Source: an uncultured delta proteobacterium
GTDB taxonomy: Bacteria; Desulfobacterota; Binatia; UBA9968
Direction: 5' to 3'
Length of the DNA: 64,000 bases
Assembly: GCA_963801935.1 (NCBI GenBank)
Contig: CAWDHA010000011.1
Span: 25,923 to 89,922, forward strand
Shown: positions 1-64,000 of the stretch, one piece after another
How positions within the stretch are numbered: position 1 is the first letter of the stretch
Layout of the letters: every line of letters starts with the position of its first letter
The notes under the pieces: model-generated
Database searches by the model: none
What the model saw: only the letters and a program-made list of their open reading frames with translations
What the model was told of the DNA's origin: nothing
Made by a program: the position numbers and the translations under genes

Positions 1-996
1 CTCGCCGGGATAGTTCTCGGCGAGATGTTTTCCGATCAGCCGGTTTAGCTCGGTCGGACTTAGGGGATCTTTGCCGTCGATATTTTCAATGACTGCGCCG
101 ATCACTTCTTCCACTGTATCGAGGTTGGTTTCAGGTTCGAGCGTATCGGTGACCCGATTGAGCTTTCGGCGCGCCAACTCGGTATCGTTGAACTTGGGAT
201 CGTACTTGTAGTGTTTAAGCCCGATCGACGAGACCAGGCCGTGAGCCATGAGCGCGCCGGTGCATGAAATCGCATGGATCAAGCCGCTCTCTATCATATC
301 GCAGATGACCAGGTCCATCTTCGCTACCGTCATGGCGCCGCTGACTGTTAAAAATCGCGCGCAGTTCTTGTCGCGCGCCATCGTTTCCAGCGCTTTGGCG
401 CCTTTGGCAACCTGCTGAGCGATGCCGCCGTATGGCGCAAGCTCACCGATCAGCGCCCTTACCGAAGTGGGCTTATCATCGAGCCACTGCTCGAGGGCGC
501 GGTATATGACCGGCATGACGTATCGTGGATCGGCGAAAACCGCATCGGGGAAAAACCCGTCTCTGATCTGTCCCGGACGCGCCATGTCGAAGGCATTGAT
601 GAACAGCGCGCGCGCCGGTTTTTTGTAGATTGCTTCCTCATAGCGCTCGGAAAATGGGCCGACGACGATGACATTCTCGCCGCCGCCGCGGCGCATGTAT
701 TCGGCAGGCTGGAGGATCTTGGCGCACCATTTTTTCTTGACGAACTCCTGGAGAAGATTACCGAGCGGCGAGCTCAGCCGGCCGTCGTAAACGATCACGG
801 GCTTTTTCGGCGCGCCGATCATTTCGCGGATTGTCTGCGCGACTTCGGCGAGCATGCGCGCGCCAAAGGCGCAATACTTCATGGCATCGACGATCTCGCC
901 GACGCTATTGGACTTTTTCAAATCAAGGGATTTGAGTTCTTCGAATTGCAACTGGACCGGCGCCTGTCTCTTGATGGAATCTTTACGTCGTAACAC
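1..996 (-). CDS. deoxyhypusine-synthase-like NAD-binding protein (partial; 3' end beyond window start)
   Basis: Minus-strand reading frame is open from the window edge up to a stop at 1012-1014. Candidate starts are GTG 996 or ATG 882. The N-terminal helix ...CAFGARMLAEVAQTIREMI resembles the DHS GFQATN..A...MI helix. The motifs FLTVSGAMTVAKMDLVICDMIESGLIHAISCTGALMAHGL and ELARRKLNRVTDTLEP resemble DHS FLGYTSNLISSGIRE..VDVLVTTAGGVEED and ELRENGINRIGNLLVP. A large insertion relative to eukaryotic DHS makes family assignment tentative. Confidence 0.4.
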   Translation of the reverse strand, partial: MLRRKDSIKRQAPVQLQFEELKSLDLKKSNSVGEIVDAMKYCAFGARMLAEVAQTIREMIGAPKKPVIVYDGRLSSPLGNLLQEFVKKKWCAKILQPAEYMRRGGGENVIVVGPFSERYEEAIYKKPARALFINAFDMARPGQIRDGFFPDAVFADPRYVMPVIYRALEQWLDDKPTSVRALIGELAPYGGIAQQVAKGAKALETMARDKNCARFLTVSGAMTVAKMDLVICDMIESGLIHAISCTGALMAHGLVSSIGLKHYKYDPKFNDTELARRKLNRVTDTLEPETNLDTVEEVIGAVIENIDGKDPLSPTELNRLIGKHLAENYPGE

Positions 997-1034
997 GGCC
1001 GTCTTGCGCCGTCAATTTTGTCCGAAGTGCAGAT

Positions 1035-1115
1035 CGTTCAAAGTTCAAAGTGGTTCGAAGCTTTCGCTCGTCGTCGGGCTTCACACGTTGAACTTTGAAC
1101 ATTGAACCTTGAACC
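1035..1115. repeat. heptad-repeat palindromic hairpin (AGTTCAA units / complement TTGAACT), in divergent promoter region
   Basis: gttcaaagttcaaagtggttcgaag ... cacgttgaactttgaacattgaaccttgaac. The two arms are reverse complements built from tandem 7-mers. Local GC is lower than the flanks. Confidence 0.5.
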
Positions 1116-1171
1116 GCGATTCTAGATGTCATAAGAAGAGAGAACAGTCCAACCGAAAGCGAGGTACGTAT

Positions 1172-2230
1172 ATGAGCATAGCCGCCACCGCCTATACGCC
1201 GGAAACGGTGCTCGCCGGAGAAAAGATCATCTCGGCGGATTCCCATATCATTGAGCCGGACGATCTCTGGGTTAAAAATCTGCCGCCGTCATTGAAGGGT
1301 AAGTATCCCGACTTTCCAAAGCGTAGCTCGCCCGGTGAGAAAACCGGCGGTTGGGATCCCAGGGCGCGCATCGACGAAATGGAAGTCGATGGCGTTAGCG
1401 CTGAAGTGCTTTACCCCACTCTTGGATTACGCCTTTTTGCCCTCGAAGACGCCGAGCTCCAGGAAGCTTGCTTCAAGATCGCCAACGATTGGATGATCGA
1501 TTATTGCACGGTGACGCCCGGTCGGCTGATCGGTATTCCAATGATCTCGCTGTACAACATCAAGAATGCGATCGCAGAGCTGGAGCGCTGTAAAAAAGCC
1601 GGGCTCATCGGCTGTTTGATCTGGCAGGTACCGCCCGAGCATTTACGCTTTACCAGCGATTATTATGATCCCTTTTGGGAAGCGGCGGCCAACTTGGACA
1701 TGCCGGTAAACCTGCACATCCTGACGGGTTTCAACTACAGCAGGTGGGAACGCAAGGGCCTCGACAGTTACAAGACCGCGGTGAACGATAAGTTAAACGA
1801 CGCGGCGAATAGTTTATTTGATCTGGTCTTCACCGGCGTGCTGGCGCGCTTTCCAAAGTTAAAATTGGTGTACGTCGAAAACGAATGCGCCTGGCTGCCG
1901 TTCTACATGCATGAATGGGACAAATACTATGTGCGCTTCAAAAACAGAACGCCTCTCCCATTCATGAAGAAGCTTCCAGGAGAGTACGTCGCCGAGCAGG
2001 TTTATGCGACCTTCTTTAGCGACCCTGCTGGCGGTTTGCTCATGAACCGTTACGGCCAAGATACGTTCATGTGGTCAAATGACTACCCGCACGCGGCTTC
2101 CACCTGGCCGCACTCACGCAAGGTGATCTCCGAAGAACTCGGTCATCTCCCCAAAGATGTTTTGAGAAAGGTCGTGCGCGAGAACGTCATCAAGCTCTAT
2201 AATTTAAAAATCGACGGCATCAACAACTGA
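1172..2230 (+). CDS. amidohydrolase family 2 (ACMSD/LigW-type metal-dependent hydrolase/decarboxylase)
   Basis: ATG at 1172 is preceded by GAGG. The N-terminal ...SADSHIIEPDDLW... matches the D-x-H-x metal motif, and the C-terminal ...WSNDYPH... is typical of PF04909. The upstream extension to 1109 lacks an RBS. Confidence 0.8.
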   Translation: MSIAATAYTPETVLAGEKIISADSHIIEPDDLWVKNLPPSLKGKYPDFPKRSSPGEKTGGWDPRARIDEMEVDGVSAEVLYPTLGLRLFALEDAELQEACFKIANDWMIDYCTVTPGRLIGIPMISLYNIKNAIAELERCKKAGLIGCLIWQVPPEHLRFTSDYYDPFWEAAANLDMPVNLHILTGFNYSRWERKGLDSYKTAVNDKLNDAANSLFDLVFTGVLARFPKLKLVYVENECAWLPFYMHEWDKYYVRFKNRTPLPFMKKLPGEYVAEQVYATFFSDPAGGLLMNRYGQDTFMWSNDYPHAASTWPHSRKVISEELGHLPKDVLRKVVRENVIKLYNLKIDGINN

Positions 2231-2387
2231 ACGGACGCGAATAGGACTCATTTAAGTTTTAAGGTTTTGGCCACTCCTTCGGTGGCCAAAACCTTTTCCG
2301 CTCTTCCGTCATTATTGTCAGGCTATCACCTGATCTCGCCATCGAGCTGCAGCGCTTACCGTCAATGCTCCGAAAGGAGACACTTGT

Positions 2388-3473
2388 ATGCCGATCATCG
2401 ATGCCGATACGCATGTCGATGAGACAGAAGCGACTTGGGAATACCTGCGTGATTATGAACAAGACTTCAAGCCGACCACGCAGTATCCCGGCCATGTCGA
2501 TCCCAAGCGGGCGCCGATGCGCTACTGGCTCATCGATGGTCATCGCCAGATGCGCTTTACCCGCGACGACGGCAACACGCGCACGACGGTTCAGACCCGT
2601 GAACTTTTGGACGTCCAGGCGCGTCTGCGCGATATGGACAAGATGGGCACAGAAGTCCAGGTGCTCTATCCCACCTTGTTTCTGATGGAAGCCACCGAGC
2701 GCCCCGAAGTCTCCACCGCCCTGAAGCGCAGTTATAACCACTGGCTCGCTGATCGTTGCGCCGAGTCGCGCGGCCGCCTGCGCTGGGTTTGCCTGCCGCC
2801 GCTGATGAACATGGAAGAGACCATTAAAGAGCTGCAATTCGCCAAGGACCATGGCGCCTGCGGTATTCTTAAAAAAGGCGATCTCGAAGCCGGCAAGTGG
2901 CCTGCCGATTCCTATTTCTCACCGCTTTACGAGGAAGCGAACCGCCTCGATCTGCCGATCTGCGTGCACATCGGCTCGGGCACGCCGGATTTCGTTCCCG
3001 CGCGCGAATTTTCGCTGGGCTCGTTTATGCGCTCGCAGCTCCCGACCGTGCACGCGTTTCACACGATCATCCGCCATCAACTGCCGGTCAAATATCCCAG
3101 GCTGCGCTTCGGCATTATCGAAGCGGGTTGTTCCTGGATTCCCTTCGTTGCTTGGGAATTGAAACGGCGCATGGAAAAGGCCGCAGACGGCGCCGGCACC
3201 TTCAGCCAGTTCGCGCGCTACAGCCTCTCTTCAGAATTGCTCAAGGCCAACCGCATGTATGTCACCTGCCAAGTCGACGAAGACTTGCCCTATATTCTAA
3301 AGGTCGCCGGCGAAGACAACTTGATGATCGGCTCGGACTACACGCACCGCGATTCTTCGATGGAATATGAATTCCCGCGCTTGTTAAAAGAACGCGCCGA
3401 TAACGGCGAGGTTTCCCATTTGGCGCTGCAAAAGATTCTTTACGACAATGCGAAAACTTTCTATGGATTGTGA
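2388..3473 (+). CDS. amidohydrolase family 2 (ACMSD-like)
   Basis: RBS GAAAGGAG upstream. MPIIDADTHVDETE (DxH motif); ...GSDYTHRD... C-terminal motif. Paralogous to 1172..2230. Confidence 0.8.
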   Translation: MPIIDADTHVDETEATWEYLRDYEQDFKPTTQYPGHVDPKRAPMRYWLIDGHRQMRFTRDDGNTRTTVQTRELLDVQARLRDMDKMGTEVQVLYPTLFLMEATERPEVSTALKRSYNHWLADRCAESRGRLRWVCLPPLMNMEETIKELQFAKDHGACGILKKGDLEAGKWPADSYFSPLYEEANRLDLPICVHIGSGTPDFVPAREFSLGSFMRSQLPTVHAFHTIIRHQLPVKYPRLRFGIIEAGCSWIPFVAWELKRRMEKAADGAGTFSQFARYSLSSELLKANRMYVTCQVDEDLPYILKVAGEDNLMIGSDYTHRDSSMEYEFPRLLKERADNGEVSHLALQKILYDNAKTFYGL

Positions 3474-3631
3474 GCGAAATAGGCGTTCACGAACTCTGCA
3501 CTTATGCCGATTCGTGCTAAGGCCAGCACTAACAATATTCAAAACTATCGACGATGACGCAGGATTGAGTGGCTGGATTTTACTTCATTCTGCCGCTTTC
3601 ATCCTTCTTTTTTTCTAACCACGGAGGCACT

Positions 3632-4795
3632 ATGGCCGGCGCGCTCGATGATGTTCGCGTAATTGATTTCACCCACGCTTTGAATGGGCCGTTCTGTACC
3701 ATGATGCTCGGTCACATGGGCGCGGAGATCATCAAGATCGAGCCGCCGGCGGGCGATGGTTTTCGCCGCTCGTGGATGCCGCCCGGCGCCAAAGTAGACG
3801 CCTATGAGTTCTTATGGATCAACGCTAATAAGAAGAGCGTTGCGCTGAACCTGAAAACCGAGCGCGGCGTCGAGATCGCGCGCCAGCTGATCGACCGCGC
3901 CGACGTGGTGGTAGAAAACTATCACACCGGGACGATGGAAAAATTTGGTCTCGGCTATGACACGCTGAAAGCGATCAATCCCCGGCTGATCTACGCATGC
4001 TCGCGCGGCTTTGGTGAGAGTGGACCATACAAGGATTATGGCAGCACCGCGCAAACCAACAACAGCATGACCGGCTGGACGCACACCGGATGGAGCTACA
4101 GCCGCGCGCCGGGAACCAAAGCTATCGGCATCGGCGACGAGGCCGCAGGCGTCAGCATGGTGTGCGGCATCCTCGCCGCGCTGCACGCGCGCCAACGAAC
4201 CGGCGAGGGACAGCGGATCGTCGTGTCAATGCAAGAGGCGCTACTCGGTTTTATGATCAGCGAGTTTCACGAGCATTTCTCCGGCATTGAAGTCGGCAAC
4301 TATCCTATCCCGGTTGCGGATGGTTACTTCACGCTCCGCGTACCGGATCTCAGCGACAGTGGTTGGGTCAAGCTGACGCGGCTCATGGAACGCGATGACC
4401 TAGCCGATGATGCGCGTTTCGCCAACCCTCAGACGCGCCGCCAGAATCGCTCAGAGCTCCAGGAATTGATCAAAACATGGGCGCGCGGCAAAACACGTCA
4501 CGCGCTTTGGGACGGCTTGAGAAGCATCGACTATTTTGGCGCGCCGGTTCTGTCGATGGGCGAAGTGCTGGAAGATCCGCACATCAAGGAGCGCCAAGCG
4601 TTCATCGAGCGCGATCATCCAAGCGCCGGGCCGACCAAGTTGCTGGCGCCGTGGATCCATATGTCTGAGACGCCGGCAAGCATCCGCGCCGACTCGCCTG
4701 CTCTCGGGCAACACACCGATAAAGTTTTGAGCGAAATTCTGGGCTTGAAAGCTTTTGAGCTGGCGGAACTGCGAATGCAGGGTGTGGTGACATAG
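3632..4795 (+). CDS. CoA-transferase family III (CaiB/BaiF)
   Basis: RBS GGAGG then ATG 3632. DDVRVIDFTHALNGPFCTMMLGHMGAEIIKIEPP is the canonical family-III CoA-transferase N-terminus. Length ~390 aa. Confidence 0.8.
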   Translation: MAGALDDVRVIDFTHALNGPFCTMMLGHMGAEIIKIEPPAGDGFRRSWMPPGAKVDAYEFLWINANKKSVALNLKTERGVEIARQLIDRADVVVENYHTGTMEKFGLGYDTLKAINPRLIYACSRGFGESGPYKDYGSTAQTNNSMTGWTHTGWSYSRAPGTKAIGIGDEAAGVSMVCGILAALHARQRTGEGQRIVVSMQEALLGFMISEFHEHFSGIEVGNYPIPVADGYFTLRVPDLSDSGWVKLTRLMERDDLADDARFANPQTRRQNRSELQELIKTWARGKTRHALWDGLRSIDYFGAPVLSMGEVLEDPHIKERQAFIERDHPSAGPTKLLAPWIHMSETPASIRADSPALGQHTDKVLSEILGLKAFELAELRMQGVVT

Positions 4796-4805
4796 TAGCC
4801 GTGCT

Positions 4806-4890
4806 CCAGTTTCTAGTTTCTGGTTTCAAGTTTCTCGTTTTAATCCAGGCTTCTGTTTTCCTAGAACCAGAGACCTGAAACCAGAAACTG
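4806..4890. terminator. heptad-repeat palindromic hairpin (GTTTC units) between convergent genes
   Basis: cagtttctagtttctggtttcaagtttctcg ... agaaccagagacctgaaaccagaaactgaac. The arms are reverse complements. Lies between the CoA-transferase (+) and LLM oxidoreductase (-) 3' ends. Confidence 0.5.
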
Positions 4891-4892
4891 AA

Positions 4893-5903
4893 CTAATCCG
4901 CCAAAGCTTTGATCAACCGCTCCGCCGACTCCCTGCCGCGGGGAAACGGCGCGACGATAACGCGCGTGCAGCCGGCGCTAAAATAATTATCGAGGGTGCG
5001 CCGGATATCATCACCGTTTCCGGCACCAACGAACGACGTTGCCAAAGGTTCGCTCACCTGTTCTTCAGCGCGCTCGATTTCACCTCGCGCCACTAGATCT
5101 TTTAGAGCGAGAAGCGCATCGCGATATTCCGGACGCTGAGTTTCGATCATGCGGTCCGGGTTGCCACGCAAGCGTTGTATAAAAGTAGCCCGGGCATGGC
5201 CGAGGGCCGTGGCGCGATCCTCGTGGGCGCAACACGTTGCAATGGCCGTCAATTCGAGCCGGTTCGGATCGCGTCCGGCTTTGCGGGCGGCGTCATGAAA
5301 CTGCTGCGCTGAGAAGTTGGCAATGTAGTAAGGCGATACGACGTTGGTCAATAATCCGTCGGCAATTTCGCCCGCCAGGGCCACCATGCGAGGCCGGGTA
5401 GCGCCAATGTAGATCGGCAAATCAAGCCGCGTCCGGCTGAAGCCGAGTTTGCTGTTGACGCCGGAGAAGCAGCGGCCGTCGTGAGTGAATTGCTCGGCGG
5501 TGAGGGCTTTACGCAGGAACCCGACATATTCCCGCAGCCGAGCCATCGGCGCTTCCAGTGGAATGCCATGCGCAAGATCATTCCAGGGATGGTGGCCGAC
5601 GCTCAAACCCAGGCGCACGCGACCCTGAGACAGCTCGTCCAGGGTGGCCGCCGCCATCGCTATCTGGAACGCCGAGCGGGTATAGACGTTGACGATCGCC
5701 GTGCCGACGCCTATCGATTGGGTGACCGTTGCTATGGCGGAGAGCATGGCGATCGAATCCCTGCCGATGTCTTCGTTGAGCCACATGCTTTCGAAGCCGG
5801 CGCTTTCCGCCTGCCGCGCCAGCTCGATAACATCGCGTGCCGACAATTCGCTGCCGTGGCCGTCGTCTTTAAAGTCAATGCCGATGGGCCGTTTTTGCAT
5901 CAT
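4893..5903 (-). CDS. LLM-class (luciferase-like) flavin-dependent oxidoreductase
   Basis: 336 aa. TIM-barrel LLM signatures: ...SMWLNEDIGRDS..., ...LGLSVGHHPW..., ...IYIGATRPRMVALAGEIADG... Confidence 0.7.
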   Translation of the reverse strand: MMQKRPIGIDFKDDGHGSELSARDVIELARQAESAGFESMWLNEDIGRDSIAMLSAIATVTQSIGVGTAIVNVYTRSAFQIAMAAATLDELSQGRVRLGLSVGHHPWNDLAHGIPLEAPMARLREYVGFLRKALTAEQFTHDGRCFSGVNSKLGFSRTRLDLPIYIGATRPRMVALAGEIADGLLTNVVSPYYIANFSAQQFHDAARKAGRDPNRLELTAIATCCAHEDRATALGHARATFIQRLRGNPDRMIETQRPEYRDALLALKDLVARGEIERAEEQVSEPLATSFVGAGNGDDIRRTLDNYFSAGCTRVIVAPFPRGRESAERLIKALAD

Positions 5904-5923
5904 AAGTATTTTCCTTGATTAAC

Positions 5924-7030
5924 TCATTTCATAAATTCTTTTTGGAAATAATCGCCCCATGCGTCGCTTTTGTCTTGAATAATCTCCGGGCTCAGATAAT
6001 GCGCCTTTTTGATTTTTCCGCCGCCCGGCTTGAGGTCCACATGCAGAGCCGGCATGTCCGGATGCGATGGCAGGTAATTGGCGAGCTGCACGACTTTCTG
6101 GCCTTTCCTCGAAAGTAGAAAGTCGAGGAATAGCATTGCCGCATGCGGCCGCGGCGCATGGCGCGCCAAGCCTACGGTATTAATGGTCGCGGTGACGGGG
6201 TCGAGCGGCTGCCACTCGACCGGCGCGCCGGCTTGCTTGCTGATGAAAGCATGGTGATTAAAAATCTGAATCGCAATGGGATATTCGCCGGCGATCACCA
6301 GGTCGAGTATCTGGCGCGCGCTGGCGGTGCTTTTTGCGATGTTCTGCTGTTTTAATCTTTGCAGATAAGCTTTGCCTTTTTCTTCGCCCATTGTCAGAAG
6401 AATGTTGCCGATGAATTGCGGCGCGCCGGAACCGCTGCTGGTGGACCACATCATCTGACCCTTCCAGCGCGGATGAAGCAGATCTTCATAGGTTTTTGGC
6501 AGTTCGGCGGCTTTCACGGCGCGCGTGTTGTAACCCAGGGTCATGAAATAAACGTTGGTGCTGCCCCAGAAACCTTTAGCATCCTTCAGCTCGGGCGGAT
6601 ACTCAGCCAGATGGGGTGAATGAAAACGCTGCATATAGCCGGCTTGTTTGACCATTGTAGTTGCGGCGCTGCCGCTGATGAGATCGACGTCGTAGCGCTT
6701 CGCTTGATATTCGGCCAGGACTCTCTGGGCGATGCGCTCCGAGTTGCCGCGAAAGAACTCCACTTGGACAAAAGGATAGTCCTTTTCAAACGCTTGCTTC
6801 AGCGGCCGCACCACTTGATCGACGATCAGGCCGGTGTAGAACATGACTTTGCCTTCTTTTTTTGCGCCCTCGATTAAAACTTTTTCGCGGTTGGCAGCTT
6901 TAAGCAGCGCGACCTCTTCGACGCCCGCCGCTAATGATACGCCTTTGCTGGACAATACGGCCGCCATGAAGAAGGCCAATGCCATCATTTCAAACTTTAC
7001 GCTGAACGGACCGCCTCGCCTTGTCATCAC
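5924..7030 (-). CDS. extracellular solute-binding protein family 1 (Fe3+/polyamine-type periplasmic SBP), orphan
   Basis: Signal peptide MMALAFFMAAVLSS... then EGAKKEGKVMFYTG... (typical class-II SBP start). Paralogous to 31792..32841 and 36377..37510. No permease or ATPase adjacent. True start may be the internal Met at 6988. Confidence 0.65.
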   Translation of the reverse strand: MMTRRGGPFSVKFEMMALAFFMAAVLSSKGVSLAAGVEEVALLKAANREKVLIEGAKKEGKVMFYTGLIVDQVVRPLKQAFEKDYPFVQVEFFRGNSERIAQRVLAEYQAKRYDVDLISGSAATTMVKQAGYMQRFHSPHLAEYPPELKDAKGFWGSTNVYFMTLGYNTRAVKAAELPKTYEDLLHPRWKGQMMWSTSSGSGAPQFIGNILLTMGEEKGKAYLQRLKQQNIAKSTASARQILDLVIAGEYPIAIQIFNHHAFISKQAGAPVEWQPLDPVTATINTVGLARHAPRPHAAMLFLDFLLSRKGQKVVQLANYLPSHPDMPALHVDLKPGGGKIKKAHYLSPEIIQDKSDAWGDYFQKEFMK

Positions 7031-7228
7031 AGGGTTCGCTCCTGCAGCCCGCTCATTATTAAGCTCAAGTCTTTGAGCCGCAACAGCGAACTGACGGAAG
7101 TAGAATAAATCATGGTCACGATATCATGTCCCGTCATTCTGAACGTGCGAAGCGAGTGAAGAGTCTCGGCTCTTTCGCAGAGTTTATCCTGAGCCGTGTC
7201 CAAGTATTTCAGGATGGCAGCCGGTAAA

Positions 7229-7270
7229 AGACTCGCCTATCGGTGTATAAGACTCGCCTATCGGTGTATA
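7229..7270. repeat. perfect 2x21-bp tandem direct repeat AGACTCGCCTATCGGTGTATA
   Basis: 7229-7249 and 7250-7270 are identical. Located ~200 bp upstream of the SBP start (7030, minus strand). Confidence 0.9.
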
Positions 7271-7496
7271 TTGTTAAACTCTTTTTGTTGAGACTCCCGT
7301 CGGCGGCCAAGTCCGAACGCTAGTCCTTGGTCCGCTGTTTTGTCAAGCCGATCCACGGCTGTTGAAAGGCGTGCGGGGTTCTCCCCCCTCAATCACTTCG
7401 GTGGTCCTTTTCAGCAGACTGCCGCGATCTCCACCTTTGGTCGCCAGTGGTAAGAAGGATGGGCCTCGGCCCCTGTTATCAGGACGCATCGGTTTG

Positions 7497-8483
7497 TTAA
7501 CTTCTAAAATGCAGTGCATGCGCGGCATTGCCACCGAGAATCAACTCGCGTTCCACTTCCGGCAGGTCCAGTTGCATGACCTTTGCCACCGGCTCGAAGT
7601 CTCCCATAGCCATGGGATAATCCGTGCCGATCACGACTCGGTCCGCACCGACGACTGTAACGAGATACTGCAAAGCCGCGACGGAATGAACAACGGTGTC
7701 GAAATACATTTGATTTAAATACGCCGACGGTTTCTGAGGAACAATCTTTTTTAGCTCTGGCCGCAAGCCGTAGGAGTGATCGAGCCGCCAGATATTGAAT
7801 GCCAGCAGTCCGCCGCCGTGGGATAAGCACAGACGCAAGTTCGGATACTTCTCGAACATCCCCTTCAAGATCATGCGCTCGACCATCAGGGTCGTCCGAA
7901 AAGTGAACTGCAGAACGTTGCCGAGAATCGGTGACAGCGGGTCGTCGGCATCCAGACCACCTTCGAGCGGATGGACAAACAGCAACATGTCTAACTCGTG
8001 AACCGTATCAAAAAAAGCCTCGAACGCCGGATCGTCGAGCGGTTTGTCGCCGACGGCGTTGCCGATCTCCAAACCTTTGAGCCCCATGGCTTTTGCTTCC
8101 CGGGCAATGGCGATGGATTCGCCAACGCTCTGTAGCGGCACGCTGCCGAAACCAACAAAGCGATCGGGATGCTTTTCGACAATTTCTTGAATCGCTTGAT
8201 TCTGCTTGCGCGAAAAGTGCGCGGCCACCGCCGACTCTTCCCAATAGAAAAGCAGAATCGGCGACGGCGAAATGGCTTGCATGTCGATGCCCATCGCATC
8301 GAGCGCTTTGATCCGCGCCGCTGGATCGTACGCGCCGGCGCCGAGCCCGGGTCGATGGCCGATCTGCGAGGTAACCGACAGTTTGCCCTGGTCCAATACT
8401 AACTTTGGCTTACGGTCTTCGTATTTGCCGGGGTTCTGCAAAGCTTCGATGGGGAAAAAATGCGAGTGGAGATCGATGTTCAC
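7497..8483 (-). CDS. amidohydrolase family 2 (ACMSD-like)
   Basis: MNIDLHSHFFP (HxH metal motif), ...VIGTDYPM..., 328 aa. Confidence 0.8.
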   Translation of the reverse strand: MNIDLHSHFFPIEALQNPGKYEDRKPKLVLDQGKLSVTSQIGHRPGLGAGAYDPAARIKALDAMGIDMQAISPSPILLFYWEESAVAAHFSRKQNQAIQEIVEKHPDRFVGFGSVPLQSVGESIAIAREAKAMGLKGLEIGNAVGDKPLDDPAFEAFFDTVHELDMLLFVHPLEGGLDADDPLSPILGNVLQFTFRTTLMVERMILKGMFEKYPNLRLCLSHGGGLLAFNIWRLDHSYGLRPELKKIVPQKPSAYLNQMYFDTVVHSVAALQYLVTVVGADRVVIGTDYPMAMGDFEPVAKVMQLDLPEVERELILGGNAAHALHFRS

Positions 8484-8568
8484 GGGAGTCTCGCGGGTGT
8501 CCCAGAAGTTGGTTGAAAAACTCCAAACAATCGCAGCGGTCGAAGGCCGCGCTCAAATCCCCCTGAAT

Positions 8569-8641
8569 CCCCCTTTTCAAAGGGGGAATTTCTTCCGTAG
8601 GATTGAAACCCCTTTGGAAAAGAGGGGAAGGGGAGATTTTT
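8569..8641. repeat. paired GC hairpins TCCCCCTTTTCAAAGGGGGA / CCCCTTTGGAAAAGAGGGGAAGGGGAG, 3' of Bug gene
   Basis: Two adjacent palindromes. The same motif set recurs at 60871-60930, 3' of another Bug paralog. Confidence 0.5.
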
Positions 8642-8688
8642 GGCGGAACGGCGCGGGAATCATGTAACGAATTTCAGCGACACGGCTG

Positions 8689-9744
8689 CTAGTTCTCGAG
8701 GATTTTTCGCACCCGTTCCACGACGTCGGCAGGCTGGTTTACCGCCTCGCGCGCCATGCTTTGCATTTCGTCGGCGGATACCGGGTCTAGATCGTAACGG
8801 CGCTTTTTAACTTCTTCAACAAACTCAGGATCCCGGAGGGTCTTCGCGAAGGCTTCGCGCTGCGCGCGCGCAAGCTCCGGTGCCATGCCCGGCGGCGCCA
8901 CCATGGGGCGGCCGAACCCGCCCGCGGCGAGGATCGCCGCCGCCACGCGCCGCGACGCCTCGGGCGTCCGCTGTTGGTCCATCAGCTCATAAAGGGTTGG
9001 CACCTCGGCCAGTCGCGGATCACGTTTGCGGCCGGTTTGAATGAGGCTTTTTACAAAACCTGTCTTGAACCAGGTTCTTGTGGGTTCCCGCGCGATAAAG
9101 CTGCCGAGGTCGAAGGCCCGGCAGTGGAGCTCGCCGCGTTCAACGGCAAGATCGATTTCCGCGCCGCTCTGATATCCGGTGACCGTCTTGAATTTTAGCC
9201 CGAGGGTTTCTTCGATGACTCTGGGAACAATCACGCCCGTGGCGCCCGTGCCTGCGCCGCCGCAGCGCGGCGGCTCGGTTGCGCGGCGGATATCGTCTAA
9301 AGTCTTGTATGGACTGTCGCTTCTCATGTAGAGCTGCCCCTCCAACCGCTCCGGCGAGCCGATCCAGGTAAACTTCTGCCAGTCGAACTTGACGCTGTCG
9401 CGTCCCAGCAATTGATCGAGATACGCTCCCGCCGAGAGCGCCCCCAGTGTGAGCCCATCCGGCTTGGCGATGCTGTACATATAATTCGCTGCGACGATGG
9501 AGTTGGCGCCCGGCATGTTTTGCAGGATTACCGCCGGCTCGCCGGCCAAATGCCGGCCGAGGTATTGGGCGATCAGACGCGCCCAGAGATCGATGCCGCC
9601 TCCGGTACTGGTACCGATCACGATCTTGATTGTTTTGCCTTTGAAATGAGCGTCGCTCTGCGCCTGTAGAGTTGCGCTGCAAATGAGGTGCGTTAAGAGC
9701 ACCGGCAAAACAACCACGACTGTCGCGCTGCGAAATTTGCTCAT
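8689..9744 (-). CDS. Bug-family (TctC-like) tripartite tricarboxylate transporter substrate-binding protein, orphan
   Basis: Signal peptide, then ...GKTIKIVIGTSTGGGIDLWARLIAQYL... and ...IVAANYMYSIAKPDGLT..., canonical Bug/TctC motifs. No tctA/tctB nearby. Confidence 0.8.
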   Translation of the reverse strand: MSKFRSATVVVVLPVLLTHLICSATLQAQSDAHFKGKTIKIVIGTSTGGGIDLWARLIAQYLGRHLAGEPAVILQNMPGANSIVAANYMYSIAKPDGLTLGALSAGAYLDQLLGRDSVKFDWQKFTWIGSPERLEGQLYMRSDSPYKTLDDIRRATEPPRCGGAGTGATGVIVPRVIEETLGLKFKTVTGYQSGAEIDLAVERGELHCRAFDLGSFIAREPTRTWFKTGFVKSLIQTGRKRDPRLAEVPTLYELMDQQRTPEASRRVAAAILAAGGFGRPMVAPPGMAPELARAQREAFAKTLRDPEFVEEVKKRRYDLDPVSADEMQSMAREAVNQPADVVERVRKILEN

Positions 9745-9816
9745 AGTGGCTCCCTACGGATCGCAACTGAACTGAAAAATTTAAAATTCAAACCAGCGAT
9801 CGATGTCGTTTTCTTC

Positions 9817-11031
9817 TCACGGTATGTTCCGCGCCTTGCGCACGCTGGCGATCAGCGAAGTGCGCAACAAAAACTCCTTGTGTTTTTTCGGATCCTCGGC
9901 CGTGGCGCAGAGCTCATCAAAGCGCGCCTGGCGCGCTTCTGGCGCGCGCTCTTCGAGTCGCTGCTTATTGAGAATCGTTTGCTCCTGGACGAATTCGATA
10001 TTCAAGGTGCGCCGCCTGCGTGTGTAGCGGTCGAGCAACGACTGATCGGCCTGCCGCGTCACGACTTGATGAAGCGTATCTACCAGTTCCATCGCGTCGT
10101 GAATACCGCCATTGAGACCCAAGCCGCCAACCGAGTTGTTTACGTGAGCCGAGTCGCCGGCAAGAAAGACCCTGCCTTGGCGAAAAGTAGCCGCAACTCG
10201 CTGGTGCACCTTGTAGAGATTACGATGGACGACATCAAACGGCCGCTGTAAAGGGAACACACGCTGCAGCCGCGTGCAAGCGGACTCGTCGCCCAAGGCG
10301 TCTTGATCGCTTTCTTCTACTCGCGTCGGGAAGACCGCGCGCCACCGCCCCTTGCCGTCATCGCCGGCGACTTTGAAGAGATTGGTCCATTCATTCGGAT
10401 CCGCCAGATAGTTACGATAGCAGCAACCGGGTAAAAGCTCCTGGAAATCGTCCAACGTCGTCAGCACCAGGAATCGCTCCGGCCAGGTGAAGCCTTCGAA
10501 TCCGATGTCGAGTGACTTGCGTGTGGCGCTGCGGCCGCCGTCGGCGCCGATCATCCACTCGCCTTGAAACGCTTCGCTGCCGTTCGGGCCGTGGGCGGAC
10601 ACCATCACGCGATCCGCGTTTTGCTCTACTCCCGTTACTTGAGTCGAGAACCGCACAAGCGCATCAGGAAAACTCTTGAGCCGCTCGATGCCCATGCGCG
10701 CAAGTTTGTGTTGCTCGGTCTGAACCACAAATGGATAAGGTGTTTCATCGCGCAATACCTCGTGGTCGAATTCAACGATTCGTTTGCGCGCCGGCTTATC
10801 CCAAAACTGGAAATAACGCGCCACCAGGCCTGCGCCGATAAATCGGTCAATCAGGCCGACCCGGGCTATCATCTCGAGGGTTGAAGGATGAGTCGTCGCT
10901 GCGCGCGGCTTGTCGTCAATTTGCTTCTCGGCTTCCAACAAAGTCACGGCGAAGCCCTCCTGCGCGCAGGCAAGCGCTGCAACCACGCCCACTGGACCCG
11001 CGCCGGCGATAATAATCCGAGTCTTGGTCAA
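9817..11031 (-). CDS. FAD-dependent aromatic-ring monooxygenase (UbiH/salicylate-hydroxylase class)
   Basis: N-terminal IIIAGAGPVGVVAALACAQEGFAVTLLE (GxGxxG Rossmann). ...GDSAHVNNSVGGLGLNGGIHDA... (DG/GD FAD motifs). Confidence 0.8.
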   Translation of the reverse strand: MTKTRIIIAGAGPVGVVAALACAQEGFAVTLLEAEKQIDDKPRAATTHPSTLEMIARVGLIDRFIGAGLVARYFQFWDKPARKRIVEFDHEVLRDETPYPFVVQTEQHKLARMGIERLKSFPDALVRFSTQVTGVEQNADRVMVSAHGPNGSEAFQGEWMIGADGGRSATRKSLDIGFEGFTWPERFLVLTTLDDFQELLPGCCYRNYLADPNEWTNLFKVAGDDGKGRWRAVFPTRVEESDQDALGDESACTRLQRVFPLQRPFDVVHRNLYKVHQRVAATFRQGRVFLAGDSAHVNNSVGGLGLNGGIHDAMELVDTLHQVVTRQADQSLLDRYTRRRRTLNIEFVQEQTILNKQRLEERAPEARQARFDELCATAEDPKKHKEFLLRTSLIASVRKARNIP

Positions 11032-11065
11032 CTTTTATAATCCTCGGCGATACTCAAAGGATCTA

Positions 11066-11230
11066 TAGCAGCCCGTGGTGAAAGTCTGACTGCATTCGGC
11101 GCGCGATCGATCCCGGCTGGCTGCGTTGCTCCTCCCCTCAAATATCCCCCGATGTTTGGGTCGTCGCGCCTTGCCATCACGGCGCCTCGCCCGTCTCGGT
11201 GCGACGCCACACTTTCACCACGGGCTGCAG
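11066..11230 (+). mobile_element. MITE-like 165-bp element, copy 1 (20-bp TIR CAGCCCGTGGTGAAAGT.../...ACTTTCACCACGGGCTG)
   Basis: ~90% identical to five other copies in the window, with terminal inverted repeats. Sits in the divergent promoter region between the FAD monooxygenase and the MFS gene. Confidence 0.6.
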
Positions 11231-11379
11231 TCACTACCATGGAGTTGCGACTGCTGACAATCGCCGTGCTCTCTCTGATGAGAATGCATGAGCCTATTTT
11301 ATGGTAACTCCAGCAAAATCCTGCTACTATCAGTGGTTCAGCTTCTTATCTCGCGCCTTATCCGAAAGCAAAAATTTCT

Positions 11380-12666
11380 TTGGAAGACCAATCTACAAGC
11401 TCCCCTGCCCGAGGAGTTGCCGGCGAAGCATCTGCAAGCGCGTCGCCGCGCTTTCGCTTCAGGATGTTTGCCTCTCTGCGCCACGTTGATTATCGTTATC
11501 TCTGGAGCGGCACCTTGATGATGAGCGCCGGCCAGTGGGTCCAGCAAGTTACCCTGGGGTGGTTGCTCTACGACCTGACAGGCAATTCCTTACTGCTCGG
11601 CGCGCTCAACGGCTTGCGCGCTTTGCCCTTCTTAGTCACCGGGCCGATGGCCGGCGTCGCCGCGGACCGTATGAATCGCCGCAGATTGCTGCTCAACACC
11701 CAGTGGGTGCTTATCGTTACAGCGCTGCTCATGGGCGTGCTGGTCGCTTCGCCGTATTTGCACGTGTGGCACATCTTCGTTTTCACTTTGATCACCGGCG
11801 TGGCGTGGACCATCACCGAGCCCGTGCGTATGAGCATGATCCCCAGTGTGGTGCCGAAGGAAGACATGGTCAACGCCATCGCGCTCAATTCCGGTGGCTT
11901 TAACTTGATGAAAGTCCTCGGCCCGGCCCTGGGTGGCGCGCTGATTGCGGTGTTCGGCGCGGCCGAAAACTTCTTCATCCAGGCTCTCGCTTATGTGGGC
12001 GTGCTGGTCATGATCTACCTCATGTACATTCCGCCGCACCGCGCCGACGCCAAGCGCTCCTCGGCGATGGCAAATCTAAAAGAAGGGTTTTCCTACGTGT
12101 GGTCGACACCCGCCGTATTGGCGCTAATGGCGCTGGCTTATGTTCCCCGAGTGTTCGCTGTGCCATATCAGACACTCATGCCGGTGTTTCAAAAAGACGT
12201 GTTGCAAGTGGGCCCTGAAGGTCTCGGAATGTTGATGGCGGCGCCGGGACTGGGCGCGGTTATCGCAGTGCTCACGATGGCGTGGCTTGGTGACGGCTTA
12301 AAACGTCACGGCCTGATGTTGGTGGTCAGCATCTGCGTCCTGGGCTTTTTTCTGATTGTGTTCTCGCAACTCAAATCATTGCCGCTCGCGCTAATCGTGC
12401 TCGTGATTGCCGGCATGTTTCAGATGTTTTTTCTCGCCAGTACCGCGACGATGATCCAGCTCCTGGTGCCTGACGAATTGCGTGGGCGGGTGATGAGCCT
12501 TTATATGCTCGACCGCGGCTTTATGCCGGCGGGCGCGTTATTTGCCGGCGCCGCGGCGCACTTCATCGGCGCGCCGATGACGGTGGCAATGATGGGCGCC
12601 CTGGTCATTGTTTTCACTTTGATTGTCGCGTGGCGCATACCGGCCATCCGTACTCTGGAATGCTAG
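11380..12666 (+). CDS. MFS transporter
   Basis: 12 predicted TM helices. The DRMNRRRLLL loop 2-3 motif (MFS signature D-R-x-G-R-R). Start could be the internal Met ~11464. Confidence 0.75.
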   Translation: MEDQSTSSPARGVAGEASASASPRFRFRMFASLRHVDYRYLWSGTLMMSAGQWVQQVTLGWLLYDLTGNSLLLGALNGLRALPFLVTGPMAGVAADRMNRRRLLLNTQWVLIVTALLMGVLVASPYLHVWHIFVFTLITGVAWTITEPVRMSMIPSVVPKEDMVNAIALNSGGFNLMKVLGPALGGALIAVFGAAENFFIQALAYVGVLVMIYLMYIPPHRADAKRSSAMANLKEGFSYVWSTPAVLALMALAYVPRVFAVPYQTLMPVFQKDVLQVGPEGLGMLMAAPGLGAVIAVLTMAWLGDGLKRHGLMLVVSICVLGFFLIVFSQLKSLPLALIVLVIAGMFQMFFLASTATMIQLLVPDELRGRVMSLYMLDRGFMPAGALFAGAAAHFIGAPMTVAMMGALVIVFTLIVAWRIPAIRTLEC

Positions 12667-12912
12667 CAGGCTGCTGAAAAAAACTCATATGCTTCGTTGC
12701 GCTTGACCGATTTCGTCAACGTACAGGAGTACGCCTCAGCTCATCGGTCTTCGCGCGCCTCGCCTCTGAGCTCTTTTCAGCAACCTGCACATCCCTGTGC
12801 GAGGCGACGTTAGAAATTTAGCGTCGTAGTCGTAGGGTCCGCCGTGCGCACCACCGAGCGAACGGTACGCAACACCCTACGAAAATCGGCGGTGCGAGAT
12901 CGTGTTGATCCT

Positions 12913-13854
12913 TCACTTATCGCCAAGCACGCGGCGTAACTCTAGGGCGAGTTCACCGGCTGCCTCGAGGCTGACAAAGTGGCCGACGCCGGGAAGCGGC
13001 CTGAAATCCACGTCGCAACCTGCATCTAACGCGCTATTCATCGCCACTCGCGCCGATAGCGCGCCGTCGCGCGCGCCCCAGACCAGCGTGACCGCAACCG
13101 CAATCGGATTCTGGTAGACCGCTTCGAGTATCGCGCGGCGACTTGGTAACAGTTGGGTGCAGACCATCTCGCGGTAATACTGGATCGGACCGCGCATGTC
13201 TTCGGGTTGCTGAAAGCGCTGAACGATTTCATCGACCAAGGCCACGTTCATTTTTCCCTTTTGCCCTTCGCGCAAAGTAAAAGAAAGTTTCAGTCCCAGT
13301 CTGCCCAAGGCAGTGGTGAGAAACCATTCGGGGATGGAGGGGATCTCGAACAGCGGAACCCAAGGTATGCGAATCGTTTGGAAATCTTCGAAACGGAGCA
13401 CCGCGCGCACCAATGTCCTCGGGTGGGGACAATTTACCACCATGAGCCGGCGGATGAGATCACCGTAGCGATGCGCGAAAATCCAGCCCAGAGCGCCGCC
13501 CCAATCATGAGAGATGAGCAGCGGACGGCTGAGGCCAAGGCTTCCCATCAATGCCTTGATATCATCGGTGAGGGTAAAGACGTCATAGCCGCGCCGCGGT
13601 CGCGCTGTTTCGCCGTAACCACGCAAGTCAGGAGCGTAGAAACGCGCCTCGCCGACAATATCCATCAATGGGCGCCAACTCATCCAGCCCTCGGGAAACC
13701 CATGCAAGCAAAAAACAGCGGGAGCGTCTTCAGGTCCGGCCGCGGCCACATGAAACTCGATGCCGTTAGCGCTGACACGCAGATGTTTCACGGTGAGCGG
13801 CACTGCACTGCTCCTTTCTCGGGCCGGTACTTTCGTGGGTCGCGGCATGGTCAA
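12913..13854 (-). CDS. alpha/beta hydrolase (epoxide hydrolase/haloalkane dehalogenase-like)
   Basis: CLHGFPEGWMSW (HGxP oxyanion motif) and LISHDWGGALGW (nucleophile elbow). Confidence 0.75.
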   Translation of the reverse strand: MTMPRPTKVPARERSSAVPLTVKHLRVSANGIEFHVAAAGPEDAPAVFCLHGFPEGWMSWRPLMDIVGEARFYAPDLRGYGETARPRRGYDVFTLTDDIKALMGSLGLSRPLLISHDWGGALGWIFAHRYGDLIRRLMVVNCPHPRTLVRAVLRFEDFQTIRIPWVPLFEIPSIPEWFLTTALGRLGLKLSFTLREGQKGKMNVALVDEIVQRFQQPEDMRGPIQYYREMVCTQLLPSRRAILEAVYQNPIAVAVTLVWGARDGALSARVAMNSALDAGCDVDFRPLPGVGHFVSLEAAGELALELRRVLGDK

Positions 13855-14225
13855 TATAAGCGATCGACACGCACAAAGTCGAGGTTTGCTGGAACCTGCA
13901 GCAGTTGGTAATTCTTAATAGCATGCTTTGCACATCCTGACTTGAGAGCAACAATGGACTGACAACAGCAGCGACATTATTGGGAGTTAGATCTCCATGC
14001 TTTCTAGACAATCACATCGTGCTGCGGTATAGAGAATCACGTTTCTTTGATTTCCATCGTCTAAATTAGAGTGCTAGAAGACTTCTCCTCGACCTTTCGA
14101 CCTCTTCATACTGAAGGGATGAATGGCCGCTGGCGCGATTTGCGGCGTTGGCGCGGCGATTTTCTGAGCCAATCGGGATTTTGCAAGCGGCCTAAGTTAA
14201 TACCTAAACAGCGGAGGAAGAAAAT

Positions 14226-15044
14226 ATGAACGCAACATTATTGAAGCGTGGCTGGTTGTTGGTGCTCGTGTTATCGTTAGCGGCTGCATTTGGTAGCGCC
14301 AACGCGCAGCCCGCCAAGCAGTTCGAGCCGCAAGTCGGTCAGGATGGGAAAGACGTGATCTGGGTCCCCACGCCGCAGGCTTTGGTGGATAAGATGCTTG
14401 ATATGGCCAAAGTCTCGCCACAGGACTACGTCATTGATCTCGGTTCCGGCGATGGCCGCACGGTGATCACCGCAGCCAAGCGCGGCTCTAAGGCTCTCGG
14501 CATCGAATACAATCCGGACATGGTCGAGCTATCCAAGCGTGCCGCCGCTAAAGAGGGTATGAGCGACAAGGCGAGTTTCATGAAGGCCGATCTATTCGAG
14601 AGCGATTTTTCCCAGGCGCAAGTGATCACGATGTTTCTGCTCTCGAGCATCAACCTCAAGCTCCGGCCAAAGATCCTCGATCTCAAGCCGGGGACGCGCA
14701 TCGTATCGAACAGCTTCGATATGGCAGAATGGAAGCCGGATGAAACAGCGACTATCCCAAATTGCAATTCGTGGTGCACGGCGCATTTGTGGATTGTGCC
14801 CGCGAAAGTCAACGGCACGTGGAAATTGCCCCAGGGAGAGCTGACCTTAAAACAAACATTTCAGATGATTAATGGCACGCTCAAGTCTGGGAATGAGGTC
14901 GCGCAAGTTACGGGTAAGCTCAATGGAGACGAGATCACCTTTAGCGCCGGCGAGGCGCACTACAGCGGCAAAGTTAACGGCAACTCTATTGCCGGCATCG
15001 TCAAATCCGGCGGCAACTGGAGCGCCACGCGCACAGCGAGCTAG
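14226..15044 (+). CDS. secreted class-I SAM-dependent methyltransferase-fold protein with C-terminal beta-rich extension (paralog 1)
   Basis: RBS GGAGGA. Signal peptide LLVLVLSLAAAFGSANA. MTase motif I VIDLGSGDGRTVITAAKRG and conserved VPTP motif. C-terminal CNSWCTAHLWIVPAKVNGTWKL... extension. Confidence 0.6.
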   Translation: MNATLLKRGWLLVLVLSLAAAFGSANAQPAKQFEPQVGQDGKDVIWVPTPQALVDKMLDMAKVSPQDYVIDLGSGDGRTVITAAKRGSKALGIEYNPDMVELSKRAAAKEGMSDKASFMKADLFESDFSQAQVITMFLLSSINLKLRPKILDLKPGTRIVSNSFDMAEWKPDETATIPNCNSWCTAHLWIVPAKVNGTWKLPQGELTLKQTFQMINGTLKSGNEVAQVTGKLNGDEITFSAGEAHYSGKVNGNSIAGIVKSGGNWSATRTAS

Positions 15045-15168
15045 GATAGTGCCTCATGACCGCTTAGCTTGAATGTCGGTTCTGAGCGGCACCCTGTGTG
15101 AAAACTCCGCGCGACTTAGACGATTCACCAAGAGCGGGAGAGAAATTACAAGCATTGGAGGAGCCATC

Positions 15169-15969
15169 GTGGTTAAAAACATTTTCTTAGCACTCTGGTT
15201 TGTCGTCGCCATTGCCGGCGGTATCGCTCAGGGACAATCGAGTAAAGATTTCCAGCCAGAGGTTGGGCAAGCGGGCAAGGACGTCGTCTGGGTCCCTACA
15301 CCACAAGAGTTGGTTGACAAGATGTTGGACATGGCGAAGCTCACGCCCAAGGATTACATCATCGATCTCGGTTCCGGCGATGGGCGCACCGTAATCACCG
15401 CAGCCAAGCGCGGCTCCAAAGCCCTAGGCATCGAGTACAATCCGGACATGGTCGAGCTAGCCAAGCGTGCCGCCGCCAAGGAAGGCGTGAGCGACAAGGC
15501 GAGTTTCATGAAGGCCGATCTTTTCGAGAGCGATTTCTCTCAGGCGCAGGTGATCACGATGTTTCTTTTGCCGAGTATCAATATAAAATTGCGGCCAAAG
15601 ATTCTCGACATGAGACCCGGGACGCGAGTCGTCTCGAATTCGTTCGATATGGAAGATTGGAAACCGGACGAAACCGCAAACGTCGAAGGGTGCAGCAACT
15701 GGTGCACGGCGCATCTGTGGATTGTGCCGGCGAAAGTGAACGGCACGTGGAAGCTGCCGCAGGGAGAGCTGACAATTAAACAAACATTTCAGATGATCAC
15801 CGGCACCTTGAAAAACGGCAACACTTCGAGCCCGATCAACGGCAAGCTCAACGGCGATCAAATCGCCTTCAGCGCCGGCAATACCCAGTACAGCGGCCGC
15901 GTGGCCGGGAACTCAATGGAAGGCAGTGCCGGCGCCAGCCAATGGAGCGCGAAGCGGGCGGGTAAGTAG
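15169..15969 (+). CDS. secreted class-I SAM-MTase-fold protein (paralog 2, tandem)
   Basis: GTG 15169 is preceded by GGAGGA. Signal peptide FLALWFVVAIAGGIAQG. IIDLGSGDGRTVITAAKRG. ~75% identical to paralog 1 including the C-terminal extension. Confidence 0.6.
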   Translation: MVKNIFLALWFVVAIAGGIAQGQSSKDFQPEVGQAGKDVVWVPTPQELVDKMLDMAKLTPKDYIIDLGSGDGRTVITAAKRGSKALGIEYNPDMVELAKRAAAKEGVSDKASFMKADLFESDFSQAQVITMFLLPSINIKLRPKILDMRPGTRVVSNSFDMEDWKPDETANVEGCSNWCTAHLWIVPAKVNGTWKLPQGELTIKQTFQMITGTLKNGNTSSPINGKLNGDQIAFSAGNTQYSGRVAGNSMEGSAGASQWSAKRAGK

Positions 15970-15982
15970 GTGTGGCTCACGC

Positions 15983-16076
15983 AGTTCTAGTTTCCGGTTC
16001 TAATTCGAGGTTTCTGGTTTATGGAACCAGAAGCTCCTGGATCAAAACGAGAGACTGGAAACCAGAAACTAGAAAC
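15983..16076. terminator. heptad-repeat palindromic hairpin (GTTTC units) between convergent genes
   Basis: agttctagtttccggttc ... ggaaaccagaaactagaaact. Long imperfect stem. Confidence 0.5.
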
Positions 16077-16475
16077 TTAGACCTGGTCTTTCTTGGCGCC
16101 GGGTCCGGCGTAAATCTCCAGCTTGTTACCGTCGGGATCTAAAAAGTAGGCCTGCTTGCCCCAGAAAACTCCCTCGTTTCGATCTTCGATGTGAAAGACA
16201 TCCACGCCGTTCCTGCGCAGAAATTCGATCGACGGCTCGAAGTCTTCGGGTTTCACTTTGAAAGCATGATGCACCGGAGTTTCTTGCGCTGAGTCGAATT
16301 TCACCGGCGCCTCACCCTGCGCCATAATAAAATAATTCTCGCCGCTTTGCAGAAAAACCATCCGCGCCCTGCGCTCAATGATCTTCATACCCAGGATCTC
16401 GTGATAAAACTTGGCGCTGGGATCGAGATCGGTTGTCGGCAAGCTGAAGTGAAGGACCCCTTGAGTTTTGATCAT
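16077..16475 (-). CDS. VOC-family protein (glyoxalase/bleomycin-resistance/extradiol dioxygenase fold)
   Basis: 132 aa. ...HFSLPTTDLDPSAKFYHEILGMK... and ...YFLDPDGNKLEIY..., classic VOC motifs. Confidence 0.75.
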   Translation of the reverse strand: MIKTQGVLHFSLPTTDLDPSAKFYHEILGMKIIERRARMVFLQSGENYFIMAQGEAPVKFDSAQETPVHHAFKVKPEDFEPSIEFLRRNGVDVFHIEDRNEGVFWGKQAYFLDPDGNKLEIYAGPGAKKDQV

Positions 16476-16571
16476 GATTGACCTCCTCCCCCCATGCTTT
16501 CCGCCCCCGCGTCGCGGGGAGGATGAAGGACGGGGTTGAACAGCTTGAACGGGAGCGCCTCGCCACGAGCT

Positions 16572-17705
16572 TTACGCGCCCAAGCTGTAAGCTTTCGTCG
16601 GGTTATCCCAGAGAATCTTGGTGCGCGAGGCGCGCGAAATCTTGTCATTGCCGCTGATTGCGCCGACGGTTTTATCCGGAAATTTGTCGATCGCATCGCT
16701 GTGCGGGTAATCGGTGGCGATCATGAGATAATCATCACCGATATGGTCGATGAATACCGGCGCCAGTTCTTCGCCCGCTTCGCAGCTTATCCAACAGTTG
16801 CGTTTGAAATAGTAGCTCGGCTTTTCTTTGGTAATCTTGGCCGACCCGTGGGATTCGTGCTCCCAGTGCTCATCCATGCGTTCTAGCCAAAACGGCGCCC
16901 AACCGCAGCCCGATTCGAGGTGCGCGACTTTGAGTTTGGGAAATCTCTCGAGCACGCCGTCGCCGCAAAAATTTAAGCAAGCCAGCATCTGCTCCAGCGG
17001 ATGGCAGGCCACATGCCGGCCGAATTCACTGTAGCGATCGGAGCCCGCCTGCTGTAGAACGGTGCGCGCGCCCTCGTGAACGCAGATGGTAACGCCGAGG
17101 CCCGAGCAGACGTCGTAAATCGGATCGTAATCCGGACTTGCGAAGGTGCGGCCACACAGTTTGTTCGGCCGCCAGAAAATTCCTACCAAGCCCAACTTCT
17201 CGCGCGCATATTTAAGCTCTTCGACGGCGCGCGCCGGATCCTGCAGCGGCAACAGCATGACGCCGTAGAGACGTTTGCGATCGTGGTCGCAATAGTCCGC
17301 CAGCCAGGTATTGTAGGCGCGGCAAATCGCCGCGCTTAACTCAGGATCGATATCGTCACGCCACATGATATAGAGGCCCATCGTCGGGAAGAGCACGGAG
17401 ACGTCGATGCCTTCGCGCTCCATGTCGCGCAGGTTGGATGCCGGGTCGAACTTGTTGGCGTAAGCATCGGCGAAGCACTCGCGCCAGCGCTCCGAGGATG
17501 AAAAAATGTATCCATAGTCTACCGTCTCCCGGCCGGGCCGTTGAGCGGAGTCGGAGACCGGTTTGCCGTCGACTTCGCGCACGGTCTGGTTCGGTCCGGC
17601 CAGATGCACCCGGTGTCTGAATTTCTCGGGTAAATATTTTTGATACAGATCGCTGGGCTCGAGAATATGCCGGTCGGCATCGATGACTTTAAATCCGTCC
17701 CTCAT
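16572..17705 (-). CDS. amidohydrolase family 2 (ACMSD-like)
   Basis: Start MRDGFKVIDADRHILEP at 17705 with GGAGG RBS. ...ATDYPHSD... C-terminal motif. The ORF-track start at 17930 is unlikely. Confidence 0.75.
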   Translation of the reverse strand: MRDGFKVIDADRHILEPSDLYQKYLPEKFRHRVHLAGPNQTVREVDGKPVSDSAQRPGRETVDYGYIFSSSERWRECFADAYANKFDPASNLRDMEREGIDVSVLFPTMGLYIMWRDDIDPELSAAICRAYNTWLADYCDHDRKRLYGVMLLPLQDPARAVEELKYAREKLGLVGIFWRPNKLCGRTFASPDYDPIYDVCSGLGVTICVHEGARTVLQQAGSDRYSEFGRHVACHPLEQMLACLNFCGDGVLERFPKLKVAHLESGCGWAPFWLERMDEHWEHESHGSAKITKEKPSYYFKRNCWISCEAGEELAPVFIDHIGDDYLMIATDYPHSDAIDKFPDKTVGAISGNDKISRASRTKILWDNPTKAYSLGA

Positions 17706-17805
17706 AGTGCTTCCTCCATTTTGATCGTTGGCTTGGCCGTTTATAGAATAATGGGATTTGAAATTTAAGAGCTCGAGGCGCAGAAGCGCTCGGCCCCCTT
17801 TCCGT

Positions 17806-18831
17806 TCAGACTCCGCCGAATCCTTCATCCTGCGCTTCGGCCAACAACCATGGATCTCTAATCTCCGTGGTTGGCCCTTTACCGGCAAGTACATTGACGA
17901 CTTCGCGAGCCGCGTGGGTTTGACAGTCAATATAGGACTGATCGGAATTGGCCGCAGTGTGGCAGGTGACGATTACGTTAGGCAAAGTCAGCAGTTTGTG
18001 ATCCGCCGGCAAAGGTTCCGGCTCGGTAACGTCGAGGGCGGCACCGGCAAGCTCGCCGGCGACCAGGGCGTCATATAACGCGTCCGAGTCAACCAAACCG
18101 CCGCGCGCGCAGTTGATAAGATAAGCGGTGTTCTTCATCGCTTTGAACTGCGCCGTGCTGAACATTTTTCTCGTCTGCTTGGTGAGCGGCGCGTGCAGGC
18201 TGATAAAATCGGAAGTTTTGACCAGTTCATCAAAAGTTACCATTTTTACGCCCATGCCCTCGGCGACTTTTGGCTCCAGGTACGGATCGTAGGTCTGGAC
18301 ATTCAGCCTCATACCCTGGGCGCGCGGCGCCACCTGCTTGCCGACGTGGCCCAGGCCGACAATGCCCATGGTGCGCCCTTCGATGCGGTAGACACGGCCA
18401 CGGTAGGTATGGAGCTCGGCTGTGTGACGGCGCCATTTACCATCGTGCACGTACTGGTTCATGCGCACGAGCTTGCGCGAAATGGCAATGAGTAAACCGA
18501 TCGCTTGTTCGGATACCTCGATGGAGTTGCAGCCCGCGGCGTTGCAGATGATCATGCCATGATCCTTGGCGGCCTTGAGATCCATGCGATCGACGCCGAC
18601 GCCGGTACGACAGACGACCTTGACGCGCTTCAACTGAGAAATGATTTCGCGCGTGAGCGGCACCGAACCGTGCATGATGATGCCGTCGGCGTCTTTGCCC
18701 ATTTCAACCACGTCGGCGTCAGTGGTGGGGCGCCGGATCGTCAAGTCTGCGTCGATCTCCGCCACGATCGGCTTGATGAGATCGACCGGAACATCGTTGC
18801 TGCCGAAATAGACGACGTGAAACTTGCCCAT
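17806..18831 (-). CDS. D-isomer-specific 2-hydroxyacid dehydrogenase (PGDH/glycerate DH family)
   Basis: GIVGLGHVGKQVA (NAD-binding GxGxxG). ...YLINCARGGLVD... and ...VTCHTAANS..., catalytic R/E/H signatures. Confidence 0.8.
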   Translation of the reverse strand: MGKFHVVYFGSNDVPVDLIKPIVAEIDADLTIRRPTTDADVVEMGKDADGIIMHGSVPLTREIISQLKRVKVVCRTGVGVDRMDLKAAKDHGMIICNAAGCNSIEVSEQAIGLLIAISRKLVRMNQYVHDGKWRRHTAELHTYRGRVYRIEGRTMGIVGLGHVGKQVAPRAQGMRLNVQTYDPYLEPKVAEGMGVKMVTFDELVKTSDFISLHAPLTKQTRKMFSTAQFKAMKNTAYLINCARGGLVDSDALYDALVAGELAGAALDVTEPEPLPADHKLLTLPNVIVTCHTAANSDQSYIDCQTHAAREVVNVLAGKGPTTEIRDPWLLAEAQDEGFGGV

Positions 18832-18837
18832 TTGCTT

Positions 18838-19014
18838 TTAAACCTCCAGGCTAGAAAGGAGCTTCGGATTGGCCGACAAAATTTTCCGGCGCACCTGCTT
18901 TGAAATACGCTGGTTTCCCGTGAGATCGCCCACGGTGCGATCGGGAAGCTTGCCGATGCAATCGCTGTGCGGGTAGTCAGTGGCCGTCACTCCGCAGCCG
19001 TCGCTCAGGTTCAT
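18838..19014 (-). pseudogene. C-terminal remnant (58 aa) of an amidohydrolase family 2 gene
   Basis: Translation MNLSDGCGVTATDYPHSDCIGKLPDRTVGDLTGNQRISKQVRRKILSANPKLL aligns with the last ~55 aa of 16572..17705 (ATDYPHSDAIDKFPDKTVGAISGNDKISRASRTKILWDNPTKA). Nothing amidohydrolase-like lies upstream of it. Stop is 7 nt before the dehydrogenase start. Confidence 0.45.
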
Positions 19015-19160
19015 ACATAGACTGGGTTTATGGAGCGAGTCAACCTTCAGTCGTTACGCTCCCGTTCCAAGGAGTTTCAGCAGCTCTGCTGGTTCCAACT
19101 GCAGCGCGGCGCCAATGCGTGGACGACCCGGTGAAGTCATAGTAGATTGAACACTTCACT

Positions 19161-20828
19161 ATGAAAGTACGCCGCGCCCGGCTCACTACGGGTCTGATCT
19201 TACTGACCTATCTCGCGACCCACTTCACGAATCATGCGCTGGGGTTGATTTCCTTGGAGGCGATGGAATGGGGCCGGCGCTGGTTTCTCGCGCTGTGGCG
19301 CAACCCATTGGCAACGACGGCGCTGTATACGTCTTTACTGGTGCATTTTTCGCTTGCGCTCTGGTCGCTTTACCAACGCCGCCACCTGCGCATGCCCGTG
19401 TGGGAGACATTGCAGCTCACCATGGGCCTGGCGATTCCGCCGTTGTTGTCGATCCACTTCGTGGGCACGCGCCTGAGCCACGAATGGTTCGGCGTGGATG
19501 ATACCTACAGTCTGCTGGTACTGACACTCTGGCATGCCTCCCCATGGGACGGTGTGAAGCAGTCGATTTTGATCACCGTCGCATGGCTGCATGGCTGCAT
19601 CGGCTTTCATTTCTGGCTGCGGCTGCGGCCGTGGTATAGCCGCTCGGCGCCCTTTCTCCTGGTTTGCGCATTATTGTTTCCGCTTCTGGGGCTTCTGGGA
19701 TTTTCCCAGGCCGGCCACGAAGTGTCGAACCTGGTGGCGCAGAACCCCGCCTGGATAGAGTCGGTCGTGCGTCAAAGCAAGCTGCCAGCGCCGGGCCAGC
19801 GCCAAGTTCTGTACCGCGTTAACAACGCTGTTATCGCCGTCTTCCTGTCGACCTTGGCACTCACCCTGGTCGCGCGCGCCGCGCGTTATCTTTATGAGAG
19901 CCGCAGCCGGGTACGGATCCGCTATCCCGACGGCCGCGAAGTGCGTGTGCCCCGAGGTTTCACTGTTCTCGAAGCCAGCCGTTTCGCGCGCGTGCCGCAC
20001 GCCTCGGTGTGCGGCGGGCGCGGCCGCTGTTCGACTTGCCGGGTGCGCGTTTTGATTCCGACGTCCGGACTACCGCCGCCAAGCGGCGCCGAACAGCGAG
20101 TTTTGCAACGCGTCGGCGCTCCACCGAATGTGCGACTGGCCTGCCAGCTTCGCCCCAATGCCGACTTGTCGGTGATTCCGCTTTTACCGGCGAATGCCGC
20201 GGCAACCGCCGGCTATGAGCAGCCGGCTTATCTTGCCGGCCAGGAGCGCACCATCGCCGTGTTGTTTGCCGACTTACGTACCTTCACCGGTATCGCCGAA
20301 CAGAAATTGCCCTATGATCTGGTGTTTCTCCTGAACAGTTACTTTGCGACAGTCGGAGAGGCAATCACCGCTGCTGGCGGTATCGTCGATAAATTTATCG
20401 GCGATGGCGTCATGGCGCTCTTTGGCGTTAACAACAGCGCTGAAGCCGGTTGCCGGCAAGCGATCGCCGCGGCCCATGCCATGGTTAGAGAAATTGAGGT
20501 TCTAAGCCATAGCCTTGAAGTGGAGCTTCCCGTGCCGCTTAAACTCGGGGTCGGCATCCATAGCGGTCCGGCGGTCGTGGGTCTCATGGGTTATGGCCCG
20601 AGCATTCACCTCACCGCGATCGGCGATACCGTGAACGTCGCCAGCCGGCTCCAAGACTTGACCAAGGAATATAGTTGCTCCCTGGTAATTTCCGAACAAG
20701 TGGCAAACTACGCGAGATTGAACGTGAGCGCGTTGCCGCGGCACGAGATCACCGTGCGAAACCGCCGTGAAGCCCTGACGATTTTCGTCGTGGACGACGT
20801 CGCGAGCGTGGCCGGCAGCGTATCTTAG
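19161..20828 (+). CDS. membrane-anchored 2Fe-2S ferredoxin / class III adenylate-guanylate cyclase fusion
   Basis: N-terminal ~240 aa has 5-6 TM helices with conserved His (HFTNH, HFVGTRLSHEW, WLHGCIGFHFW). Plant-type 2Fe-2S motif CGGRGRCSTCRV...LACQ. Cyclase motifs AVLFADLRTFT...FIGDGVMALFG...NVASRL. Confidence 0.75.
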   Translation: MKVRRARLTTGLILLTYLATHFTNHALGLISLEAMEWGRRWFLALWRNPLATTALYTSLLVHFSLALWSLYQRRHLRMPVWETLQLTMGLAIPPLLSIHFVGTRLSHEWFGVDDTYSLLVLTLWHASPWDGVKQSILITVAWLHGCIGFHFWLRLRPWYSRSAPFLLVCALLFPLLGLLGFSQAGHEVSNLVAQNPAWIESVVRQSKLPAPGQRQVLYRVNNAVIAVFLSTLALTLVARAARYLYESRSRVRIRYPDGREVRVPRGFTVLEASRFARVPHASVCGGRGRCSTCRVRVLIPTSGLPPPSGAEQRVLQRVGAPPNVRLACQLRPNADLSVIPLLPANAAATAGYEQPAYLAGQERTIAVLFADLRTFTGIAEQKLPYDLVFLLNSYFATVGEAITAAGGIVDKFIGDGVMALFGVNNSAEAGCRQAIAAAHAMVREIEVLSHSLEVELPVPLKLGVGIHSGPAVVGLMGYGPSIHLTAIGDTVNVASRLQDLTKEYSCSLVISEQVANYARLNVSALPRHEITVRNRREALTIFVVDDVASVAGSVS

Positions 20829-21006
20829 ACGGTCCATGGAAACGCGCGACAGCGAGTGACTTTACCCGAAAATAGTTTGCTGCCTTGTGAAAAATCCATA
20901 ACGGATTGACCGCGACCTCTTTGGCGTAAACGCCTCCTTTGTGTTACTTAATACCGGCTGGCGTTTAGCGCGCTGGTATAAGCGGGTTAACGAAAGGGAG
21001 CAAACC

Positions 21007-21981
21007 ATGAAGATCGCGGTCATTGACGATTATCAGAATGCCTTCAAGACGCTTAAGTGCTTTCCTAAACTCAGCGGCCATGACGTGGTTGCGCATAACG
21101 ATCCGGAAACAGATCCGACCCGTCTTGCCGAGCGGCTCAAGGACGCCGAGGTCGTGGTGCTGACGCAACAACGTTCGAGCTTCCCGCGCACGGTTATCGA
21201 GCGGCTGCCCAAGTTAAAAATGATCAGTCAGACCGGCGGCGGCACGGCGCATATCGACGTCGCGGCCTGCACCGAGCGCGGCATCGTCGTCGCCGCAGGC
21301 GGCGGCGGAAGATCAAATGCCACGGCGGAATTGACGTGGGCGCTGATTCTGAGCGCGCTGCGCAACGTGCCCTATGAGGTCAAACGTTTAAAAGAGGGAC
21401 GCTGGCAATCAACTCTGGGCGTGGAGGTCAAGGATAAGACATTCGGAATTTACGCCTATGGAAAAATCGGTTCGATTGTCGCCGCCGTGGCTAAAGCGTT
21501 CGGCGCGCGGGTGGTTTGCTGGGGACGGGAAGGATCTACGAAACGCGCCCGTGACGCCGGCTTTGCGGTGGCGTCGAGCCGCGCGCAGTTCTTCGCCGGC
21601 GCCGATATCCTAACCCTGCACCTGCCGCTCAATAAAGAAACCCGCGGCATTGTGACCGGAGACGATCTGGCGCGGATGAAAACCACCGCGCTGTTGGTCA
21701 ACCCGAGCCGCTCCGGGCTCATCGCTGACGGCGCGCTGGAAGAGGCGCTCAAGGCCGGCCGGCCCGGCTTCGCCGCCGTCGATGTTTACGGAAAAGAGCC
21801 GGTGCTCGGCGCCGCCCACCCGCTGCTGCAGATGGAAAACGCCACCTGCACACCGCATCTCGGATATGTGACCCAGGAAGCCTACGAGCAATACTACGGC
21901 GTCGTCGTCGATCAGATTGTCGCCTTCGCCGCAGGAAAACCGATAAACGTGGCGAATCCGGAAGTGCTGGCGGGGAAATGA
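21007..21981 (+). CDS. D-isomer-specific 2-hydroxyacid dehydrogenase (second paralog)
   Basis: RBS GGAG, ATG 21007. GIYAYGKIGSIVA (NAD motif). ...ALLVNPSRSGLI... and ...TCTPHLGY... Confidence 0.8.
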   Translation: MKIAVIDDYQNAFKTLKCFPKLSGHDVVAHNDPETDPTRLAERLKDAEVVVLTQQRSSFPRTVIERLPKLKMISQTGGGTAHIDVAACTERGIVVAAGGGGRSNATAELTWALILSALRNVPYEVKRLKEGRWQSTLGVEVKDKTFGIYAYGKIGSIVAAVAKAFGARVVCWGREGSTKRARDAGFAVASSRAQFFAGADILTLHLPLNKETRGIVTGDDLARMKTTALLVNPSRSGLIADGALEEALKAGRPGFAAVDVYGKEPVLGAAHPLLQMENATCTPHLGYVTQEAYEQYYGVVVDQIVAFAAGKPINVANPEVLAGK

Positions 21982-21984
21982 GGT

Positions 21985-22045
21985 CGTTCCGAGTTTCGGG
22001 TTTTGGGTTTCGGGTCAACTCGGAACGCGAGACTCGAAACTGCGC
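21985..22045. terminator. heptad-repeat hairpin (GTTTCGGG units) between convergent genes
   Basis: cgagtttcgggttttgggtttcggg ... cgagactcgaaact. Confidence 0.4.
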
Positions 22046-22047
22046 TG

Positions 22048-23028
22048 CTAGGGCCGCCACCCCGCCTTTGTCAATTCCTCGTCCGCTTTGGTCGCGAAGC
22101 TGAAATCATAAGCGCGCTCGGTGGGCACTATCTTGTCGACTTTGAGGACTTCGCGAACGATGTCGAGATCGTTCTTCTGGGTTTCTTCGTCGACCACGCC
22201 GTTAATCGCAAAAGTTCCGATCATGCCGTCGTAAGTCCGCGCCGCCAAGTCCCTGTTCAATTCGGAAAACTTGACCATGGTATCGATCGCGACCTCGCGA
22301 TTTTGCTTAACCAGGCGCAAGGCTTTGAGTAGCGCGCGCATGAACCCGTGCATCAGCTTGGGTTTTTGTTTGATGAACTGGTCGTTGGTTGCGATCGTCC
22401 CCCAGGAATTTTTGACTTCTTTGCCCAAGTACATGATTTCTTTCATACCCTGATCGAGAGCGGCAAAGCGTTCTTCCGAACTCAATAGGCCGCCGTCGAC
22501 AGTGCCCGACAGCAGCGCCGCAAGCCGCTGGCCCGGTGGCAAGGCAAGAAAAGTAACGTCTTTATTGGCGTCCAGCCCGTACTTGGGCGCGACCTTCCTG
22601 AACATAAACGTGGCGACCGCGGCGATGCCGGTGACGGCGATCTTTTTGTTCTTCAAATCTTTCAGGCTGCCATACTGCGGCCGTGCGATCAGCCATTGCA
22701 AAACCTGATCGTTGACGGCCAGCACCGTTTTCAACGGCGCATTGCCCTGGGTCACCGCGACCAGAGCGCTGCTGCCAGAGCCGGTGAAGTCCATTTCGCC
22801 GGCGAGCACGGCTTGCAACCCGGTCGTGGATGCCATGACGACGACATTGAGATCGATGCCTTCTTCCTTCATGTAGCCGCGCTCTTTGGCGAGCGGAAAG
22901 ATTATGAACTGAAAGGACTTGGACGGCAGGGTAACGTTGATCTTTTCCAGAGCCAAGCTCGATTTACCGGGAAAGAGCGCGCAGCTGAGCACCACGACCG
23001 TGACCATCATCATAATAATTTTTTTCAT
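22048..23028 (-). CDS. NMT1/THI5-like (SsuA/TauA-type) ABC substrate-binding protein, orphan
   Basis: Signal peptide MMMVTVVVLSCALF. ...KDLKNKKIAVTGIAAVATF... and ...ALLSGTVDGGLL..., NMT1-family motifs. No permease adjacent. Confidence 0.7.
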   Translation of the reverse strand: MKKIIMMMVTVVVLSCALFPGKSSLALEKINVTLPSKSFQFIIFPLAKERGYMKEEGIDLNVVVMASTTGLQAVLAGEMDFTGSGSSALVAVTQGNAPLKTVLAVNDQVLQWLIARPQYGSLKDLKNKKIAVTGIAAVATFMFRKVAPKYGLDANKDVTFLALPPGQRLAALLSGTVDGGLLSSEERFAALDQGMKEIMYLGKEVKNSWGTIATNDQFIKQKPKLMHGFMRALLKALRLVKQNREVAIDTMVKFSELNRDLAARTYDGMIGTFAINGVVDEETQKNDLDIVREVLKVDKIVPTERAYDFSFATKADEELTKAGWRP

Positions 23029-23325
23029 GGTTCATTCCCCTGCGATTGGCAGCGCTGGTTATCGACCTCAGACCGAACCGGCGCGTCCGCATTATAGCCA
23101 AAGTGAAATTTTTATGTCGAGAGGCCGGCGCCGGAAAGATTGTCGCCTAAGGCGCAAGCCTTCACTGTTGGCCGCCGCAGATCTCTAAGCCGCGCATCGA
23201 GCGCATGTTGCGCTTCGTCAAAGAAACGGTGTGAATCGGCAGGCTTGGCGCTTGCTTCAGCGCTCAAGGGCGGATAGAAAACTTCTTAACGGTTGAACAG
23301 AAGGCCGCGGGAGGGAAATACAATA

Positions 23326-23919
23326 ATGACCATTGTGAAAGGCTACTCGATGATAGCGCAAACGAAAAGAATTCTCTTGGCGTTGTTCGTGGCGACCGCC
23401 GCTTCCCAGGCTCAAGTCCAAGCCCAGGAAACGATTCCTTTTGTGCCTTCGCCGATGCCGGTGGTGTTGCGCATGCTCGAAGTGGCGGAGTTCAAGAAGG
23501 GCGATGTGCTTTACGACATGGGCAGCGGCGACGGCCGTATCGTTATCAATGCTGCGAAAAAGTACGGCGTGCGCGGCGTCGGTGTGGACCTCAACCCGGA
23601 ATTAGTGGAAAAGGCAAAAGCCAATGCGGCGCAGGAAGGCGTTAGCCATCTGGTCGAGTTTCGCGCCGCCGACGGCCTGACCGTCGATATTTCCGAAGCT
23701 ACCGTGGTGACGCTTTACATGTTCAAGTGGTTCAATAACCAGCTCCGTCCCAAACTGCAAAAACTCAAGCCCGGCTCGCGCGTGATTGCTCACGATTTCG
23801 ACATCGATGACTGGAAACCGACCCGGGTCGAATATGTGAGCCCGAATGAATCAGCTTCCGAATTCAGCGAACCGCGCACGCTCTTTATCTGGAATATTGA
23901 AACGCCTGCGGCGCCGTAA
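23326..23919 (+). CDS. secreted class-I SAM-MTase-fold protein (paralog 3, lacks the C-terminal extension)
   Basis: RBS GGGAGGG. Signal peptide ALFVATAASQAQVQA. FVPSPMPVV...VLYDMGSGDGRIVINAAKKYG. Confidence 0.6.
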   Translation: MTIVKGYSMIAQTKRILLALFVATAASQAQVQAQETIPFVPSPMPVVLRMLEVAEFKKGDVLYDMGSGDGRIVINAAKKYGVRGVGVDLNPELVEKAKANAAQEGVSHLVEFRAADGLTVDISEATVVTLYMFKWFNNQLRPKLQKLKPGSRVIAHDFDIDDWKPTRVEYVSPNESASEFSEPRTLFIWNIETPAAP

Positions 23920-24073
23920 TCCTTGTCGGGTGCCGGCACACTGTAGAAGCGCGTTCATCCGAAAATCTCCCATCTATCTCATGGCGTGCCGCGCAAGGAC
24001 GCAGCACGGTCGTGTGTCATGCCATTTTTGTGTTTAAGACTATGTCGCCGCGACAGGGCAAGTCGACAACACT

Positions 24074-25126
24074 ATGCTGAGCTATGACGTCGTTGAATGG
24101 GGTGAAGCCCTCGAACCCATCGAGCGCGCGCTGCCGCAACCGGCGAGCACTGAAGTCCTGCTTCGGCTCAAGTATTGCGGTGTGTGCCATAGCGATGTCC
24201 ACATCCGCGATGGCTACTTCGATCTCGGCGGCCGCAAGCGTTTGCAAATGACCGCGCGCGGCATCGAGTTGCCGGCGACGTTGGGTCACGAGCCGTTTGG
24301 AACAGTCATCGCCGCGGGACCGGACGCCGGCGACGTGCCGCTCGGCCAGGATCGTCTCGTCTATCCGTGGACCGGCTGCGGCAACTGTGCGCGTTGTCTC
24401 GAGGGGCTCGACAATTACTGCATGACGCCGCGCATGATCGGCCTCCAGCGAAACGGCGGCTACTCCGATCACCTGCTGGTGCCACACCCGCGTTACCTCA
24501 TCGATGCTGCCGGCCTCGATCCCGCCTGGGCAGCCACCTTATCGTGTTCCGGGCTGTCTACTTATTCCGCAGTAGCAAAGTTAACGCCGATCCCGGCCGA
24601 CGAGTGGGTTGCGGTGATAGGGGCCGGCGGGCTCGGTCTTTCAGCGATCGCGCTGTTGCGCGCGTTGGGACATGAACGCATCGTCGCGGTTGACATCGAC
24701 GCGCGCAAGCTAGCCGCCGCCGAAAAGAGCGGCGCGGCGGCGACCGTTCAGGCGAGCGGCGGCGACGGCGCAAGGAAGCTCCGCGAGATCGCCGGCGGTT
24801 GGTTGTATGGCGCCACCGATTTCGTCGGCTCCACGGACACGGCGGAACTGGCGCTCGGCGCGGTGCGCAAAGGAGGGCGTTTGATTTTGGTCGGATTATT
24901 CGGCGGCGAGATCTTGTTGTCGATAGCTTCGACAATCCTCCGAGCGTTAATCGTCCAGGGCTCCCACCTCGGCTCGCTCTCTGAGCTGAGAGAAGTTGTT
25001 GCGCTGGCGCGCACAGGCAAACTACAGTCGATACCGATCAGCACGCGCCCACTAGCAGAAGTCAATCAAACTCTCGATGAATTAAAAGCCGGAACGATCA
25101 TCGGACGGGTGGTGGCGAAAGTTTAA
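24074..25126 (+). CDS. zinc-binding alcohol dehydrogenase (MDR superfamily)
   Basis: GVCHSDVH (catalytic Zn), CGNCARCLEGLDNYC (structural Zn), VIGAGGLGLSAI (NAD GxGxxG). Confidence 0.8.
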   Translation: MLSYDVVEWGEALEPIERALPQPASTEVLLRLKYCGVCHSDVHIRDGYFDLGGRKRLQMTARGIELPATLGHEPFGTVIAAGPDAGDVPLGQDRLVYPWTGCGNCARCLEGLDNYCMTPRMIGLQRNGGYSDHLLVPHPRYLIDAAGLDPAWAATLSCSGLSTYSAVAKLTPIPADEWVAVIGAGGLGLSAIALLRALGHERIVAVDIDARKLAAAEKSGAAATVQASGGDGARKLREIAGGWLYGATDFVGSTDTAELALGAVRKGGRLILVGLFGGEILLSIASTILRALIVQGSHLGSLSELREVVALARTGKLQSIPISTRPLAEVNQTLDELKAGTIIGRVVAKV

Positions 25127-25143
25127 CAGGCTACCGGGGATAA

Positions 25144-25250
25144 CAGGTTCCTGGTTTCTACGCTTCTCGTTTATAGTTTGAAATCCGGAAGTTCAAATTT
25201 TCATAAACGAGAAACCTGGAACTAGGAACTAGAAACGGAAGTTCTGTCAG
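25144..25250. terminator. heptad-repeat palindromic hairpin (GTTTC/GGAAC units)
   Basis: ggttcctggtttctacgcttctcgtttat ... ataaacgagaaacctggaactaggaactagaaac. Confidence 0.5.
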
Positions 25251-25258
25251 TCGCAAGA

Positions 25259-26476
25259 ATGCCCACGCGCAGCACACAAAGTCATTGGCTTTTTATCACG
25301 TTGGCTGCCGCGGCGGTGCTGATGGTAACCATGGGAGCGCGGCAATCGCTCGGGTTGTTCGTTTTCCCGATCAACGACTCCACCGGACTCGGGCTTGTGA
25401 CGATCAGTTTCGCGCTCGCGTTCGGACAGTTTATCTGGGGCGCGATCCAACCGCTCGCCGGCGCTGTCGCAGACCGCTACGGGCCGGACGAGTGCTGGTA
25501 GGCGGTTTGCTTTTTCTCGCTTAGGAAGCGCATTGACGCCGTTTCTCACTTCGGGATTGGGCCTGGTGATCGCCATCGGTATCTTATCGGTGATCGGCTC
25601 CGGCGCGGCGAGCTTCTCAGTGTTGATCGGCGCGGTCGCGCAGAGGGTCGCCGCAGCGCAGCGCGGCAGCGCCGCGGGCGTTATCAACGCCGGCGGTTCC
25701 TTCGGACAGTTCGTCTTTGCGCCGCTGTTGCAAAAACTGATCTCGCTTTTCGGCTGGACGGGCGCTATGGGGTCGCTGGCGTTGATCGCATCGGCGACGC
25801 TGCCGTTGGCGCGCCCGCTGCGCCGCGCGCCGGGTGACCAAACATCGAGCACCGCGACCTCCGCCGCGGATAGTTTGCGCACCGCGGTGCGCCGCGCGCT
25901 TTCAGACCGGAGTTACCTTTTACTCCACGCCGGCTTTTTTACCTGCGGCTTTCACGTCGCTTTCGTTGTCACACATTTGCCGGGCGAAGTGAGTTTGCAT
26001 GGCCTGGCACTTCATGTGGCGAGTTGGTCGCTGGCGATCATTGGCGCTGGGAATATCTACGGCAGCCTCGCCGCGGGCTGGTGCGTCAATCGCTACCGCG
26101 GCAAGTATGTCTTGTCCTGCGTATACGGATCGCCAGCGCCCTTGGTGTTGCTCTATCTGCCAGCGCCGAAGAGTGAGTGGACCTTTTATCTCTTCGCCGT
26201 CGGCCTCGGTTTTCCTGGCTTGCAACCATTCCGCCGACCGCAGGTGTGATCGGCAAGTTCTACGGCCCGCGTTATCTCGCGACCCTGTTCGGCTTGACGT
26301 TGCTCTCGCACCAGACGGGTGGTTTTCTCGGCGCATGGCTAGGCGGCATCGCGGTGGTGCACTACGGTGATTATCTGCTGATGTGGTACGCGGATGTGTT
26401 GCTCGCGGCGGTGGCGATGCTGTGCAATTTCCCGATTCGCGAGCCGCTGGCGCAGCCGGCAGCGGTATCGGCCTAA
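25259..26476 (+). pseudogene. MFS transporter (OFA/YbfB-like) split into 3 frames by two frameshifts
   Basis: ORFs 25259..25501, 25533..26249 and 26177..26476 together reconstitute a 12-TM MFS protein. Breaks are near 25495 and 26230. Confidence 0.5.
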
Positions 26477-26547
26477 AGAAGAAAAATGAACCGCAGAGCA
26501 ACAGACGCAGGGCTGCTAGAGGACTGACGCGGCGATGGATTCGTAGG

Positions 26548-26573
26548 TTGGGTTAGCGTACCGTAACCCAACA
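26548..26573. terminator. stem-loop GTTGGGTTAgcgtaccgTAACCCAAC between convergent genes
   Basis: 9-bp perfect stem, 8-nt loop. Confidence 0.4.
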
Positions 26574-26649
26574 TCCTTGGAGATACGTGGCATAGCGCGG
26601 ACTGTGGCGCAGTCCTATACTTTCGAACCCGCTGATATCGACAGACTTG

Positions 26650-27597
26650 TTAATCCTCCGACCACACGCCTTTCAATTTCAATTGCATTTGGGTTAACGC
26701 AGCGCGACCGGCCAGCCCGTAAGGGTTGCCAAACGTCTCCTGCATCTCAAAATGATTTAATCCTGCGCCAACGATGAGCTCTACCGGTTTAGCGGCGGCT
26801 TTTACGGCTGCGGCAAAATCGCGCCCCTGGCGTTGGAACTCCGGTGTTTCTTCACTGCCATAAGCGATGACAACCGGCGCGTTGAGTTTGCCGAGATGGC
26901 GTTGGCTGCTCAGCTTCTCTTCGATTTCGTCGGTAAAGTTCACATATTCGCTGCGTTTGGAAAGCCTGACGGGTTTCAAGTCGTACATGCCGCTGACGAG
27001 CAGCCCGCCTTTGATGATATCCGCCGGCAAGCCGTACTCATCGACCCAATCGGTGATCAGGGCGACACCGGCCAGGTGCGCGCCCGAGGAATGGCCGGCT
27101 ATGAAAATGCGCTCGCGATCGGCGCCGAAGGTTGGCGCGTTCTTATAAACCCAGGCGACCGCGCGCCGGACTTGTTCGATCATCGGCAGGAGGCTCCGCC
27201 CGGCGTCTTGAACCTGCACAAAATCAAGAACCGCAAAATGCGCGCCGGCGGTCATAAGCATCTCGGCCGGAAACGCGAAGTCTTTGGCGCTGCCGTTGCG
27301 CCATGCGCCGCCGTGAACAAAAATTTGAATCGGCGCGTTCGGCCGTTGCGTTTTGTAGAGGTCGAGCTGCTCAACTTGAGTGGCGCCATAGGCGGCGCGC
27401 TCCGGCGGAAAGCGTTTCAACAGCGACTCGCTGGCAGCCTTGCGCCGGGCGGCAAGCAGCGGTTGATTGGACGCGTAAACCGTCTGGTCATAGGCGTCAT
27501 CCAATTGTTTTTGATCCATGTCGAGCCAGACGAGCGGGCCGCGCGGCCGGCTTACTGCCAAAGTGGAGTTTTGTTCAGCGGCGGAATCGATTGCCAT
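26650..27597 (-). CDS. alpha/beta hydrolase fold-3 esterase (HSL/arylformamidase-like)
   Basis: IFVHGGAW (HGG oxyanion hole) and IAGHSSGAHLA (GxSxG nucleophile). Confidence 0.7.
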   Translation of the reverse strand: MAIDSAAEQNSTLAVSRPRGPLVWLDMDQKQLDDAYDQTVYASNQPLLAARRKAASESLLKRFPPERAAYGATQVEQLDLYKTQRPNAPIQIFVHGGAWRNGSAKDFAFPAEMLMTAGAHFAVLDFVQVQDAGRSLLPMIEQVRRAVAWVYKNAPTFGADRERIFIAGHSSGAHLAGVALITDWVDEYGLPADIIKGGLLVSGMYDLKPVRLSKRSEYVNFTDEIEEKLSSQRHLGKLNAPVVIAYGSEETPEFQRQGRDFAAAVKAAAKPVELIVGAGLNHFEMQETFGNPYGLAGRAALTQMQLKLKGVWSED

Positions 27598-27779
27598 GTT
27601 TGTTCCTATTCTGCTGGTTCAAAGTTCAAGGCCGCCGTTCGGAAAAGGTTGGCGCTTTGAGTCACTGTCTACTTAGAGCACATAGCGAGTTTGGGTCAAC
27701 GTCTAAAATCTTCTCGACGGTCGCAACCTTGGACCCGGTGGCCAGGTGTGACATCTTGCAGCCAGAGAATAGTTGCAGC

Positions 27780-28923
27780 ATGGAAAATTTCTTTGCCACC
27801 TGCCCGCGCGGCTTGGAACCGATCCTGGCGGAGGAACTGCGTTTGCTCAATGCCCAAGGCACTTGTAAGGTCGGTGGCGGCGTGCAGTTCACCGGTGATT
27901 TTTTCTTGTGCTTTCAGGTCAATCTCGAGAGCCGTATCGCGAGCCGGGTTTTGTGGCGCGTCACAACCGCCGGATATCGCAATGAGGACGACATCTTCCG
28001 CGCCGCTTACGCGCTGCCGTGGACCCAGTGGTTCGATGCCGGCCGCACCATCCGGGTTGACATCTCCGCGACCAGGAGCCCGCTGACCAGTCTTAACTTC
28101 GTTACCCTTAAAATCAAAGACGCGGTGTGCGACAAAATCCGCCGTCTAACCGGGCGGCGGCCCGACGTGGATACACGCGCTCCGGATATTCCAATTCAGG
28201 GGCATCTGACCGATCGTGACTTTACCCTTTATCTCGACACCACCGGCGAGCCGTTATTCAAGCGCGGCCAGCGCGTGGCCAGCGGTGCGGCGCCGCTCAG
28301 AGAAAATCTCGCCGCTGGGATTCTTCGTCTCGCCGGCTGGACGCCGGGCGTTCCCCTGCTGGATCCGCTGTGCGGCAGCGCGACGATTTTGCTGGAAGCC
28401 GCAAACATGGCGCTAGACATCGCCCCGGGTCGCGGCCGCCGCTTTGCGTTCGAGAAACTCAAAAACTTCGACGGCCGCTATTGGCGCGAGCTGTTGCAGC
28501 GAGCGGCGGCGCGACAGAAAGCCAAAGCACCCATGGCGATTTATGGCAGCGATCTTTCCGCCGATGCGCTCAACGGAGCGCGCGAGAATCTGCTGAAAGC
28601 CGGCTTAGAAAAAGTTGTGAGTCTAAAAAGAGCCGACGTATTTGCAATAACCGCCCCTGCGAAGCACGGTGTTATCGTCACCAATCCGCCCTACGGCGTG
28701 CGCCTGGGCGAGCAGCAAGCGCTCGCTGAGTTTTATCCGAAACTCGGCGACCTACTGAAAAAAACAATTTACCGGCTGGAGCGCATACCTGCTGAGCGCC
28801 GACATGCGCCTGCCAAAGCTGATCCATCTTGCTGCCGCCAAACGCATGCCGCTCTATAACGGCGCCCTCGAGTGCCGGCTATTCGAATACAAAATGGTCG
28901 AGGGCGCGATGAGAAAAGAATAA
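27780..28923 (+). CDS. THUMP-domain class-I SAM methyltransferase (RlmL/COG0116-like), one frameshift near 28773
   Basis: VIVTNPPYG (NPPY). THUMP region ...TIRVDISATRSP.... The C-terminus LKKQFTGWSAYLLSADMRLPKLIHL...ECRLFEYKM is recovered after a +1 shift at an A7 run. Confidence 0.7.
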
Positions 28924-29089
28924 ACCGCTCTGAAATTAGCGATTGATAAGTTTTTCCGTACTCTCCGGGCTCTCCATATCTGATGATATTCCCTGATGAG
29001 TTAAAAAAATCTCGACCTTGACAACACTCAGAGCGTGGCTAACTTCAGATCATCTATGGACTGAGCGAAACGCAAAGGAGGTTTAGACA

Positions 29090-29545
29090 ATGGCACAGTG
29101 GAATCCATTTGAAGATGTTGAAGTTCTTCGCCGTGACATCGATCGCGCTTTTTCGGAATTTGGCCGGGGAGAAGGTCCCTCGTACAAAGTTGCTTTCCTT
29201 CCGGGTATCGGACCGAGGCGCTATCCGCTCATCAACCTCGCCGAAGACAAAGATGAGCTGCACATCGAAGCGCTGACACCGGGTGTCGACCCTAAATCGC
29301 TGAATGTTACGGTCATGCAGAACCGGCTGACGCTCTCGGGAGAAAAGAGTCCCGTGGGTGACGTCAAACCGGAGGCATTTCACAGAAACGAAAGGGCCAG
29401 CGGTAAGTTTCTCCGTACGCTCGATTTGCCGGTCGATGTCGATGACTCAAATGTACAGGCGGAATATAGGAATGGCCTGTTGCGTGTGACAATTGCCAAA
29501 GCGGAGAAGGCGAAACCCAAACAGATAACTGTCAATGTCGCCTGA
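29090..29545 (+). CDS. Hsp20/alpha-crystallin family small heat-shock protein
   Basis: RBS AAAGGAGG. ...LNVTVMQNRLTLSGEK... and ...NGLLRVTIAKAEKAKPKQITV (A-x-x-x-N-G-V-L motif). Confidence 0.8.
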   Translation: MAQWNPFEDVEVLRRDIDRAFSEFGRGEGPSYKVAFLPGIGPRRYPLINLAEDKDELHIEALTPGVDPKSLNVTVMQNRLTLSGEKSPVGDVKPEAFHRNERASGKFLRTLDLPVDVDDSNVQAEYRNGLLRVTIAKAEKAKPKQITVNVA

Positions 29546-29582
29546 TCAAAAGACGGACATACTAACCAAGGAGGCTACGATC

Positions 29583-29984
29583 ATGGCCGAAAAAACCGTA
29601 CCGACAACTGTCAAGGAAAGAAACACGCCCGGTCGAGAAGAAACCAGGAGCCAGGAACGTTACGTGACGCCGCCGGTGGACATCTACGAGAATGGCGACG
29701 GTTTGGTGGTAAAAGCCGATCTGCCGGGCGTTGCGAAGGAAAATCTGGATGTGCGTGTAGAAAATGGGCTTTTGACGATTCAAACAAAGCCGGCGCCATC
29801 AAGCTCAGCCGGCGGCGCGATCTACCGCGAGTATGAATTGGCGAACTTCTTTCGGCAGTTCGAATTGAGCGACAAAGTAGACCAGCAAAAGATTTCCGCG
29901 GATTTGCAGCACGGTGTGCTGACACTCCAACTGCCTCGCGCAGAAGAGACTAAGCCTAAGCGGATCGACGTCAAGGTTGCGTAA
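29583..29984 (+). CDS. Hsp20/alpha-crystallin family small heat-shock protein (second, tandem)
   Basis: RBS AAGGAGG. ...PPVDIYENGDGLVVKADLPGV...HGVLTLQLPRAEETKPKRIDV. Confidence 0.8.
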   Translation: MAEKTVPTTVKERNTPGREETRSQERYVTPPVDIYENGDGLVVKADLPGVAKENLDVRVENGLLTIQTKPAPSSSAGGAIYREYELANFFRQFELSDKVDQQKISADLQHGVLTLQLPRAEETKPKRIDVKVA

Positions 29985-30019
29985 GCGCCTGCGCGTTGAA
30001 AGAAAACCTCTGCCACGAA

Positions 30020-30066
30020 GCTCACCGGCGCGGCGCTACGGTCGCGCCGGTGAGCCGCTGTGTTTG
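30020..30066 (+). terminator. rho-independent-type terminator after the hsp20 pair
   Basis: 13-bp perfect GC stem GCTCACCGGCGCG/CGCGCCGGTGAGC, followed by ctgtgttt. Confidence 0.5.
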
Positions 30067-30176
30067 ACAAGCTGAACCCAAGCGGCCGTTACCCGCCACC
30101 GTTCATGCCCGCTAAACCGTTGCGCCTCCGATTGCGGTTGCGGCGGCTTTGATCATCTCTAAAAGCGCAAAATCTA

Positions 30177-30539
30177 ATGACGCAAACTCAGGTATTTACC
30201 TTTCGATTGCTACTGGTCATCGCTTTGACAGCCGTGACCTACCTCGCCACTACACGATCGGACTATCCTGTCATGAAAGAGATTTCCGATAAGGCGAACC
30301 ACATTCTGGGGTTTTATGTTTTGGCCTTGTTGGTGGATTTTTCATTTCCTGAAAGCCGATTTGGCTTAGTAAAGTTTGCCGCTTTGTTAGCCTATGGGCT
30401 GTTGCTTGAGATCACGCAGAGCTTTTTACCAAATCGCCAAGCATCGCTGTTGGACTTGGCCGCGGACGGCGCGGGCAGCGCGGCTTATAGGCTTTCGCTG
30501 CCGCTAATCAGGCATCTGCCGTTGCTTAACCGGCGTTGA
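30177..30539 (+). CDS. VanZ-like family membrane protein
   Basis: 120 aa with 3-4 TM helices. DKANHILGFYVLALL and LLEITQSF...DLAADGAGS match VanZ (PF04892) conserved positions. Confidence 0.55.
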   Translation: MTQTQVFTFRLLLVIALTAVTYLATTRSDYPVMKEISDKANHILGFYVLALLVDFSFPESRFGLVKFAALLAYGLLLEITQSFLPNRQASLLDLAADGAGSAAYRLSLPLIRHLPLLNRR

Positions 30540-30607
30540 TCGCGCTCCTGATAGGCTCCCTCGCCTGCGCTCATTCACCAGAAAAACTACTCGGGCGCGC
30601 GCTGCTG

Positions 30608-31636
30608 CTACTTCTCCAGAAGCGGTTTCATTCGCTCGACGACGTCCGCCGGCACGGTGCCAATCTCCCGTCCCAAAGCTTCGATCTCCTCTCCCGTCAT
30701 TAGACTTGGCTCCAGCCCCTTGCTTTTCGCGTCGGCGATGACCTCGGGATCCTTCATCATCTGGATGAATCCCTCGCGCAGAACCTTGAGCCGGTCGGCG
30801 GGAATTCCCGGCGGGCCGAAGAACGGCCGACCCATTTCATCGGGCAGGACAAATATTTTGGCTATCCGTCTGTAGAGTTCATTGACCTTCTGCTTATCCA
30901 TGAATTCCCACACGGTCGGAACATTCGGCAGATTGTGATGGCGCTGCTGTCCGCCTTGCGTGAGCGTCCGGACGAAACCAGTCTTGGCCCAAGTGCGCCC
31001 CGGTTCGCTGCCAAAGTACGCTTGCACGGATCCGCACCAGCACTGCGCCTCGCCTCGTTCGATGGCAAGATTGGCATCGGCGGCACCCTGATACCCGGGG
31101 ACCATGGTCAACTTGAGACTGAATGCATCCTGCAGCAGGCGCGGAAAATAATAGGCGGCGGTACCGAGACCCGTGGCGGCGCACTTGGGCGGCTCCAGCG
31201 CATCGCGGATTTCCAACAACGTCTTGTATGGAGTGTCGGCCCGGATATAAAAAATTCGATCGGTTTTCTCCGGCGAGCCGATCCAGCTGTATTTAAACCA
31301 GTCGAACTTTATTTCCTTGTGGCTGGAGAGCTGCTGGATATAAAGCCCGGGACTGACGACTCCAAGCGTCAAACCATCGGGCTTGGCAACTCCATAGACG
31401 TAGTTCGCCGCGATCATTGAGCCGCCGCCCGTCATATTCTGCACGATGAAGGTAGGGTTTCCGGCAACGTATTTGCTCAAATGGTGCGCGATAATCCTGG
31501 CCCATACGTCAAACGCGCCGCCGGCGGTAAAGCCGACACGGATGTTTACGGTTTGGCCCTGGTAAAAACGAGTTTGGGCCGCGAGATCGGTTTCCCAGAG
31601 CAGAGCAGTTAAGAGCGCCCACAATATAGTCTGCAT
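30608..31636 (-). CDS. Bug-family (TctC-like) substrate-binding protein, orphan
   Basis: Start 31636 with GGAGGAG RBS. ...GQTVNIRVGFTAGGAFDVWARIIAHHL... and ...MIAANYVYGVAKPDGLT.... Confidence 0.8.
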   Translation of the reverse strand: MQTILWALLTALLWETDLAAQTRFYQGQTVNIRVGFTAGGAFDVWARIIAHHLSKYVAGNPTFIVQNMTGGGSMIAANYVYGVAKPDGLTLGVVSPGLYIQQLSSHKEIKFDWFKYSWIGSPEKTDRIFYIRADTPYKTLLEIRDALEPPKCAATGLGTAAYYFPRLLQDAFSLKLTMVPGYQGAADANLAIERGEAQCWCGSVQAYFGSEPGRTWAKTGFVRTLTQGGQQRHHNLPNVPTVWEFMDKQKVNELYRRIAKIFVLPDEMGRPFFGPPGIPADRLKVLREGFIQMMKDPEVIADAKSKGLEPSLMTGEEIEALGREIGTVPADVVERMKPLLEK

Positions 31637-31791
31637 CTCGTGTTCTCCTCCGGACTTTTGCCGGACCGCGGTAATGTTTGTTCTGCGAAGCGAGGCGGCT
31701 CGGATAGGCTCAGCCGCGCGGCCGCGGTGCAATCTGCCTTTCTATAAAGAAATGGCTAGATCACCGTTGGGAAAACGATCGGGGCTCCCGC

Positions 31792-32841
31792 TCACTTCCG
31801 AATGATTTCTTTGAGCAGCTTGTGCCATCGTTCCAATGATTGCTCGTATTGAGCGAGCGTTCCCTCTTTCTCGGGATACCAGCGTTTGAACCCATAATCC
31901 TTACGGGCGCTGCCGAAGTCCAAGTCTTCGAGCAGCTTCTGCCCTTCGGGGCTCAAGAGAAAATCCGAAAAAAGGAGCGCCGCGTGCGGCCGCGGAGCAT
32001 TGGCGTATACCGCCGCTCCGCCTGCGCCGACGACGTTTATATCCATCGGCAGCCAGACCACCGGAGCGCCCTTCTTCGCGGCCACGTGCGTCGCGCTGTA
32101 AAATTGGCTGGGTGACGCGGGCACCTCCCCCGCCGCCACCAGCTGAGTCAAGGCGCTGCCGGCCATCATGTACGCCTTGATATTTTGCTCCTTCAACTTT
32201 TTGACAAACTCCTCGCCTTTGACTTTGACCATCGCGCCGATACTTCGAGCGCCGGTATCATCACCCGACAATCCGAGTTGACCGCGCAATACAGGTTTTA
32301 GCAGGCCGTCGAAATTTTTCGGCACGTCGGCGGCGCTCAAAAGATTGCTGTTATAGGCGAAGCCGATATAGGATTCGCGATCGATCGTCCAGTAAACCAG
32401 ATTCACCGGGGCTTTTTCTTTAGAGTCCTCGGGAAAAGCACTCAGGTGCGGTGAGGTGTAGGGAAGTAACAACTGGTTGTCGCGGAAAGTTAGCAGCCCG
32501 GGGAGCGTGGTTTCGATGGCGTCGGCGATATGGCGCCGGGCCTGGGCTTCATTGAGTAATCTCTGGACCAGCGCGGAAGATCCGGTGCGGTAAATTTCAA
32601 CTTTTACACCGGGATATTTAGCCTCGAACGTACCGGCGATTTGTTTGTTTTGCACAACCGCTAAAGTCGTATACCAGACCAGCTTGCCTTCGCGCTTGGC
32701 GCCTTCAACGAGCAGACGTTCGCGGTCCGGCCTATTATAGGCGGCGATCTCGGCCGCAGCCGAGGGCTTGCCGGACTGGCTCCGCGCCGGTGTAATTGCA
32801 ATAAGAATTAAGAGCAGCGCGGCGCCTAAAATCTTCATCAA
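31792..32841 (-). CDS. extracellular solute-binding protein family 1 (paralog), orphan
   Basis: Signal peptide MMKILGAALLLILIAITPARS. EGAKREGKLVWYTT.... ~35-40% identical to 5924..7030. Confidence 0.65.
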   Translation of the reverse strand: MMKILGAALLLILIAITPARSQSGKPSAAAEIAAYNRPDRERLLVEGAKREGKLVWYTTLAVVQNKQIAGTFEAKYPGVKVEIYRTGSSALVQRLLNEAQARRHIADAIETTLPGLLTFRDNQLLLPYTSPHLSAFPEDSKEKAPVNLVYWTIDRESYIGFAYNSNLLSAADVPKNFDGLLKPVLRGQLGLSGDDTGARSIGAMVKVKGEEFVKKLKEQNIKAYMMAGSALTQLVAAGEVPASPSQFYSATHVAAKKGAPVVWLPMDINVVGAGGAAVYANAPRPHAALLFSDFLLSPEGQKLLEDLDFGSARKDYGFKRWYPEKEGTLAQYEQSLERWHKLLKEIIRK

Positions 32842-32994
32842 ACTCCTTTGCCTTCTCAGAAGCGCCTATCGCGGGCCGGTCGATCGACGCGGCGGTGATT
32901 TTTGAAGTGCCCCGAAGATTAGAACAAAAGAATGGGAAGGTTTTTCAACAGATCTAGAGCTGCACACCTACGTCTTTCAAAAAGCCACGGTCCG

Positions 32995-34074
32995 TTAGAG
33001 CGCCGCGCGCGCCCGCTCAGTCGCCGTCACGTTCAAGCCGACAATAAACGACGGGTTCACGGTGCACAGTGTGTAGATTTCTTCCGGCGTGCAGCCAAAC
33101 GCCGCCATGTGGCCGCGCAGCAGACGGAGCGACTCGACCGAATTGGGAAACAGCGGTTCGCCGGCGTCCGAGGAGAGCGTACAGTGCTCGACCCCGACGG
33201 TGCGAATCGCCTTGTACATGCTTGCCGGATCGATGCCGAGAAGCGGCGACAACTCATCGTAGGTGAAGTTAATGCATAGGCCGGCAGCGGCCGCGTCTTT
33301 CATTTCTTCAATGGTCAAATTGACAAAGGGGCTGAAGGGATGATCGACGACGCCCTTTTTGAAGCCGATTTTTTGGCAGAACTCCGCCATTGCCTGGAAC
33401 TCCTGCTTTGTCGGATGGCCAAAAAAGATCGCCGCCTCGCGATCCTGCGCCATACGGAAAATCTCTTCGATCTCGGCCATGAGCCGGCCCTTGTCGTCGA
33501 GCAGGTAATGACCGTATTTGACCGACTCGGACCAGGACAGCGGTTCTGTATGGGCGTTTGGATCGGCGCTCTTGTCCCAAGCGCTGGGCTTGCCGCCCAC
33601 CATAGAGAGCGTATGGGCTGAGGTGTTGTTCGGCATCCAGAGCGCGATCACCCCTGCTTTCAGCATCTGGGCAGACCACGCCGGTTCGATCTTTGAGAGA
33701 AAACCCTGGGTGACCGAGCTGCCCGCCCAAACCTGCACCGGGGTTAGACCCTTCTCCTCGCACCAGGATTCCAGGGCGCTCCTCACGGCGTCAACCGCCG
33801 CCGCGGGATTCTTGCGTCCAACGATCGTCTTGTAGAGCAGACCCGTCATGGCGCTCTTCGAGGCGAGCTTGGCGACGCCGAGGGCATCCTGCTGCCCCTC
33901 GTGCGCATGGCAATGAATGTCGATCGCGTCCTCAACTCCAATCACGCGATCGAGCGACGGATCAATCGCCTGCTTGAAGCCGCGCCGCGCCGGATAAGAT
34001 GTGACCGAGCGCAGCGCGCTCGGAGTCGCGTAGTTTTGTTTTGTGTCGGCCATGGTCAAACCTCCGAAAACCAA
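32995..34074 (-). CDS. amidohydrolase-superfamily TIM-barrel metal-dependent hydrolase (subfamily unclear)
   Basis: AIDIHCHAHEG (HxH), ...AIFFGHP... and ...TLSSDAG... match amidohydrolase metal-ligand positions. Confidence 0.5.
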   Translation of the reverse strand: MVFGGLTMADTKQNYATPSALRSVTSYPARRGFKQAIDPSLDRVIGVEDAIDIHCHAHEGQQDALGVAKLASKSAMTGLLYKTIVGRKNPAAAVDAVRSALESWCEEKGLTPVQVWAGSSVTQGFLSKIEPAWSAQMLKAGVIALWMPNNTSAHTLSMVGGKPSAWDKSADPNAHTEPLSWSESVKYGHYLLDDKGRLMAEIEEIFRMAQDREAAIFFGHPTKQEFQAMAEFCQKIGFKKGVVDHPFSPFVNLTIEEMKDAAAAGLCINFTYDELSPLLGIDPASMYKAIRTVGVEHCTLSSDAGEPLFPNSVESLRLLRGHMAAFGCTPEEIYTLCTVNPSFIVGLNVTATERARAAL

Positions 34075-34300
34075 ATTGGTTGGACCATAGCGCGTCCGCG
34101 CGCAACCGGCAAACGTTTTCTCGTTCGACTATTACCCTCACGTGAAGCGATTTAGGTGTCCTTCGAAATCTTTTTTAGGTAACCTTCAAGCTGCTCCAAC
34201 AGCACATTAGCCCTGGTACCTTGAAGCGACTTGACCGTTCTCTAATCGCGTGGTTTAGACTCGCCACACGGTTCGAACTCCCGGGAAAGGCGATAACTCT

Positions 34301-34726
34301 ATGGCGACGACCCATATCCTGAAAATCGATGCGCTCCCGATTGTCGAGCGCGGCAACGGCATCCGCACGACTCCGCTGGTTACCAGGGAGCTCGGCGCCC
34401 AGCACATCACGAGCGGTCTGGCCCGTTTCCCGGCCGGCGCGAAAGTTCCGCTCCATTCGCACAACTGTGACGAGCAAGTGACGATCCTCGAAGGCGAGGC
34501 CGAGGCGGACGTCGACGGGCAGCGTCACCGCCTGCATCCTTTCGATACGACACTTATCCCCGCAGATAAGCCTCATCGCTTTATCAACGCCGGTGTGTCA
34601 CAGCTCACGATCCTCTGGATATATACTGGCGCCGAGGTGACCCGAACGTTCACTGAGACCGGCGAAACGGTTGCTCATCTTTCCGAACGTGATCTCGTGA
34701 GTGCGCCGGTTGCCAAAGCAAAATAA
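34301..34726 (+). CDS. cupin-domain protein
   Basis: ...ARFPAGAKVPLHSHNCDEQVTILEGEAEADVDG...PHRFIN... (cupin motifs 1 and 2). Confidence 0.7.
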   Translation: MATTHILKIDALPIVERGNGIRTTPLVTRELGAQHITSGLARFPAGAKVPLHSHNCDEQVTILEGEAEADVDGQRHRLHPFDTTLIPADKPHRFINAGVSQLTILWIYTGAEVTRTFTETGETVAHLSERDLVSAPVAKAK

Positions 34727-34826
34727 GCGATCGAGAGTTCACCGGCGTATCACCCGGGCAGATGTGGTCACTTTATGATGAGCCGAAGCTCGACCAACGG
34801 TTATCCTCCGGTCTATACTAATTGCT

Positions 34827-36302
34827 ATGAAACACGTGATTGATCCTGAAGGCCGGCGACTGCCGATCAAACTCGATACGACTTCGAACGGGGAATTTCT
34901 GCCGGTTCAGTTGGCGCCGGTTAACCGTGCCGCTAACCGCCTGGCACATCAGGCGGCGAGCCAAAATGCCAAGCGCCTGGGGCTCAGCCGCCGTAGTTTT
35001 CTTATTTCAGCTTGTGGCGCCGCCAGCACCTTGATCGCATTCAACGCGGTCAATGCCGCAGTGGAAAAGCGCGGCGGCTTCTTCGACCTTGAAGCTGAGG
35101 CTGCGCTCGAGCCCGAGCTCGCGCAAGCACAACTCGGCGGCAAGGGTGAGTTTATTTTCGACGTGCAGGGGCACTTCGTCGACCCGACCGGCGCCTGGGT
35201 GCAGCAAGCGCCCGCCGACGCATTCAAGTGGTCGCCCAAGACGAGCTGCGCATTGGCCGGCAAACCGGGAGCGCGCAGTTACCTCGATTGTCTTGGACCT
35301 GAAGAATTTGTCAAAGACGTGTTTCTCGACAGCGACACCGACATGATGGTGCTCTCTTTCGTGCCCTCGCGGCGAGATTCCGAACCGCTGACGATTGCCG
35401 CGGCGGATGCGGTGCGCCGGATCGTCGACCGCATGGAAGGCTCGCATCGCCTGCTGGTGCACGGCCGGGTGAATCCCAATCAACCGGGTGATCTCGAAGC
35501 GATGGACGAGCTGAAAGAGCTCTGGAAGGTGAGCGCCTGGAAGACCTACACGCAGTGGGGCGTGGACGGCAACGGCTTCTTTTTATCCGATAGTGTCGGA
35601 ACGCGCTTCATCGAGAAGGCACGCGCGCTCGGCATCAAGGTGATCTGCGTGCACAAGGGTTTGCCCTTCGGCAAGCACTCCTATGAGCACAGCCAGTGCA
35701 GCGACATCGGCGTCGTCGCCAAGCGCTACCCCGATGTGAGCTTTCTCGTCTATCACTCGGGTTTCGTCACCGGCGTACCGGAGCGTGCTTATACCGGACG
35801 CGGCGCCAGCGATGGCATCGACACGCTCATCCGCTCGCTGGTAGAAAACGACGTCAAACCGAACAGCAACGTCTATGCCGAGCTCGGCAGTACCTGGCGC
35901 TTCCTGATGCGCGATCCCGACAGCGCGGCACATGCGCTCGGCAAGCTCCTCAAATACTGCGGCGAGAATAACCTGCTCTGGGGCACCGATTCCATCTGGT
36001 ACGGCTCGCCGCAGGACCAGATCCAGGCGTTTCGCGTTTTCCAGATCTCGCCCGAGCTGCGCGCGCGCCACGGCTACCCGGAGCTCACGCCGGCGCTGCG
36101 CGCCAAGATCTTTGGGCTGAACGCCATCCGGCCCTACCGAATCAACGCCGACGAAGTGAAGAAGCGCGCCTCCAGCGATCATGTCGCGCGGCAACGGCTC
36201 GCCTACCGCGAACATCCCGAGCCGCACTATCTAACCTACGGGCCCAAGAGCCGGCGCCAATTCCTGAACCTGCTCGGTTGGAACGGCGGCTCGCGCGCCT
36301 AG
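34827..36302 (+). CDS. Tat-exported amidohydrolase family protein
   Basis: Twin-arginine signal SRRSFLISACGAAS. ...LWGTDSIWYGSP... amidohydrolase_2-like C-terminal region. Confidence 0.7.
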   Translation: MKHVIDPEGRRLPIKLDTTSNGEFLPVQLAPVNRAANRLAHQAASQNAKRLGLSRRSFLISACGAASTLIAFNAVNAAVEKRGGFFDLEAEAALEPELAQAQLGGKGEFIFDVQGHFVDPTGAWVQQAPADAFKWSPKTSCALAGKPGARSYLDCLGPEEFVKDVFLDSDTDMMVLSFVPSRRDSEPLTIAAADAVRRIVDRMEGSHRLLVHGRVNPNQPGDLEAMDELKELWKVSAWKTYTQWGVDGNGFFLSDSVGTRFIEKARALGIKVICVHKGLPFGKHSYEHSQCSDIGVVAKRYPDVSFLVYHSGFVTGVPERAYTGRGASDGIDTLIRSLVENDVKPNSNVYAELGSTWRFLMRDPDSAAHALGKLLKYCGENNLLWGTDSIWYGSPQDQIQAFRVFQISPELRARHGYPELTPALRAKIFGLNAIRPYRINADEVKKRASSDHVARQRLAYREHPEPHYLTYGPKSRRQFLNLLGWNGGSRA

Positions 36303-36376
36303 TGGAGTGCCGACTTCCTGAATTGACAAGATCCTCAAGCCGCCGATATAGTCCGGGCATCGCACGGAGGTGAACG

Positions 36377-37510
36377 ATGCAGTTGCTTCCACAAAGAACG
36401 GCCAGGCACCTGTTGTTGCTTGTTCTAATAAGCGCCGGGCTAATAAATGCGGTTGTTCTTGCCGCCGAACCCGGCGCTGCCCTGCTCAAATCGAAAAAAG
36501 ACGCGGAAGCCAAAGGCTATATTTTCGCCGCCAGCCATGACGAGATCGTCAGCCGGGCGAAGCAGGAAGGCAGACTTCGCGTTATCGTTTCTCTGGACGC
36601 TGGAATTCTCAAACGGCTGAGCGAAGGTTTTATGAAAAAGTATCCTTTCATCCAAGTGCAAGCGGACGAGATCCGCGGGATCGATGCTTACACGCGCCAG
36701 CTCCAGGAGTTAAAGGCAGGACTCGCTAAAGGGATCGATGTCAACGAAGTCGACTACGACTATTACAACGAGTACCTGCCGCACCTGAAAAAAGTCGATC
36801 TGTATGGAATGGTCGAGCAACGGGTGCTGCAAATGCCGCTTCAGATGGTGGACCCGATCAACAGGAACATCGTCGCTATCGGCAGTGGCATACAGGTTGT
36901 CGCTTATAACAAGAAGCTCATCGCAAGCGAGTCGGTCCCCAATACGTGGGAAGATTTCTTAAAGCCGGAACTCAAGGACAGAAAATTTGCGTTGGGAATT
37001 CGTCCCAAGGATGTGGCGGTCCTGGTGCCGGCATGGGGCATGGAAAAGACCCTCGATTTTGCGCGCAAGTTGTCGGCGCAGAAACCCATCTGGGTCAGTG
37101 GCGACACGCGTACGATCACCAGCATGCTCGCCGGTGAGTACACGCTTTTCTTCGGACCCAACTTCGACTCGGTTCTTAGAGCCAAAAACAAAGATAAGGC
37201 GGATGTGCTCGGCTACAAGCTCGTCGAACCGATCATGGTTCGGCTTAACGAGTCGGAAGGCATCTTGGCGTCAGCCGAACACCCGTACGCCGCGCTGCTC
37301 TGGCTGGAGTTCACGGCTTCCGTCGACGGCCAGAAAATACTCGAGGAGGGCGGGCCCTACGAGGGCTCGGTGTTTATTGCCGGAACCATTCAAGAGAAAT
37401 CTGTGCGCGGCAAGAAACAATCGCTGGTTGACTGGAGCCACTACTCAAGGATGCCGGAGTACATGAAGCGAGTCGTCGAGGCGTACGGTTTTCCGATGGC
37501 CGAAAAATAA
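36377..37510 (+). CDS. extracellular solute-binding protein family 1 (paralog), orphan
   Basis: Signal peptide LLLLVLISAGLINAVVLAA. AKQEGRLRVIVSLDAG.... Confidence 0.65.
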   Translation: MQLLPQRTARHLLLLVLISAGLINAVVLAAEPGAALLKSKKDAEAKGYIFAASHDEIVSRAKQEGRLRVIVSLDAGILKRLSEGFMKKYPFIQVQADEIRGIDAYTRQLQELKAGLAKGIDVNEVDYDYYNEYLPHLKKVDLYGMVEQRVLQMPLQMVDPINRNIVAIGSGIQVVAYNKKLIASESVPNTWEDFLKPELKDRKFALGIRPKDVAVLVPAWGMEKTLDFARKLSAQKPIWVSGDTRTITSMLAGEYTLFFGPNFDSVLRAKNKDKADVLGYKLVEPIMVRLNESEGILASAEHPYAALLWLEFTASVDGQKILEEGGPYEGSVFIAGTIQEKSVRGKKQSLVDWSHYSRMPEYMKRVVEAYGFPMAEK

Positions 37511-37552
37511 GCAGCGGCGGGCTCGTTGCAGATTGTCGGGACTAGCAGCCCG

Positions 37553-37707
37553 GGGTGAAAGTGTGGCGTCGCACCGAGACGGGAGAGGCGCCTTGATGGC
37601 AAGGCGCGACGACCGAGGATATTGGGGAATATTTGAGGGGAGGAGCAACGCAGCGGACGGGGATCGATCGCCCGTCGAATGCAATCAGGCTTTCACACGG
37701 ACTGCTA
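37553..37707 (-). mobile_element. MITE-like 165-bp element, copy 2 (inverted orientation); its terminal CTAG supplies the dnaJ stop codon
   Basis: Reverse complement matches the family consensus. Overlaps the DnaJ stop at 37705-37707. Confidence 0.6.
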
Positions 37708-38826
37708 GAGCCGCACGTCTTTGCGCACGTCCTCGTTGTATGCCTGGTCGATTTTCTCGATCACATCGCGCTCGAGGTTTTGCCTGGGTATGCGGATCAT
37801 GAGACGCAGAAATAAATCTCCCGCGGTAGTTTGTCCATGCCCGGCGACTCCCTTGCTCTTGATGCGCAGTTGCTGGCCGCTTTGCGCGCCGGCTGGCACT
37901 TTGACTTTGATCGTACCGCTCGGCGTCGGCACTTCGACCTCAGCGCCGCTTATGGCTTCGCCAACCGTGATCGGCAGCTCCATCGTCAAATCTCTTCCCG
38001 AGCGCGTGAGCACGGGATGCGGCCGGATACGCGGCGTGATGTAAAGGTCGCCGGCTTCGCCGCCGCGAATCCCCGCTTCACCCTTGCCGCGCAGACGAAT
38101 CTGCTTAGCGGGATCGGCTCCGGGCGGAATATTGACGCGGATCGTGTCCGGTCGCATCAAGCGGCCGCGACCACCGCACCTGGCACAGCTCTCGCCGGGC
38201 CAATGCCCGGTCCCGGCACAGCGCGCGCAGGTTTGGCGAAAATGCAGCGACCGGTCAGCCGGCGCTTTAGTGCCGCTGCCATGGCACTCGGGACAAGTGC
38301 TCGGTGCCTTCTTAGCTTGGCCGCCGGCGCCGCCGCAGGTATCGCAGGCAACGAGCCGTTCCACTGTGAGCGAAGTCTGAAAGCCGCGCACGGCGTCGAG
38401 AAAATCGATGTCCATATTCGAGCGGATGTCTTGACCACGAATCGGGCCGTTTTGCGCTCGCGTGCCGCGGCCAAACATGCCGCCAAGACCGCCGAAAAAA
38501 TCGCTGAGATCATCCGGGCTGAATTCGTACGCGCCCCCTGAGCGCGCCGACTGCTGCCGGCCTTGCTGATAGCTCCGCGCCTGCTCCGCGTCAAAGCCGG
38601 CGGCGCAGCCGGCTGCGCCAAATTCATCGTAGAGCTTGCGCTTCTTTTCGTCGCCGAGGACATCGTAGGCAACCGACAGCTCCTTGAACTTGCTCTCGGC
38701 GTCTTTGTTTCCGGGATTGGTGTCAGGGTGGTACTTACGCGCGAGCTTGCGATAGGCTTTGCGGATTTCCTCGCGCCCGGCGCCGCGCTTTACGCCGAGG
38801 ATTTGATAATAATCTCGGTCTGCCAT
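37705..38826 (-). CDS. dnaJ: molecular chaperone DnaJ
   Basis: J-domain [33 protein letters not shown]-rich linker, and four CxxCxGxG zinc-finger repeats ([32 protein letters not shown]). Confidence 0.85.
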
Positions 38827-39102
38827 GCTTAAACTAGAATAACCATGGCGTCGTGACTTTCAAGAGAATGCAGCGCGACTGGCGATCTAGGGATTGCGGC
38901 GCAGAAAGACGGCGCATTAACAACTAGCGTAGTTTCTCTTAAATCAGGGGACCTGTTTGCACGTCATTCCGGCCAAGCTGGCGATAGCTAGCGCGAGCCG
39001 AAATCCAGGATTTCGAAGAGTTCTGGCTTTCGCGGCAATGACGATCAAGGCCGCCTTAAATAAAGTACAAACAGAGTGAGACACTACACCTAGCGCAGCA
39101 GC

Positions 39103-39348
39103 TTAACGACCCGGTTTGCGTCCTCTGGCTTTCATGCAGTCATTCAACGCTTGCGCCCTACTGCCGGCGCTGGCGGATACTGCGGCTTCACGCTCGCATT
39201 CGGCGACGTCCTGGCTGACGGTATTCGGCACAGTCCTGCTTTCGCCGGTGGGCGCGGTCCCAGCAGCCCGGTTGGCTGATGGGGGCGATGTTTGCGGCTG
39301 AGAACATGCCACCAGCAGCAGTAAAACAGCGAATCCAAGTTTCATCAC
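39103..39348 (-). CDS. small lipoprotein (hypothetical)
   Basis: 81 aa. Lipobox LLLLVAC-S. SD AGGTG upstream. Confidence 0.4.
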   Translation of the reverse strand: MMKLGFAVLLLLVACSQPQTSPPSANRAAGTAPTGESRTVPNTVSQDVAECEREAAVSASAGSRAQALNDCMKARGRKPGR

Positions 39349-39604
39349 TCACCTGTGTTTGGCGTCTCTCAATATCAGAATCCCCCGTCAGCGCACTTTT
39401 GTAAAGCGGAATTGGCAGCGCCAGAGATTCCTTCTCGTTGAAAAAAGCGGTTCGGAGAGAGCAGGAATTTTGCTGAAAAACTCCGGTTCGCCCGCCTCGA
39501 CAAGTCTCAGGGCGAACGGCAGGGGAACTGATAACGTTAGAATTTTCCGTTCTACTGCCGCCGTAGAATCCTTAGGGTTTTCCCGCAGAGCCGCTGAGCG
39601 ACGA

Positions 39605-40960
39605 TCATGCCCCCAAGGCTTTGCGTAGCTGTACGAACGATTGCAGCTGTCCCTGATGGATGGCGATCTGACTATCCTGGGATTGATACAAGCTGCGTTG
39701 GGCGTCGAGCAAGTTGAGATAGTCGACCGCGCCGGCGTCGAACCGCGCCTTGGCGATGATGTAGGCATTCTGCGATTCCGTGACCGACACCTGGGCGATG
39801 ACAGCGCGTTCGTTAGCGCTCTTAAGCGCAGCCAGAGCGTCTTCAACTTCTCGGAAGGCCGTCAGGACGGTTTTCTGATACTGCGCCGCCAGTTCTCTCT
39901 GGCGGGCGGTTACGTTTTCGAGGTTGCCTCTGAGCCTGCCGCCGTTGAAAATCGGCGCCACCAGGTTAGCTGCCATCGAAGTGGCGGCCGCGGCCGGACC
40001 GCCCAATCCGGCGGCAATGCTAGGGTCGACACCGAGAGTTAACGAGGGAAAGAAAGCCGCGCGCGCAACGCCGATATCGGCATTGGCGGCGCGCAGCCCC
40101 GCCTCCTCGCTCTCGATGTCAGGGCGTTCGGCCAACAGAGCCGCCGGCAGCGTCAGATTGACTTCAGGCATGCGCAGCGAAATCAACTCCGCGCTCGGCA
40201 GCGAGAAATCTTGCGGCGCCAAACCGAGCAAGATCGCCAGCGCATTGGCGGCCGTGCTGCGCTGCTCGATCAGCGATGCCAATGAGGTGCGAAAGCCGTT
40301 CACGGCGACTCTTTGCTGGGAGACTTCAAGGCCGGAAACAGCGCCCTGGCTGAAGCGCGCTTCGACGATTCGTAAAATTTCTTCAGCGTTCTTGAGATTG
40401 AACTCGGCGATCCGGATGCGGTCATTGAAGCTCAAAAGCTGCGTGTAAAAACTGGTTGCGTCGGCAGTGACCACCAGCCGGAGCGCTTCGCCATCGAATT
40501 CAGTGGCCGCCGCGCGATAACCGGCGGCCCTGGCCTGGTTGCGGTTTTTGCCCCAGAGATCGACCTCGTAACTAATGCTGCCGGCGCTGCGCGCCGCTTC
40601 GTTCGTTTGATCTTGAAACGTGCGCGAGGCCGCACTGCTGGCGTTAAGCGACGGATAGAGCGGGGCGCCGGCAACTTTCGCCTGGGCGCGCGCTTGCTCG
40701 ATACGACCGAGCGCCGCCTCAAGGTCGAGATTTTGCTCTAACGCCCGATCGATCAAGCGGTTCAATTCGGCGCTCCCGAGCTCGCGCCAAAACGCCGTCG
40801 AGTTTTCGCTGGTGACGCCGATGTCCGGCGCCCCGCGCCAGCCACCGGGAATCGCCATCTCGGGTCGCTGGTAATTGGGCGCGAGACTGCACGCCGATAC
40901 ACCCAGCGAAATCGCCAAAATGCTTGTGCCGATAGCGAACAAGTATCGGATGCGAGACAT
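39605..40960 (-). CDS. outer-membrane efflux factor (TolC/NodT-family lipoprotein) of the MacAB system
   Basis: Lipoprotein signal [24 protein letters not shown]. Two TolC-type coiled-coil/beta-barrel repeats. An alternative ATG at 41070 has better SD and coupling to the macB stop, but would place 37 aa in front of the signal peptide. Confidence 0.7.
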
Positions 40961-41077
40961 GGAACACTCTGCGACGGGCTCAGGGTGAGCGGAAGAAGGA
41001 AAAACCGTTCGAGGTGAGCCTGCTGAACCATGAACGGAAGTAACTGCATTTGCAGGTAGCTGATAGCTCATGTTTTC

Positions 41078-43020
41078 CTCACTCAGTCGCCAGCGCGATG
41101 ACCGGATCGAGCCGTGCCGCCTTGCGCGCCGGCAGATAGCCAAAAAGCAGTCCTGTGGCGGAGGCGCAGACGAAGGCGAGGACGCGCCGGGGTCAATGGA
41201 GAAGATCACCGCCATCCCGCTGAAGCGCAATCCGAGTCCAGCGCCGACACCAACCAGAATCCCCAACATGCCGCCCACAGCGCACACGACCGCCGCCTCA
41301 ATGTTGAATTGCAGCAAGATGTCGCGCATGCGCGCGCCGGTGGCCATGCGAATGCCGATCTCGCGCGTGCGCTCGACCACGCTCACCAGCATGATGTTCA
41401 TGACGCCGATGCCGCCCACCAGGAGGGAAATCGCCGCCACCGTGCCTAACAGCAAGGTGAACGTGTTCTGTGTTTCCATCGCCAACTCGAGAATAGAGGC
41501 CATGTTGCGTACGCTGAAGTCTTCCGCCTTGTGGCGCGCTTTGAGTAGCGCCTCAATGCGCTGCTTGCGTTGCTTCGATGTCTGCCGTGTCTATGACCTT
41601 TACGCTAATGCTGCTCAGATAGGTTTGCCAAACAGTCGGATCAGCCCGGTGTTAATCGGCACGAAAATCGCGTCATCCTGATCGCTGCCGCCAGGCGAAG
41701 CGCCTTTTTCCGTCATGACGCCGATCACCAAGAACGGCACGTTTCTGAGGAGGACATACTTGCCGATCGGACTGCCGCCGTAAGGGAAGAGGGTTTTCGC
41801 CACCGTGCGACCCAGCACGACAACGGCGGCATAGCGTTTCAGGTCCTCCGCATTAAAGAATTGTCCCTCGGCGACCTGCCAATCTCGCGCCGCTGGAAAG
41901 TCTCACCAACTCCCTGGACTGTGGTCTGATAGTCGATGTTGCCGTAGCGCACGGTCATCCGGCCGTTGCGCTCTGGCGACACCGCTTCGATATTAGGCAG
42001 TGCTTTAATGGCGGCGGCGTCCTCCGGCACCAACGTAATGATGTCGCCGTCACCGCGGATGCCCGGGCGCGCCGGGCCGTATCATCATGAGATTGGTGCC
42101 CAGCGCAGCTAATCTGGTCCAGGACTTTCTGGCGGCTGCCTTCGCCTACCGCCAGCATCGCCACAACCGCCGCCACGCCGATGATGATACCAAGCAAGGT
42201 CAGCATCGTGCGGAAGAGATTGACGCGCAGTGATCTCCACGCGGTCGCCAGCGCTTCCTGGACGCTCGCGCCGAGGCTAACGCCCCGGCTAAGATCGTAA
42301 CTGCCGTTTTCAGTTGCGCCAGCAGTGTCATCGCGCGTGCCGCTGTCCTCGATGATCCGCCCATCCTGAATCCGTACGATGCGGCTTGCGTGCTGCGCGA
42401 CGTTCTCGGCATGGGTAATGAGAATGATGGTGCGACCTTCAGCGTGCAGCTCTTTGAACAGCGCCAGGACTTCCTCGCCGCTTTTGCTGTCGAGTGCGCC
42501 GGTCGGCTCGTCGGCAAGGATCACCGGCGGGTCGTTGACCAGCGCTCGTGCAATCGCCACCCGCTGTTGCTGGCCGCCGGAAAGTTCGGCAGGACGATGC
42601 TCGGAGCGCTCGCCCAGCCCGAGCCGTTCGAGCAATCTGGCGCGCCCGCTCGCTGCGCTCTGCTTGGCCAGCCCGGCATAGACCGAGGGAATCTCGACAT
42701 TCTCGCTTGCCGTGGCGCTGGCCAGCAGATTGTAACGCTGAAAAACGAAGCCAAAGGTCTCGCGCCGTAGTGCGGCCAACTCGTCCGGCGACAGGTGCGC
42801 CGCCTCTTTGCCCAGAACGCGGTAGCTGCCGGACGTCGGACGGTCAAGACAGCCGATGATATTCATCAAGGTTGACTTGCCGGAACCGGACTGCCCCATG
42901 ATGGCGACGAATTCACCTCGCTGTATCGTCAGCGATGCCCCGTCCAGAGCGCGTACCGTGGTATCGCCGTTTCTGGTAATGCTTATGAATGTCGGTGAGT
43001 TCAAGAATCGTTCGGGTCAT
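41078..43020 (-). pseudogene. macB: MacB-type ABC transporter (ATPase + FtsX permease) interrupted by >=5 frameshifts
   Basis: Walker A GQSGSGKST. Signature [15 protein letters not shown]. Periplasmic domain pieces in ORFs 41839..42033 and 41615..41818. FtsX C-terminus [20 protein letters not shown]. The true C-terminus ...[24 protein letters not shown] is recovered by a shift at a CCCC/GGGG run near 41185. The N-terminal shift at AGAAAC lies near 42960. Confidence 0.65.
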
Positions 43021-43049
43021 AGGCGCGGCCCTCCGCCGAAGGTTGGCCC

Positions 43050-44227
43050 TTACCGCGCCCTGCTGCTGTTGCTCGGCTCGTTCCGATTGGTCGCGCAGCG
43101 GGCGTTTGAGCAGGATGCGTTCTCCGCTCTCCAAGCCGTCGGTGACCTCCGCCTGCGTGCGTGTTTGCAGCCCGACGTGGATCAGGCGCTGTTCGCCGGC
43201 CGGATTCGGTCAGTACTCGCACGCGATACGCCTTCCCCTTTTCGTTATCTTCTCCGGTACGCGCTGGCTGAGCGCCTCCGCTGGAGATCACCGGCACGTT
43301 CTCCGCCTTGCCGAAGATGAAAAACACTTGTGTCCTCATGCCGGTCATGAGTTGGCGACCTTCGTTCCGCACATCGATCAAGACGTGGTACAGCACCACG
43401 TCGTTCAGCACTTCCGGTGAGGGAAGAATCTGTCGCACCGTGCCCTCCCAACGGCGCTCGCTATCGCCCAACGTGGTGAAATGCGCCGGCATGTTTTCCT
43501 TCAGGCGCTTCACGTCGGCCTCGGCCACCTGAGCGCGCACCGTCATCAGATCGAGATTGGCAATCTGCAGGATGAGGGGCGCGGTCTGATTGGCGTTCAG
43601 GGTTTGCCCTTCACGGGCGGGCATGGTGGTGACGGTGCCTGCCATCGGCGCGTGAATTTTGGTGAATTCCAGATTCGTGCGGTTGCCTTGCAGGTTGGAT
43701 TCGACTTCGTTGATTTGCGCGCAGGTCGCTCCCACCCGCGCCTCCGCCACCGCCGCTTCGGCTTCGCTTTCCTGCAACACCTGCTGGCTGACCGCATTGA
43801 CGGCGATCAGGTTCTGGTTGCGCTTCAGATTTTGTTTTGCCAGTGTCGCTTGGGCCTTTTGTTCATTCAATTGCGCCTTCAGACTCTTCAGACGCGCCTG
43901 GTCCGCCTCGACTCGCGCCTGGTAAACGCGTGGGTCGATCTCGGCCAGCAGTTGGCCCTTCGTCACCGTATCGCCGATTTCGACATGGATTTGCTTGAGC
44001 TGGCCGGACACCTGGGTGCCGACATCGACATATTCCTTCGGTTCGAGCTTGCCCTGCGCGGTGATCACTTCTTCGATCGTGCCGCGTAGAACGGGGATCG
44101 GACGCAGGCTTTCCTGCTGGTCTTTTTCCGCGGCGGCTCCGTACCAGTACCAACCGCCGGCGGTTAAGACGGTGATGGCAAGAATAGCGATGATTTTGCG
44201 GCTTTTTCTTAGCGCTTTCCAATTCAT
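43050..44227 (-). CDS. macA: MacA-type periplasmic adaptor (membrane fusion protein, HlyD family), C-terminus frameshifted
   Basis: N-terminal TM helix. Coiled-coil RVYQARVEADQARLKSLKAQLNEQKAQ. Beta-barrel/MPD GKAYRVRVLTESG, then ...GLESGERILLKRP in a +1 frame. Confidence 0.65.
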
Positions 44228-44378
44228 GGTTGATCGCCCTTCTGTGAATTTATCATCTGTTAATACGAACCGGGCGGCGCCAGTCTTCGCTGCCTGCCGG
44301 GCAGGAAACGCGGCGCAATTTTGGCGTTTAGCTTCGAGACCGGCTGAGGAAGTTGGCCGATCTCAGGAGTGCTCCGGG

Positions 44379-44822
44379 CTAGTTGGCGCGGCGCTCGGGG
44401 CGGCGCAGCACATCGGCGAGCATGCGGCGCTCTTCGGGGGCAAGCTCTCTCACAGTTTCTTTGATCGATTGCGCCATGCGCTTAAACGATTGCGCGCGCA
44501 ACTCTTCAATCTTGCTCACCTGCCGGCCATAGGCAGCCTCATCAAAGGGCTCGGTACTCATCAGGCGGATCGCCTCGGCGCGCGCCTCATCGATCTCGTC
44601 GCGCAGCGGCTCACCGGCGGCGCGAATCTGGCTAAAATGCGCGCGCAAGCGCGATTGCGCGGGCTCGGGCAACTTGCTGAGCGCGTCTTCCATACGCTGC
44701 TGGCGCATCGGCGGCTGGGGGTCCTTGGCTCGTGGAACCCGACCCAGAAATACACCGAGCAACAGCAGGTTCGCCAGCAGCGAAGCGAGAAAGACTAGCT
44801 TGACTATCTTGCTCATAGCCAT
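44379..44822 (-). CDS. Spy/CpxP/ZraP-like periplasmic stress protein (LTxxQ-type helical repeats)
   Basis: Signal peptide, then R/E/A-rich helical repeats (...SQIRAAGEPLRDEIDEARAEAIRLM... ...ELRAQSFKRMAQSIKETVRELAPEERRMLADVL). Confidence 0.55.
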   Translation of the reverse strand: MAMSKIVKLVFLASLLANLLLLGVFLGRVPRAKDPQPPMRQQRMEDALSKLPEPAQSRLRAHFSQIRAAGEPLRDEIDEARAEAIRLMSTEPFDEAAYGRQVSKIEELRAQSFKRMAQSIKETVRELAPEERRMLADVLRRPERRAN

Positions 44823-45133
44823 GTCTCATCGGCCGAGAAAAAATTCTGAAAAATCGGGGCGCTATCATCGGCGCCGTTATTTACATCCTCCGGCGCATTA
44901 AAACCGATCACCATCCCCAGGACCAAAGCGCTGGCGAGAACGTAACCCGGCTTCGGTAGATGAAATTCGGCGAACAGCTCAGCGAGCCACTGCCACAACG
45001 GCATGGCTTTGTCTTGCGGCAAGCGCTGCGCGGCCAAAATAATGCGCCCGGCCAGGTCCGGACTGGCCGGTTCAAGCCGCCGAGACTCAAGCAGTTGATG
45101 CAATTTTTCATCGCGGTTATCGATCATAACCAC
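44813..45133 (-). CDS. anti-sigma factor (small, single TM)
   Basis: 106 aa immediately downstream of, and overlapping, the ECF sigma gene. Central hydrophobic helix GYVLASALVLGMVIGF. Confidence 0.5.
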   Translation of the reverse strand: MVMIDNRDEKLHQLLESRRLEPASPDLAGRIILAAQRLPQDKAMPLWQWLAELFAEFHLPKPGYVLASALVLGMVIGFNAPEDVNNGADDSAPIFQNFFSADETWL

Positions 45134-45134
45134 C

Positions 45135-45767
45135 TCACAAATACGCCTTCAGCCGTTCCTTCAAGGTCGTCTTAGCACGCATGATCAGTGATTGGAGCGC
45201 CTTTAAGTTTAGCCCCATTATTGCCGCGGCTTCCTGGTTACTCAATCCTTCATCGAAACACAGGTTCAATGCGGTGCGCTGGCGCTCAGGCAGGTTGGCG
45301 ATCTCCTTTTCCAACGCTTGTTGCTCTTGAAACCGGATCATCATTTCATCTATGGGCTGCCGTTCATCAACCAGAGAGCTTTCGTCACCGAGCGCCGTCG
45401 GTTTTTTCTTTTTTCGCAAATCGAGACATAGATTCACCACGATGCGGTAAAACCAGGTGGTAAACTTGCTGTTTCGCTGGCCGCTCCAGAGAGACGGATT
45501 TTCCCATAATTTGATAAATGCGTCCTGCACCACGTCTTCGGCAGCTGGCTTGTTTTGCAGATAGCGGTAAGCGAGGCGGTAAAACCGCAGGCTATGGCGC
45601 TCGACGAGCGCCGCAAATGCTTGGCCGCTGCCGTTCTGAACGAGCTCGAGCAGTTCGTGATCTTCTTTCTGAGCCCAGCCAGCCACCATACGATCATGTC
45701 TTGATGAGAATGCCGATTCATAAGACCATATCGATAGCTCGGGAACAAAGACTTTGTCGTCGCTCAA
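45135..45767 (-). CDS. ECF (sigma-70 family group IV) RNA polymerase sigma factor
   Basis: Region 2 ...FYRLAYRYLQNKPAAEDVVQDAFIKLW.... Region 4 ...LPERQRTALNLCFDEGLSNQEAAAIMGLNLKALQSLIMRAKTTLKERL. Confidence 0.8.
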   Translation of the reverse strand: MSDDKVFVPELSIWSYESAFSSRHDRMVAGWAQKEDHELLELVQNGSGQAFAALVERHSLRFYRLAYRYLQNKPAAEDVVQDAFIKLWENPSLWSGQRNSKFTTWFYRIVVNLCLDLRKKKKPTALGDESSLVDERQPIDEMMIRFQEQQALEKEIANLPERQRTALNLCFDEGLSNQEAAAIMGLNLKALQSLIMRAKTTLKERLKAYL

Positions 45768-45940
45768 ACCGCGCTCGGTCCTCGTCTCAAAATTATTACG
45801 AACTAAACGGAGAAAGTATTCGGTCGCTTGAGCGGGGCGCTTGGACCGGCTGAATAGTTCAAAGATCAGTGGGATCGCGGCGCAAGAATAAGCTTCGCGG
45901 CAATGGCAGCATCCGCCTGATTGATTTTAACGTGCTGGGG

Positions 45941-46576
45941 TTAGCCGTCATTCACTAAAAAAGCGCCAAATTTGTTTCGGTCTTCGGCGTTTGCCGCATC
46001 GAGGGAACACCAGTCATAATCGCCGGCGTAAAGCCGGGCGGTAGGCTTGAATCCATAAACAGCCGGCACCAGGTCGCGCAGCACGTCATACCAGGCGCGC
46101 CGCTCGTCGCGGTCGATCGGGGTATCGTCGAGGGCGTTGATTGTACCGCAGAGATCTTGCCAGCGCGCCAGTGAAAAACCATAGCGCTGATGATCTGGGT
46201 AGAGCGCAAGAGAAATCATGCGCGGATAGCTAAAATGTTGACTCTCGTCGAGTTCCACGATCAGCTTTGACTGCGGCATATAGTAATCGCAAGGCGGAAC
46301 CAGCGCGCTCTTTATGAAATCTCTGTGGCCGCGGAGAGCGCTTAGTGCAGCGCGAATTCTTTGCAGAGGTTCTCCGATAACGGTAGGCGCATAATGCTCC
46401 GGCCGGGCCGGCCATGGAAAGCCATAATTTACCTGGCACGCGCCGTAGAGGGCGATCAGCATTTCCCGGATGCGCTCTTTGCACCGGCGGCAGTGTTGAG
46501 GATGGTGGGTCTCGGGAAGATTCATGAGAGCGGTGACGTGATGCGGCACTGCGGAGCGGCTCTTTCTCCTAATCAT
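45941..46576 (-). CDS. DUF559-domain (Vsr/PD-(D/E)xK endonuclease-like) protein
   Basis: CDYYMPQSKLIVELDESQHF and DRDERRAWYDVLRDL align with the DUF559 core VDFYCAEAKLIIELDGSQHY...DRKRDAFL. Confidence 0.55.
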   Translation of the reverse strand: MIRRKSRSAVPHHVTALMNLPETHHPQHCRRCKERIREMLIALYGACQVNYGFPWPARPEHYAPTVIGEPLQRIRAALSALRGHRDFIKSALVPPCDYYMPQSKLIVELDESQHFSYPRMISLALYPDHQRYGFSLARWQDLCGTINALDDTPIDRDERRAWYDVLRDLVPAVYGFKPTARLYAGDYDWCSLDAANAEDRNKFGAFLVNDG

Positions 46577-46833
46577 AGAGCTGGTTTAGCATTGGGCTGG
46601 TGGAGATTGCTAAACCCATGCGCGAGGGAAGATAGAGCAAAAAACGCATCGAGACAAAACTGGCGAGCACGAGCTCAGAGAGGATAAAAAATCAGCAAGG
46701 AAAACTGCAACTGCAAACGCTGAGGAGCATAGGCTTTGTACTCCAACCTTGGAAACCGCTGTGGAGTGAAAAGCTGATGCGCAACCGCACCCGACCGGTC
46801 GCGCATCTCTCCTGCTAGTTTAACAGACGCGGG

Positions 46834-47145
46834 CTACCAGCGATTACGTCCGGAGCTACGGTCGTTTCTCGCACCGCCGCTATCGTCATTGCGGTTGGTT
46901 TGCGGTTTCGCTTCGTTTACTTGAAGATTGCGGCCATCGCACTGGGTGCCGTTCAAGCCGCTAATCGCCGCTTGCGCTTCGCTCCCGGAACTCATCTCTA
47001 CGAAACCGAAACCGCGGGATTGCCCGGTGAATTTATCGCTGATAACCCGGGCTGATTCCACCGTTCCATGTCGGGAAAATAGTTCCTGCAGTCGCCCGTC
47101 CGTTACCGAGTAGGGCAAACCGCCCACATATAGTTTGTTGTTCAT
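46834..47145 (-). CDS. RRM-domain RNA-binding protein with glycine/arginine-rich tail
   Basis: RNP2 KLYVGGL. RNP1 RGFGFVEM. C-terminal RNDDSGGARNDRSSGRNRW. Confidence 0.8.
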   Translation of the reverse strand: MNNKLYVGGLPYSVTDGRLQELFSRHGTVESARVISDKFTGQSRGFGFVEMSSGSEAQAAISGLNGTQCDGRNLQVNEAKPQTNRNDDSGGARNDRSSGRNRW

Positions 47146-47380
47146 GTTCTCCTCCTAAAGAGAATGTTAAGGTCTCGCGCCTGGGAACCGGATGGCTAAG
47201 GGAGCAGAACATGAAATTCAAAACCACGCTCTGATCGGGGATGTCCTATAGAAATCTTTCTCTAGGTGAGACGTAATCGGCCTTCGATTTTTCGTTTCCT
47301 TTATTCAGAAGGCCCTTTACTGAAGTAAGTATCACCACGTTACGTTGATTGTCGCCATGTGTCAACTGACGAGGTTAAGG

Positions 47381-47546
47381 TAGCAGCCCGTGGTGAAAGT
47401 CTGACTGCATTCGACGGGCGATGCATCCCCGTTGGCTGCGTTGCTCCTCGCTCAAATATTCCCCGATATTCTCGGTCGTCGCGCCTTGCCATCAGGGCGC
47501 CTCGCCCGTCTCGGTGCGACGCCACACTTTCACCACGGGCTGCTAG
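47381..47546 (+). mobile_element. MITE-like 165-bp element, copy 3
   Basis: Full-length copy with intact 20-bp TIRs, flanked by GTAG/CTAG. Confidence 0.6.
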
Positions 47547-47669
47547 GCTCGTTTATTAATAGGCGGCGAATCGCTCCACTCGAATGACAAAAAGCAGCGA
47601 TTCGCCGCCTCTCGAGCGTAGTTATTTCGTTCCGCCCATGGTAGCCTGCGGCACGAAGGAGAAATAAAA

Positions 47670-47957
47670 ATGGCTGAGGCAGGTCGCAGATTATTCGCCG
47701 GGATCAGAATTTCGACGCAATTGCAAAATGATTTAAATAGTCCGGCTCCTGGGACGGAGCATTATTTCAAGCCTGACAACTCAGACTATCTCCACATAAT
47801 AACGCTGGGCGAGGAAAAGTTGATCGGTAGGTATCTGAAGGACGGCTTTCCGGCCGCGGATATGGATAATGTCAGCCGCAACGTCTGCAGCATCGTCAGG
47901 CTGATCGCACGGAGCCACCGCGTGGAAGAAAATCCAGTCCATATTTATGTTGCCTAA
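47670..47957 (+). CDS. hypothetical protein (95 aa)
   Basis: ORF with acceptable codon usage. Weak resemblance of RLFAGIRIS...YLHIITLGE to the first HxTL half of 2H phosphoesterases. Too short to be a complete LigT. Confidence 0.3.
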   Translation: MAEAGRRLFAGIRISTQLQNDLNSPAPGTEHYFKPDNSDYLHIITLGEEKLIGRYLKDGFPAADMDNVSRNVCSIVRLIARSHRVEENPVHIYVA

Positions 47958-48313
47958 GTGCCAACTTCGGTATCTATCATTTCGACCCTCCAGTTAAGCT
48001 CAGTGTCCTCTGAGAGACCTGCCCCTCGAGCGTAATCTGGAATAATTCAACTAGCTTTTTTTGTTGGTACGCACGCATGCTGCCGACTCCTGAGCGAAGA
48101 TGCTGCAGCCAACATCCTGGCTCAGGTATCTTTATGCTACTAATCTGTTATACTCTTTTGCATAAGCAGCTGCGGCCCAACGTCTAGAAATCCCCTCGGT
48201 CAAAATCTTCCCGAGTCTCGTAGAGGTGAATCCCAGGGGTGACCGCCTCTTCATTTATGGCCTAAGATCACTGGGAATCGCCAGGCCGGCTGCGAGCAGG
48301 AGATTCTCCTTTC

Positions 48314-50610
48314 ATGGAATACAGCCCGAGCCATTCCCGAATCAATCGCATCGCTTTCATCGGCAACTACCTGCCGCGCCAATGCGGCATCGCCACGTTC
48401 ACCACCGACTTGTGCGAAGCCATCGCCGCCGAGCACCGCGACACGACCTGCATCGCCGTGCCGGTCAACGATATCGAAGACGGCTACGCCTATCCCCAGC
48501 GTGTGCGCTTCGAGCTGACCGAGAAAGATCATCGAGTCCTATCGGCGCGCCGCCGATTTCTTGAATATCAACAGCGTCGATCTCGTGTGCCTGCAGTTCG
48601 AATACGGCATCTTCGGCGGCCGGGCGGGCAGCCATATCCTGGCGCTGCTGCGCGATCTGCGCATGCCCATCGTCACGACCCTGCACACGATTCTGCGCGA
48701 ACCCGACGCGCATCAGCGCCGGGTTTTGGAAGAAGTCGCCGGCGTTGTCGGATCGCCTGGTGGTCATGAGCAAGCGCGGCGCGGAATTTCTCGAGGAGAT
48801 TTATCACGTAGCGCCGGACGAAGATCGATCTGATTCCGCACGGCATTCCCGACATGCCTTTCGTCGATCCGAGTTTTCACAAAGACCTGTTCGGCGTCGA
48901 AGGCAAAATCGTCTTGCTCAGCTTCGGCTTGCTGTCGGCGAACAAGGGACATCGAGAATGTCATTGCCGCTCTGCCTGCGATCTTGGCCAAACATCCGAA
49001 CGTGGTGTACTTCATCGTCGGCGCGACTCATCCGCATGTCCTGCGGCACGACGGCGAAACCTATCGCTTGTCACTGCAGTGGCTGGCCCAAGAGAAAGGC
49101 GTCGAAGGTCAAGTGATCTTCTACAACCGATTTGTCAGTTTGGAAGAACTCGTTGAGTTCATCGGCGCCGCGGATATTTACATCACGCCTTATCTCAACC
49201 CGGCGCAGATCGTCTCGGGCACGCTGGCCTATACCGTGGGCGCCGGCAAGGCGGTTATTTCGACCCCCTATTGGTATGCCGAAGAGATGCTGGCCGACGA
49301 ACGCGGCGCGCTGGTGCCGTTTCGCGATCCGGCGGCGTTGGCCGAGCAAGTGATCGACTTGTTGGACAACGAGGCCAAGCGCCACGGCATGCGCAAGCGC
49401 GCCTATCTGTACGGCCGCGAGATGATCTGGCCGCAGGTCGCGCGTCGCTACATGGAGAGTTTTCAACGCGCCCGCGCCGAACGGCGCCACTTCACTCCTC
49501 CCGGTTTCGTGGTCAAAGCGCTCGATAAACGTCCGGCCGAATTGCCGCCGCTCGAAACTCGATCACTTACGCCGCATGACCGACGATACCGGCATGTTTC
49601 AGCACGCGATTTTCACCGTGCCCAACTATCACGAGGGTTACACCATCGACGACAATGCCCGCGCGCTGATCGTGAGCACGCTGTTGGAAGAACTGGGCAA
49701 TGAAGAGACCGCCGATCTAATCTCACGCTATTTCGCTTTCGTCTGGTATGCCTTCAATGCGAAGACCGGACGCTTTCGCAATTTCATGAACTACCAGCGC
49801 AACTGGCTGGAAGAGAGCGGCTCCGACGACAGCCACGGCCGCACCTTGTGGGCGCTGGGCACGGTGTTGGGCCGCTCCAACACGCCGGCGCTGCAGAGTA
49901 TGGCCGGCTGGGTATTCGAGAAAGCGTTGCCGGCGATTCTCGAGACGACCAGCCCACGGGCCTGGGCGTTCGCGCTGATCGGCATCGACGAGTATCTGCA
50001 GCGTTTTGCCGGTGACCGAAGAGTCACTCAGGCGCGCGAGGAATTGGCCGGGCGGCTGCTCGAGTTGTATCGCAAAAATCGAACCGATGAGTGGCACTGG
50101 TATGAAGAGTCGCTGACCTACTGCAACGCCGCGCTGCCGCACGCCTTGCTGATGTGCGGTCACGGCGATGCCCAACAACGACATGACCGAAGCCGGCCTG
50201 GAGTCGCTCCAATGGCTGGCCGATCTGCAGCGCGCTGACGACCAGCGGCGGTCATTTCGTGCCCATCGGCTCCAACGGTTTTTATCAGCGCGGCGGCGAG
50301 CGTGCGCGCTTCGATCAGCAGCCGGTGGAGGCTCAAGCCATGGTGTCGGCTTGCCTCGAAGCACATCGGATCACGGGAGATCAAGAGCTGGCACAAAGAA
50401 GCGCGGCGCGCCTTCGACTGGTTCCTCGGCCGCAACGATCTGAACCTGCCGATCTACGATCCGACGACCGGCGGTTGTCGCGACGGCTTGCATCCCGACC
50501 GCCCGAACGAAAATCAGGGCGCGGAGTCTTCCCTCGCCTTTCTCCAGGCGGTGCTCGAACTGCGTTTGGCTGAGACAACATTGGCATCCGTGGAAACAGG
50601 AGCTCGATGA
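48314..50610 (+). pseudogene. GT4 glycosyltransferase fused to an (alpha/alpha)6-type glycoside-hydrolase-like domain, fragmented over >=7 frames
   Basis: Pieces: 48314..48769 (IAFIGNYLPRQCGIATFT), 48561..48833, 48745..49116, 48984..49703 (GT-B C-terminal half ...FIGAADIYITPYLNPAQIVSGTLAYTVGAGKAVISTPYWYAEE...), 49576..50238, 50259..50573, 50302..50610. Read together they give one ~760-aa protein. Confidence 0.5.
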
Positions 50611-51600
50611 CCAACCAACATCACCGAACTTTTTCGCCGTCATAAAACCAATCCGATCTTGAGCGCGGCCGATTGGCCCTATCCGATCAATAGCGTTTTC
50701 AACCCCGGCGCCACGTTGCTTGCCGGATGGCACGACTCTGCTCTTGTGCCGCGTCGAGGATCGCCGCGGCCATTCTCACCTGACTGTCGCTCGTTCCGAC
50801 CAACGGCGTGGATAATTGGCAGATCGAATCTCGGCCAACGTTGCCGGCCGACCCGGAACATTTCCCGGAAGAATTATGGGGCATCGAAGATCCGCGCATT
50901 ACCTACGTCCCGGAATTGAGCAAGTATGCCGTCGTCTATACCGCTTTCACGCGCGACGGCCCGGGCGTGTCTCTGGCGCTCACTGAAGATTTTCACAACT
51001 TCGAGCGCTATGGCGTCATCATGCCGCCGGAAGATAAGGATGCGGCTTTGCTTCCCCGTCGTATTCAACGGGCAGTGGGCTTTGATCCATCGGCCCGTCA
51101 GCGCTCCGCGCGCGCACATGTGGATGTCTTACTCTCCGGACCTGCGCCACTGGGGCAATCACAAGCTGATGCTGGAAGCACGCCGCGGCGCATGGTGGGA
51201 TGCCAATAAAATCGGTCTCTCGCCGCCGCCCATCGAAACCCCGCAGGGGTGGCTGGTGATTTACCATGGCGTGCGCCATACCGCCGCGGGCTCGATTTAC
51301 CGATTGGGACTTGCTCTGTTTGATTTGCACGCGCCGGAGCATTGCTTGAAGCGCGGCGACGAGTGGATTTTCGGCCCGCAAGAAACCTACGAGCAGCGCG
51401 GCGACGTCGACAACGTGGTTTTTCCTTGCGGCTACACGATTGCGCCGGACGGCGACACCATTCACCTGTATTACGGCGCGGCGGATACGAGCATCGGCCT
51501 GGCGACAGGAAGCGTGCGCGCCATGCTCGAGTGGCTTGAGCCTGCATGGCAGGGAACCGGCAAGAAGTATCAACAATTAAGGAGGGTTTATGGCAGCTGA
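50607..51600 (+). pseudogene. GH130-family glycoside phosphorylase/hydrolase (DUF377 beta-propeller), 2-3 frameshifts
   Basis: ATGA overlap with the upstream gene. AGGAG RBS. WGIEDPRITYV (GH130 catalytic-Asp motif) and ...WLVIYHGV.... A shift at a GG run is near 50730. Confidence 0.55.
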
Positions 51601-51769
51601 GACATTTAAAAAACGCCAAAAAGAAGTCGCGCGGCGCGAAAAGCAACAGAAGAAATTTGCGCGCCGTTCGGAACGAAAGAACGAGAAGGCAAGGACAGAG
51701 AATAAACCTGAGGGGACCGATCCACAAACAGACGAGCTCGCTCTTCAACACGGCCCAACGATTCTTTAG
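51590..51769 (+). CDS. small (59 aa) highly basic protein, translationally coupled to the GH130 gene
   Basis: Strong SD AAGGAGGG 8 nt upstream. ATG overlaps the GH130 stop. MAAETFKKRQKEVARREKQQKKFARRSERKNEKARTENKPEG... The ORF-track alternative 51546..51908 is low-complexity and lacks an SD. Confidence 0.4.
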   Translation: MAAETFKKRQKEVARREKQQKKFARRSERKNEKARTENKPEGTDPQTDELALQHGPTIL

Positions 51770-51940
51770 TCCCGCAGGCCGGGGTACGGCCCCCTCGGAC
51801 CACTCACAATGGCTGCGGACTCATGGCATTTTTCAAGAGGCCGCGTTCTGGCTCCGGCAAAAACGAACTCCACGGGACGATAAAAATCGTCAAAATCGCT
51901 GGCAGTGAATGGCAATTGTGAATCGACAAAGGAGAATCGC

Positions 51941-52504
51941 ATGATACTGAACGCGGGGAAAAAGGTCGTCTATCCGAATCAAGGTCCCTGTCGCATCGGC
52001 GCCATAATCACAAAAGATATCGCCGGTCGGCCGGCCGCTTTTTATCCCTTAGCAGTCTTGGACGAGAGCGGTAACGTGTTATTTGTCCCCGTGGACAAGA
52101 CCGACAACCTGGGAATCCGCCAGCTAGTGAAAAAATCGCAAATTCCCAAGCTATTACGCCTGCTCAGCCAGGAAGTCGAAATTGCCAATTCACCAAACAC
52201 CCGTATGAATTGGAAGCAGCGTGCTATCGATAACACCAAGCTGTTGGCTTCAGGGTCGGCATTTGATCTCGCGACCATCGTCGGCTCGTTGAGCGAGTTA
52301 AACGAGATTAAGGCGCTGTCGCCGCGCGACCGCGAGGTCTTGGACAAGGCAAGAAAGATCTTGATCTGTGAGATTTCCGAGGTACTGGGGCAGAGCAAAA
52401 TTGCCGCTGAGAAAAAGATAGACGATTCTCTAAAAACTGGCAAAACGACCACGACGAGTTCAGCGAGCGCCGGCAGCAATTTCTCGCGCATCAGCGACGC
52501 CTGA
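51941..52504 (+). CDS. cdnL: CarD/CdnL-family RNA-polymerase-binding transcription factor
   Basis: RBS GGAG. N-terminal Tudor-like RID GKKVVYPNQGPCRIGAII...LFVPVDKTDNLGIRQL. C-terminal helical domain ...NWKQRAIDNTKLLASGSAFDLATIVGSL...REVLDKARKILICEI. Confidence 0.7.
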   Translation: MILNAGKKVVYPNQGPCRIGAIITKDIAGRPAAFYPLAVLDESGNVLFVPVDKTDNLGIRQLVKKSQIPKLLRLLSQEVEIANSPNTRMNWKQRAIDNTKLLASGSAFDLATIVGSLSELNEIKALSPRDREVLDKARKILICEISEVLGQSKIAAEKKIDDSLKTGKTTTTSSASAGSNFSRISDA

Positions 52505-52714
52505 AGAATTGCCTATGACATTCGCGCGCGTTGCGCACTGATTCGTTGGCTCGGCGATGGGTCCCCTGACAACCGCTTCAACCGATGAGGCCGGCGATTG
52601 TGCCCTGCGCAGGGCCATGGAATGGATCGATCAAAATTGAAAGATCCACGTCAAGGCAACCTTGATCGCTGCTCATGCGCTTGCCGGAACAGCGCATGCG
52701 ACCGCACTCGATAA

Positions 52715-52837
52715 TTATTTCAGGCCAAACGAAAACACTTTGCCCTCTTTCTTGGCTTTTTTCGCGGCCCTTTTTTCCATCAAGTTTTTCAGTGGCTTTT
52801 TTTTGGTTTGTTTTTTACTGTCCTGACCTTTACTCAT
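52715..52837 (-). CDS. possible 40-aa lysine-rich micro-protein
   Basis: MSKGQDSKKQTKKKPLKNLMEKRAAKKAKKEGKVFSFGLK. Weak SD AAGGA. Below the ORF-track cutoff. Confidence 0.2.
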   Translation of the reverse strand: MSKGQDSKKQTKKKPLKNLMEKRAAKKAKKEGKVFSFGLK

Positions 52838-52945
52838 GTTAGCTTTCCTTTTGGTTCTCGGTTGATCTTTGTCCTGTCGAGACACCCGGCAACTTGCCGG
52901 AGCTTCGCCGCGTCAGGCACTGAAACTGCTGCCGGTGCGCAATTA

Positions 52946-53293
52946 TTACGCTTTGTCAGTCAGCTGCTTGGCGCACGCATCGGCAACTCTACTATCGGGT
53001 TTATCTTCACCCGGCATGATCGCCCAACGCTGCGTTTCAATATAACGGCCTTTGTCCCAGGAATCTTTTTGCTTCATCTCGCTGAGCTTCTGACCCTTCT
53101 GGGAATCCGAGTTAAACTGCGCGACACAAATCGATCCCAACCGGGTGGTGACCGCATCTGCGGCGCTTTCCTTAGCCATTGCCGCTGCGGCGCCGCCGGT
53201 AACCCAACCGCCCCAGTTGAATCCGACTACAGCCAGCAGAATTGCGCCGCCGGCAGCACTCCACGAACCCAGCTTGATTTTTTCCATATCCAT
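52946..53293 (-). CDS. hypothetical small membrane-anchored protein
   Basis: GGAGG RBS. N-terminal TM helix GGAILLAVVGFNWGGWVTGGAAAA followed by a hydrophilic domain. Confidence 0.45.
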   Translation of the reverse strand: MDMEKIKLGSWSAAGGAILLAVVGFNWGGWVTGGAAAAMAKESAADAVTTRLGSICVAQFNSDSQKGQKLSEMKQKDSWDKGRYIETQRWAIMPGEDKPDSRVADACAKQLTDKA

Positions 53294-53535
53294 AAAACGC
53301 CTCCATTGAACACGTTTTTTGCAACCGCGACAATATTACCTGTGCAGGTTCGATGTCATGCTGCGCTGAAGTAACCCCGATTGCTGTCTAAAATTGAACA
53401 GTCTTGAGACTATTATTGTCTGCTCATCAAGTGGCGTGATAGTTCTGTATCAAATAGTGCAATACTAGACAGCGCAGCTATCTAGATAGCCTGCTAATAA
53501 TCATTAAAAAGTGAGTAGACACGGAGGAGGGAGCG

Positions 53536-55225
53536 GTGCTTCTCAATTACACCCCGGTTTCGTTGGCCTTTGGCACCAGCGGTTTGCGCGGCTTGGTCAA
53601 AGATATCACTGACCTTGAAGCATATATCAATGTCAAAGCGGCTCTCTGTTATTTCCTGCGGAGCGGCGCCATGGGCGGGCGCGGCGGCGTTATCATCGCC
53701 GGCGACCTGCGGCCAAGCACCGATCGCATCATGCGCGCCTGCGCCCAGGCGATCGGCGACTCGGCATTACAGGTCGAAAACGCCGGCAAAATCCCCACCC
53801 CGGCGTTGATTGCTCACGCCATGTCTAGCGGGCGCGCCGGCGTGATGGTCAGCGGCAGCCATATTCCCTTTGATCGCAACGGTATCAAGCTCAACAAGAG
53901 CGCCGGCGAAGTCCTGAAAGAGGAGGAACCGGGCATCATGCGCGAGGTCGAGCGAGTACGCGCCGAGGAGTACGGCAAGAATGAAGCTGACTCGCTGTTC
54001 GATCTCTGCGGCATGCTCAAGCGTCCACCGGAACTGCCGCCGCTTAATCGCGGCGCTGAAAAATCATACATCGAGCGCTATTTGACGAGCTTCAGCCGGG
54101 GCGGCCTCTCGGGCGTGCGTGTTCTTGTCTATCAACACTCGGCCGTCGGCCGGGACATCTTATCGGATATTCTACGCGAGCTTGGCGCCGATGTGGTCAG
54201 CGCCGGGCGCAGTGAGACGTTCGTTCCGATCGATACTGAGAACATTACCGACGAGCAGCTGGATCGACTTGAAGAATTAGCCGTCGACGCCGAAGCCGGC
54301 GGCCGGCCGCTGGACGCAATCGTGTCCACCGACGGTGACTCCGATCGGCCCCTGGTAACGGCACTGCTGCGTGCCGCCGAGGTCCAGCCGGGCATGCGGC
54401 GCGTGCGCTTTTTACCCGGCGACCTGCTCGGCATCGCCGTCGCCGAATATCTGCGCGCCGACGGCGCCGCGGTTCCAATCAGTGCCAACGATGCCGTCGA
54501 GCGACGCCTGCGCCAGCGTGGCATTTATCTCGATAAGACTAAAATCGGCTCGCCTTACGTTGTCGCCGCTCTGGAGGAGCTGCGCCGTGCCGGGACGCAC
54601 GCACGCATCGTCGGCTGGGAAGCCAACGGTGGGTTCTTGACCGGCAGCGATATCGCTCTCTCTGCGGGGCCTTTGCGCGCGCTACCGACGCGCGACGCTA
54701 CGTTGCCGATCCTGGCGAACTTGTTCGCTGCGGCCGAGCAGCGCAGCGGATTGGCGGCATTGTGGGACCGACTGCCGGCTCGCTATGGTCGCGCCGGCTT
54801 GCTCGATAACGTGCCGGTCGGCGTAAGTCAGGCCATCCTCTCTCATCTGATTCCAGCCGGCGAGACAACCGAGGTTGCGTTCGACGCCACAACCGGAGGC
54901 GTGTTCGACCCGAACCGGGCGGCCACGATGCCTACCTTGCTCGCCGAACCGGCGGCCAGAGAATGGCAGCGCTTGAGAGCGAGCTTAAGCGATTTCTTTA
55001 GCGCCGCGCTCGGATTCGATGGCGATCGCGCGAATCAATGTACTCGACGGCGTGCGCGTCTATTTTCACAACGGCGACGTCGCCCATGTCCGGCCGTCGG
55101 GGAACGCGCCGCAACTGCGCATCTACGCCAACAGCGATTCCCAAGCGCGCGCCGATCGCATCGTCGAGTTTGCGCTCCGCGAACCCGACGGCATTCTGCG
55201 TCAACTGGAGCGCGCTTTCACCTAG
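53536..55225 (+). CDS. alpha-D-phosphohexomutase (phosphomannomutase/phosphoglucomutase), one frameshift near 55020
   Basis: GTG start with GGAGGAGGG RBS. Active-site loop SGSHIPFDRNG. Mg loop STDGDSDRP. C-terminus ...IARINVLDGVRVYFHNGDVAHVRPSGNAPQLRIY... is recovered in a +1 frame. Stop TAG is provided by the adjacent MITE copy. Confidence 0.75.
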
Positions 55226-55387
55226 CAGCCCGTGGTGAAAGTCTGACTGCATTCGACTTGTGATCGATCCCCGTTGGCTGCGTTGCTCCTCCGCTCAAAT
55301 ATTCTCCGATATTCTCGGTCGTCGCGCCTTGCCATCAGGGCGCCTCGCCCGTCTCGGTGCGACGCCACACTTTCACCACGGCTGCTA
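55223..55387 (+). mobile_element. MITE-like 165-bp element, copy 4 (CTAG...CTAG flanks)
   Basis: Full-length. Its first TAG is the pgm stop codon. Confidence 0.6.
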
Positions 55388-55450
55388 GCTGGCGGCGACG
55401 ACATTTTTCGAGCATCGATATTTTCATTGGCACCGGATAAAGAGCCGTCA

Positions 55451-55990
55451 TCACAAGGATTTCTTTTCGGCCAGTGCGGCAATGGCGTCCAGGAGAGTTA
55501 ACAGGCGCACCGGTTTGACTAGATGAAGGTCAAAACCTGCTTCACGTGTGCGTTCGCGGTCCTCATCCCGGCCCCATCCGGTCAGGGCGACAATGATCAT
55601 CCTTTCTCCCCAGGGCTGTTCGCGCATGCGGCGGCAGGCGTCGTAACCGTTGAGTTTCGGCATGCCAAGATCGAGCAACACCACGTCGGGGAGAAATCTT
55701 TCCGCGGTCAGCACTGCAGCTTCTCCATCGTGCGCTAGCTGAACGGCGCTTCCTTTCAGCCGAAACAACGTTGCCAACATCTCCGCAGCGGCGCGATTAT
55801 CGTCGACCACCAGAACTCTCAATTCTTCGACGATAAGCCGGTGCGCCGAGCCGGTAAATGTTCTCATGGATTGCGCGGCCGGCGGTTGCTCGGGCAGCGG
55901 CAAGCGGATCGTAAACTCACGCCTTTGCCGCCTTCTTCACTTTTTGTTTTGACATTGCCTTTCAATAGATCGTCAACAAGTCGGCCCATA
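55451..55990 (-). pseudogene. remnant of a hybrid sensor histidine kinase (last ~30 aa of HATPase_c + complete REC domain)
   Basis: RLVDDLLKGNVKTKSEEGGKGSEFTIRLPLP matches the HATPase_c C-terminus (...[28 protein letters not shown]) after a 1-nt shift. Then receiver VLVVDDN...VLLDLGMPKLNGYD...VALTGW. No DHp or sensor domain lies upstream. Confidence 0.5.
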
Positions 55991-56386
55991 GGCCGAGTTT
56001 CCTCAACGCAACACCGCGGTCGGTCGGATTGCGGGATTCGACAAACGGCTCGGCAGCAGAGTTATGGCGGCAATCGATCGTAGGTGAGACAACAGCCTCA
56101 CGATCCCTAATCGTTGGCACCAAAAGCACGAACTCTATGCTTCGGCGCCGTTCAAGGAGATCGAGCTAGCTGCGATCGTCCGAAGTTGCTTGAGCGTAGT
56201 CTAACGCGCGCGTATGTTAGCGCAGAATCGAAATGGCAGGATTACACCGGTCGAGATCACAGGTCAAGGACCGATGGCCTCGGACAGGTTATTTCCAGTT
56301 TATTTTTGTGTTCCAAGCTTATGATTGGGAAATCGGCAGAACTGACAGCGACTGATAATTTGCTCTTGTAAAGATAGCGCTGATGA

Positions 56387-58124
56387 TTACACGCGCTCTG
56401 CCTGGCCATCGCTATCGACAACCACTCCATAATCCGCCAGCGCGCTTGCGCGCGACACGACGCCGCGGATCACATCGCGGGCGACGAGTTTCACCGGACG
56501 TCTTTTTGGATCGCCGTAGCCGCCGCCGCCGCCGGTAGACATGCGCACCCGGTCGCCGGCTTGCAACGGGCAACCTTCAGTCTTGTAAATGAGCTGGGGT
56601 TTAGACTTTCCCTGCTTAAAGATCAGCACCTCGCCCGATTTACCGGAGCCGCCGCCCTGCACCCCCCAAGGCGGGCAACCGACGCGATCGAAGTTCGCCC
56701 AGAGCTCGCACGGCGCAAGCAGGGCGTACTGCTTCTCGAATCCCAATCCGCCACGCCACTCTCCAGGCCCGCCGGAATCTCGGCGCAAGCCGAATTCTTC
56801 GATCGCGCAATGGATACATCGATTCTTGCAACTCGATGGGAATCAATCGTGTGTCACCGTGCGCCATCGTGCGAAACGGACCGGCGCCATCATGAGTCGC
56901 GCACGCGCCCCAGCCGCCATGGCCGCTGTCGTTGGCTTTAAACAACGCGCCGGTGTCCATGCGTTTACCGGCAAAGCTCAGCGAGGAAAAAGTTCCGAAA
57001 TGGGCGCCGGTCACACGCTTGGGCAGCGCCGGCTCCAGCGCCTTGATGATGCAGTCGATGACCGTCGGAAAAGGAATGCTATAGAGCCCCATGGGCGCCG
57101 TGGCTTCGGCGCTCAGCAATTTGCCTTGGGGCAGAATCATCTTCAGCGGCCGAAACGTCCCTTCATTGGCCGGCTCGTCAGTGGCAATCAGATATTTAAA
57201 CGCCACCCGCGCCGTGGTGCGGCCGCCGCCGTAAAAACCTGAGTTGATGCAGCCGCGCACCTGCGCCGACATCTCAGAATAGTCGATGGTCATCTCGTCG
57301 CCAATGACGCGGACTTTCACCTTGATGGGGATCTTTTCGTCGCGTATGCCATCGTTGTCGAGAAACGCTTCATATCCATAGACCCCGTCCGCGATGGCGG
57401 CGATCTTCTCGCGCGTGGCGGCTTCGCACTGGTCGAGAATCGCCGCCAGCGCGCCGAGAAATATCTCGCTGCCGTACTTATCCGCCATCGCCTGCGTCAA
57501 ATCGCGGCCGAGCAGCGTGCCGCCCAGCTGCGCCTCAATGTCGCCCATGAGCTCCAGCACAAAACGCGTGTTATTCTCGATGATGCGATACACTTCTTGG
57601 TTCGGCTCTCCTTTGGACCAGAGCTTGATCGAGCGCAGTTGCAAACCTTCCATGAAAATATCCGTGGAGGAATAAGATACCGAACCGATGGCCGAGCCGC
57701 CGATGTCGATCCAGTGGCAGTTGACGGCAAAAAAGCCGATCAAATCAGCGCCGTTAAAGCCGGCGAACACCGGGGTATACATGACGGTGTTATTCAAGTG
57801 TTGGCCCTGCACCGCGGCGTGGTTGCAGACGATGACGTCGCCCTTGTGAATGTTTTTGCGACCGTATACTTCCAAGCCGTCGCGCACCGCCATACCGACC
57901 GAGTCGGCGACGAATACCGGCATGCCGCCGGTGGACTGCGCCAGTAATTCGCCTGCCGCGCCGACAAAGCCGACGGCGTAATCCTTATATTCATAGATGT
58001 AAGGGCTGAACGCCGTGCGCGTCATATTGGCGTCAATTTGATCGCAGATCGAAATGATGCCGTAACGGATGACTTCCAGAGTTATCGGATCGATGGTCGG
58101 TTTCGCTGAGCGGGGCGCAATCAT
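56387..58124 (-). CDS. hydantoinase B / 5-oxoprolinase (HyuB) family protein, one frameshift near 56800
   Basis: ...DPITLEVIRYGIISICDQ..., ...GGWGACATHDG..., ...GGGGGYGDP.... C-terminal 133 aa are in ORF 56387..56788. Confidence 0.7.
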
Positions 58125-58287
58125 TCTGGCAATCCTTCGTTGGGATCAGGCGCGATAGTTTCAAGGAAACAAAATGTTGTCAAGCAAGCTCGTTTGGAGT
58201 AAGTAGTCTCACCAGTGAGCGCCGCTAAGGATAGAAATGAGCTGTAGGGGCGCGATTCATCGCGCTTTCACACTTGGAGTTAGATTT

Positions 58288-59289
58288 ATGATCAGACCCG
58301 ATAGCCGTCTGAGTCTGCTTTTCTTGGCGGCGGGCTGTTTGTCTCTTGCCCTGGCGATTTCGGAAGCCGCGCAAGCCCAGGAGGGACGCGCCAAGTTAAG
58401 AATCTCCAACGCCGGTTTCACGATCACCGCGTTGCCGCTGTTGGCCGCCAAAGAGTGGGGTATGTTCAGCGCCAACGGCCTCGACATGGAAGTCATCCTC
58501 ATGCAATCGGCGCTGGTGCCGGCGGCGCTCACTCAAGGCGACATCGATTTTCAAGCAGGGGTGGGCCCGGCCTCAGTCAACGCGACCTTGAGCGGATTTG
58601 CCACCCGGGCCATCTGGTTTTCGTCCGACAAGATTTCTTACTGGCTGATGGCAAAGCCGCAATTTAAAACCCTCGACAGCCTGAAATCGAAGAAGATCTC
58701 GATCACCGGACTTGGTGGCACGGTTCATGTCGCGTTTAATCTGGCGCTCGAGAAACTCGGTGTCAGTGCCAAGGACTTTGTTCTGGTATCGATCGGCGGG
58801 CAACAGATACAACAGCTGATCTCACTGGAGTCGGGATATGTCGATGCCGCGCTGCTCTCTCCGCCGGTGACCTTCGGCGCCCAGAAAAAGGGATTTAACA
58901 AGCTGCTCGACGTCGGCGCGATGGTTGACATGCCCGGCGGCGGCTTGACCGCGCTGGTGAAAACGATTCAAGAACGACCGGCGGAAACCAAGCGGGTGAT
59001 TCGTTCGTTGCAGCGCGCTAAAGACGAGATTAAAAAATCCAAGCCCAAGACCCTGGACCTTATCGTCAAGCTACTCAGGATGGACAGGGAAGCGGCGAGC
59101 GAAACCTACGATCAGTTTCTGACGACTCTCAGCGGGAGCGGTATCCCCAGCCGCACCGGCATGGAAACACTGGTCAGATCGGTGCAGGCCCAAGGCCGCC
59201 ACGCCGACCGCAAAGTGAGCTTTCATGAAATTGCCGACGACCGGCTGGCGATGGAAGTGGCCAGAGAGTTGGGTTATAAGATTCCGTAA
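58288..59289 (+). CDS. NMT1/THI5-like ABC substrate-binding protein (paralog), orphan
   Basis: Signal peptide LLFLAAGCLSLALAISEAAQA. ...LKSKKISITGLGGTVHVAF.... Confidence 0.7.
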   Translation: MIRPDSRLSLLFLAAGCLSLALAISEAAQAQEGRAKLRISNAGFTITALPLLAAKEWGMFSANGLDMEVILMQSALVPAALTQGDIDFQAGVGPASVNATLSGFATRAIWFSSDKISYWLMAKPQFKTLDSLKSKKISITGLGGTVHVAFNLALEKLGVSAKDFVLVSIGGQQIQQLISLESGYVDAALLSPPVTFGAQKKGFNKLLDVGAMVDMPGGGLTALVKTIQERPAETKRVIRSLQRAKDEIKKSKPKTLDLIVKLLRMDREAASETYDQFLTTLSGSGIPSRTGMETLVRSVQAQGRHADRKVSFHEIADDRLAMEVARELGYKIP

Positions 59290-59568
59290 GGTGTTGCTAT
59301 AAATTAAGCTTTTTCGATGAACGCATTTGAATCGATGGTGCTGGGCGGCGCTTTTTTGACGAGGGCCGGGGCGACGTCGCGGTGGCCAACGAGTTAGCGC
59401 GCTCCGCTGATCCGACAGGCGCCACCTTGATCTTCGATCACGAATCCTGGGAAGCTCAGAAAGACAGCCTTGTTCGAGTCCTCTAAAATATTCCCGCGCC
59501 CAACCCTGGCTCAGCGACAATGATCGAGGAGCGCCATCTTCCATCCGCTATCCGCACTCGACCAACGC

Positions 59569-60564
59569 CTATGCGCCGTCGGTATCTTCCCGGTAAAGCC
59601 CCAATGCTTCCGTCGATGGCCGATCGCTGATTGAAAACAAGATCGCGTCCTCGCTGCTCAGGTTTTCGTGGCAGTGCCATTGCCACGAGGGCACGACAAA
59701 GATATCGCCCTTTGCCCAGTTGAATTCGTTGGCTGAGACTCTGGTCGTGCCGCCACCGCGGAAAGCGTAATAGACCGTCGTGCTCGTATGACGGTGCATC
59801 TTGGTTTTTTCGTGAGACCGAAACAGTTGAATGGAGCAAGAGCAGGTCGGTAAGGTATGGCCGCCGTCGACCGGATTGGCATATTCCAAGATGATCCCAT
59901 CGTACGGATCGCCGGCGCTCTCTTTAAGCGCCTGCAGGCTCGCGTCGGTTTCCTCCCAGGCATAGCGGTAAGGCGGCGCCTGAAAAGAATTCTTGATATA
60001 ACTGGGACGCGCGTGGGCGAAAACTTTCGCCGAATAGCGGTCCGGCTTTTCGATGGGCTGCTGCTCTTTATTGAAATTCTCCTGGATCATCGCGCCCAGG
60101 TGGCTCACCAGCCGAACATCGAGCCCGTCGAGCCACATGACGGGCTCGCCCGAGCCGTTAAAATGGTCGTGCCAGGTCCAGTTGGGCGTGGTGATGAAAT
60201 CGCCCTCGAACATCGGAAAGCGTTCACCTTCAACGATCGTATAGGCATTGGCCGTGCCTTTGACGATAAAGCGAACCGCGGCGGCGCTGTGCCGGTGCGC
60301 CGCCGCGATCTCGCCGGGCTTGACCAATTGCACCGAGATATGCACGGTATTGGTCATGCCGGCGGCGAGACCCGGATTTCTCATCTGGATCGTGCGCCGT
60401 CCTGCCTCACCTGTGGTGATCAAGTCTCCCGACCAATTGAGCGCCTGCAGGATTTCGTCGCCCTTCCAAAGCCAGGGCTTGACCGTTTGCGACCATTCCT
60501 GGTGCTCCCAGTGGCCTTTAAGGTTTCGCTCTTTCATCCATTGACTGAGCTCTTGCAGATCCAT
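59569..60564 (-). CDS. bicupin ring-cleavage dioxygenase (gentisate 1,2-dioxygenase-like)
   Basis: GGAGG RBS. First cupin AAHRHSAAAVRFIVKGTANAYTIVEGERFPMFEGDFITTPNWTWHDH. Second cupin with HRHTSTT...WHCHEN. Confidence 0.65.
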   Translation of the reverse strand: MDLQELSQWMKERNLKGHWEHQEWSQTVKPWLWKGDEILQALNWSGDLITTGEAGRRTIQMRNPGLAAGMTNTVHISVQLVKPGEIAAAHRHSAAAVRFIVKGTANAYTIVEGERFPMFEGDFITTPNWTWHDHFNGSGEPVMWLDGLDVRLVSHLGAMIQENFNKEQQPIEKPDRYSAKVFAHARPSYIKNSFQAPPYRYAWEETDASLQALKESAGDPYDGIILEYANPVDGGHTLPTCSCSIQLFRSHEKTKMHRHTSTTVYYAFRGGGTTRVSANEFNWAKGDIFVVPSWQWHCHENLSSEDAILFSISDRPSTEALGLYREDTDGA

Positions 60565-60680
60565 GATAGCCTCCAGTTTCAAGCGCTTAGAAGGTTGCGG
60601 TTGAGATTTGAATACAAACGACTAATCGCACTATCGACAGGCAAGTTTCAAGCAGGGCAATGTCAAAGTCATTTGCACCT

Positions 60681-60844
60681 TAGCAGCCCGTGGTGAAAGT
60701 CTGACTGCATTCGACGGGCGATCGATCCCCGTTGGCCGCGTTGCTCCTCGTTCAAATATTCCCGATATTTCTCGGTCGTCGCCTTGCCATCGGGGCGCCT
60801 CGCCCGTCTCGGTGCGACGCCACACTTTCACCACAGGCTGTTAG
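60681..60844 (+). mobile_element. MITE-like 165-bp element, copy 5 (TTAG...TTAG flanks)
   Basis: Full-length. Identical TTAG on both sides, consistent with a 4-bp target-site duplication. Confidence 0.6.
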
Positions 60845-60870
60845 GCATTTGAATGCTCACGTTTTTCCGA

Positions 60871-60930
60871 AAATCCCCCCTTCCCCGCTTTTTCAATGGG
60901 GGGTATTGGCAGTCTCCCTTTGAAAGGGAG
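60871..60930. repeat. paired GC hairpins (CCCCCCTTCCCCGC...GGGGGG / CTCCCTTTGAAAGGGAG), 3' of Bug gene
   Basis: Same motif family as 8569-8641. Confidence 0.5.
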
Positions 60931-60948
60931 GTTTAGAGGGATTTCTCA

Positions 60949-61977
60949 TTATTCCATTACTTTCTTCATCGACGCGATAACGTCGGCCGGCTGCGACATC
61001 ACCTCCCTCGCCAGTTCTTCGATTTCTTCTCCGGGAATCAACTCGGGCTCGAGGCCATGTTTTTTCGCCTCGGCGATGAGCTCGGGACTGGCCAGCGCCT
61101 TGGCGTAGGCGGCGCGCAAAATCTTGACATGATCGGCTGCTATGCCCGGGGGCCCGAACATCGGCGCGCTGCCGAACTCTCCCGAACCCAGCATGACCGT
61201 TACGAGCCGGCGATCTGCTTCGGCAGTCTTATATTGATCCATCAATTCACTGAAGAGCGGCGTATCCGATAAACGCGGGTCGCGTTTCTTGCCGCCTTGA
61301 ACCAAAACCCGCACCAGGTTCTTAGTGCGCCAGGTATGAAACGGCTCGCGGCCGAAAAAGACCTGAATGGTGAAAGCGCGGCATTGAACTTCACCGCGCT
61401 CGACCGCCAGTTCGATATCGGCGCCGCCCTGATAACCGGTCACCAGTTGAAACCTGGCGCCGATGGCTTGTTCCAGGAGCTTGGGCAAATAGTAGCCGGT
61501 ATTGCCCGTGCCGGTAACACCGCACTTGGGCGGAACCGTCGCCGTGCGCACGTCGTGAATGGTTCTGTACGGCGTATTGGCCCACATATAGAGCAGCGGC
61601 GCAGTCGGCGTCGTGCTGCCGACCCAGGTGAGTTTGGGCCACTCGAACTGCGCTTCTTTTTTCTTGAGGAGTTGTTCGAAATAGAGCGCCGCGTTGTTCA
61701 CACCGAGAGTCAAGCCATCCGGTTTCGCAACGCCATAGATATAATTCGTCGCCGTCATCGAGCCGGCGCCGGCCATGATCTGCACCACGGTAGCCGGATT
61801 ACCTGGAATATGCCTGGTTAGTTGCGGCGCAATCATGCGAGCCCACAAATCGTGGGCGCTGCCCGCTGGATAGCCGACAACCACTCTGATTGTTTTTCCC
61901 TGATAGTAAGGTGACTGCGCACCGGCACTCGAACAAATAAACGTTAGACCGAACAGCCACAAACCGCTTCGCTTCAT
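60949..61977 (-). CDS. Bug-family (TctC-like) substrate-binding protein, orphan
   Basis: GGAGG RBS. Signal peptide WLFGLTFICSSAGA. GKTIRVVVGYPAGSAHDLWARMIAPQL. Confidence 0.8.
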   Translation of the reverse strand: MKRSGLWLFGLTFICSSAGAQSPYYQGKTIRVVVGYPAGSAHDLWARMIAPQLTRHIPGNPATVVQIMAGAGSMTATNYIYGVAKPDGLTLGVNNAALYFEQLLKKKEAQFEWPKLTWVGSTTPTAPLLYMWANTPYRTIHDVRTATVPPKCGVTGTGNTGYYLPKLLEQAIGARFQLVTGYQGGADIELAVERGEVQCRAFTIQVFFGREPFHTWRTKNLVRVLVQGGKKRDPRLSDTPLFSELMDQYKTAEADRRLVTVMLGSGEFGSAPMFGPPGIAADHVKILRAAYAKALASPELIAEAKKHGLEPELIPGEEIEELAREVMSQPADVIASMKKVME

Positions 61978-62000
61978 AGCCATCCTCCGATTTTGCGCGG

Positions 62001-62528
62001 CTAGGAACCGGCCGCGCGCTTGCCAGCAGCGGCGGCGATCTGGGCATTGATCTCGCCGCCGATGTACATGATGAGACCCATGAGGTACAACCACAGCATC
62101 AGGACGATCACAGCGCCGATACTGCCATACGTGGCATTGTAACTCGGAGAGTAACGGATATAAGTAGAGAAGGATAAGAGGCGAGTATAAAAGTCGTTAC
62201 GGCAAACAGTGCGCCGGGCAGGATCCAGCTCCATCTTTGCTTGACGAAAACCGCGGCTGCGGTTGGCAAAAACGTTCTGCACCCAGGTTTCCACGATCCG
62301 GCTTGCATCGGCAGGCATGAGCCGCGATAGCCAGAACAGAATTATCTCCTGAACCCGCGGCATAAGACTAACCAGGTTCAGCAGAACAATGAGCAGCGGG
62401 AACAAAGCCAACTGAAAGTAGAAGGCAAGCTCGGCAGCCCTGCCAAGATAATCGTGTTTACGAATTCCCCGCCAGGTCTTAACGGCCAGCTGCTTGAGCG
62501 TAAGCCCTTCCAGGATGGCGGACTTCAC
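62001..62528 (-). CDS. YihY/BrkB-family membrane protein, internally frameshifted or truncated
   Basis: AAELAFYFQLALFPLLIVLL (YihY N-terminal motif) and C-terminal GSIGAVIVLMLWLYLMGLIMYIGGEINA. The middle segment lies in frame 62108..62308. Confidence 0.5.
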   Translation of the reverse strand: MKSAILEGLTLKQLAVKTWRGIRKHDYLGRAAELAFYFQLALFPLLIVLLNLVSLMPRVQEIILFWLSRLMPADASRIVETWVQNVFANRSRGFRQAKMELDPARRTVCRNDFYTRLLSFSTYIRYSPSYNATYGSIGAVIVLMLWLYLMGLIMYIGGEINAQIAAAAGKRAAGS

Positions 62529-62634
62529 AGCGATAACCCGCCCTCAGAAGTCTGCAAACTGGCACTGCCCGATGGTTTTCATCTCTTGGAAATAACAGCA
62601 GTCCGTAAGCTGTCGCAAAATAGCTAGCAGCCCG

Positions 62635-62792
62635 TGGTGAAAGTCTGACGACATTCGACGGGCGATCGATGCCCGTTGGCTGTGTTGCTCCTCCGCTCAA
62701 ATATTCCGCGATATTCTAAGGTCGTCGCGCCTTGCCATCAGGGCGCCTCGCCCGTCTCGGTGCGATGCCACACTTTCACCATGGACTGCTAG
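62635..62792 (+). mobile_element. MITE-like 165-bp element, copy 6 (CTAG...CTAG flanks)
   Basis: Full-length with a few substitutions. Confidence 0.6.
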
Positions 62793-62870
62793 GTGAAGCG
62801 AGCCGAGATTATTCTAATGCACCGAGAACAGCCATGACAGAGTCGTGATCAGGAACGAAGCCCCCTATGG

Positions 62871-63977
62871 CTAGCCAATACTATTGTTTTTGCCCTGCTC
62901 GATTTTTTCCGCCGCTTCTTCGTGATCACCCATGTCGGCCTCGGGCTGCTCCTGCTGCGCTTTTGTCTCGGGCTCGTAACTCAGCCTGATGAAGACGGGA
63001 AAATGATCCGAACCGAAGGAGGGAAGCCGCTCAAGCTGCAGCAGTCTAAAATGGTTGGAGTGAAATACATGATCGAGGGGCCACCTGAACAGTGGATTCT
63101 TGGCGCTAAAGGTATTGTAAAGGCCGCGGCCGATGCGCGGGTCGAGGAGCCCGCTAATCTTTTGAAACAGCTTGGTCGTGCGTGACCAGGCGACGTCGTT
63201 CAAGTCGCCGGCGACCAGAGCCGGTGCGCCCGACTCTTTGACGGCGCGCGCAACAACCAGCAGTTCCGCATCGCGCTCGGTCGAATCTTGACCGTGGCCG
63301 GGTTGCGGCGGCTCGGGATGCAGGCAATGCAACACGATCCGATCCGATGATTCTAACTCGACAACCGTATGGATCGAGGGCACGTTGGGTTCGATGAGAA
63401 ATTTGATTTGCGGGTCGATCAGCTTTAGCCGGGAGCACAAGAACATCCCGTAGCAGTTCGCCAACGGATATTTAACTGTATAGCGATACTTTTGATCGAG
63501 CACGCCGAGCTGCTCTACCCACCACTGATCGGTTTCAACGGCGAGCACTATATCCGGATCCGCTCTTCTGACGATTTCCAAATATTCTCGCGCGTTGCGA
63601 TTTTCCATCAACACGTTAGAGATAAGCAGACTAAAAGCGCCGGCGGAGCCATGCGCGTTGCTTGCCTGCACCTGCGGCGAGGCAAGAAAGGTGTAAGGAG
63701 ATATCTTGTAGCCCTGATAGAGCACGCAGAGCATCAGCAGCGCCAGCCCGGCACTCTCAGCGATCGTTTGCAGGCTCCAGACGAACAGCCAATACAACAG
63801 GGTGACGCACAGCCCGCCGATGGCAATGTGCGTGCGTGGAAAATCGAACATTCGGATCCACGCGCTATCAGTGCGGCTAAAGGGCAGAGCAGTGGCAGCA
63901 ACGAAGAAAATGGCGAGAGCGATCAGCAAGGCCTGGAGCATGGCAACTCTTGTAGACCTGCACGGCAACAAAGGCAA
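62871..63977 (-). CDS. endonuclease/exonuclease/phosphatase (EEP) family membrane protein
   Basis: Two N-terminal TM helices, then EEP motifs ...LLISNVLMENR..., ...ALVAGDLNDVAWSRT... and ...GSDHFPV.... Start may be Met 63941. Confidence 0.65.
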   Translation of the reverse strand: MPLLPCRSTRVAMLQALLIALAIFFVAATALPFSRTDSAWIRMFDFPRTHIAIGGLCVTLLYWLFVWSLQTIAESAGLALLMLCVLYQGYKISPYTFLASPQVQASNAHGSAGAFSLLISNVLMENRNAREYLEIVRRADPDIVLAVETDQWWVEQLGVLDQKYRYTVKYPLANCYGMFLCSRLKLIDPQIKFLIEPNVPSIHTVVELESSDRIVLHCLHPEPPQPGHGQDSTERDAELLVVARAVKESGAPALVAGDLNDVAWSRTTKLFQKISGLLDPRIGRGLYNTFSAKNPLFRWPLDHVFHSNHFRLLQLERLPSFGSDHFPVFIRLSYEPETKAQQEQPEADMGDHEEAAEKIEQGKNNSIG

Positions 63978-64000
63978 GATGCTTAGCCCGGAGTATGCAC

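Follow-up and report, generated by a model that had tools for sequence, protein, structure and literature searches.

The six related repeats dispersed over the analysed DNA, a stretch of 64,000 nucleotides referred to below as the window, very probably represent a type II MITE: a cut-and-paste transposon of about 158 bp, non-autonomous, that has IS5/IS1182-like ends and inserts at CTAG. This reading rests on the repeat family itself, its terminal inverted repeat (TIR), a direct 4-bp target-site duplication (TSD), matching insertion sequences (ISs) in other genomes, the domains of the transposases that they encode, and covariation within a long hairpin. A MITE-like nature had been proposed in a preliminary description made from the sequence alone, and it is supported by the small size of the element, the lack of a conserved ORF, the TIRs, the direct duplication, and the dispersal of copies among unrelated flanks.

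BLASTN with copy 1 as query detects six full-length copies in the window at 88-92% identity, and a profile HMM based on 44 members of the family retrieves the same six window copies and nothing else, fragments included. Both searches bear out the six-copy family initially described, and its density, six copies per 64 kb, holds within the window. Without the TSD, the elements of the window measure 157-161 bp (Table 1). All six loci had been correctly located from the start, with the beginnings of copies 2 and 6 misplaced by 7-11 bp. When the copies are aligned with 30 bp of flank on each side, sequence similarity starts and stops sharply and the flanks are unrelated. The interiors are 83-94% identical from copy to copy and 88-98% identical to the window consensus, copy 3 being the nearest to it (97.6%). 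Copy 2 is the only one of the six on the opposite strand, and this shared orientation of five copies is not statistically remarkable at n=6. Equally unremarkable at this sample size is the presence of four of the six copies in the last 17 kb (sites at 11, 37.5, 47, 55, 60.7 and 62.6 kb).

Table 1. Coordinates of the MITE copies of the window and of two sets of related elements on other contigs. Spans of the window copies include the 4-bp flanks.
Feature	Locus	Span	Element proper	Strand	Flanks	Context
MITE copy 1	window	11065-11231	11069-11227 (159 bp)	+	ATAG / CAGT (decayed TSD)	divergent intergenic region, 38 nt to FAD-monooxygenase gene start, 153 nt to MFS transporter gene
MITE copy 2	window	37542-37708	37546-37704	-	CTAG / CTAG	convergent neighbours, solute-binding protein gene and dnaJ
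MITE copy 3	window	47380-47546	47384-47542	+	GTAG / CTAG	upstream of RRM-domain protein gene
MITE copy 4	window	55222-55388	55226-55384	+	CTAG / CTAG	convergent neighbours, phosphoglucomutase-like gene and response regulator gene
MITE copy 5	window	60680-60844	60684-60840 (157 bp)	+	TTAG / TTAG	between cupin gene and TctC-like gene
MITE copy 6	window	62624-62792	62628-62788 (161 bp)	+	CTAG / CTAG	between 175-aa ORF and endonuclease/exonuclease/phosphatase-family gene
270-284-bp family	L081	1221-1491				
270-284-bp family	L102	583-853				
270-284-bp family	L095	2931-3200				
270-284-bp family	L115	1811-2080				
270-284-bp family	L116	5442-5725				
202-354-bp derivative	L001	111-394				
202-354-bp derivative	L096	2632-2985				
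202-354-bp derivative	L031	6552-6754				
202-354-bp derivative	L066	1065-1360				
202-354-bp derivative	L112	3647-3848				

The 17-nt inverted repeat CAGCCCGTGGTGAAAGT, or CAGCCCGTGGTGAAAGT(C) in its 18-bp version, delimits every copy. The window holds 10 matches to this terminal 17-mer at up to three mismatches, for 0.13 expected from dinucleotide shuffles. The inverted repeat, first described as 20 bp long and perfect, is thus real but has a true length of 17-18 bp and is perfect at both ends only in the copies starting at 11069 and 47384. In the remaining four, one end or both depart from it by one or two mismatches or by the loss of a nucleotide, the latter being seen in the right terminal repeat of copy 4. 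A length of 20-21 bp is only apparent: the CTAG duplicated on either side is palindromic, so that part of it looks like an extension of the inverted repeat.

Indeed, the CTAG beside each end is a 4-bp direct TSD located outside the inverted repeat. In the window, three copies are flanked by CTAG on both sides, one by TTAG on both sides, one by GTAG and CTAG, and one by the decayed pair ATAG/CAGT. The TTAG pair of copy 5 is a matched direct duplication that is not palindromic. As several of these TSDs have decayed, the insertions are not recent. GTDB genome contigs were scanned for the 17-mer, yielding at least 116 loci, and the window together with the 116 listed genome loci provided 79 elements with the repeat in inverted orientation. 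Among these listed matches and the window, the 4-bp flanks on the two sides are identical in 41 of the 79 elements, with 30 pairs of CTAG, four of CTAA, two of TTAG, and one each of TCAG, GTAA, ATAA, TTAA and CTAC. Ten of these 41 pairs are non-palindromic direct repeats, and none of the 79 elements has flanks that are inverted without being direct. For the pairs with CTAG in neither flank, 11 out of 25 are identical, versus 1.9 expected when partners are shuffled. A target of CTAG/CTAA type is that of IS5.

The tetramer CTAG is 4-fold under-represented in the window (58 occurrences observed versus 239 expected, a ratio of 0.24) and forms with GGGG the two most under-represented tetramers. Many of these 58 occurrences fall at the ends of ORFs, and seven of the 58 are MITE duplications. 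As proposed in the preliminary description, all six copies are intergenic, each lying between Pfam-supported genes, with two edge cases at the stop of dnaJ (copy 2) and at ORF 53536-55263 (copy 4). The TAG stop of dnaJ (37705-37707, minus strand) falls within the duplicated target of copy 2, and the TAG stop of a gene is found inside the TSD in about 16 of 44 MITEs according to a rough gene call. CTAG being rare and often overlapping TAG stops, insertions would be directed to intergenic positions adjacent to stop codons. Target availability seems enough to explain the intergenic location, and selection removing disruptive insertions probably contributes as well.

Some listed ORFs overlap the repeats. 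Those at 37533-37802 (plus strand, 89 aa) and 55222-55482 (minus strand, 86 aa) span copies 2 and 4, respectively, and most likely reflect spurious translation of the repeat. The phosphoglucomutase-like ORF 53536-55263, listed mechanically, runs 38 nt into copy 4 and ends with a stretch of ~40 residues, rich in Arg, that seems to be out of frame. When copy 4 is removed in silico, this ORF lengthens to 600 aa and no obvious stop is restored. Stretches of about 160 bp of this kind are liable to be mistranslated by gene callers, as illustrated by the first two ORFs and by the tail of the third.

The element had been regarded as too small to encode a transposase and as necessarily mobilised in trans, and a search of ISfinder for an IS with matching termini had been proposed. 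Such a search succeeded on the GTDB genome contigs and gives the proposal a concrete form, as ISs of 1.44-1.54 kb located elsewhere share the 17-nt terminus and the CTAG duplication and encode a DDE transposase. Three size classes are seen among the TIR-bounded elements: over 40 of them cluster tightly at 157-161 bp, others are spread between 200 and 350 bp, and a last class measures 1442-1535 bp. Among the matches listed, at least 16 elements of this last class, all in other genomes, combine the same left repeat with the same CTAG-type TSD. They encode a single DDE transposase of 408-462 aa whose DUF772 and DDE_Tnp_1 domains pass the Pfam cut-offs. Locus L039 carries two identical IS copies of 1535 bp with CTAG on their flanks, both coding for a protein of 462 aa. 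These two copies (1426-4712) are 209 bp apart, and the next gene (4738-5847) codes for an IS630-family transposase (274 bits for a cut-off of 100), so that L039 looks like a transposon-rich spot. Homologues of the partner transposase at 53-61% identity occur in about twenty loci among the matches listed, and none is found in the 64-kb window.

The nature of this transposase also bears on another origin of the repeats. CTAG is the classic IS630 target, and the alignment of the six window copies, with TA at both ends of every copy, suggested an IS630/Tc1-mariner-derived MITE for which only the central TA of the CTAG target would be duplicated, the outer C and G belonging to the target and TAG/CTA to the inverted repeat. 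The IS630-family gene adjoining the ISs of L039 could be read in the same direction. However, all four bases are duplicated directly, as seen in the pairs CTAA/CTAA, GTAA/GTAA, TTAG/TTAG, CTAC/CTAC and ATAA/ATAA, and the elements with this terminus encode the DUF772 and DDE_Tnp_1 transposase, not an IS630-type enzyme. The four-base direct TSDs and the transposase type rule out a TA duplication of the IS630 type, and a derivation from this family is considered extremely improbable.

ISs of the IS5 group and of the IS1182 family are 1.3-1.65 kb long, with inverted repeats of 16-18 bp and 4-bp direct repeats (PMC3281130, Table 2). The partner IS displays the same architecture in terms of its one ORF, length, inverted repeat and 4-bp direct repeat. 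As in IS5, ISPha2 and ISPmar3 of the IS5 group and ISPse1 of IS1182, this single ORF encodes a DDE enzyme with DUF772 and DDE_Tnp_1. Among the NCBIfam models, the L039 transposase best matches IS1182 (157 bits for a cut-off of 270), followed by IS5_4 (89 bits for 140), and the same ranking is obtained for three more transposases from Vicinamibacterales, Thermoanaerobaculia and Gemmatimonadales MAGs. Six transposases were scored in all, five of them associated with the 17-mer terminus (L039, L008, L013 and L083) or with a related one (L197, plasmid pLB1). None of the six reaches the cut-off of the IS1182 equivalog model NF033551 (157-180 bits for 270) or those of the IS5 models (76-99 bits for 140 with IS5_4, and lower scores with the others). 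In this respect, the partner IS differs from both IS5 and IS1182 and sits between the two named families. It is thus best placed in the IS5/IS1182 superfamily and nearest to IS1182, a placement that is approximate because the scores fall below both curated cut-offs and that implies no membership of either named family.

A relative of the partner IS is carried by plasmids. On pLB1 (L197, AB244976.1), an IS of about 1.46 kb at 538-2004 has the inverted repeat CAGGCCGTTGACGAAGTCGG and CTAA on both flanks. Its transposase, annotated as belonging to the IS5 family, is 50% identical at the amino acid level to the partner transposase over 94% of its length, and the same protein is found on pCHQ1 (NC_014007.1) of Sphingobium indicum UT26S and on other plasmids. 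The two ISs thus resemble each other by this identity, by related inverted repeats and by their 4-bp duplication, CTAA in the plasmid element, whereas their terminal repeats differ at 5 of 20 positions and the hosts of the plasmid element are Alphaproteobacteria. The plasmid collection yielded no homologue of the MITE. Three IMG/VR contigs contain the exact 17-mer with CTA-like flanks (L199 at 3102-3118, L200 at 9902-9918 and L201 at 97-113), and neither the MITE core nor the transposase was detected on them. They may be other elements sharing the terminus or chance matches.

The two ends of the full-length ISs are not equivalent. The left repeat, which lies upstream of the transposase gene, matches the 18-mer CAGCCCGTGGTGAAAGTC perfectly in nearly all of them, whereas the right repeat usually differs from it at one to three positions; the MITE has the left-type repeat at both ends. 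Comparison of the MITE with 15 full-length ISs reveals similarity confined to the terminus, the interiors being unrelated. A deletion derivative of a sampled IS is ruled out, as similarity stops at the TIR. In type II MITEs, similarity to the autonomous IS is confined to the TIRs (PMC10969869). The present element is assigned to this type as its interior matches no IS interior.

From these sequence comparisons, a mode of spread can be proposed. The IS left terminal repeat CAGCCCGTGGTGAAAGTC is present at the two MITE ends as inverted copies of 17-18 bp, to which the transposase produced by a full-length IS elsewhere in the cell would bind. The bound enzyme would excise the MITE and insert it into a CTAG-like tetranucleotide, the duplication of which would yield the 4-bp TSD, and the copies that survive would be those sitting between genes, often exactly at a stop codon. 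The interior has a source other than the sampled ISs; it is of fixed length and able to form one long imperfect hairpin. The partner transposase is the likely agent mobilising this MITE, and a source of it presumably exists, or existed, in the genome of the window. Among the 82 genomes behind the matches listed, each represented by one to four loci, the MITE occurs in 34, the IS in 14, and both in a single one (CBDCVL01), a rarity that speaks against the pairing but comes from a sampling too shallow for interpretation.

Intergenic, palindromic and multi-copy sequences also evoke REP/BIME-like extragenic palindromes, spread by a RAYT (IS200/IS605-like, HUH) or maintained by the host, which would make the repeats no derivative of a DDE element. 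REPs are defined as palindromes of 20-40 bp with a GTAG or CGTC head (PMC3733652). The element of the window is 158 bp long and has no such head, it possesses TSDs while REPs do not, and its termini are identical to those of ISs encoding a DDE transposase. Hardly any weight is therefore given to this interpretation.

Besides its ends, the MITE is characterized by its interior. The preliminary description had pointed out that the whole unit could fold into a single hairpin, and this is real: for copy 3 together with the duplications on its two sides (47379-47547), the folding energies of the two strands are -86 and -98 kcal/mol, with z scores of -7.9 and -9.4. Across 33 copies of the Acidobacteriota type, each from a different genome, a full-length hairpin of 46 pairs is 95.1% paired. 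Compensatory changes affect 23 of the 46 pairs, with 160 cells changed on both sides, values reached by none of 500 shuffles; slid controls give at most 34 cells, 5-fold fewer. Conservation exceeds that of the stems in several unpaired motifs: GCGTTGC and GCGCCTTG, read in the orientation of alignment A2 and persisting even in diverged subfamilies, and GCACCGAGAC and GTCGAATGC on the other strand. The centre of the hairpin is AT-rich, with compensatory variants. No conserved ORF is present in the aligned copies, in which gaps are not multiples of three and no start codon is conserved. It is concluded that hairpin potential and length are maintained. Maintenance may act on DNA through the quality of the transposition substrate, on RNA, or via arm-to-arm correction within the palindrome.

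Such features could also be expected from a structured RNA gene or an RNA regulatory module, such as an sRNA, an mRNA-stabilising hairpin or a terminator, with inverted ends being a part of the RNA structure. The strong fold on both strands, the pairing and compensatory changes given above for 33 copies (95% of cells paired, 23 of 46 pairs, none of 500 shuffles) and the conservation of the unpaired motifs are in line with this proposal, as is the better fold of one strand in 43 of 44 copies as judged by MFE, a difference that may simply reflect the G-richness of that strand. However, an apparent strand-specific RNA structure, deduced from an asymmetry between G:U and A:C, proved to be an artefact of the prediction step, vanishing under control for prediction bias in strand-neutral counts. 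The Rfam check that had been suggested gave no match for the window at gathering thresholds, and a permissive search with one copy returned at best a plant miRNA hairpin model (E = 0.35). The orientation of the copies relative to neighbouring genes is unbiased (++ 8, -- 7, convergent 8, divergent 4), no promoter-like site occurs within the element, and the sole terminator-like match only overlaps its last 8 bp before continuing into the flank. Moreover, an RNA leaves unexplained the direct 4-bp duplications and the termini shared with transposase-encoding elements. A purely RNA-based explanation is thus quite unlikely, and an RNA function would be at best an added layer over a MITE and not an alternative to it.

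A broader proposal combines both aspects. The 158-bp core could be a structurally selected module, an obligate fixed-length hairpin with conserved loops, kept in master copies across several phyla either as a better substrate for mobilisation in trans or as an RNA hairpin useful or harmless at gene ends, and spread by an IS5/IS1182-like transposase. As a substrate, the core might bring the two left-end-type termini together or recruit a host DNA-bending factor at its AT-rich centre. This proposal is put forward as a speculative one, with a rather low probability.

The family extends beyond the window. Full-length homologous copies of about 158 bp, at 74-91% identity, are present in many Acidobacteriota MAGs, chiefly Vicinamibacterales, the nearest among the matches listed being those of L098, L092 and L106. 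Diverged subfamilies, which share these termini and this length while most of the interior is different, are found in Planctomycetota and Myxococcota-like MAGs. Their carriers are Planctomycetota MAGs (L057, L060, L071, L086, L089 and L094), a Kofleriaceae MAG (L075), a Thermoanaerobaculia MAG (L003) and a "delta proteobacterium" MAG (L029). The agreement between subfamilies and taxonomic labels speaks against contamination during binning. Lone 17-mer matches were discarded for defining the host range, as about 70 exact chance matches are expected in 596 Gb; one unpaired match sits within an ORF of 1042 aa.

Identity to the window consensus is 88-98% for the window copies and at most 87% for copies from other genomes, which is consistent with amplification within the window lineage followed by decay. 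No MITE was found in 80 metagenome loci of relatives (800 kb, with 80-90% amino acid identity at one window gene), so the family is patchy even among relatives. L123 displays the syntenic TctC-cupin spacer devoid of the MITE and is too diverged to be aligned with base precision. The same divergence applies to the 80 relatives' loci, among which no clean empty site was found.

Known type II MITEs, such as Correia/NEMIS of Neisseria, RUP of S. pneumoniae and QMITE of Coxiella, are comparable to the present family. All are non-coding elements of about 100-400 bp with TIRs and TSDs, intergenic and multi-copy, with a very stable predicted stem-loop and a similarity to their presumed IS restricted to the TIRs. 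The window MITE differs from Correia, RUP and QMITE by its TIR sequence, its 4-bp CTAG-type TSD and its GC-rich rather than AT-rich composition, as well as by its presumed IS5/IS1182 partner and its hosts, mainly uncultured soil Acidobacteriota. Correia and RUP duplicate TA. For QMITE, the DRs are of 7-9 bp (PMC10969869). No description of a 158-bp MITE family of this kind was found in the literature. The family appears to be undescribed, while being an ordinary kind of element, widespread and mostly found in Acidobacteriota.

This family leaves the current understanding of transposons unchanged. Its interest lies in its spread within uncultured soil phyla, in the targeting of CTAG adjacent to stop codons and in an unusually clean covariation of a MITE interior. 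It brings together a poorly classified group of IS5/IS1182-like ISs and a non-autonomous element in soil phyla that are abundant and uncultured, and it illustrates how a CTAG target would confine insertions to intergenic sites beside stop codons. In practice, it breaks short-read assemblies of soil Acidobacteriota. With its dozens of copies that have diverged at constant length and with compensatory changes, the family also constitutes a natural data set on the conservation of MITE hairpins.

Other non-autonomous elements share these ends (Table 1). Longer derivatives of the 158-bp MITE, from 202 to 354 bp, keep both end segments and contain extra internal sequence. A second non-autonomous family of 270-284 bp, present in Terriglobia and other Acidobacteriota MAGs, combines the same 17-nt termini with an unrelated interior.

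Follow-up and report, generated by a model that had tools for sequence, protein, structure and literature searches.

RESULTS

Three paralogous genes

The window analysed here, 64,000 nucleotides of a 247-kb contig from an uncultured delta proteobacterium of the Binatia, contains three related genes, P1, P2 and P3, which lie on the + strand together with their ribosome-binding sites and parts. P1 (14226..15044) and P2 (15169..15969) stand in tandem and encode 272 and 266 amino acids plus stop, respectively. Both are predicted to be exported methyltransferases related to aKMT, with a C-terminal barrel, P1 from its reading frame, its matches to the family NF041081 and to PDB structures and an AlphaFold2 (AF2) model, and P2 from its identity to P1, the same family matches and the Ka/Ks ratios. 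P3 (23326..23919, 197 amino acids plus stop) is predicted, from NF041081 and its identity to the P1 core, to be a short exported enzyme of the same type without the barrel. Each gene is preceded by a ribosome-binding site that can be read from the sequence: GGAGGA at 14213..14218, 7 nt before the ATG of P1; GGAGGA at 15157..15162, 6 nt before the GTG of P2 at 15169; and GGAGGG at 23310..23315, 10 nt before the ATG of P3. P2 could also be read as a longer open reading frame, from 15073, but this is improbable, and the GTG with its GGAGGA was taken instead.

The initial annotation had described these three reading frames as paralogs, the first two about 75% identical and the third shorter, and this description holds. 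P1 and P2 are 75% identical over 259 amino acids (E 5e-151), and P3 is 42% identical to P1 over 136 amino acids of the core (E 1e-37). A tblastn search of the window gave no fourth copy. Ks between P1 and P2 is approximately 1-1.5, and Ka/Ks is 0.16 overall, 0.095 in the core, 0.20 in the barrel and approximately 1 in the signal region. Judged from these rates, P1 and P2 arose by an old duplication, and purifying selection acts on each of them.

The methyltransferase core and its cofactor pocket

Residues 44-192 of P1 (14355..14801) are assigned to a seven-β-strand methyltransferase core by alignment of the whole core to 5bxy and aKMT, by Foldseek and by conservation; the equivalent region of P2 is at approximately 15283-15729. 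All three paralogs match Pfam Methyltransf_25/31 above cutoff. They also match NF041081 (archaeal protein-lysine N-methyltransferase) with E-values of 1e-33 to 3e-36 (1.4e-33 for P1 and 2.6e-36 for P3), at bit scores of 115.9, 115.2 and 124.8, which are below the equivalog cutoff of 200 bits. By this measure they are related to the NF041081 proteins but are not equivalogs, and the substrate therefore need not be lysine.

Against PDB structures, the P1 core gives E 3.9e-38 with 5bxy and 3e-35 with aKMT (5fa8/5fad; residues 44-191 for 5fa8). The AF2 model of P1 has a pLDDT of 93.4, and its core alternates β and α elements. Foldseek superimposes this model on 5bxy and aKMT with TMt 0.93 and 0.90, an rmsd of 1.2-1.9 Å and 42-44% identity. 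The SAM-methyltransferase fold proposed in the initial annotation is thus class I by profile, PDB and Foldseek matches, and the sequence and the model together indicate that the core is specifically of the aKMT/ATPSCKMT type of seven-β-strand lysine methyltransferase.

Motif I (V/I-D-L/M-G-S-G-D-G-R; D71-R78 in P1, 14436-14459) is present in all three proteins, as had been proposed. A VPTP motif had also been assigned to all three; it is found in P1 (residues 47-50) and P2, but P3 has VPSP. In an alignment of 70 homologs that are 38-86% identical to P1, D71, G75, D76, G77 and G92 are invariant, and conservation is 90% or more at G73, E94, D122, P48 and D127. W46, P48 and T49 of the N-terminal motif are conserved. 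Position 94 is Glu in 65 of the 70 sequences and Asp in four, and position 122 is Asp in 65 and Asn in three. In this fold, SAM is contacted at its ribose and adenine by two residues, one acidic at the end of strand 2 and the other, acidic or an amide, ahead of strand 4. We take these roles, from general knowledge of the fold rather than from a complex of P1, to be those of E94 and D122. The acidic residue after β2 and its partner, on which SAM binding should depend, are therefore among the conserved positions. The suggestion that the fold has been repurposed for non-SAM catalysis is not favoured, given that D71, G73, G75, D76, G77, E94 and D122 are all either invariant or at least 90% conserved.

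The mature protein begins with a conserved lead-in, F/Y-E-P-x-V-G-Q-x-G-K-D (14307..14354), which is specific to the long exported clade and in which P35, G38, Q39, G41, K42 and D43 are conserved.

A cysteine pair and a predicted C-terminal barrel

The last hairpin of the core carries the motif C180-x3-C184 (14763..14777). Both cysteines are present in 32 of the 70 homologs, neither in 37, and a single one in 1. The mature proteins mostly have either no or two cysteines, and 117 of 119 P3-type homologs have none in the mature part. This co-variation suggests a putative C180-C184 disulfide. The stretch CNSWC...HLWIVP had been assigned to the C-terminal extension, but it aligns with the C-terminus of aKMT and 5bxy and is part of the core, in its final hairpin and strand.

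The extension itself, described originally as a β-sandwich or lectin-like module of about 100 amino acids, comprises about 80 (residues 193-272 of P1, 14802..15041; approximately 15730-15966 in P2) and is predicted by AF2, at high pLDDT, to be an eight-stranded up-and-down β-barrel rather than a sandwich or lectin fold, calycin-like in the manner of avidin and FABP. The strands span residues 197-269, and the barrel modelled alone has a pLDDT of 95. G197 is invariant and W199 is Trp in 65 of the 70 homologs (G197-x-W199), while the C-terminus of the barrel has a conserved A-T-R269 (consensus W-x-A-T-R). Foldseek matches to CRBP/FABP and shwanavidin are weak (TMq 0.6-0.78, E 2.5e-3 to 3e-2), and none of 45 diverse copies of the extension matches a Pfam family. 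As modelled, the extension would resemble the calycin barrels (avidins, FABP/CRBP and lipocalins) in its eight antiparallel up-and-down strands, and it has candidates for the G-x-W of the first strand and for the basic residue of the last (R269), which pack against each other in calycins. It differs from them in having only about 75 residues and no helix, in its lack of a Pfam match and its weak Foldseek E-values, and in being joined to an enzyme instead of forming a protein by itself.

Predicted export signals

A Sec signal has a positive n-region, an h-region of 7-15 residues, and small residues at -3 and -1. Signal peptides were scored with a home-made heuristic, and on this basis the N-termini of P1, P2 and P3 are predicted to be Sec-type export signals, in agreement with the initial annotation. 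With a slash marking the predicted cleavage site, the sequences are MNATLLKR-GWLLVLVLSLAAAF-GSANA/Q in P1 (residues 1-27, 14226..14306), MVKN-IFLALWFVVAIAGGIA-QG/Q in P2 (residues 1-22, 15169-15234) and ...QTKR-ILLALFVATAA-SQAQVQA/Q in P3 (residues 1-33, 23326-23424). The positive residues, hydrophobic core and cleavage motif are KR (K7 and R8), 12 residues and ANA in P1; K, 16 residues and AQG in P2; and KR, 11 residues and VQA in P3.

Signal-like N-termini occur in approximately 90% of diverse relatives. Among 106 diverse long-type representatives, 93 have an N-terminal hydrophobic region by the heuristic, with a median h-region of 16 residues; it is preceded by Lys or Arg in 92 of the 93 and followed by an AXA-like site in 86. 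The charge bias predicts that the N-terminus is inside in 87 of the 106, with the next 15 residues neutral or acidic. The close homologs of P3 have the same kind of signal in 115 of 119 cases. Some relatives have a lipobox (for example Leptolyngbya, ...STGC), and some distant relatives have canonical Tat motifs (SRRHFL, TRRSFA). The methyltransferase domain is also found in larger proteins: downstream of a signal peptide and DUF2914 in one architecture, upstream of an FGE-sulfatase domain, and inside a Kelch protein with a GCGC...TM...RRR tail. The Tat and lipoprotein signals and the larger secreted proteins argue for export and against the cytoplasm-facing membrane anchor that had been raised as an alternative. 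The cysteine pattern, with either no Cys or a co-varying CxxxC pair, also speaks for export. One further architecture, P0141 (HTH_25 plus methyltransferase), was discarded as evidence on topology, since its reading frame seems to join an upstream gene to an ordinary gene that has a signal peptide.

A Tat signal has a conserved S/T-R-R-x-F-L twin-arginine motif. Export by Tat of an enzyme already loaded with SAM was considered and rejected for the P1 clade, in which the twin arginine is not conserved: P1 has KR, and among approximately 110 close homologs RR is found in 11, with a single Arg being the norm. It is possible in some of the distant relatives.

Genomic neighbourhood and spread of the family

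The neighbours of the paralogs are unrelated metabolic genes, and catabolic enzymes are abundant in the window. Among transporter genes, the closest is that of an MFS_3 protein at 11380-12666; between it and P1 lies a hydrolase gene on the opposite strand. When ORFs were clustered over 79 genome loci, no specific partner of the methyltransferase emerged. The frequent neighbour clusters are Bug-type binding proteins and amidohydrolases, which are not specific because they are generally abundant in these genomes, and an apparent neighbour family at 13 loci proved to be an artefact of antisense reading frames over the methyltransferase gene itself. Tandem methyltransferase duplicates occur in 14 of 65 loci. 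The family numbers thousands of sequences, from Binatia, Proteobacteria, Acidobacteriota and Cyanobacteria, and its carriers, from a search for distant loci with a 16-sequence alignment, are free-living soil and groundwater bacteria of many phyla.

In a permease-anchored scan of metagenomes, a subfamily of LAT-type amino-acid exchangers has an aKMT-like gene as its immediate neighbour, in the same orientation, at 66 of 80 loci; among the 35 loci that extend for 900 nt or more on each side of the permease, the count is 33. All 46 of the permease-adjacent enzymes that could be analysed have signals by the heuristic, and 21 of the 46 lack the barrel. The pair is seen again in Alphaproteobacteria and in Cyanobacteria, with either gene coming first. 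Cultured carriers include Chelatococcus sp. CO-6 (WP_019404735.1), Agrobacterium salinitolerans DG3-1 (WP_217006168.1, with the permease WP_217006166.1) and Leptolyngbya boryana NIES-2135 (BAY59185.1, with the permease BAY59184.1). Two or three tandem methyltransferases are found at three loci (L108, L126 and L140). A protein-isoaspartate methyltransferase (PCMT) is found at 8 of the 80 loci, with a signal or lipobox N-terminus, and at 251-254 bits against a cutoff of 188 it is a bona fide member of its family. At two permease loci that lack a methyltransferase (L123 and L141), the neighbours gave no informative Pfam match. One locus, L115, has permease and methyltransferase in a single reading frame that looks real, in which the cytoplasmic C-terminus of the permease is followed by an Arg-rich loop and one more hydrophobic helix. 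Long 'fusion' reading frames at two others (L093 and L100) are Arg-rich wrong-frame artefacts.

The linked permease is a 12-helix APC protein whose nearest solved relatives are BasC (6f2g), xCT, y+LAT and LAT1 (E 2e-50 to 1e-40), LAT/SLC7 proteins that are all obligate exchangers. The motifs LTYGGW[NT]E and [ED]YT[AS]P[VA]FW mark the subfamily of the permease. The linkage to an exchanger and to an exported PCMT suggests that the permease is a route by which SAM is supplied to the periplasm in other bacteria. In the window, no LAT-type permease was detected by tblastn (two permeases as queries, E 1e-5) and there is no exported PCMT; neither was found within 6 kb of homologs from Binatia, Burkholderiales and Acidobacteriota.

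DISCUSSION

A SAM-dependent enzyme outside the cytoplasm was considered unexpected in the initial annotation. The paradox is real, because the fold is that of a class I methyltransferase and the N-termini behave as export signals. We know of no free-living bacterium in which a periplasmic SAM pool has been established. The literature searched contained nothing on periplasmic methyltransferases or bacterial SAM exporters, and the phrase 'periplasmic methyltransferase' was absent from all of about 8 million papers.

The explanation that we favour, with a probability of roughly one half, is that P1-P3 are Sec-exported, SAM-dependent N-methyltransferases of envelope proteins. Export by Sec would make them soluble periplasmic or cell-envelope proteins, and cleavage of the signal peptide would leave the SAM pocket of the mature proteins intact. 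Amino groups would be their most likely substrates, with lysine side chains in proteins of the envelope as the probable targets, and the barrel of P1 and P2 would probably select or hold a substrate or partner. SAM would be obtained after export, and the LAT-type exchanger co-encoded in other bacteria would probably be a SAM exporter or a SAM/SAH antiporter. More tentatively, and with rather less than an even chance of being right, many Gram-negatives may run a system of periplasmic SAM-dependent protein methylation and repair, in which a LAT exchanger exports SAM (probably against SAH) and feeds both exported aKMT-like enzymes and PCMTs; P1-P3 would be members of it, with the exchanger encoded elsewhere in the genome.

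The known SAM carriers are Chlamydia CTL843, mitochondrial SAMC and yeast Sam3. Those of bacteria are DMT proteins that import SAM, unlike the LAT-type permease, which is moreover absent from the window; to our knowledge, no LAT-family member carries SAM. That a compartment lacking SAM can be fed by SAM/SAH exchange is established, as in Chlamydia (PMC3104491).

The closest relatives of P1 in structure are aKMT (aKMT4 of Sulfolobus islandicus; 5fa8/5fad/5jwj) and 5bxy from Salinibacter ruber. The whole core of about 150 amino acids is common to them and P1, including the motifs (V/Y)-V-P-T-P, DLGxGDGR, G-(V/I)-E after strand 2, the (D/N)-x-F-E-x-D segment and LKPGTR-(I/V)-VS. The Salinibacter protein is uncharacterised. 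aKMT is a cytoplasmic lysine methyltransferase of broad specificity, acting on chromatin and other proteins (PMC8927968); the window proteins differ in carrying predicted export signals, and P1 and P2 also in having the GQxGKD lead-in, the CxxxC insertion and the 80-residue barrel. ATPSCKMT (FAM173B) and ANTKMT (FAM173A) belong to the same aKMT-related family; they carry a transmembrane domain at the N-terminus and act on substrates that face the matrix (PMC9006661); their targets, ATP synthase subunit c and the ADP/ATP carrier, are membrane transport proteins (PMC9006661, PMC5828452). In these enzymes too a hydrophobic segment precedes the methyltransferase domain, but theirs is an uncleaved anchor that leaves the enzyme on the SAM-containing matrix side, whereas the segment of P1-P3 resembles a cleaved Sec signal in its features, the orientation predicted for P1-P3 is the reverse, and they lack the pre-MTase targeting domain. 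Both aKMT and ATPSCKMT thus reside in a SAM-containing compartment, the cytoplasm or the matrix, and it is from this that P1-P3 depart with their predicted export signals. Methyl-lysines on cell-envelope proteins, as proposed here, are the products of other bacterial enzymes, the outer-membrane protein lysine methyltransferases PKMT1 and PKMT2 of Rickettsia and KmtA of Acinetobacter (PMC11784438). These are from an unrelated, much larger methyltransferase family, and P1-P3 would differ in having to act after export; the cited work is silent on signal peptides and on the compartment in which PKMT and KmtA methylate.

Several other explanations need to be weighed. The proteins could be exported but non-catalytic, with the fold serving as a periplasmic binding protein for SAM, SAH or a related nucleoside, for example as an uptake receptor for the permease or as a sensor. 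A binding protein would be expected to conserve the cofactor pocket just as an enzyme would, the tight linkage to a transporter resembles binding-protein-dependent uptake, and no periplasmic source of SAM is known. We nevertheless consider this unlikely, since conservation extends to W-V-P-T-P and other surfaces away from the pocket that are shared with active aKMT, and since the permease is linked also to a PCMT above its equivalog cutoff and to two or three tandem methyltransferases, which is easier to reconcile with several enzymes drawing on one cofactor than with several receptors. Nor are transporters of the LAT family known to use binding proteins. An exported enzyme acting in the periplasm on a small molecule (an amine-bearing lipid, a xenobiotic or a metabolite), with the barrel as a ligand-binding cup, is similarly improbable. 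Calycin barrels such as avidin, FABP and lipocalin classically bind small hydrophobic ligands, so that the weak matches of the barrel to these folds speak for such a role, as do the scores under the lysine-methyltransferase cutoff and the abundance of catabolic enzymes in the window. However, identity to enzymes of the protein-lysine methyltransferase family extends across the whole core, the barrel is missing from P3 and from almost half of the permease-linked enzymes, there is no conserved metabolic neighbour, and a barrel with about 75 residues for eight strands is probably too small to hold a cavity.

The paradox would disappear if the N-terminal segment were an uncleaved anchor and the catalytic domain stayed in the cytoplasm, methylating membrane proteins at the inner face, for which FAM173A and FAM173B offer the precedent noted above (PMC9006661). 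This we regard as very improbable: Lys or Arg before the segment and a neutral or acidic stretch after it predict N-in/C-out, the h-regions of 11-16 residues in P1-P3 are short for a transmembrane helix, and AXA-like sites, typically AXA/Q, are the rule. Relatives use lipoprotein and Tat signals, and the domain can be internal in multidomain proteins led by a signal peptide. The permease fusion, with its Arg-rich loop and extra helix after the cytoplasmic C-terminus, points the same way. Periplasmic SAM would likewise not be needed if the proteins went on to leave the cell, through type II secretion or in vesicles, and acted in other cells with the SAM of the target cell, as secreted bacterial methyltransferase effectors do. 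The family is expanded, with its tandem duplicates, and some relatives are parts of large surface proteins, but there is very little likelihood of such a role in free-living bacteria of so many phyla, with no linkage to secretion or immunity genes. Relatives show near-obligate linkage to an exchanger of the inner membrane and to the repair enzyme PCMT, which points instead to housekeeping in the envelope of the producing cell itself.

In textbook bacterial physiology, ATP, SAM and other nucleotide-type cofactors are absent from the periplasm, and methylation of envelope proteins is therefore assumed to precede export. A large family of cofactor-competent methyltransferases with predicted export signals, the members of which are repeatedly linked to an amino-acid exchanger and an exported repair methyltransferase, challenges this assumption. 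If the exchanger carries SAM, this would be a new system for maintenance and modification of the envelope, and SAM would be a new class of substrate for LAT/SLC7 transporters.

The three genes and their surroundings

The three open reading frames reported in the initial annotation are present as described, all on the + strand. The two long paralogs are P1 (14226-15044; ATG start, preceded by GGAGGA) and P2 (15169-15969; GTG start at 15169, with GGAGGA 6 nt upstream), and the short one is P3 (23326-23919; GGAGGG 10 nt upstream of the start). A start for P2 at ATG 15073 was judged less likely than the GTG. Their paralogy was confirmed, P1 being 75% identical to P2 and 42% identical to P3 in the catalytic core, and a search of the 64-kb window gave no fourth copy. 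Ka/Ks between P1 and P2 is 0.16 overall (core 0.095, C-terminal module 0.20, signal region approximately 1), with synonymous sites near saturation. Both copies therefore date far back and remain under purifying selection. As is usual for signal peptides, the N-terminus is constrained in its evolution only by physicochemical properties.

Neighboring genes in the window make up a catabolic patchwork that shows no obvious connection with the methyltransferases: two D-isomer-specific 2-hydroxyacid dehydrogenase paralogs (17806-18831, - strand; 20941-21981, + strand), an amidohydrolase, a glyoxalase-fold protein, an NMT1-type binding protein and a zinc alcohol dehydrogenase. The longest amidohydrolase reading frame (16572-17930, - strand) overlaps the upstream dehydrogenase gene by about 125 nt; its Pfam match begins at residue 83, so that translation probably begins well downstream of position 17930. 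Between the dehydrogenases lies a gene (19161-20828, + strand) for a 555-residue protein of unusual redox-linked cyclase architecture, with several membrane helices at the N-terminus, a 2Fe-2S ferredoxin (Fer2) domain and a class III adenylate/guanylate cyclase domain.

Methyltransferase core and predicted C-terminal barrel

Pfam recognizes only generic methyltransferase domains and DOT1 in the core. Among NCBIfam models, NF041081 (archaeal protein-lysine N-methyltransferase) is the top match by a wide margin (E 1e-33 to 3e-36), with all three proteins scoring below its equivalog cutoff. The closest solved structures are a Salinibacter ruber relative (5bxy, E 4e-38) and the Sulfolobus lysine methyltransferase aKMT (5fa8/5fad/5jwj, E 3e-35), both aligning over the entire 150-residue domain. 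An AlphaFold model made with a 70-homolog alignment was confident (pLDDT 93.4, pTM 0.85) and superposes on 5bxy with a TM-score of 0.93 and on aKMT with 0.90, at 42-44% identity. The mitochondrial enzymes ATPSCKMT (FAM173B) and ANTKMT (FAM173A) belong to the same family (PMC9006661, PMC5828452).

Conservation was assessed in 70 homologs, 38-86% identical to P1. D71, G75, D76, G77 and G92 are invariant, G73, E94, D122, D127 and P48 are conserved in at least 90%, and W46 is tryptophan in 59. In class I methyltransferases these positions make up motif I and contact the ribose and adenine. The SAM-contact residues, which the initial annotation had singled out for checking, are thus conserved and the cofactor site is maintained; neither a loss of SAM dependence nor the repurposed fold that it suggested finds support.

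The C-terminal extension of P1 and P2, originally described as a Cys/Trp-containing β-sandwich or lectin-like module, is real, with a different boundary and fold. The CNSWC...HLWIVP stretch belongs to the methyltransferase, where it aligns with the last strand of aKMT, and the added module comprises residues 193-272 of P1. It is predicted to consist of eight strands joined by hairpins (pLDDT 95 when modeled alone). Foldseek gave only weak matches, all to calycin-type up-and-down barrels (CRBP/FABP, E 2.5e-3; shwanavidin, TMq 0.76-0.78). Strand 1 has a conserved G197-x-W199 and the final strand a conserved W-x-A-T-R269, a pattern resembling the calycin signature. No Pfam family matched any of the 45 copies searched. 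The module is a new small domain, and we infer that it may bind a substrate or a partner.

Export signals

Signals were scored by a heuristic of our own that takes in the charge of the n-region, the hydrophobic core and the residues at -3 and -1. The cleavable signal peptides originally proposed fit the Sec type in P1, P2 and P3; their h-regions are 12, 16 and 11 residues long, and the predicted cleavage sites are ANA|Q, AQG|Q and VQA|Q respectively. The paradox of a SAM-dependent protein predicted to be exported away from its cofactor therefore stands. Among 106 diverse representatives of the long type whose N-termini are complete, 93 have such a hydrophobic region; K or R precedes it in 92 of these 93, and 86 have an AXA-like site. 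Signals of the same kind are found in 115 of 119 P3-type homologs.

The signal could instead be an anchor holding an enzyme that faces the cytoplasm, as the first reading allowed and as in FAM173 proteins. This is not supported: net charge is greater before the segment than after it in 87 of the 106 long-type representatives, and the AXA-like sites point the same way. Some relatives carry lipoboxes, as in Leptolyngbya, where a tether rich in Pro and Ser comes after ...ISTGC, and others canonical twin-arginine motifs (SRRHFL, TRRSFA, TRRAWL). The domain also lies inside larger signal-peptide-led proteins, after DUF2914 or before an FGE-sulfatase domain, and in a larger protein that has Kelch repeats and ends in a GCGC-TM-Arg tail. 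Mature sequences either lack Cys or have a co-varying C-x3-C pair, which among the 70 homologs is complete in 32, absent in 37 and reduced to a single Cys in one. These varied signals, internal positions and cysteine patterns point to a location outside the cytoplasm. The P1 clade lacks a conserved twin arginine, so that P1 is probably exported unfolded by Sec and would be unable to carry SAM along.

Seven homologs of 430-620 aa (P0140, P0160, P0165, P0247, P0258, P0121 and P0122) have two or three tandem aKMT-like domains behind one N-terminal signal peptide. The homolog P0211 (920 aa) combines an aKMT-like domain and barrel with Kelch repeats, a C-terminal GCGC, a hydrophobic helix and an Arg-rich tail resembling a MYXO-CTERM-type surface sorting signal; no signal peptide is present at its N-terminus as called, which may be wrong.

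Family distribution and linkage to a permease

The family is very common. A word-index search gave at least 8000 matches each for P1 and P3, an exhaustive search gave 1074 clusters at 50% identity (E ≤ 1e-30), and at least 576 loci occur among GTDB species genomes. Hosts are Binatia, other MAGs labeled Deltaproteobacteria, Burkholderiales, Acidobacteriota/Vicinamibacterales, Hyphomicrobiales and Gammaproteobacteria; the closest named relatives among the matches listed are Candidatus Binatia, the group to which the window therefore probably belongs. In all sources members are annotated no more specifically than 'class I SAM-dependent methyltransferase' or a name of that kind. A tandem pair resembling P1/P2 is present in 14 of 65 loci.

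No general conserved partner was found among the window neighbors and genome-locus neighborhoods. In Chelatococcus sp. CO-6 and Agrobacterium salinitolerans an 'amino acid permease' adjoins the methyltransferase gene, which is downstream in one and upstream with a 17-nt overlap in the other. Three alphaproteobacterial MAG loci have the same permease (50-57% identical), and in Leptolyngbya boryana a 47%-identical permease is separated by 17 nt from the short, lipoprotein-type aKMT-like gene that follows it. When the permease alone was searched against metagenome contigs, an aKMT-like gene was directly adjacent on the same strand in 66 of the best 80 loci, and in 33 of the 35 whose two flanks each extend for 900 nt or more. 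Either gene may come first, and locus L135 has a 4-nt overlap between the two. A signal of the Sec, Tat or lipoprotein type is present in each of the 46 adjacent enzymes that could be analysed; the barrel is present in 25 and absent in 21. L115:213-2273 is a single 686-aa reading frame of permease, Arg-rich loop, one extra hydrophobic helix and short methyltransferase. This is the only example; it may be a natural fusion, in which case the enzyme would be held on the outside of the membrane, or may reflect a sequencing error. One of five plasmid-borne copies lacks the permease: L082 (Gloeothece verrucosa PCC 7822 plasmid, 1384-2010), a short aKMT-like gene with a signal-anchor-like N-terminus, has as neighbors genes for an HPP-family membrane protein and for a giant Calx-beta protein.

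Eight of the best 80 permease loci (L112, L113, L115, L128, L144, L147, L156 and L164) also encode, beside the permease, a protein-L-isoaspartate O-methyltransferase (PCMT; at 4553-5329 in L113), which replaces the aKMT-like enzyme in two. These score 251-254 bits against an NCBIfam equivalog cutoff of 188, and are thus bona fide PCMTs, with N-terminal extensions of 45-75 aa containing a signal peptide or lipobox. Predicted export of a protein-repair methyltransferase is unexpected in itself.

SAM supply and proposed function

Within the APC superfamily the permease falls in the LAT/SLC7 branch; nearest to it among proteins of solved structure are BasC, xCT, y+LAT, b0,+AT and LAT1, which are obligate exchangers. 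Common to the aKMT-like and PCMT families is that they consume SAM and release SAH, and the simplest reading is that the permease would export SAM, probably in exchange for SAH. SAM is not a known substrate of any LAT member. Carriers of SAM known from bacteria are importers of the DMT type (PMC3104491). A literature search found no papers on exported members of the aKMT-like family or on periplasmic SAM supply. The 64-kb window contains neither permease nor exported PCMT, and neither lies at a distance of up to 6 kb from the homologs in Binatia, Burkholderiales and Acidobacteriota. Among relatives linked to the permease, identity is as high as 67% to P1 (L124) and 59% to P3 (L125), and the window genes therefore belong to the same enzyme groups.

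Other functions can be envisaged, each less probable than protein methylation. The maintained SAM pocket could serve a SAM-binding protein that is not an enzyme, or a methyltransferase of small molecules; the nearest NCBIfam model and the aKMT structures are of protein-lysine methyltransferases. The proteins could also be secreted effectors or anchored enzymes that face the cytoplasm. On the sequence and modeling evidence, the most likely mechanism, to which we give a probability of about 0.5, is that P1, P2 and P3 would be periplasmic SAM-dependent N-methyltransferases acting on envelope proteins.

Follow-up and report, generated by a model that had tools for sequence, protein, structure and literature searches.

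An uncultured delta proteobacterium carries, within the 64,000-nucleotide stretch of DNA analysed here (the window), an open reading frame that appeared to join a polytopic membrane domain, an iron–sulphur domain and a nucleotide cyclase in one polypeptide. This locus raises the question of whether such a combination constitutes a real gene and, if so, what its product senses and which cyclic nucleotide it makes. A point of reference is CyaC (SMc01818) of Sinorhizobium meliloti, characterised by Wissig et al. (2019, Mol Microbiol 112:16; via PMC10463352, PMC9552081). CyaC is described as binding two haem B groups together with a [2Fe-2S] cluster, with ubiquinone oxidising and reducing the haems and oxidation activating the cyclase (PMC10463352, PMC9552081).

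The gene, its family and its neighbourhood

The reading frame starts with ATG at 19161 and runs without interruption to a stop codon ending at 20828, encoding 555 aa with a computed mass of 61.0 kDa and pI of 9.7. It is a real gene, since 7,960 database proteins match it; the best 120 of these 7,960 share 69%–100% identity, nearly all over the full length, and have the same two Pfam domains (Fer2 and Guanylate_cyc). The product consists of three modules, namely a membrane anchor, a ferredoxin domain and a cyclase domain (Table 1). All of the motifs quoted in the original prediction were located in the translation: HFTNH (aa 21–25), HFVGTRLSHEW (99–109) and WLHGCIGFHFW (142–152) in the membrane part, followed by CGGRGRCSTC (284–293), FADLRTFT (369–376), FIGDGVMALFG (412–422) and NVASRL (492–497). 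Neither a clear Shine–Dalgarno sequence nor a plus-strand sigma-70 promoter was found upstream of the gene. Terminator-like matches for the gene all fell within coding sequence and are thus probably due to chance, and an Rfam search of the window gave zero matches.

Table 1. Features of the CyaC-type cyclase gene and its product (positions in the window).
Feature	Amino acids	Position	Strand	Basis
CyaC-type adenylate cyclase gene, complete		19161..20828	+	ORF, homologues of equal length with up to 90% identity, molecular weight
Six-TM anchor, predicted di-haem cytochrome b-like	1-246	19161..19898	+	AF2, Foldseek, hhalign, His conservation
Anchor TM helices	2-29, 49-72, 80-110, 128-153, 159-194, 211-246			AF2 model
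Anchor short connecting helices	32-46, 116-126, 197-206			AF2 model
Predicted distal (periplasmic-side) haem ligands	H21, H99			
Predicted proximal (cytoplasmic-side) haem ligands	H62, H144			
[2Fe-2S] ferredoxin domain	~250-340	19908..20180	+	Pfam PF00111, Cys alignment, conservation
Linker	~341-360	20181..20240	+	Poorly conserved, low model confidence
Class IIIb cyclase homology domain	~361-555	20241..20825	+	Pfam PF00211, PDB matches, residue table

At a 50% identity cut-off, the family falls into 2,165 clusters. Species-level genome matches number at least 584, among them MAGs carrying the labels Binatia, Chloroflexota and Verrucomicrobiia. Most database entries that seemed to consist of the TM and Fer2 parts only, or to have an odd C-terminus, were artefacts, either contig-end fragments or frameshifted cyclases. 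A few genuine stand-alone TM+Fer2 proteins lacking the cyclase were found on long contigs, and these keep all eight of the ligand positions described below.

The two D-2-hydroxyacid dehydrogenases reported to flank the gene were both confirmed. The amidohydrolase, which had been called a remnant, matched its Pfam model at positions 1–288 of 289; because the whole model was matched, it is not obviously a remnant. Synteny with the dehydrogenases was found only in the closest relatives (loci L001–L007 and L026), and a functional link between the cyclase and the flanking dehydrogenases or amidohydrolase was rejected on this ground.

The membrane anchor and its predicted haem ligands

The AF2 model of the anchor was confident (pLDDT 95.7, pTM 0.90), and the models gave six TM helices, the upper of the two numbers first proposed (five to six). 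In a Foldseek search of this model against the PDB, the only entry exceeding a TM-score of 0.3 was FrdC, the di-haem cytochrome b of Wolinella succinogenes quinol:fumarate reductase (2bs4_C; TM 0.56/0.55, probability 0.96, E-value 1.2). The hhalign comparison of the family profile with an FrdC profile, the FrdC sequence having been verified against 1qlb_C, gave a probability of 76% and an E-value of 2.3e-5 over 175 columns, and paired H21, H62, H99 and H144 one-for-one with the FrdC haem ligands H44, H93, H143 and H182. Simpler sequence searches found nothing, so that profiles on both sides and a fold search were required to establish this link. Specifically, hhalign of the family against the single FrdC sequence reached a probability of just 2%, Pfam and NCBIfam gave no match to aa 1–246, and a HMMER profile of 26 family members retrieved from the PDB only a spurious designed coiled coil. 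The Pfam family Sdh_cyt (PF01127) did not match the window protein at E ≤ 1, below the gathering threshold, and was reached by two of the 26 family members in a per-member scan (best E 0.39).

The four paired histidines were conserved at 0.98–1.0 among 45 family representatives with 37%–56% identity. Of the residues originally taken as invariant histidines, H21, H99 and H144 were upheld, whereas H25 (89%) and H150 (76%) were less well conserved and H107 in SHEW was not conserved; H62 is an invariant histidine that had not been named. The fold match, the ligand register and this conservation support the earlier suggestion of a haem-binding polytopic domain. The anchor is a remote homologue of FrdC and should bind two haem b.

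The resemblance to FrdC (PDB 1QLA/2BS2-4; Pfam PF01127) extends over the first five TM helices, which have the same fold (TM-score 0.56), with the axial histidines on anchor helices 1, 2, 3 and 4 corresponding to those on FrdC tmI, II, IV and V. The two also have in common the HG(C/S)(I/V)G motif that includes the fourth ligand, and Q85, the equivalent of FrdC Q129. Unlike FrdC, the anchor has an extra sixth helix that brings the chain back to the cytoplasm, and its chain continues into a ferredoxin and a cyclase, whereas FrdC has FrdA and FrdB as partners. Two glutamates of FrdC, E66 and E180, which belong to its quinol site and E-pathway, correspond to L43 and W142 in the window protein; a quinone site, if there is one, must therefore be unlike that of the Wolinella enzyme. 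Given this loss and that no frdA- or frdB-like genes were found among the neighbours of the cyclase gene, the anchor appears to be a distant relative of FrdC that was co-opted for sensing, not a subunit of a quinol:fumarate reductase.

It seems extremely improbable that the anchor carries no cofactors and resembles FrdC through generic helical-bundle similarity. Such a reading would be in keeping with the lack of significant Pfam, NCBIfam and HMMER-versus-PDB matches for aa 1–246 and with the non-significant Foldseek E-value. It would leave unexplained, however, four histidines that are invariant across so large a family, the one-for-one ligand match by hhalign and the sole PDB match above the TM-score of 0.3, and haem binding is reported to have been demonstrated for CyaC.

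Gas-sensing haem-regulated nucleotide cyclases are well known, and the haems could in principle bind O2, NO or CO in the manner of soluble guanylate cyclase or FixL, rather than form a quinone-coupled redox relay. The semi-conserved H25 and H150, which lie close to the ligand histidines, would suit a gas sensor. We nevertheless regard this as very unlikely: four helices each contribute one invariant histidine, in agreement with the bis-His, six-coordinate haems of FrdC, in which no coordination site is free, and five of the six stand-alone relatives checked have Leu, Tyr or Phe in place of H25 and H150. In addition, CyaC is reported to be quinone-responsive.

The ferredoxin and cyclase domains

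Behind the anchor, Fer2 (PF00111) matched aa 257–332 with an E-value of 3e-7, exceeding the curated cut-off. The cluster ligands are C284, C290, C293 and C328, spaced CX5CX2CX34C; each is 98% conserved among the 45 representatives, and all four align with the cluster cysteines of solved adrenodoxin/putidaredoxin-type ferredoxins and NqrF. The best solved relatives of the domain were likewise adrenodoxin/putidaredoxin/ISC-type ferredoxins and NqrF. Hence, of the plant-type 2Fe-2S ferredoxin originally proposed, the 2Fe-2S ferredoxin holds and the plant type does not, as both the spacing (CX4CX2CX29C in plant-type proteins) and the relatives differ. The domain shares the beta-grasp fold of the Fer2 superfamily with plant-type proteins but belongs to the vertebrate-type subgroup.

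The linker to the cyclase domain had a pLDDT of 41–61 in the full-length model (residues 341–360), and neither a coiled coil nor a cyclase-transducer helix was predicted in it. Its lack of structure in the model, which suggests no particular route for a signal from the ferredoxin to the cyclase, is a point against the redox control proposed below.

The TM+Fer2 unit might instead be mainly an electron-transfer enzyme, acting as a transmembrane quinol-to-acceptor or periplasm-to-cytoplasm conduit, with the cyclase reporting the flux or with the sensitivity of the cluster to O2, NO or ROS as the true signal. The existence of stand-alone TM+Fer2 proteins with all eight ligands implies that the module needs no cyclase output in order to function. 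In alphaproteobacteria, moreover, the locus often includes a gene for a secreted TPR protein whose Cys pair is conserved and which could act as a redox partner in the periplasm. The window contains no such TPR gene, however, and within it the cyclase has neither a fused nor an adjacent FAD/NAD domain or other acceptor. The published CyaC work (PMC10463352, PMC9552081) concerns control of the cyclase by the quinone redox state, not substrate turnover. Overall, a mainly electron-transferring role appears quite unlikely.

For the C-terminal module, Guanylate_cyc (PF00211) matched aa 362–542 (E 4e-17, above the cut-off), and the catalytic set was complete, comprising the metal-binding D371 and D415, the substrate-binding K411 and T485, and the transition-state N492 and R496. 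The complete class III cyclase domain put forward in the original prediction is thereby borne out. The best PDB matches were Spirulina CyaC (1wc0), OaPAC, bPAC and P. aeruginosa CyaB (E ~5e-21). In the alignment to 1wc0, K411 lies within VDKF(I/V)GD and T485 within (L/F)TAIG. Reading the substrate-specificity residues, a check that had been suggested, yielded the Lys411/Thr485 pair, from which cAMP rather than cGMP is expected. Class IIIa cyclases have Asp where class IIIb cyclases have the substrate Thr, and a complete residue set in a single chain denotes a homodimeric cyclase. In the window protein, a single chain supplies Lys and Thr as well as the residues for metal binding and the transition state, which places it in class IIIb, the class to which the ferredoxin-linked cyclase cluster was assigned by Beltz et al. 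(2016, eLife 5:e13098).

Synthesis of cGMP or another nucleotide, or an inactive catalytic domain, is hardly credible for this protein. Gln or Ser replaces the substrate Lys in about a third of the family representatives, so that specificity may vary across the family, and K461 occupies the position of the usual phosphate-binding Arg. Against this, the canonical Lys411/Thr485 pair and all metal and transition-state residues are present, and the same residues are reported to be needed for adenylate cyclase activity in CyaC.

Proposed redox control and comparison with known systems

The analysis showed which domains are present, that their ligands and catalytic residues are conserved, that the anchor resembles FrdC in fold and that the protein belongs to the family. 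Beyond these observations, the window protein is very probably a CyaC-type adenylate cyclase of class IIIb that forms homodimers in the membrane and is controlled by redox state through a di-haem anchor and a [2Fe-2S] domain. Two haem b would be stacked across the membrane, held by H21/H99 on the periplasmic side and by H62/H144 on the cytoplasmic side. According to the positive-inside rule, the N-terminus, the loops at 73–79 and 154–158 and the C-terminal domains would be cytoplasmic, which would bring the [2Fe-2S] domain next to the proximal haem, with the catalytic domain after it. [quoted passage not shown] The Fe–S cluster could serve as a relay from the proximal haem to the catalytic dimer. 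The redox-coupled cyclic-nucleotide signalling suggested at the outset is thus supported and matches the function shown experimentally for CyaC.

A signal other than ubiquinone is also conceivable because the quinol-site glutamates of FrdC are absent and the regulators linked to cyaC were not found nearby; genes for the CyaC partners (Clr, CycR and LysR; Crp and TetR) were not found among the window ORFs scanned. The di-haem and [2Fe-2S] unit might be an autonomous transmembrane redox module that also occurs without a cyclase and that, in this Binatia-type lineage, reads, for example, menaquinone or a periplasmic redox partner, with the cluster adding an input from oxidative or nitrosative damage. 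This extension seems rather unlikely; if the cluster did add a second input, the enzyme would integrate two redox signals.

For the window, these results represent a sound functional annotation, not a discovery. The architecture was already known, published in 2016 and characterised in 2019, and the gene adds one more, ordinary, member. Nevertheless, the gene indicates that the CyaC mechanism is more than a peculiarity of rhizobia. The family, of which one member has been studied, is large and extends well past the alpha- and beta-proteobacteria of its first description. The ligand map and the confident anchor model offer ready targets for mutagenesis, namely the predicted pairs H21/H99 and H62/H144, the four cysteines and the six catalytic residues.

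Among solved class IIIb cyclases, Spirulina CyaC (1wc0), bPAC/OaPAC and P. aeruginosa CyaB (3r5g) have the Lys/Thr pair and full catalytic set, as does the window protein; their inputs are BLUF, GAF/PAS or MASE domains, whereas the window protein has a di-haem anchor and a ferredoxin. Cluster 1 of Beltz et al. (2016, eLife 5:e13098), consisting of 30 alpha- and beta-proteobacterial sequences with two predicted haems (e.g., Rhodopseudomonas palustris Q132R4), is more similar. Both have a 6TM anchor resembling the cytochrome b of fumarate reductase/succinate dehydrogenase with four spaced intramembrane histidines, a ferredoxin between anchor and catalytic domain, and a class IIIb cyclase. The FrdC similarity noted for cluster 1 was here undetectable by simple sequence search and needed profile–profile and fold comparison.

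The assignment to the CyaC type is supported by architecture, residue numbering and the published descriptions of CyaC. Gene context and lineage differ: unlike cyaC, the window gene has no upstream LysR or downstream TetR (cycR) gene, and its nearest relatives are from Binatia-type MAGs (83% identity), compared with ~50% for rhizobial homologues. The latter, from R. etli p42e and Sinorhizobium sp. B11, align across 97% of the length and retain every ligand; these rhizobial plasmid copies also lack LysR and TetR genes and lie beside a GT4 glycosyltransferase and an FkbM methyltransferase, unlike the cyaC locus. S. meliloti CyaC itself is built from the same three modules as the window protein (FrdC-like 6TM anchor, [2Fe-2S] domain, class III cyclase domain) and is of similar size (64.0 kDa for His6-CyaC, 61.0 kDa here). 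In CyaC, K410, T484, N491 and R495 were mutated and are reported to be required for adenylate cyclase activity; their counterparts in the window protein, K411, T485, N492 and R496, are each numbered one higher and are spaced identically (74/7/4).

Gene, domains and database relatives

The cyclase ORF encodes a protein with a computed mass of 61.0 kDa and pI of 9.7 (the window protein). It matched 7,960 database proteins, and the best 120 of these matches (69–100% identity) were nearly all full length with both Pfam domains. Between the upstream stop codon and the ATG at 19161 there is no other start, and a Binatia homologue with 83% identity has the same N-terminus (MKVRR...TGL). Judged from sequence, this is a genuine gene and no chance ORF. 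A Pfam scan assigned Fer2 (PF00111, E 3e-7) to aa 257–332 and Guanylate_cyc (PF00211, E 4e-17) to aa 362–542, with no Pfam match to aa 1–246, and an NCBIfam scan gave only weak partial matches (e.g., to the ferredoxin part of NqrF). A sequence check located all motifs quoted in the original prediction at the positions it gave.

With each species represented by a single genome, the scan confirmed at least 584 relatives. Among the matches listed, the closest came from MAGs, one assigned to Candidatus Binatia (83%) and others labelled "uncultured delta proteobacterium" (65–74%), followed by many Alphaproteobacteria (ca. 47–56% identity). Rhizobial plasmids and chromids carried full-length copies with ca. 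50% identity and 14 of 14 key residues kept.

Features of the window, of related loci (L-numbers) and of the window protein
Feature	Location	Strand	Remarks
Cyclase gene	19161–20828	+	uninterrupted ORF, 555 aa
Amidohydrolase	16572–17930	-	Amidohydro_2 model positions 1–288 of 289; probable true start near 17705
Second Amidohydro_2 gene	7497–8483	-	
SAM-dependent methyltransferases (three paralogues)	14226–15044, 15073–15969, 23293–23919	+	
Partial MFS_1 ORF	25533–26249	+	model positions 82–307 of 347
Partial Glycos_transf_1 ORF	48984–49703	+	model positions 44–170 of 172
Partial GH130 ORF	50926–51600	+	model positions 155–319 of 320
TPR gene (examples)	L009 3165–3704, L015 7663–8133, L044 6547–7020, L081 7726–8199	-	ca. 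24 further loci
Rhizobial copy L083	CP091033.1 391416–393131		Sinorhizobium sp. B11 p1
Rhizobial copy L084	NC_007765.1 63098–64810		R. etli CFN42 p42e
Metal ligands	D371, D415		catalytic domain
Substrate residues	K411, T485		catalytic domain
Transition-state residues	N492, R496		catalytic domain

Membrane anchor and ferredoxin domain

A phmmer search with aa 1–250 against 1.84 billion representatives (E ≤ 1e-3) delineated an anchor family of 2,165 clusters. AlphaFold2 modelled the anchor alone with a pLDDT of 95.7 and a pTM of 0.90, predicting six TM helices (2–29, 49–72, 80–110, 128–153, 159–194 and 211–246) joined by three short helices; in the full-length model, the linker at aa 341–360 was unstructured (pLDDT 41–61). 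The charged loops in the sequence (N-terminal MKVRRAR, 73–79 RRHLRMP, 154–158 RLRPW and C-terminal ARAARY...RSRVR) obey the positive-inside rule, indicating that the ferredoxin and cyclase domains are on the cytoplasmic side. Across 45 full-length representatives (37–56% identity), four histidines were essentially invariant (H21 0.98, H62 1.0, H99 1.0 and H144 0.98) and two were partly conserved (H25 0.89, H150 0.76), while H75, H107, H125 and H186 showed no conservation.

By sequence alone, neither Pfam nor the solved structures yielded a significant match to the anchor. The one structurally meaningful Foldseek match in the PDB was FrdC from Wolinella succinogenes, the di-haem cytochrome b subunit of quinol:fumarate reductase (chain C; TM 0.56/0.55, probability 0.96, 220 columns), with all remaining matches at TM ≤ 0.29. 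An hhalign comparison of the anchor profile with an FrdC profile of 34 aligned family members (query identical to 1qlb_C) gave a probability of 75.9% and an E value of 2.3e-5 over 175 columns, and H21, H62, H99 and H144 fell exactly on FrdC H44, H93, H143 and H182. These four FrdC residues are the axial haem ligands reported for the crystal structure (distal H44/H143, proximal H93/H182). The register thus predicts a distal haem at H21/H99 and a proximal haem at H62/H144, an assignment that agrees with the depth of the histidines in helices 1–4 and with a cytoplasmic ferredoxin. An anchor without cofactor appears unlikely. FrdC E66 and E180 are not kept (L43 and W142 in the hhalign alignment), and the sixth anchor helix has no FrdC counterpart.

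The cysteines C284, C290, C293 and C328, each 98% conserved in the same 45 representatives, aligned onto the cluster ligands of solved ferredoxins. The earlier label of plant-type fits the domain at the level of the fold superfamily only: both the spacing (CX5CX2CX34C) and the nearest solved relatives (Novosphingobium Arx 3lxf, R. palustris 3hui, adrenodoxin homologues, putidaredoxin, ISC ferredoxin and NqrF) indicate a ferredoxin of the vertebrate-type subgroup.

Genuine anchor–Fer2 proteins of 347–382 aa without a cyclase occurred on contigs of up to 236 kb (database proteins P0253 at L082 6001–7137, P0367, P0346, P0385, P0363 and P0352). All four His and four Cys were kept in these proteins, suggesting that anchor and ferredoxin form an independent module; H25/H150 were replaced in five of the six checked, with P0346 keeping both. 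For the cyclase-bearing window protein, a role as an electron-transfer enzyme seems improbable. Several entries with an apparent unknown C-terminus after anchor and Fer2 (P0341 at L081 6001–7715, P0135, P0185, P0217 and P0260) were rejected as frameshifted cyclase genes, based either on tails that were both out-of-frame and Arg/Pro/Ala-rich or on overlap with a Guanylate_cyc ORF of its own. The tail of P0205 is cyclase-like but degenerate, and that of P0257 is unrelated, ca. 190 aa long and with no type assigned. P0164 (531 aa) and P0146 (468 aa), in which a partial anchor appears fused to an AMP-binding enzyme or class I methyltransferase, may be real fusions or gene-calling/assembly artefacts.

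Catalytic domain and gene neighbourhood

In the PDB, the catalytic domain came closest to adenylate cyclases of class IIIb, namely Spirulina CyaC (1wc0, E 4.5e-21), OaPAC and bPAC (both photoactivated) and the P. aeruginosa enzyme CyaB. The class III residue set was complete, and its Lys and Thr are reportedly the signature of class IIIb adenylate cyclases. The ferredoxin-linked cyclase cluster has likewise been placed in class IIIb (Beltz et al. 2016, PMC4821796), and cAMP is hence the expected product; another nucleotide product is given little probability. The enzyme should be a homodimer. Among the 45 aligned representatives, the K411 position held Gln in 14 and Ser in four, and six of these carried the set DQDTHR, with His replacing the transition-state Asn. 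This subgroup may differ in substrate specificity or activity. The K461 position was Arg in 31 and Lys in seven of the 45.

The upstream 2-hydroxyacid dehydrogenase and amidohydrolase were shared only with the nearest loci (L001–L007 and L026), which points to lineage synteny, and a functional link to the cyclase was rejected. The amidohydrolase, previously regarded as a remnant, looks intact, as the whole Pfam model was matched and identity to the orthologues in L002–L007 was 73–75% over ca. 376 aa; its long ORF overlaps the dehydrogenase gene solely because of an upstream in-frame TTG. The order of the two genes (window 16572–18831) is swapped in L002, L003 and L005–L007 (ca. 3500–5800), where the amidohydrolase is the immediate neighbour of the cyclase. 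The three methyltransferase paralogues, two in tandem, have signal-peptide-like N-termini and weak DOT1-like matches; secreted or periplasmic methyltransferases are unusual. The partial MFS_1, Glycos_transf_1 and GH130 ORFs may be frameshifted, truncated or missing their start in the mechanical ORF list. In 28 of 80 related loci (the alphaproteobacterial members), the cyclase gene adjoins one that encodes a TPR protein of ca. 157 aa. This protein is secreted, has a conserved C-x(2-3)-C-E motif at its C-terminus and may act as a redox partner in the periplasm; the window contained no homologue.

Comparison with Sinorhizobium meliloti CyaC

Beltz et al. [quoted passage not shown] For S. meliloti CyaC (Wissig et al. 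2019, Mol Microbiol 112:16), the summaries in PMC10463352 and PMC9552081 describe a 6TM domain with two bound haem B, whose oxidation or reduction by ubiquinone changes cyclase activity. Oxidation by quinones switches the cyclase on, and a [2Fe-2S]2+ cluster is part of the scheme. By analogy, such quinone-pool control is likely to hold for the window protein. The redox state of the pool would determine whether the two haems, and probably also the cluster beside the proximal haem, are oxidised or reduced, and the oxidised form would switch on the cyclase dimer. Cofactor binding, the quinone type and signal passage over the linker are what we infer for this protein; gas sensing is an improbable role.

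No Crp/Clr-, TetR- or LysR-type genes were found among the window ORFs scanned, and thus the regulator neighbourhood of S. meliloti cyaC is not reproduced. The rhizobial copies L083 and L084 share a divergent upstream family 4 glycosyltransferase and polysaccharide deacetylase and a downstream FkbM methyltransferase whose start overlaps the cyclase stop, a context unlike the published cyaC locus (LysR, cyaC, cycR). The catalytic residues K410/T484 and N491/R495 given for CyaC in PMC10463352 correspond to K411/T485 and N492/R496 at a constant offset of one, and the two proteins are therefore colinear over ca. 490 residues. The window gene is assigned to the CyaC family, a known kind with experimental characterisation, and the proposed redox-coupled cyclase function, although not a new idea, is supported by its match to the published CyaC work.

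Follow-up and report, generated by a model that had tools for sequence, protein, structure and literature searches.

Binding-protein genes unlinked from translocator genes, and their variable amidohydrolase neighbours, in a 64-kb region of a probable Candidatus Binatia chromosome

Introduction

The locus described here raises the question of whether genes for periplasmic binding proteins and for amidohydrolase-superfamily enzymes that lie next to each other form functional units, and of how such binding proteins may be served where no translocator gene is found nearby. The window, that is, the whole stretch of DNA that was analysed, measures 64 kb, and a preliminary description of it had reported a recurrent module of a Bug (TctC-family) protein, a family-1 binding protein (SBP1) and an amidohydrolase. 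Orphan Bug expansions accompanied by few TctAB components have been documented (PMC5994714), most binding proteins of the TTT class, TphC included, are encoded inside catabolic operons and away from their membrane subunits (PMC8556258), and a sensor role has been documented for some binding proteins (PMC9602780, PMC5994714).

Results

Among the 57 ORFs of at least 100 aa in the window are eight binding-protein and six amidohydrolase-superfamily genes (Table 1), and the source names of the closest homologs are Candidatus Binatia. Pfam assigned the binding proteins to the TctC/Bug (three), FbpA/PhnS-like (three; SBP_bac_1/6/11, here SBP1) and NMT1 (two) families, and N-terminal signal peptides were recognised in all eight, in agreement with the preliminary description, which had counted eight periplasmic binding proteins and placed NMT1-like genes near 22048 and 58288. 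The amidohydrolase-type genes comprise one DUF6282 gene and five Amidohydro_2 (PF04909) genes, the latter with scores of 53-105 bits, above the gathering score. The window also holds a ferredoxin-cyclase fusion and a response regulator, while frameshift-like breaks were seen in MacB, the second MFS gene, GT1 and GH130.

Table 1. Features of the 64-kb window, with positions counted from its first nucleotide
Feature	Position	Strand	Basis or remark
Amidohydro_2 genes (five)	starts 1109, 2388, 7497, 16572, 34827		Pfam
CoA_transf_3	3569-4795	+	SBP1_5924 neighbour that recurs
Luciferase-like oxidoreductase	4893-5903	-	SBP1_5924 neighbour that recurs
SBP1_5924, FbpA/PhnS-like binding protein	5924-7030	-	SBP_bac_6/11/1 matches; weak PhnS2 similarity
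AH_7497, ACMSD-like Amidohydro_2 decarboxylase	7497-8483	-	PF04909, 105.5 bits
Bug_8689, TctC-family binding protein	8689-9744	-	PF03401, 61 bits; signal peptide
FAD_binding_3 aromatic-type monooxygenase, head of cluster A	9817-11031	-	Pfam
Intact MFS transporter, divergent from cluster A	11380-12666	+	MFS_3 and MFS_1 matches; eight hydrophobic segments
Ferredoxin-cyclase fusion	19161-20828		
NMT1/SsuA-like binding protein	22048-23028	-	Pfam NMT1; signal peptide
Fragmented MFS	~25259-26370		
Bug_30608, TctC-family (TTT) periplasmic binding protein, 342 aa	30608-31636 (ORF to 31732)	-	PF03401, 43.9 bits
SBP1_31792, FbpA/PhnS-like ABC binding protein, 348 aa	31792-32838/32841	-	SBP_bac_1/8/11/6; signal peptide
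DUF6282 protein, predicted cytoplasmic	32995-34053/34074	-	PF19799, 71.9 bits; without signal peptide
Small cupin, 141 aa, upstream of Tat-AH	34301-34726	+	Cupin_2, 60.4 bits
Tat-AH, predicted Tat-exported Amidohydro_2-like protein, 491 aa	34827-36302	+	PF04909, residues 218-439 only
Putative sigma-70-like promoter, TTGACA-18-TATAGT, before SBP1_36377	36323-36352	+	11/12 consensus matches
SBP1_36377, divergent FbpA-like binding protein, 377 aa	36377-37510	+	SBP_bac_6/11; signal peptide
Response regulator	55451-55903		
NMT1-like binding protein	58237-59289	+	Pfam NMT1; signal peptide
Bug_60949, TctC-family binding protein	60949-61977/62094	-	PF03401, 26.9 bits; signal peptide

The Bug proteins combine a Pfam TctC match with an export signal, called by eye as a hydrophobic leader ending in AQ or AQS, and a mature size of approximately 300-320 aa; Bug_60949 lies just under the TctC gathering cut-off of 27 bits, yet shares 47-48% identity with the other two. 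Bug_30608 starts at an ATG at 31636 that is preceded by GGAGGAG, carries the signal peptide MQTILWALLTALLWETDLAAQ, and has TphC (7NDR) and TBP (8HKA) as its nearest solved structures. Each SBP1 reaches the gathering score of a Pfam binding-protein family and carries a signal peptide, with solved relatives of the FbpA type, P5PA and AfuA, while among NCBIfam models only weak matches to phosphonate-binding PhnS models were obtained (PhnS2, 52-104 bits as against a cut-off of 393). The start of SBP1_31792 is preceded by AAGGAG, and more than 100 homolog clusters are 74-90% identical to this protein.

The gene at 32995-34074 had been called amidohydrolase-like; its sole Pfam match is DUF6282, a family which we take to be a member of the amidohydrolase clan. 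Its product displays the motifs DIHCHAH (HxH) and SSDAG and has no sequence relative in the PDB. The export motif of Tat-AH, LSRRSFLISACGAASTLIAFNAVNA-A at residues 53-78, reads as a twin-arginine SRRSFL, a hydrophobic stretch and a VNA-A signal-peptidase site, follows a conserved 50-aa extension, and contains R55, R56 and F58, which are invariant in 18 homologs. More than 7900 homologs of Tat-AH were found, none of its sequence relatives being in the PDB. Between Tat-AH and SBP1_36377, which are 74 nt apart on the same strand, lies a near-consensus promoter, a consensus match of a kind whose total in the region is at chance level. In cluster A, the alignment of AH_7497 with ACMSD structures extends over the entire protein (E 8e-51). 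A substrate theme of aromatic or pyridine carboxylates had been suggested, and for cluster A an aromatic-carboxylate theme is plausible, given the ACMSD-like AH_7497, its FAD_binding_3 neighbour and the resemblance of the Bugs to TphC and TBP.

No match to TctA, TctB, BPD_transp_1, OppC or FbpB-like proteins was found in any frame of the window by tblastn with seed sequences, the sole ABC ATPase match was the NBD of MacB, and neither Pfam nor tblastn revealed, within the window, an SBP1 gene linked to genes for a BPD_transp_1 permease and an ABC ATPase. No SBP-dependent membrane component accompanies the binding proteins anywhere in the 64 kb, as had been noted for TctA/TctB, ABC permeases and ATPases (macB aside); the accompanying statement that the window has no membrane transporter components anywhere was too strong, since it contains two MFS genes and a broken MacB. 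A complete TctB-TctA-TctC set is present in another Binatia locus (L010).

Within the window, post hoc shuffling of gene order gave 0.10 expected trios within three-gene windows as against the two observed (P=0.009), and the adjacency of all three SBP1 genes to an amidohydrolase-superfamily gene had a P of 0.006, also post hoc; as these values lie at about 0.005-0.01, there may be some local functional linkage. The earlier description of the two clusters as identical in composition is loose: the order is SBP1-AH-Bug in one and Bug-SBP1-DUF6282 in the other, and AH_7497 and the DUF6282 protein have no BLAST similarity; the other amidohydrolase-type genes of the window are 21-30% identical to AH_7497 or show no detectable similarity to it. 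Identities of 42-48% among the Bugs and 24-34% among the SBP1s (24-27% for SBP1_36377 against the other two) mark these as old paralogs. In 122 related loci (1.18 Mb) the trio was absent, whether sought within three or within four genes, and together with the age of the paralogs and the differing order this finding contradicts a recurrent module.

Neither was the systematic pairing of binding proteins with amidohydrolases borne out by the criterion that the preliminary description had itself set, namely co-occurrence in other genomes, as the specific pairs do not recur in relatives. Of 31 loci with SBP1_31792 orthologs, none had an adjacent DUF6282 gene and none a TctC gene within two genes, while in one clade (10/31 loci) an Amidohydro_3 gene is the divergent neighbour. 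The syntenic locus L006 retains Bug_30608 (88% identical), DUF6282 (88%), the cupin (85%, position unchanged), Tat-AH (87%) and SBP1_36377 (85%), lacks SBP1_31792, at the position of which it has unrelated DNA, and thus differs from the window by the presence or absence of single genes. The proposed third pair, Tat-AH and SBP1 at 34827-37510, exists as two genes in the window, but only in L006, one of 82 loci, does an SBP1_36377 ortholog accompany Tat-AH; DUF6282 orthologs are found close to Tat-AH in L006, L055 and L060. In L118 the AH_7497 ortholog is 6 kb from the SBP1_5924 ortholog and no Bug gene is nearby. When all binding proteins in other Binatia loci were considered, 19 of 90 adjoined amidohydrolase genes as against 17.1 expected from shuffling. 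The gene pairs are not conserved, and the neighbours of orthologs of the window's binding proteins vary between loci. The surroundings that do recur for SBP1_5924 orthologs are loosely kept and rearranged, and they comprise CoA_transf_3, a luciferase-like oxidoreductase and, often, some Amidohydro_2 paralog, these paralogs differing from locus to locus; CoA_transf_3 and luciferase-like orthologs (82-85% identical) adjoin the SBP1_5924 orthologs in L118, L122 and L123.

Linkage to permease genes was observed elsewhere in the Binatia. In L028 and L029 the gene downstream of an SBP1_31792 ortholog (67% identical) begins 30 nt away on the same strand and encodes a 12-TM protein of 581 aa in which two BPD_transp_1 domains are recognised, and in L121 an SBP1_5924 ortholog (80% identical) belongs to a tandem of two binding-protein genes ahead of one FbpB-like permease gene, that is, two receptors before one permease; no ATPase gene adjoins these permease-linked orthologs in the three loci. 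The position of both orthologs directly upstream of FbpB-type fused permeases argues, by gene order, that SBP1_31792 and SBP1_5924 are genuine transporter receptors.

Twenty-eight Binatia loci (401 kb) contained 53 non-focal binding-protein genes among approximately 325 ORFs, compared with three TctA, six BPD_transp_1 and two ABC_tran genes, that is, 53 binding-protein genes to nine of the TctA/BPD type; in the Pfam-called loci 18 of 124 non-focal genes encoded binding proteins. Even 5-10 kb away from the focal gene the fraction remained close to 20%. These figures, obtained with our own ORF calls and seed HMMs in regions picked around a binding-protein gene, place about 15-20% of the genes in the sampled regions, as a regional and not a whole-genome count, among the binding proteins.

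Discussion

The analysis suggests that unlinked binding proteins of several families have expanded in Binatia, an expansion of which no description was encountered in the literature searched. The explanation that we favour, and which we consider probable though with appreciable room for doubt, is that the window represents an unremarkable part of the chromosome of a soil bacterium of the Candidatus Binatia, that binding-protein genes scattered, unlinked, between catabolic genes are an ordinary and lineage-wide feature, and that the two trios are local, recently assembled arrangements, neither duplicated nor part of a conserved module. Under this explanation Binatia would possess very numerous binding-protein genes of the TTT TctC/Bug, ABC FbpA/PhnS-like and ABC NMT1/SsuA-like classes, each well conserved and encoded apart from its membrane partners, and placed singly among presumably equally numerous genes for cytoplasmic catabolic enzymes, namely Amidohydro_2 decarboxylases or hydratases, DUF6282 proteins, CoA-transferases, luciferase-like oxidoreductases, cupins and flavin monooxygenases. 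Each exported binding protein would capture its own small, probably anionic ligand in the periplasm and pass it on to a translocator encoded elsewhere, one of a small number used in common; TctAB would serve the Bugs, and the SBP1s would use an FbpB-type fused permease, the ATPase of which is encoded at another site. As no partner translocator gene was detected in the 64 kb analysed from this genome, we infer such sharing from relatives and from precedent, and the nature of the ligands and co-regulation are likewise inferred. A binding-protein gene inside a catabolic cluster probably sets the uptake specificity of the pathway, as does tphC in the terephthalate operon, and cluster A, with its flavin monooxygenase, Bug, ACMSD-like decarboxylase, SBP1, luciferase-like oxidoreductase and CoA-transferase, may be such a case.

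Precedents for parts of this arrangement are available. The orphan Bug/TctC expansions of Bordetella, Cupriavidus, Comamonas and Rhodoplanes similarly feature many exported TctC receptors and very few TctAB, most receptors being encoded away from membrane subunits and beside unrelated or catabolic genes, with translocator sharing as the favoured explanation (PMC5994714, PMC9602780); the present case differs in that the host belongs to uncultured Binatia, that the unlinked receptors are of three families (TctC, FbpA/PhnS-like and NMT1) and not of TctC alone, and that the local density of about 15-20% of ORFs, a regional value only, exceeds the whole-genome figures for those expansions. In the TphC/TpiBA terephthalate uptake system of Comamonas sp. 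E6 tphC also lies inside a catabolic operon with the membrane subunits elsewhere (PMC8556258), and among solved structures TphC and TBP come closest to the Bugs of the window; however, identity to TphC is low (E 6e-14) and the window has no dioxygenase operon or regulator. The SBP1s resemble the binding proteins (cluster D) of FbpABC/AfuABC/PhnSTUV-type ABC importers in their SBP_bac_1/6/11 matches and in having orthologs that precede an FbpB-type fused double permease, but the window lacks permease and ATPase and no equivalog model is reached. Dispersed FbpA-type genes have a precedent in futA1, futA2, futB and futC of Synechocystis. With regard to the ACMSD/LigW-type Amidohydro_2 decarboxylases, AH_7497, situated beside a flavin monooxygenase, fits this type along its full length, whereas Tat-AH covers the Pfam model in its C-terminal two thirds only, with FDVQGH in place of HxH.

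That each SBP1 is tied functionally to the adjacent amidohydrolase-superfamily enzyme, delivering or sensing its substrate, so that the trios would be functional modules, is favoured by the within-window statistics, by the divergent Amidohydro_3 neighbour in one clade of SBP1_31792 orthologs and by the Amidohydro_2 paralogs beside SBP1_5924 orthologs in L118 and L123. We nevertheless consider it unlikely, as the pairs do not recur, L006 has the Bug and DUF6282 genes without the SBP1 gene, other loci show no overall enrichment, and the partner family varies by clade (DUF6282, Amidohydro_3, VOC-like or none) while the binding protein remains 67-90% identical; in addition, DUF6282 and AH_7497 are predicted to be cytoplasmic and the binding proteins periplasmic. 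A narrower proposal, that Tat-AH acts on a substrate in the periplasm and that SBP1_36377 binds the resulting product so that it can be taken up, would agree with the predicted export and close spacing of both proteins' genes on one strand, and with retention of the pair in L006, where a CHRD gene is inserted between them. It appears very improbable, given that 81 of the 82 Tat-AH loci, among them the DnaJ-syntenic L113, are devoid of an SBP1_36377 ortholog, that the putative promoter separates the two genes, and that where a binding protein does adjoin Tat-AH (9/71 loci) it is of another family or on the opposite strand.

The orphan binding proteins might alternatively be sensors, the ligand-loaded form of which activates histidine kinases, chemoreceptors or cyclases, as BctC activates BctE. 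Such a role is precedented (PMC9602780, PMC5994714), and the ferredoxin-cyclase fusion and response regulator in the window could be seen in that light, but no sensor kinase or chemoreceptor gene adjoins any of the eight binding-protein genes, two of the SBP1s have orthologs that share an operon with ABC permeases, and it is catabolic enzymes that are the recurrent neighbours, which makes sensing, in our judgement, quite unlikely as the general explanation. The loss of transporter genes through misassembly or frameshifts, as an artefact of assembly or binning or as a result of gene decay, is brought to mind by the frameshift-like breaks listed above; we give it hardly any credence, since none of the eight binding-protein genes is broken and all are 75-90% identical to their counterparts in many independent assemblies, an independent contig of 252 kb is colinear with the window over 17 kb, no permease remnant occurs in any frame of the window, and permeases are equally scarce in independent Binatia contigs.

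The explanation by lineage-wide scatter can be extended, tentatively and with more doubt than confidence, to a hub-and-spoke mode of uptake, unusual in scale, in Binatia and perhaps in soil lineages that occur together with them, Methylomirabilota for instance, in which every fifth to seventh gene over long chromosomal tracts encodes a periplasmic receptor of one of three importer families, gained and lost as a single gene and served by few shared translocators; receptor genes are 70-90% identical across distant genomes.

The main value of the present findings is negative, in that the trio is not to be treated as a functional unit in later work, nor taken as a guide to the substrates of the amidohydrolases. 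Binatia are abundant, uncultured soil bacteria, and if whole-genome counts agree with the regional ones, operon-based transporter counting would badly misjudge their substrate range, and the well-conserved receptors would be good targets for ligand screens aimed at learning their diet. If hub-and-spoke uptake is true, the Bug phenomenon would extend to ABC-type receptors, and the receptor repertoire, and not the transporter count, would mainly determine the range of substrates.

Results

Gene content of the window

A Pfam scan of the approximately 60 longest non-overlapping ORFs of the window bore out the earlier inventory of binding-protein and amidohydrolase-type genes (see table), and a hydrophobic leader is present at the N-terminus of all eight binding proteins. 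The focal region (30608-37510) comprises two divergent sets, the minus-strand one consisting of the DUF6282 gene, SBP1_31792 (like SBP1_5924 and SBP1_36377 an FbpA/PhnS-like binding-protein gene) and Bug_30608 (one of three TctC-family genes), and the plus-strand one of a small cupin gene, Tat-AH (encoding a Tat-exported Amidohydro_2-like protein) and SBP1_36377. Cluster A, all on the minus strand, contains a FAD_binding_3 monooxygenase gene, Bug_8689, AH_7497, SBP1_5924 and a luciferase-like oxidoreductase gene, with a CoA_transf_3 gene and two further Amidohydro_2 genes beyond it. No Rfam matches, riboswitches included, were obtained in the whole window, and the closest homologs are labelled Candidatus Binatia, or 'Deltaproteobacteria' under older labels.

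Elsewhere in the window, a 2Fe-2S ferredoxin domain and an adenylate/guanylate cyclase catalytic domain are joined in one ORF, an architecture that is uncommon, and two adjacent methyltransferase paralogs share the same weak DOT1 and N6_N4_Mtase-like matches. The GT1 ORF (239 aa), the GH130 ORF (224 aa) and the second MFS gene are partial-domain or fragmented, which fits either indel errors of long-read assembly or gene decay.

Positions of selected features in the window
Feature	Position	Strand	Match
Left-edge partial ORF	1-996	minus	deoxyhypusine synthase (PF01916)
AH_1109	1109		Amidohydro_2, Pfam
AH_2388	2388		Amidohydro_2, Pfam
SBP1_5924	5924-7030	minus	SBP_bac_1/6/11, Pfam
AH_7497	7497	minus	Amidohydro_2, Pfam
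Bug_8689	8689-9744	minus	TctC/Bug, Pfam
MFS gene, intact	11380-12666
Methyltransferase paralogs	14226-15044, 15073-15969
Amidohydro_2 gene	16572		Amidohydro_2, Pfam
Ferredoxin-cyclase ORF	19161-20828
NMT1-type binding protein	22048-23028		NMT1, Pfam
Third methyltransferase	23293-23919
Second MFS gene, fragmented	~25259-26370
Bug_30608	30608-31732	minus	TctC/Bug, Pfam
SBP1_31792	31792-32841	minus	SBP_bac_1/6/11, Pfam
DUF6282 gene (one)	32995-34074	minus	DUF6282, Pfam
Tat-AH	34827-36302	plus	Amidohydro_2, Pfam
SBP1_36377	36377-37510	plus	SBP_bac_1/6/11, Pfam
FtsX tail fused to OEP	39605-41503
MacB ABC domain and PCD start	41955-43004
GT1 and GH130 ORFs	48984-51600
NMT1-type binding protein	58237-59289		NMT1, Pfam
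Third Bug	60949-62094		TctC/Bug, Pfam

Transporter components in the window and in related loci

The preliminary description had claimed that membrane transporter components are lacking from the window. This held for TctA, TctB, BPD_transp_1 permeases and importer-type ATPases, none of which was found; tblastn of the window with permease, TctA and TctB seeds from related loci gave zero matches in any frame, and MacB's nucleotide-binding domain accounts for the sole ABC ATPase match. It did not hold for MFS genes, one of which is intact and divergent from cluster A while the other is fragmented.

In two related Binatia loci (L028/L029) the SBP1_31792 ortholog (67% identical) is followed 30 nt on, on the same strand, by the gene of a 581-aa protein that has 12 segments and a pair of BPD_transp_1 domains, which is the FbpB/ThiP architecture. 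In L121 an SBP1_5924 ortholog (80%) and a 63% paralog stand in tandem directly upstream of a permease that is homologous to the L029 protein (46% identical) and split into 441 and 152 aa, two receptors thereby preceding one permease. No ATPase gene is adjacent to the permease in L028/L029 or L121. The SBP1_31792 and SBP1_5924 orthologs are real transporter receptors, and these linkages, together with a TctB-TctA-TctC set in L010, establish that Binatia have membrane parts, though few: with ORFs crudely selected and HMMs derived from seeds, 53 non-focal binding-protein genes were counted across 401 kb of Binatia loci, versus 3 TctA, 6 BPD_transp_1 and 2 ABC_tran. At a distance of 5-10 kb from the focal gene, binding proteins still account for approximately 20% of ORFs; in independently Pfam-called loci they make up 18 of 124 genes, and amidohydrolase-type genes make up approximately 10% of genes in the sampled Binatia loci; as both families are this dense, their adjacency is common by chance.

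Trio arrangement and age of the paralogs

The trio of Bug, SBP1 and amidohydrolase-type gene is an unusual arrangement within the window: in two tests picked post hoc, in which the order of the 57 window ORFs of at least 100 aa was shuffled, two 3-gene windows with the trio stood against 0.10 expected (P=0.009), and all three SBP1 genes were adjacent to an amidohydrolase-type gene (P=0.006). The two trios are not a duplicated module, judging by sequence divergence and gene order, which is not the same in both. The Bugs are 42-48% identical to one another, SBP1_5924 and SBP1_31792 34%, SBP1_36377 and either of these 24-27%, and the Amidohydro_2 paralogs 21-30%, and similarity between AH_7497 and the DUF6282 protein is undetectable. 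Orthologs of each gene are 75-90% identical in many independent assemblies, and the paralogs are therefore long older than this genome.

Outside the window, 122 other loci with 1043 ORFs in 1.18 Mb contained no trio within 3 or 4 genes, where shuffling predicts 0.7 and 2.4, respectively; the sampling of these loci was anchored on a binding-protein or Tat-AH gene, and many of them are phylogenetically non-independent. In the other Binatia loci, 19 of 90 binding-protein genes of all families adjoin an amidohydrolase-type gene versus 17.1 expected, and for TctC genes the count is 0 of 17. The absence of trios, an adjacency at expectation, and the differing order and paralogs tell against the recurrent functional module that had been proposed.

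Neighbourhoods of the individual genes

For SBP1_31792, orthologs were collected from 30 loci of species-representative genomes and from two more found by exact-protein look-up, and annotated by our own ORF calls and seed HMMs with Pfam spot checks. Neither an adjacent DUF6282 gene nor a TctC gene at most two genes away occurs in any of 31 loci. Ten of the 31 have an amidohydrolase-superfamily gene next to the SBP1_31792 ortholog, in every case a 571-aa Amidohydro_3 of one syntenic clade with the order PrpD, Amidohydro_3, binding protein, SNF2 helicase, Amidohydro_2, NMT1; a different clade has an unrelated VOC-like enzyme upstream. The 359-aa protein encoded upstream of the Methylomirabilota ortholog was considered as a DUF6282 ortholog and proved unrelated. 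This Methylomirabilota homolog (L002, 676-kb contig, 10001-11044) is 77% identical and adjoins a VOC-like enzyme, an identity across phyla which hints that single receptor genes may have moved by horizontal transfer. Cross-phylum transfer otherwise rested mostly on the 'Chloroflexota' label of MAG262 (GCA_050257635.1; loci L123 and L025), which was not relied on. MAG262 also carries an SBP1_5924 ortholog, and its contig reproduces the left end of the window in rearranged form, 75-89% identical, reflecting either a doubtful taxonomic label or binning, or transfer of a large block.

Locus L006 is colinear with the window across 17 kb, with orthologs of Bug_30608 (88%), DUF6282 (88%), the cupin (85%), Tat-AH (87%) and SBP1_36377 (85%); window 31701-33038, with SBP1_31792, is replaced there (7249-8055) by 806 bp of unrelated sequence. 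Given this absence, a mobile cassette was considered at SBP1_31792, and neither meaningful direct or inverted repeats nor mobile-element marks were found at the junctions. Single-gene presence/absence between the two loci involves SBP1_31792, CHRD, a GGDEF regulator with MerR and an alpha/beta hydrolase; a second compared stretch of difference is window 36320-36369 versus L006 11493-12368. L006 also has an intact 645-aa MacB with separate OEP and MFP, colinear with window 39605-44227, where MacB is broken and its FtsX tail fused in frame to OEP, by either frameshifts or sequencing indels.

The neighbourhood of SBP1_5924 varies similarly. L118 keeps SBP1_5924 (85%), the luciferase-like oxidoreductase (85%) and CoA_transf_3 (84%), with no Bug present and with the AH_7497 ortholog (85%) 6 kb off, on the far side of a complete NMT1-type ABC transporter; in L122 and L125 only CoA_transf_3 is kept nearby; and L123 has, in rearranged order, orthologs of AH_1109, AH_2388, CoA_transf_3 and the deoxyhypusine-synthase-like gene (the latter 485 aa, 75% identical). 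These varied contexts describe a loose catabolic neighbourhood, the constant member of which is the CoA-transferase and not one given amidohydrolase.

Tat-AH (491 aa) carries SRRSFL, a hydrophobic stretch and VNA-A; the approximately 50 residues ahead of the twin-arginine motif hardly vary and suggest a putative chaperone-binding leader. Its ortholog set comprised 80 metagenome loci (70-89% identity), L006 and L007. Among these, tblastn detected an SBP1_36377 ortholog in L006 only, where a CHRD gene sits between the two. In L113, syntenic up to DnaJ, the approximately 560 bp between Tat-AH and DnaJ contain no binding-protein gene. Nine of 71 loci have a binding-protein gene of some family next to Tat-AH; four of these genes are NMT1 of one clade and three are SBP1 on the opposite strand. 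The window itself has a near-consensus promoter (TTGACA-18-TATAGT) between Tat-AH and SBP1_36377. The genomic context of Tat-AH is highly variable; in its closest relatives DUF6282 (L006, L055, L060) and the cupin (L006, L064) recur. The ~540-aa proteins downstream of Tat-AH orthologs were rejected as SBP_bac_5, their N-termini resembling FAD-linked or GMC oxidoreductases. The family is very large and tightly conserved (>7900 homologs; 120 clusters 81-89% identical over the full 491 aa), with FDVQGH in place of HxH in the first strand. No sequence relative was found in the PDB, and an AlphaFold model from an 18-sequence alignment (pLDDT 47.7) was too poor for fold search.

Discussion

The earlier observation is largely correct, but not its reading as a functional module that recurs. 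The best-supported picture, by analogy with that accepted for Bug proteins, is one in which many exported receptors, each with its own ligand, would deliver to few shared translocators encoded elsewhere, the receptor genes being placed in or near catabolic genes for their ligand. Such an arrangement, gene placement included, has been stated for TTT receptors generally and TphC in particular (PMC8556258). We infer translocator sharing, ligand identity and co-regulation alike. An aromatic acid is a plausible substrate for cluster A, because AH_7497 aligns with ACMSD along its whole length (E 8e-51), a flavin monooxygenase gene is a neighbour, and the solved proteins nearest to the Bugs are terephthalate binders. 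A literature search on PDB entry 7F6E returned nothing relevant. Among solved structures, the SBP1s come closest to FbpA-type, pyridoxal-phosphate-binding and sugar-phosphate-binding proteins, and the sole named-family hints are phosphonate-binding PhnS models with scores far below cut-off; their ligand would be small and anionic, with nothing more precise indicated. Orphan binding-protein expansions have been documented in Bordetella and Rhodoplanes (PMC5994714, PMC9602780), and the region is a new example of such unlinked expansions, in an uncultured phylum and with three receptor families.
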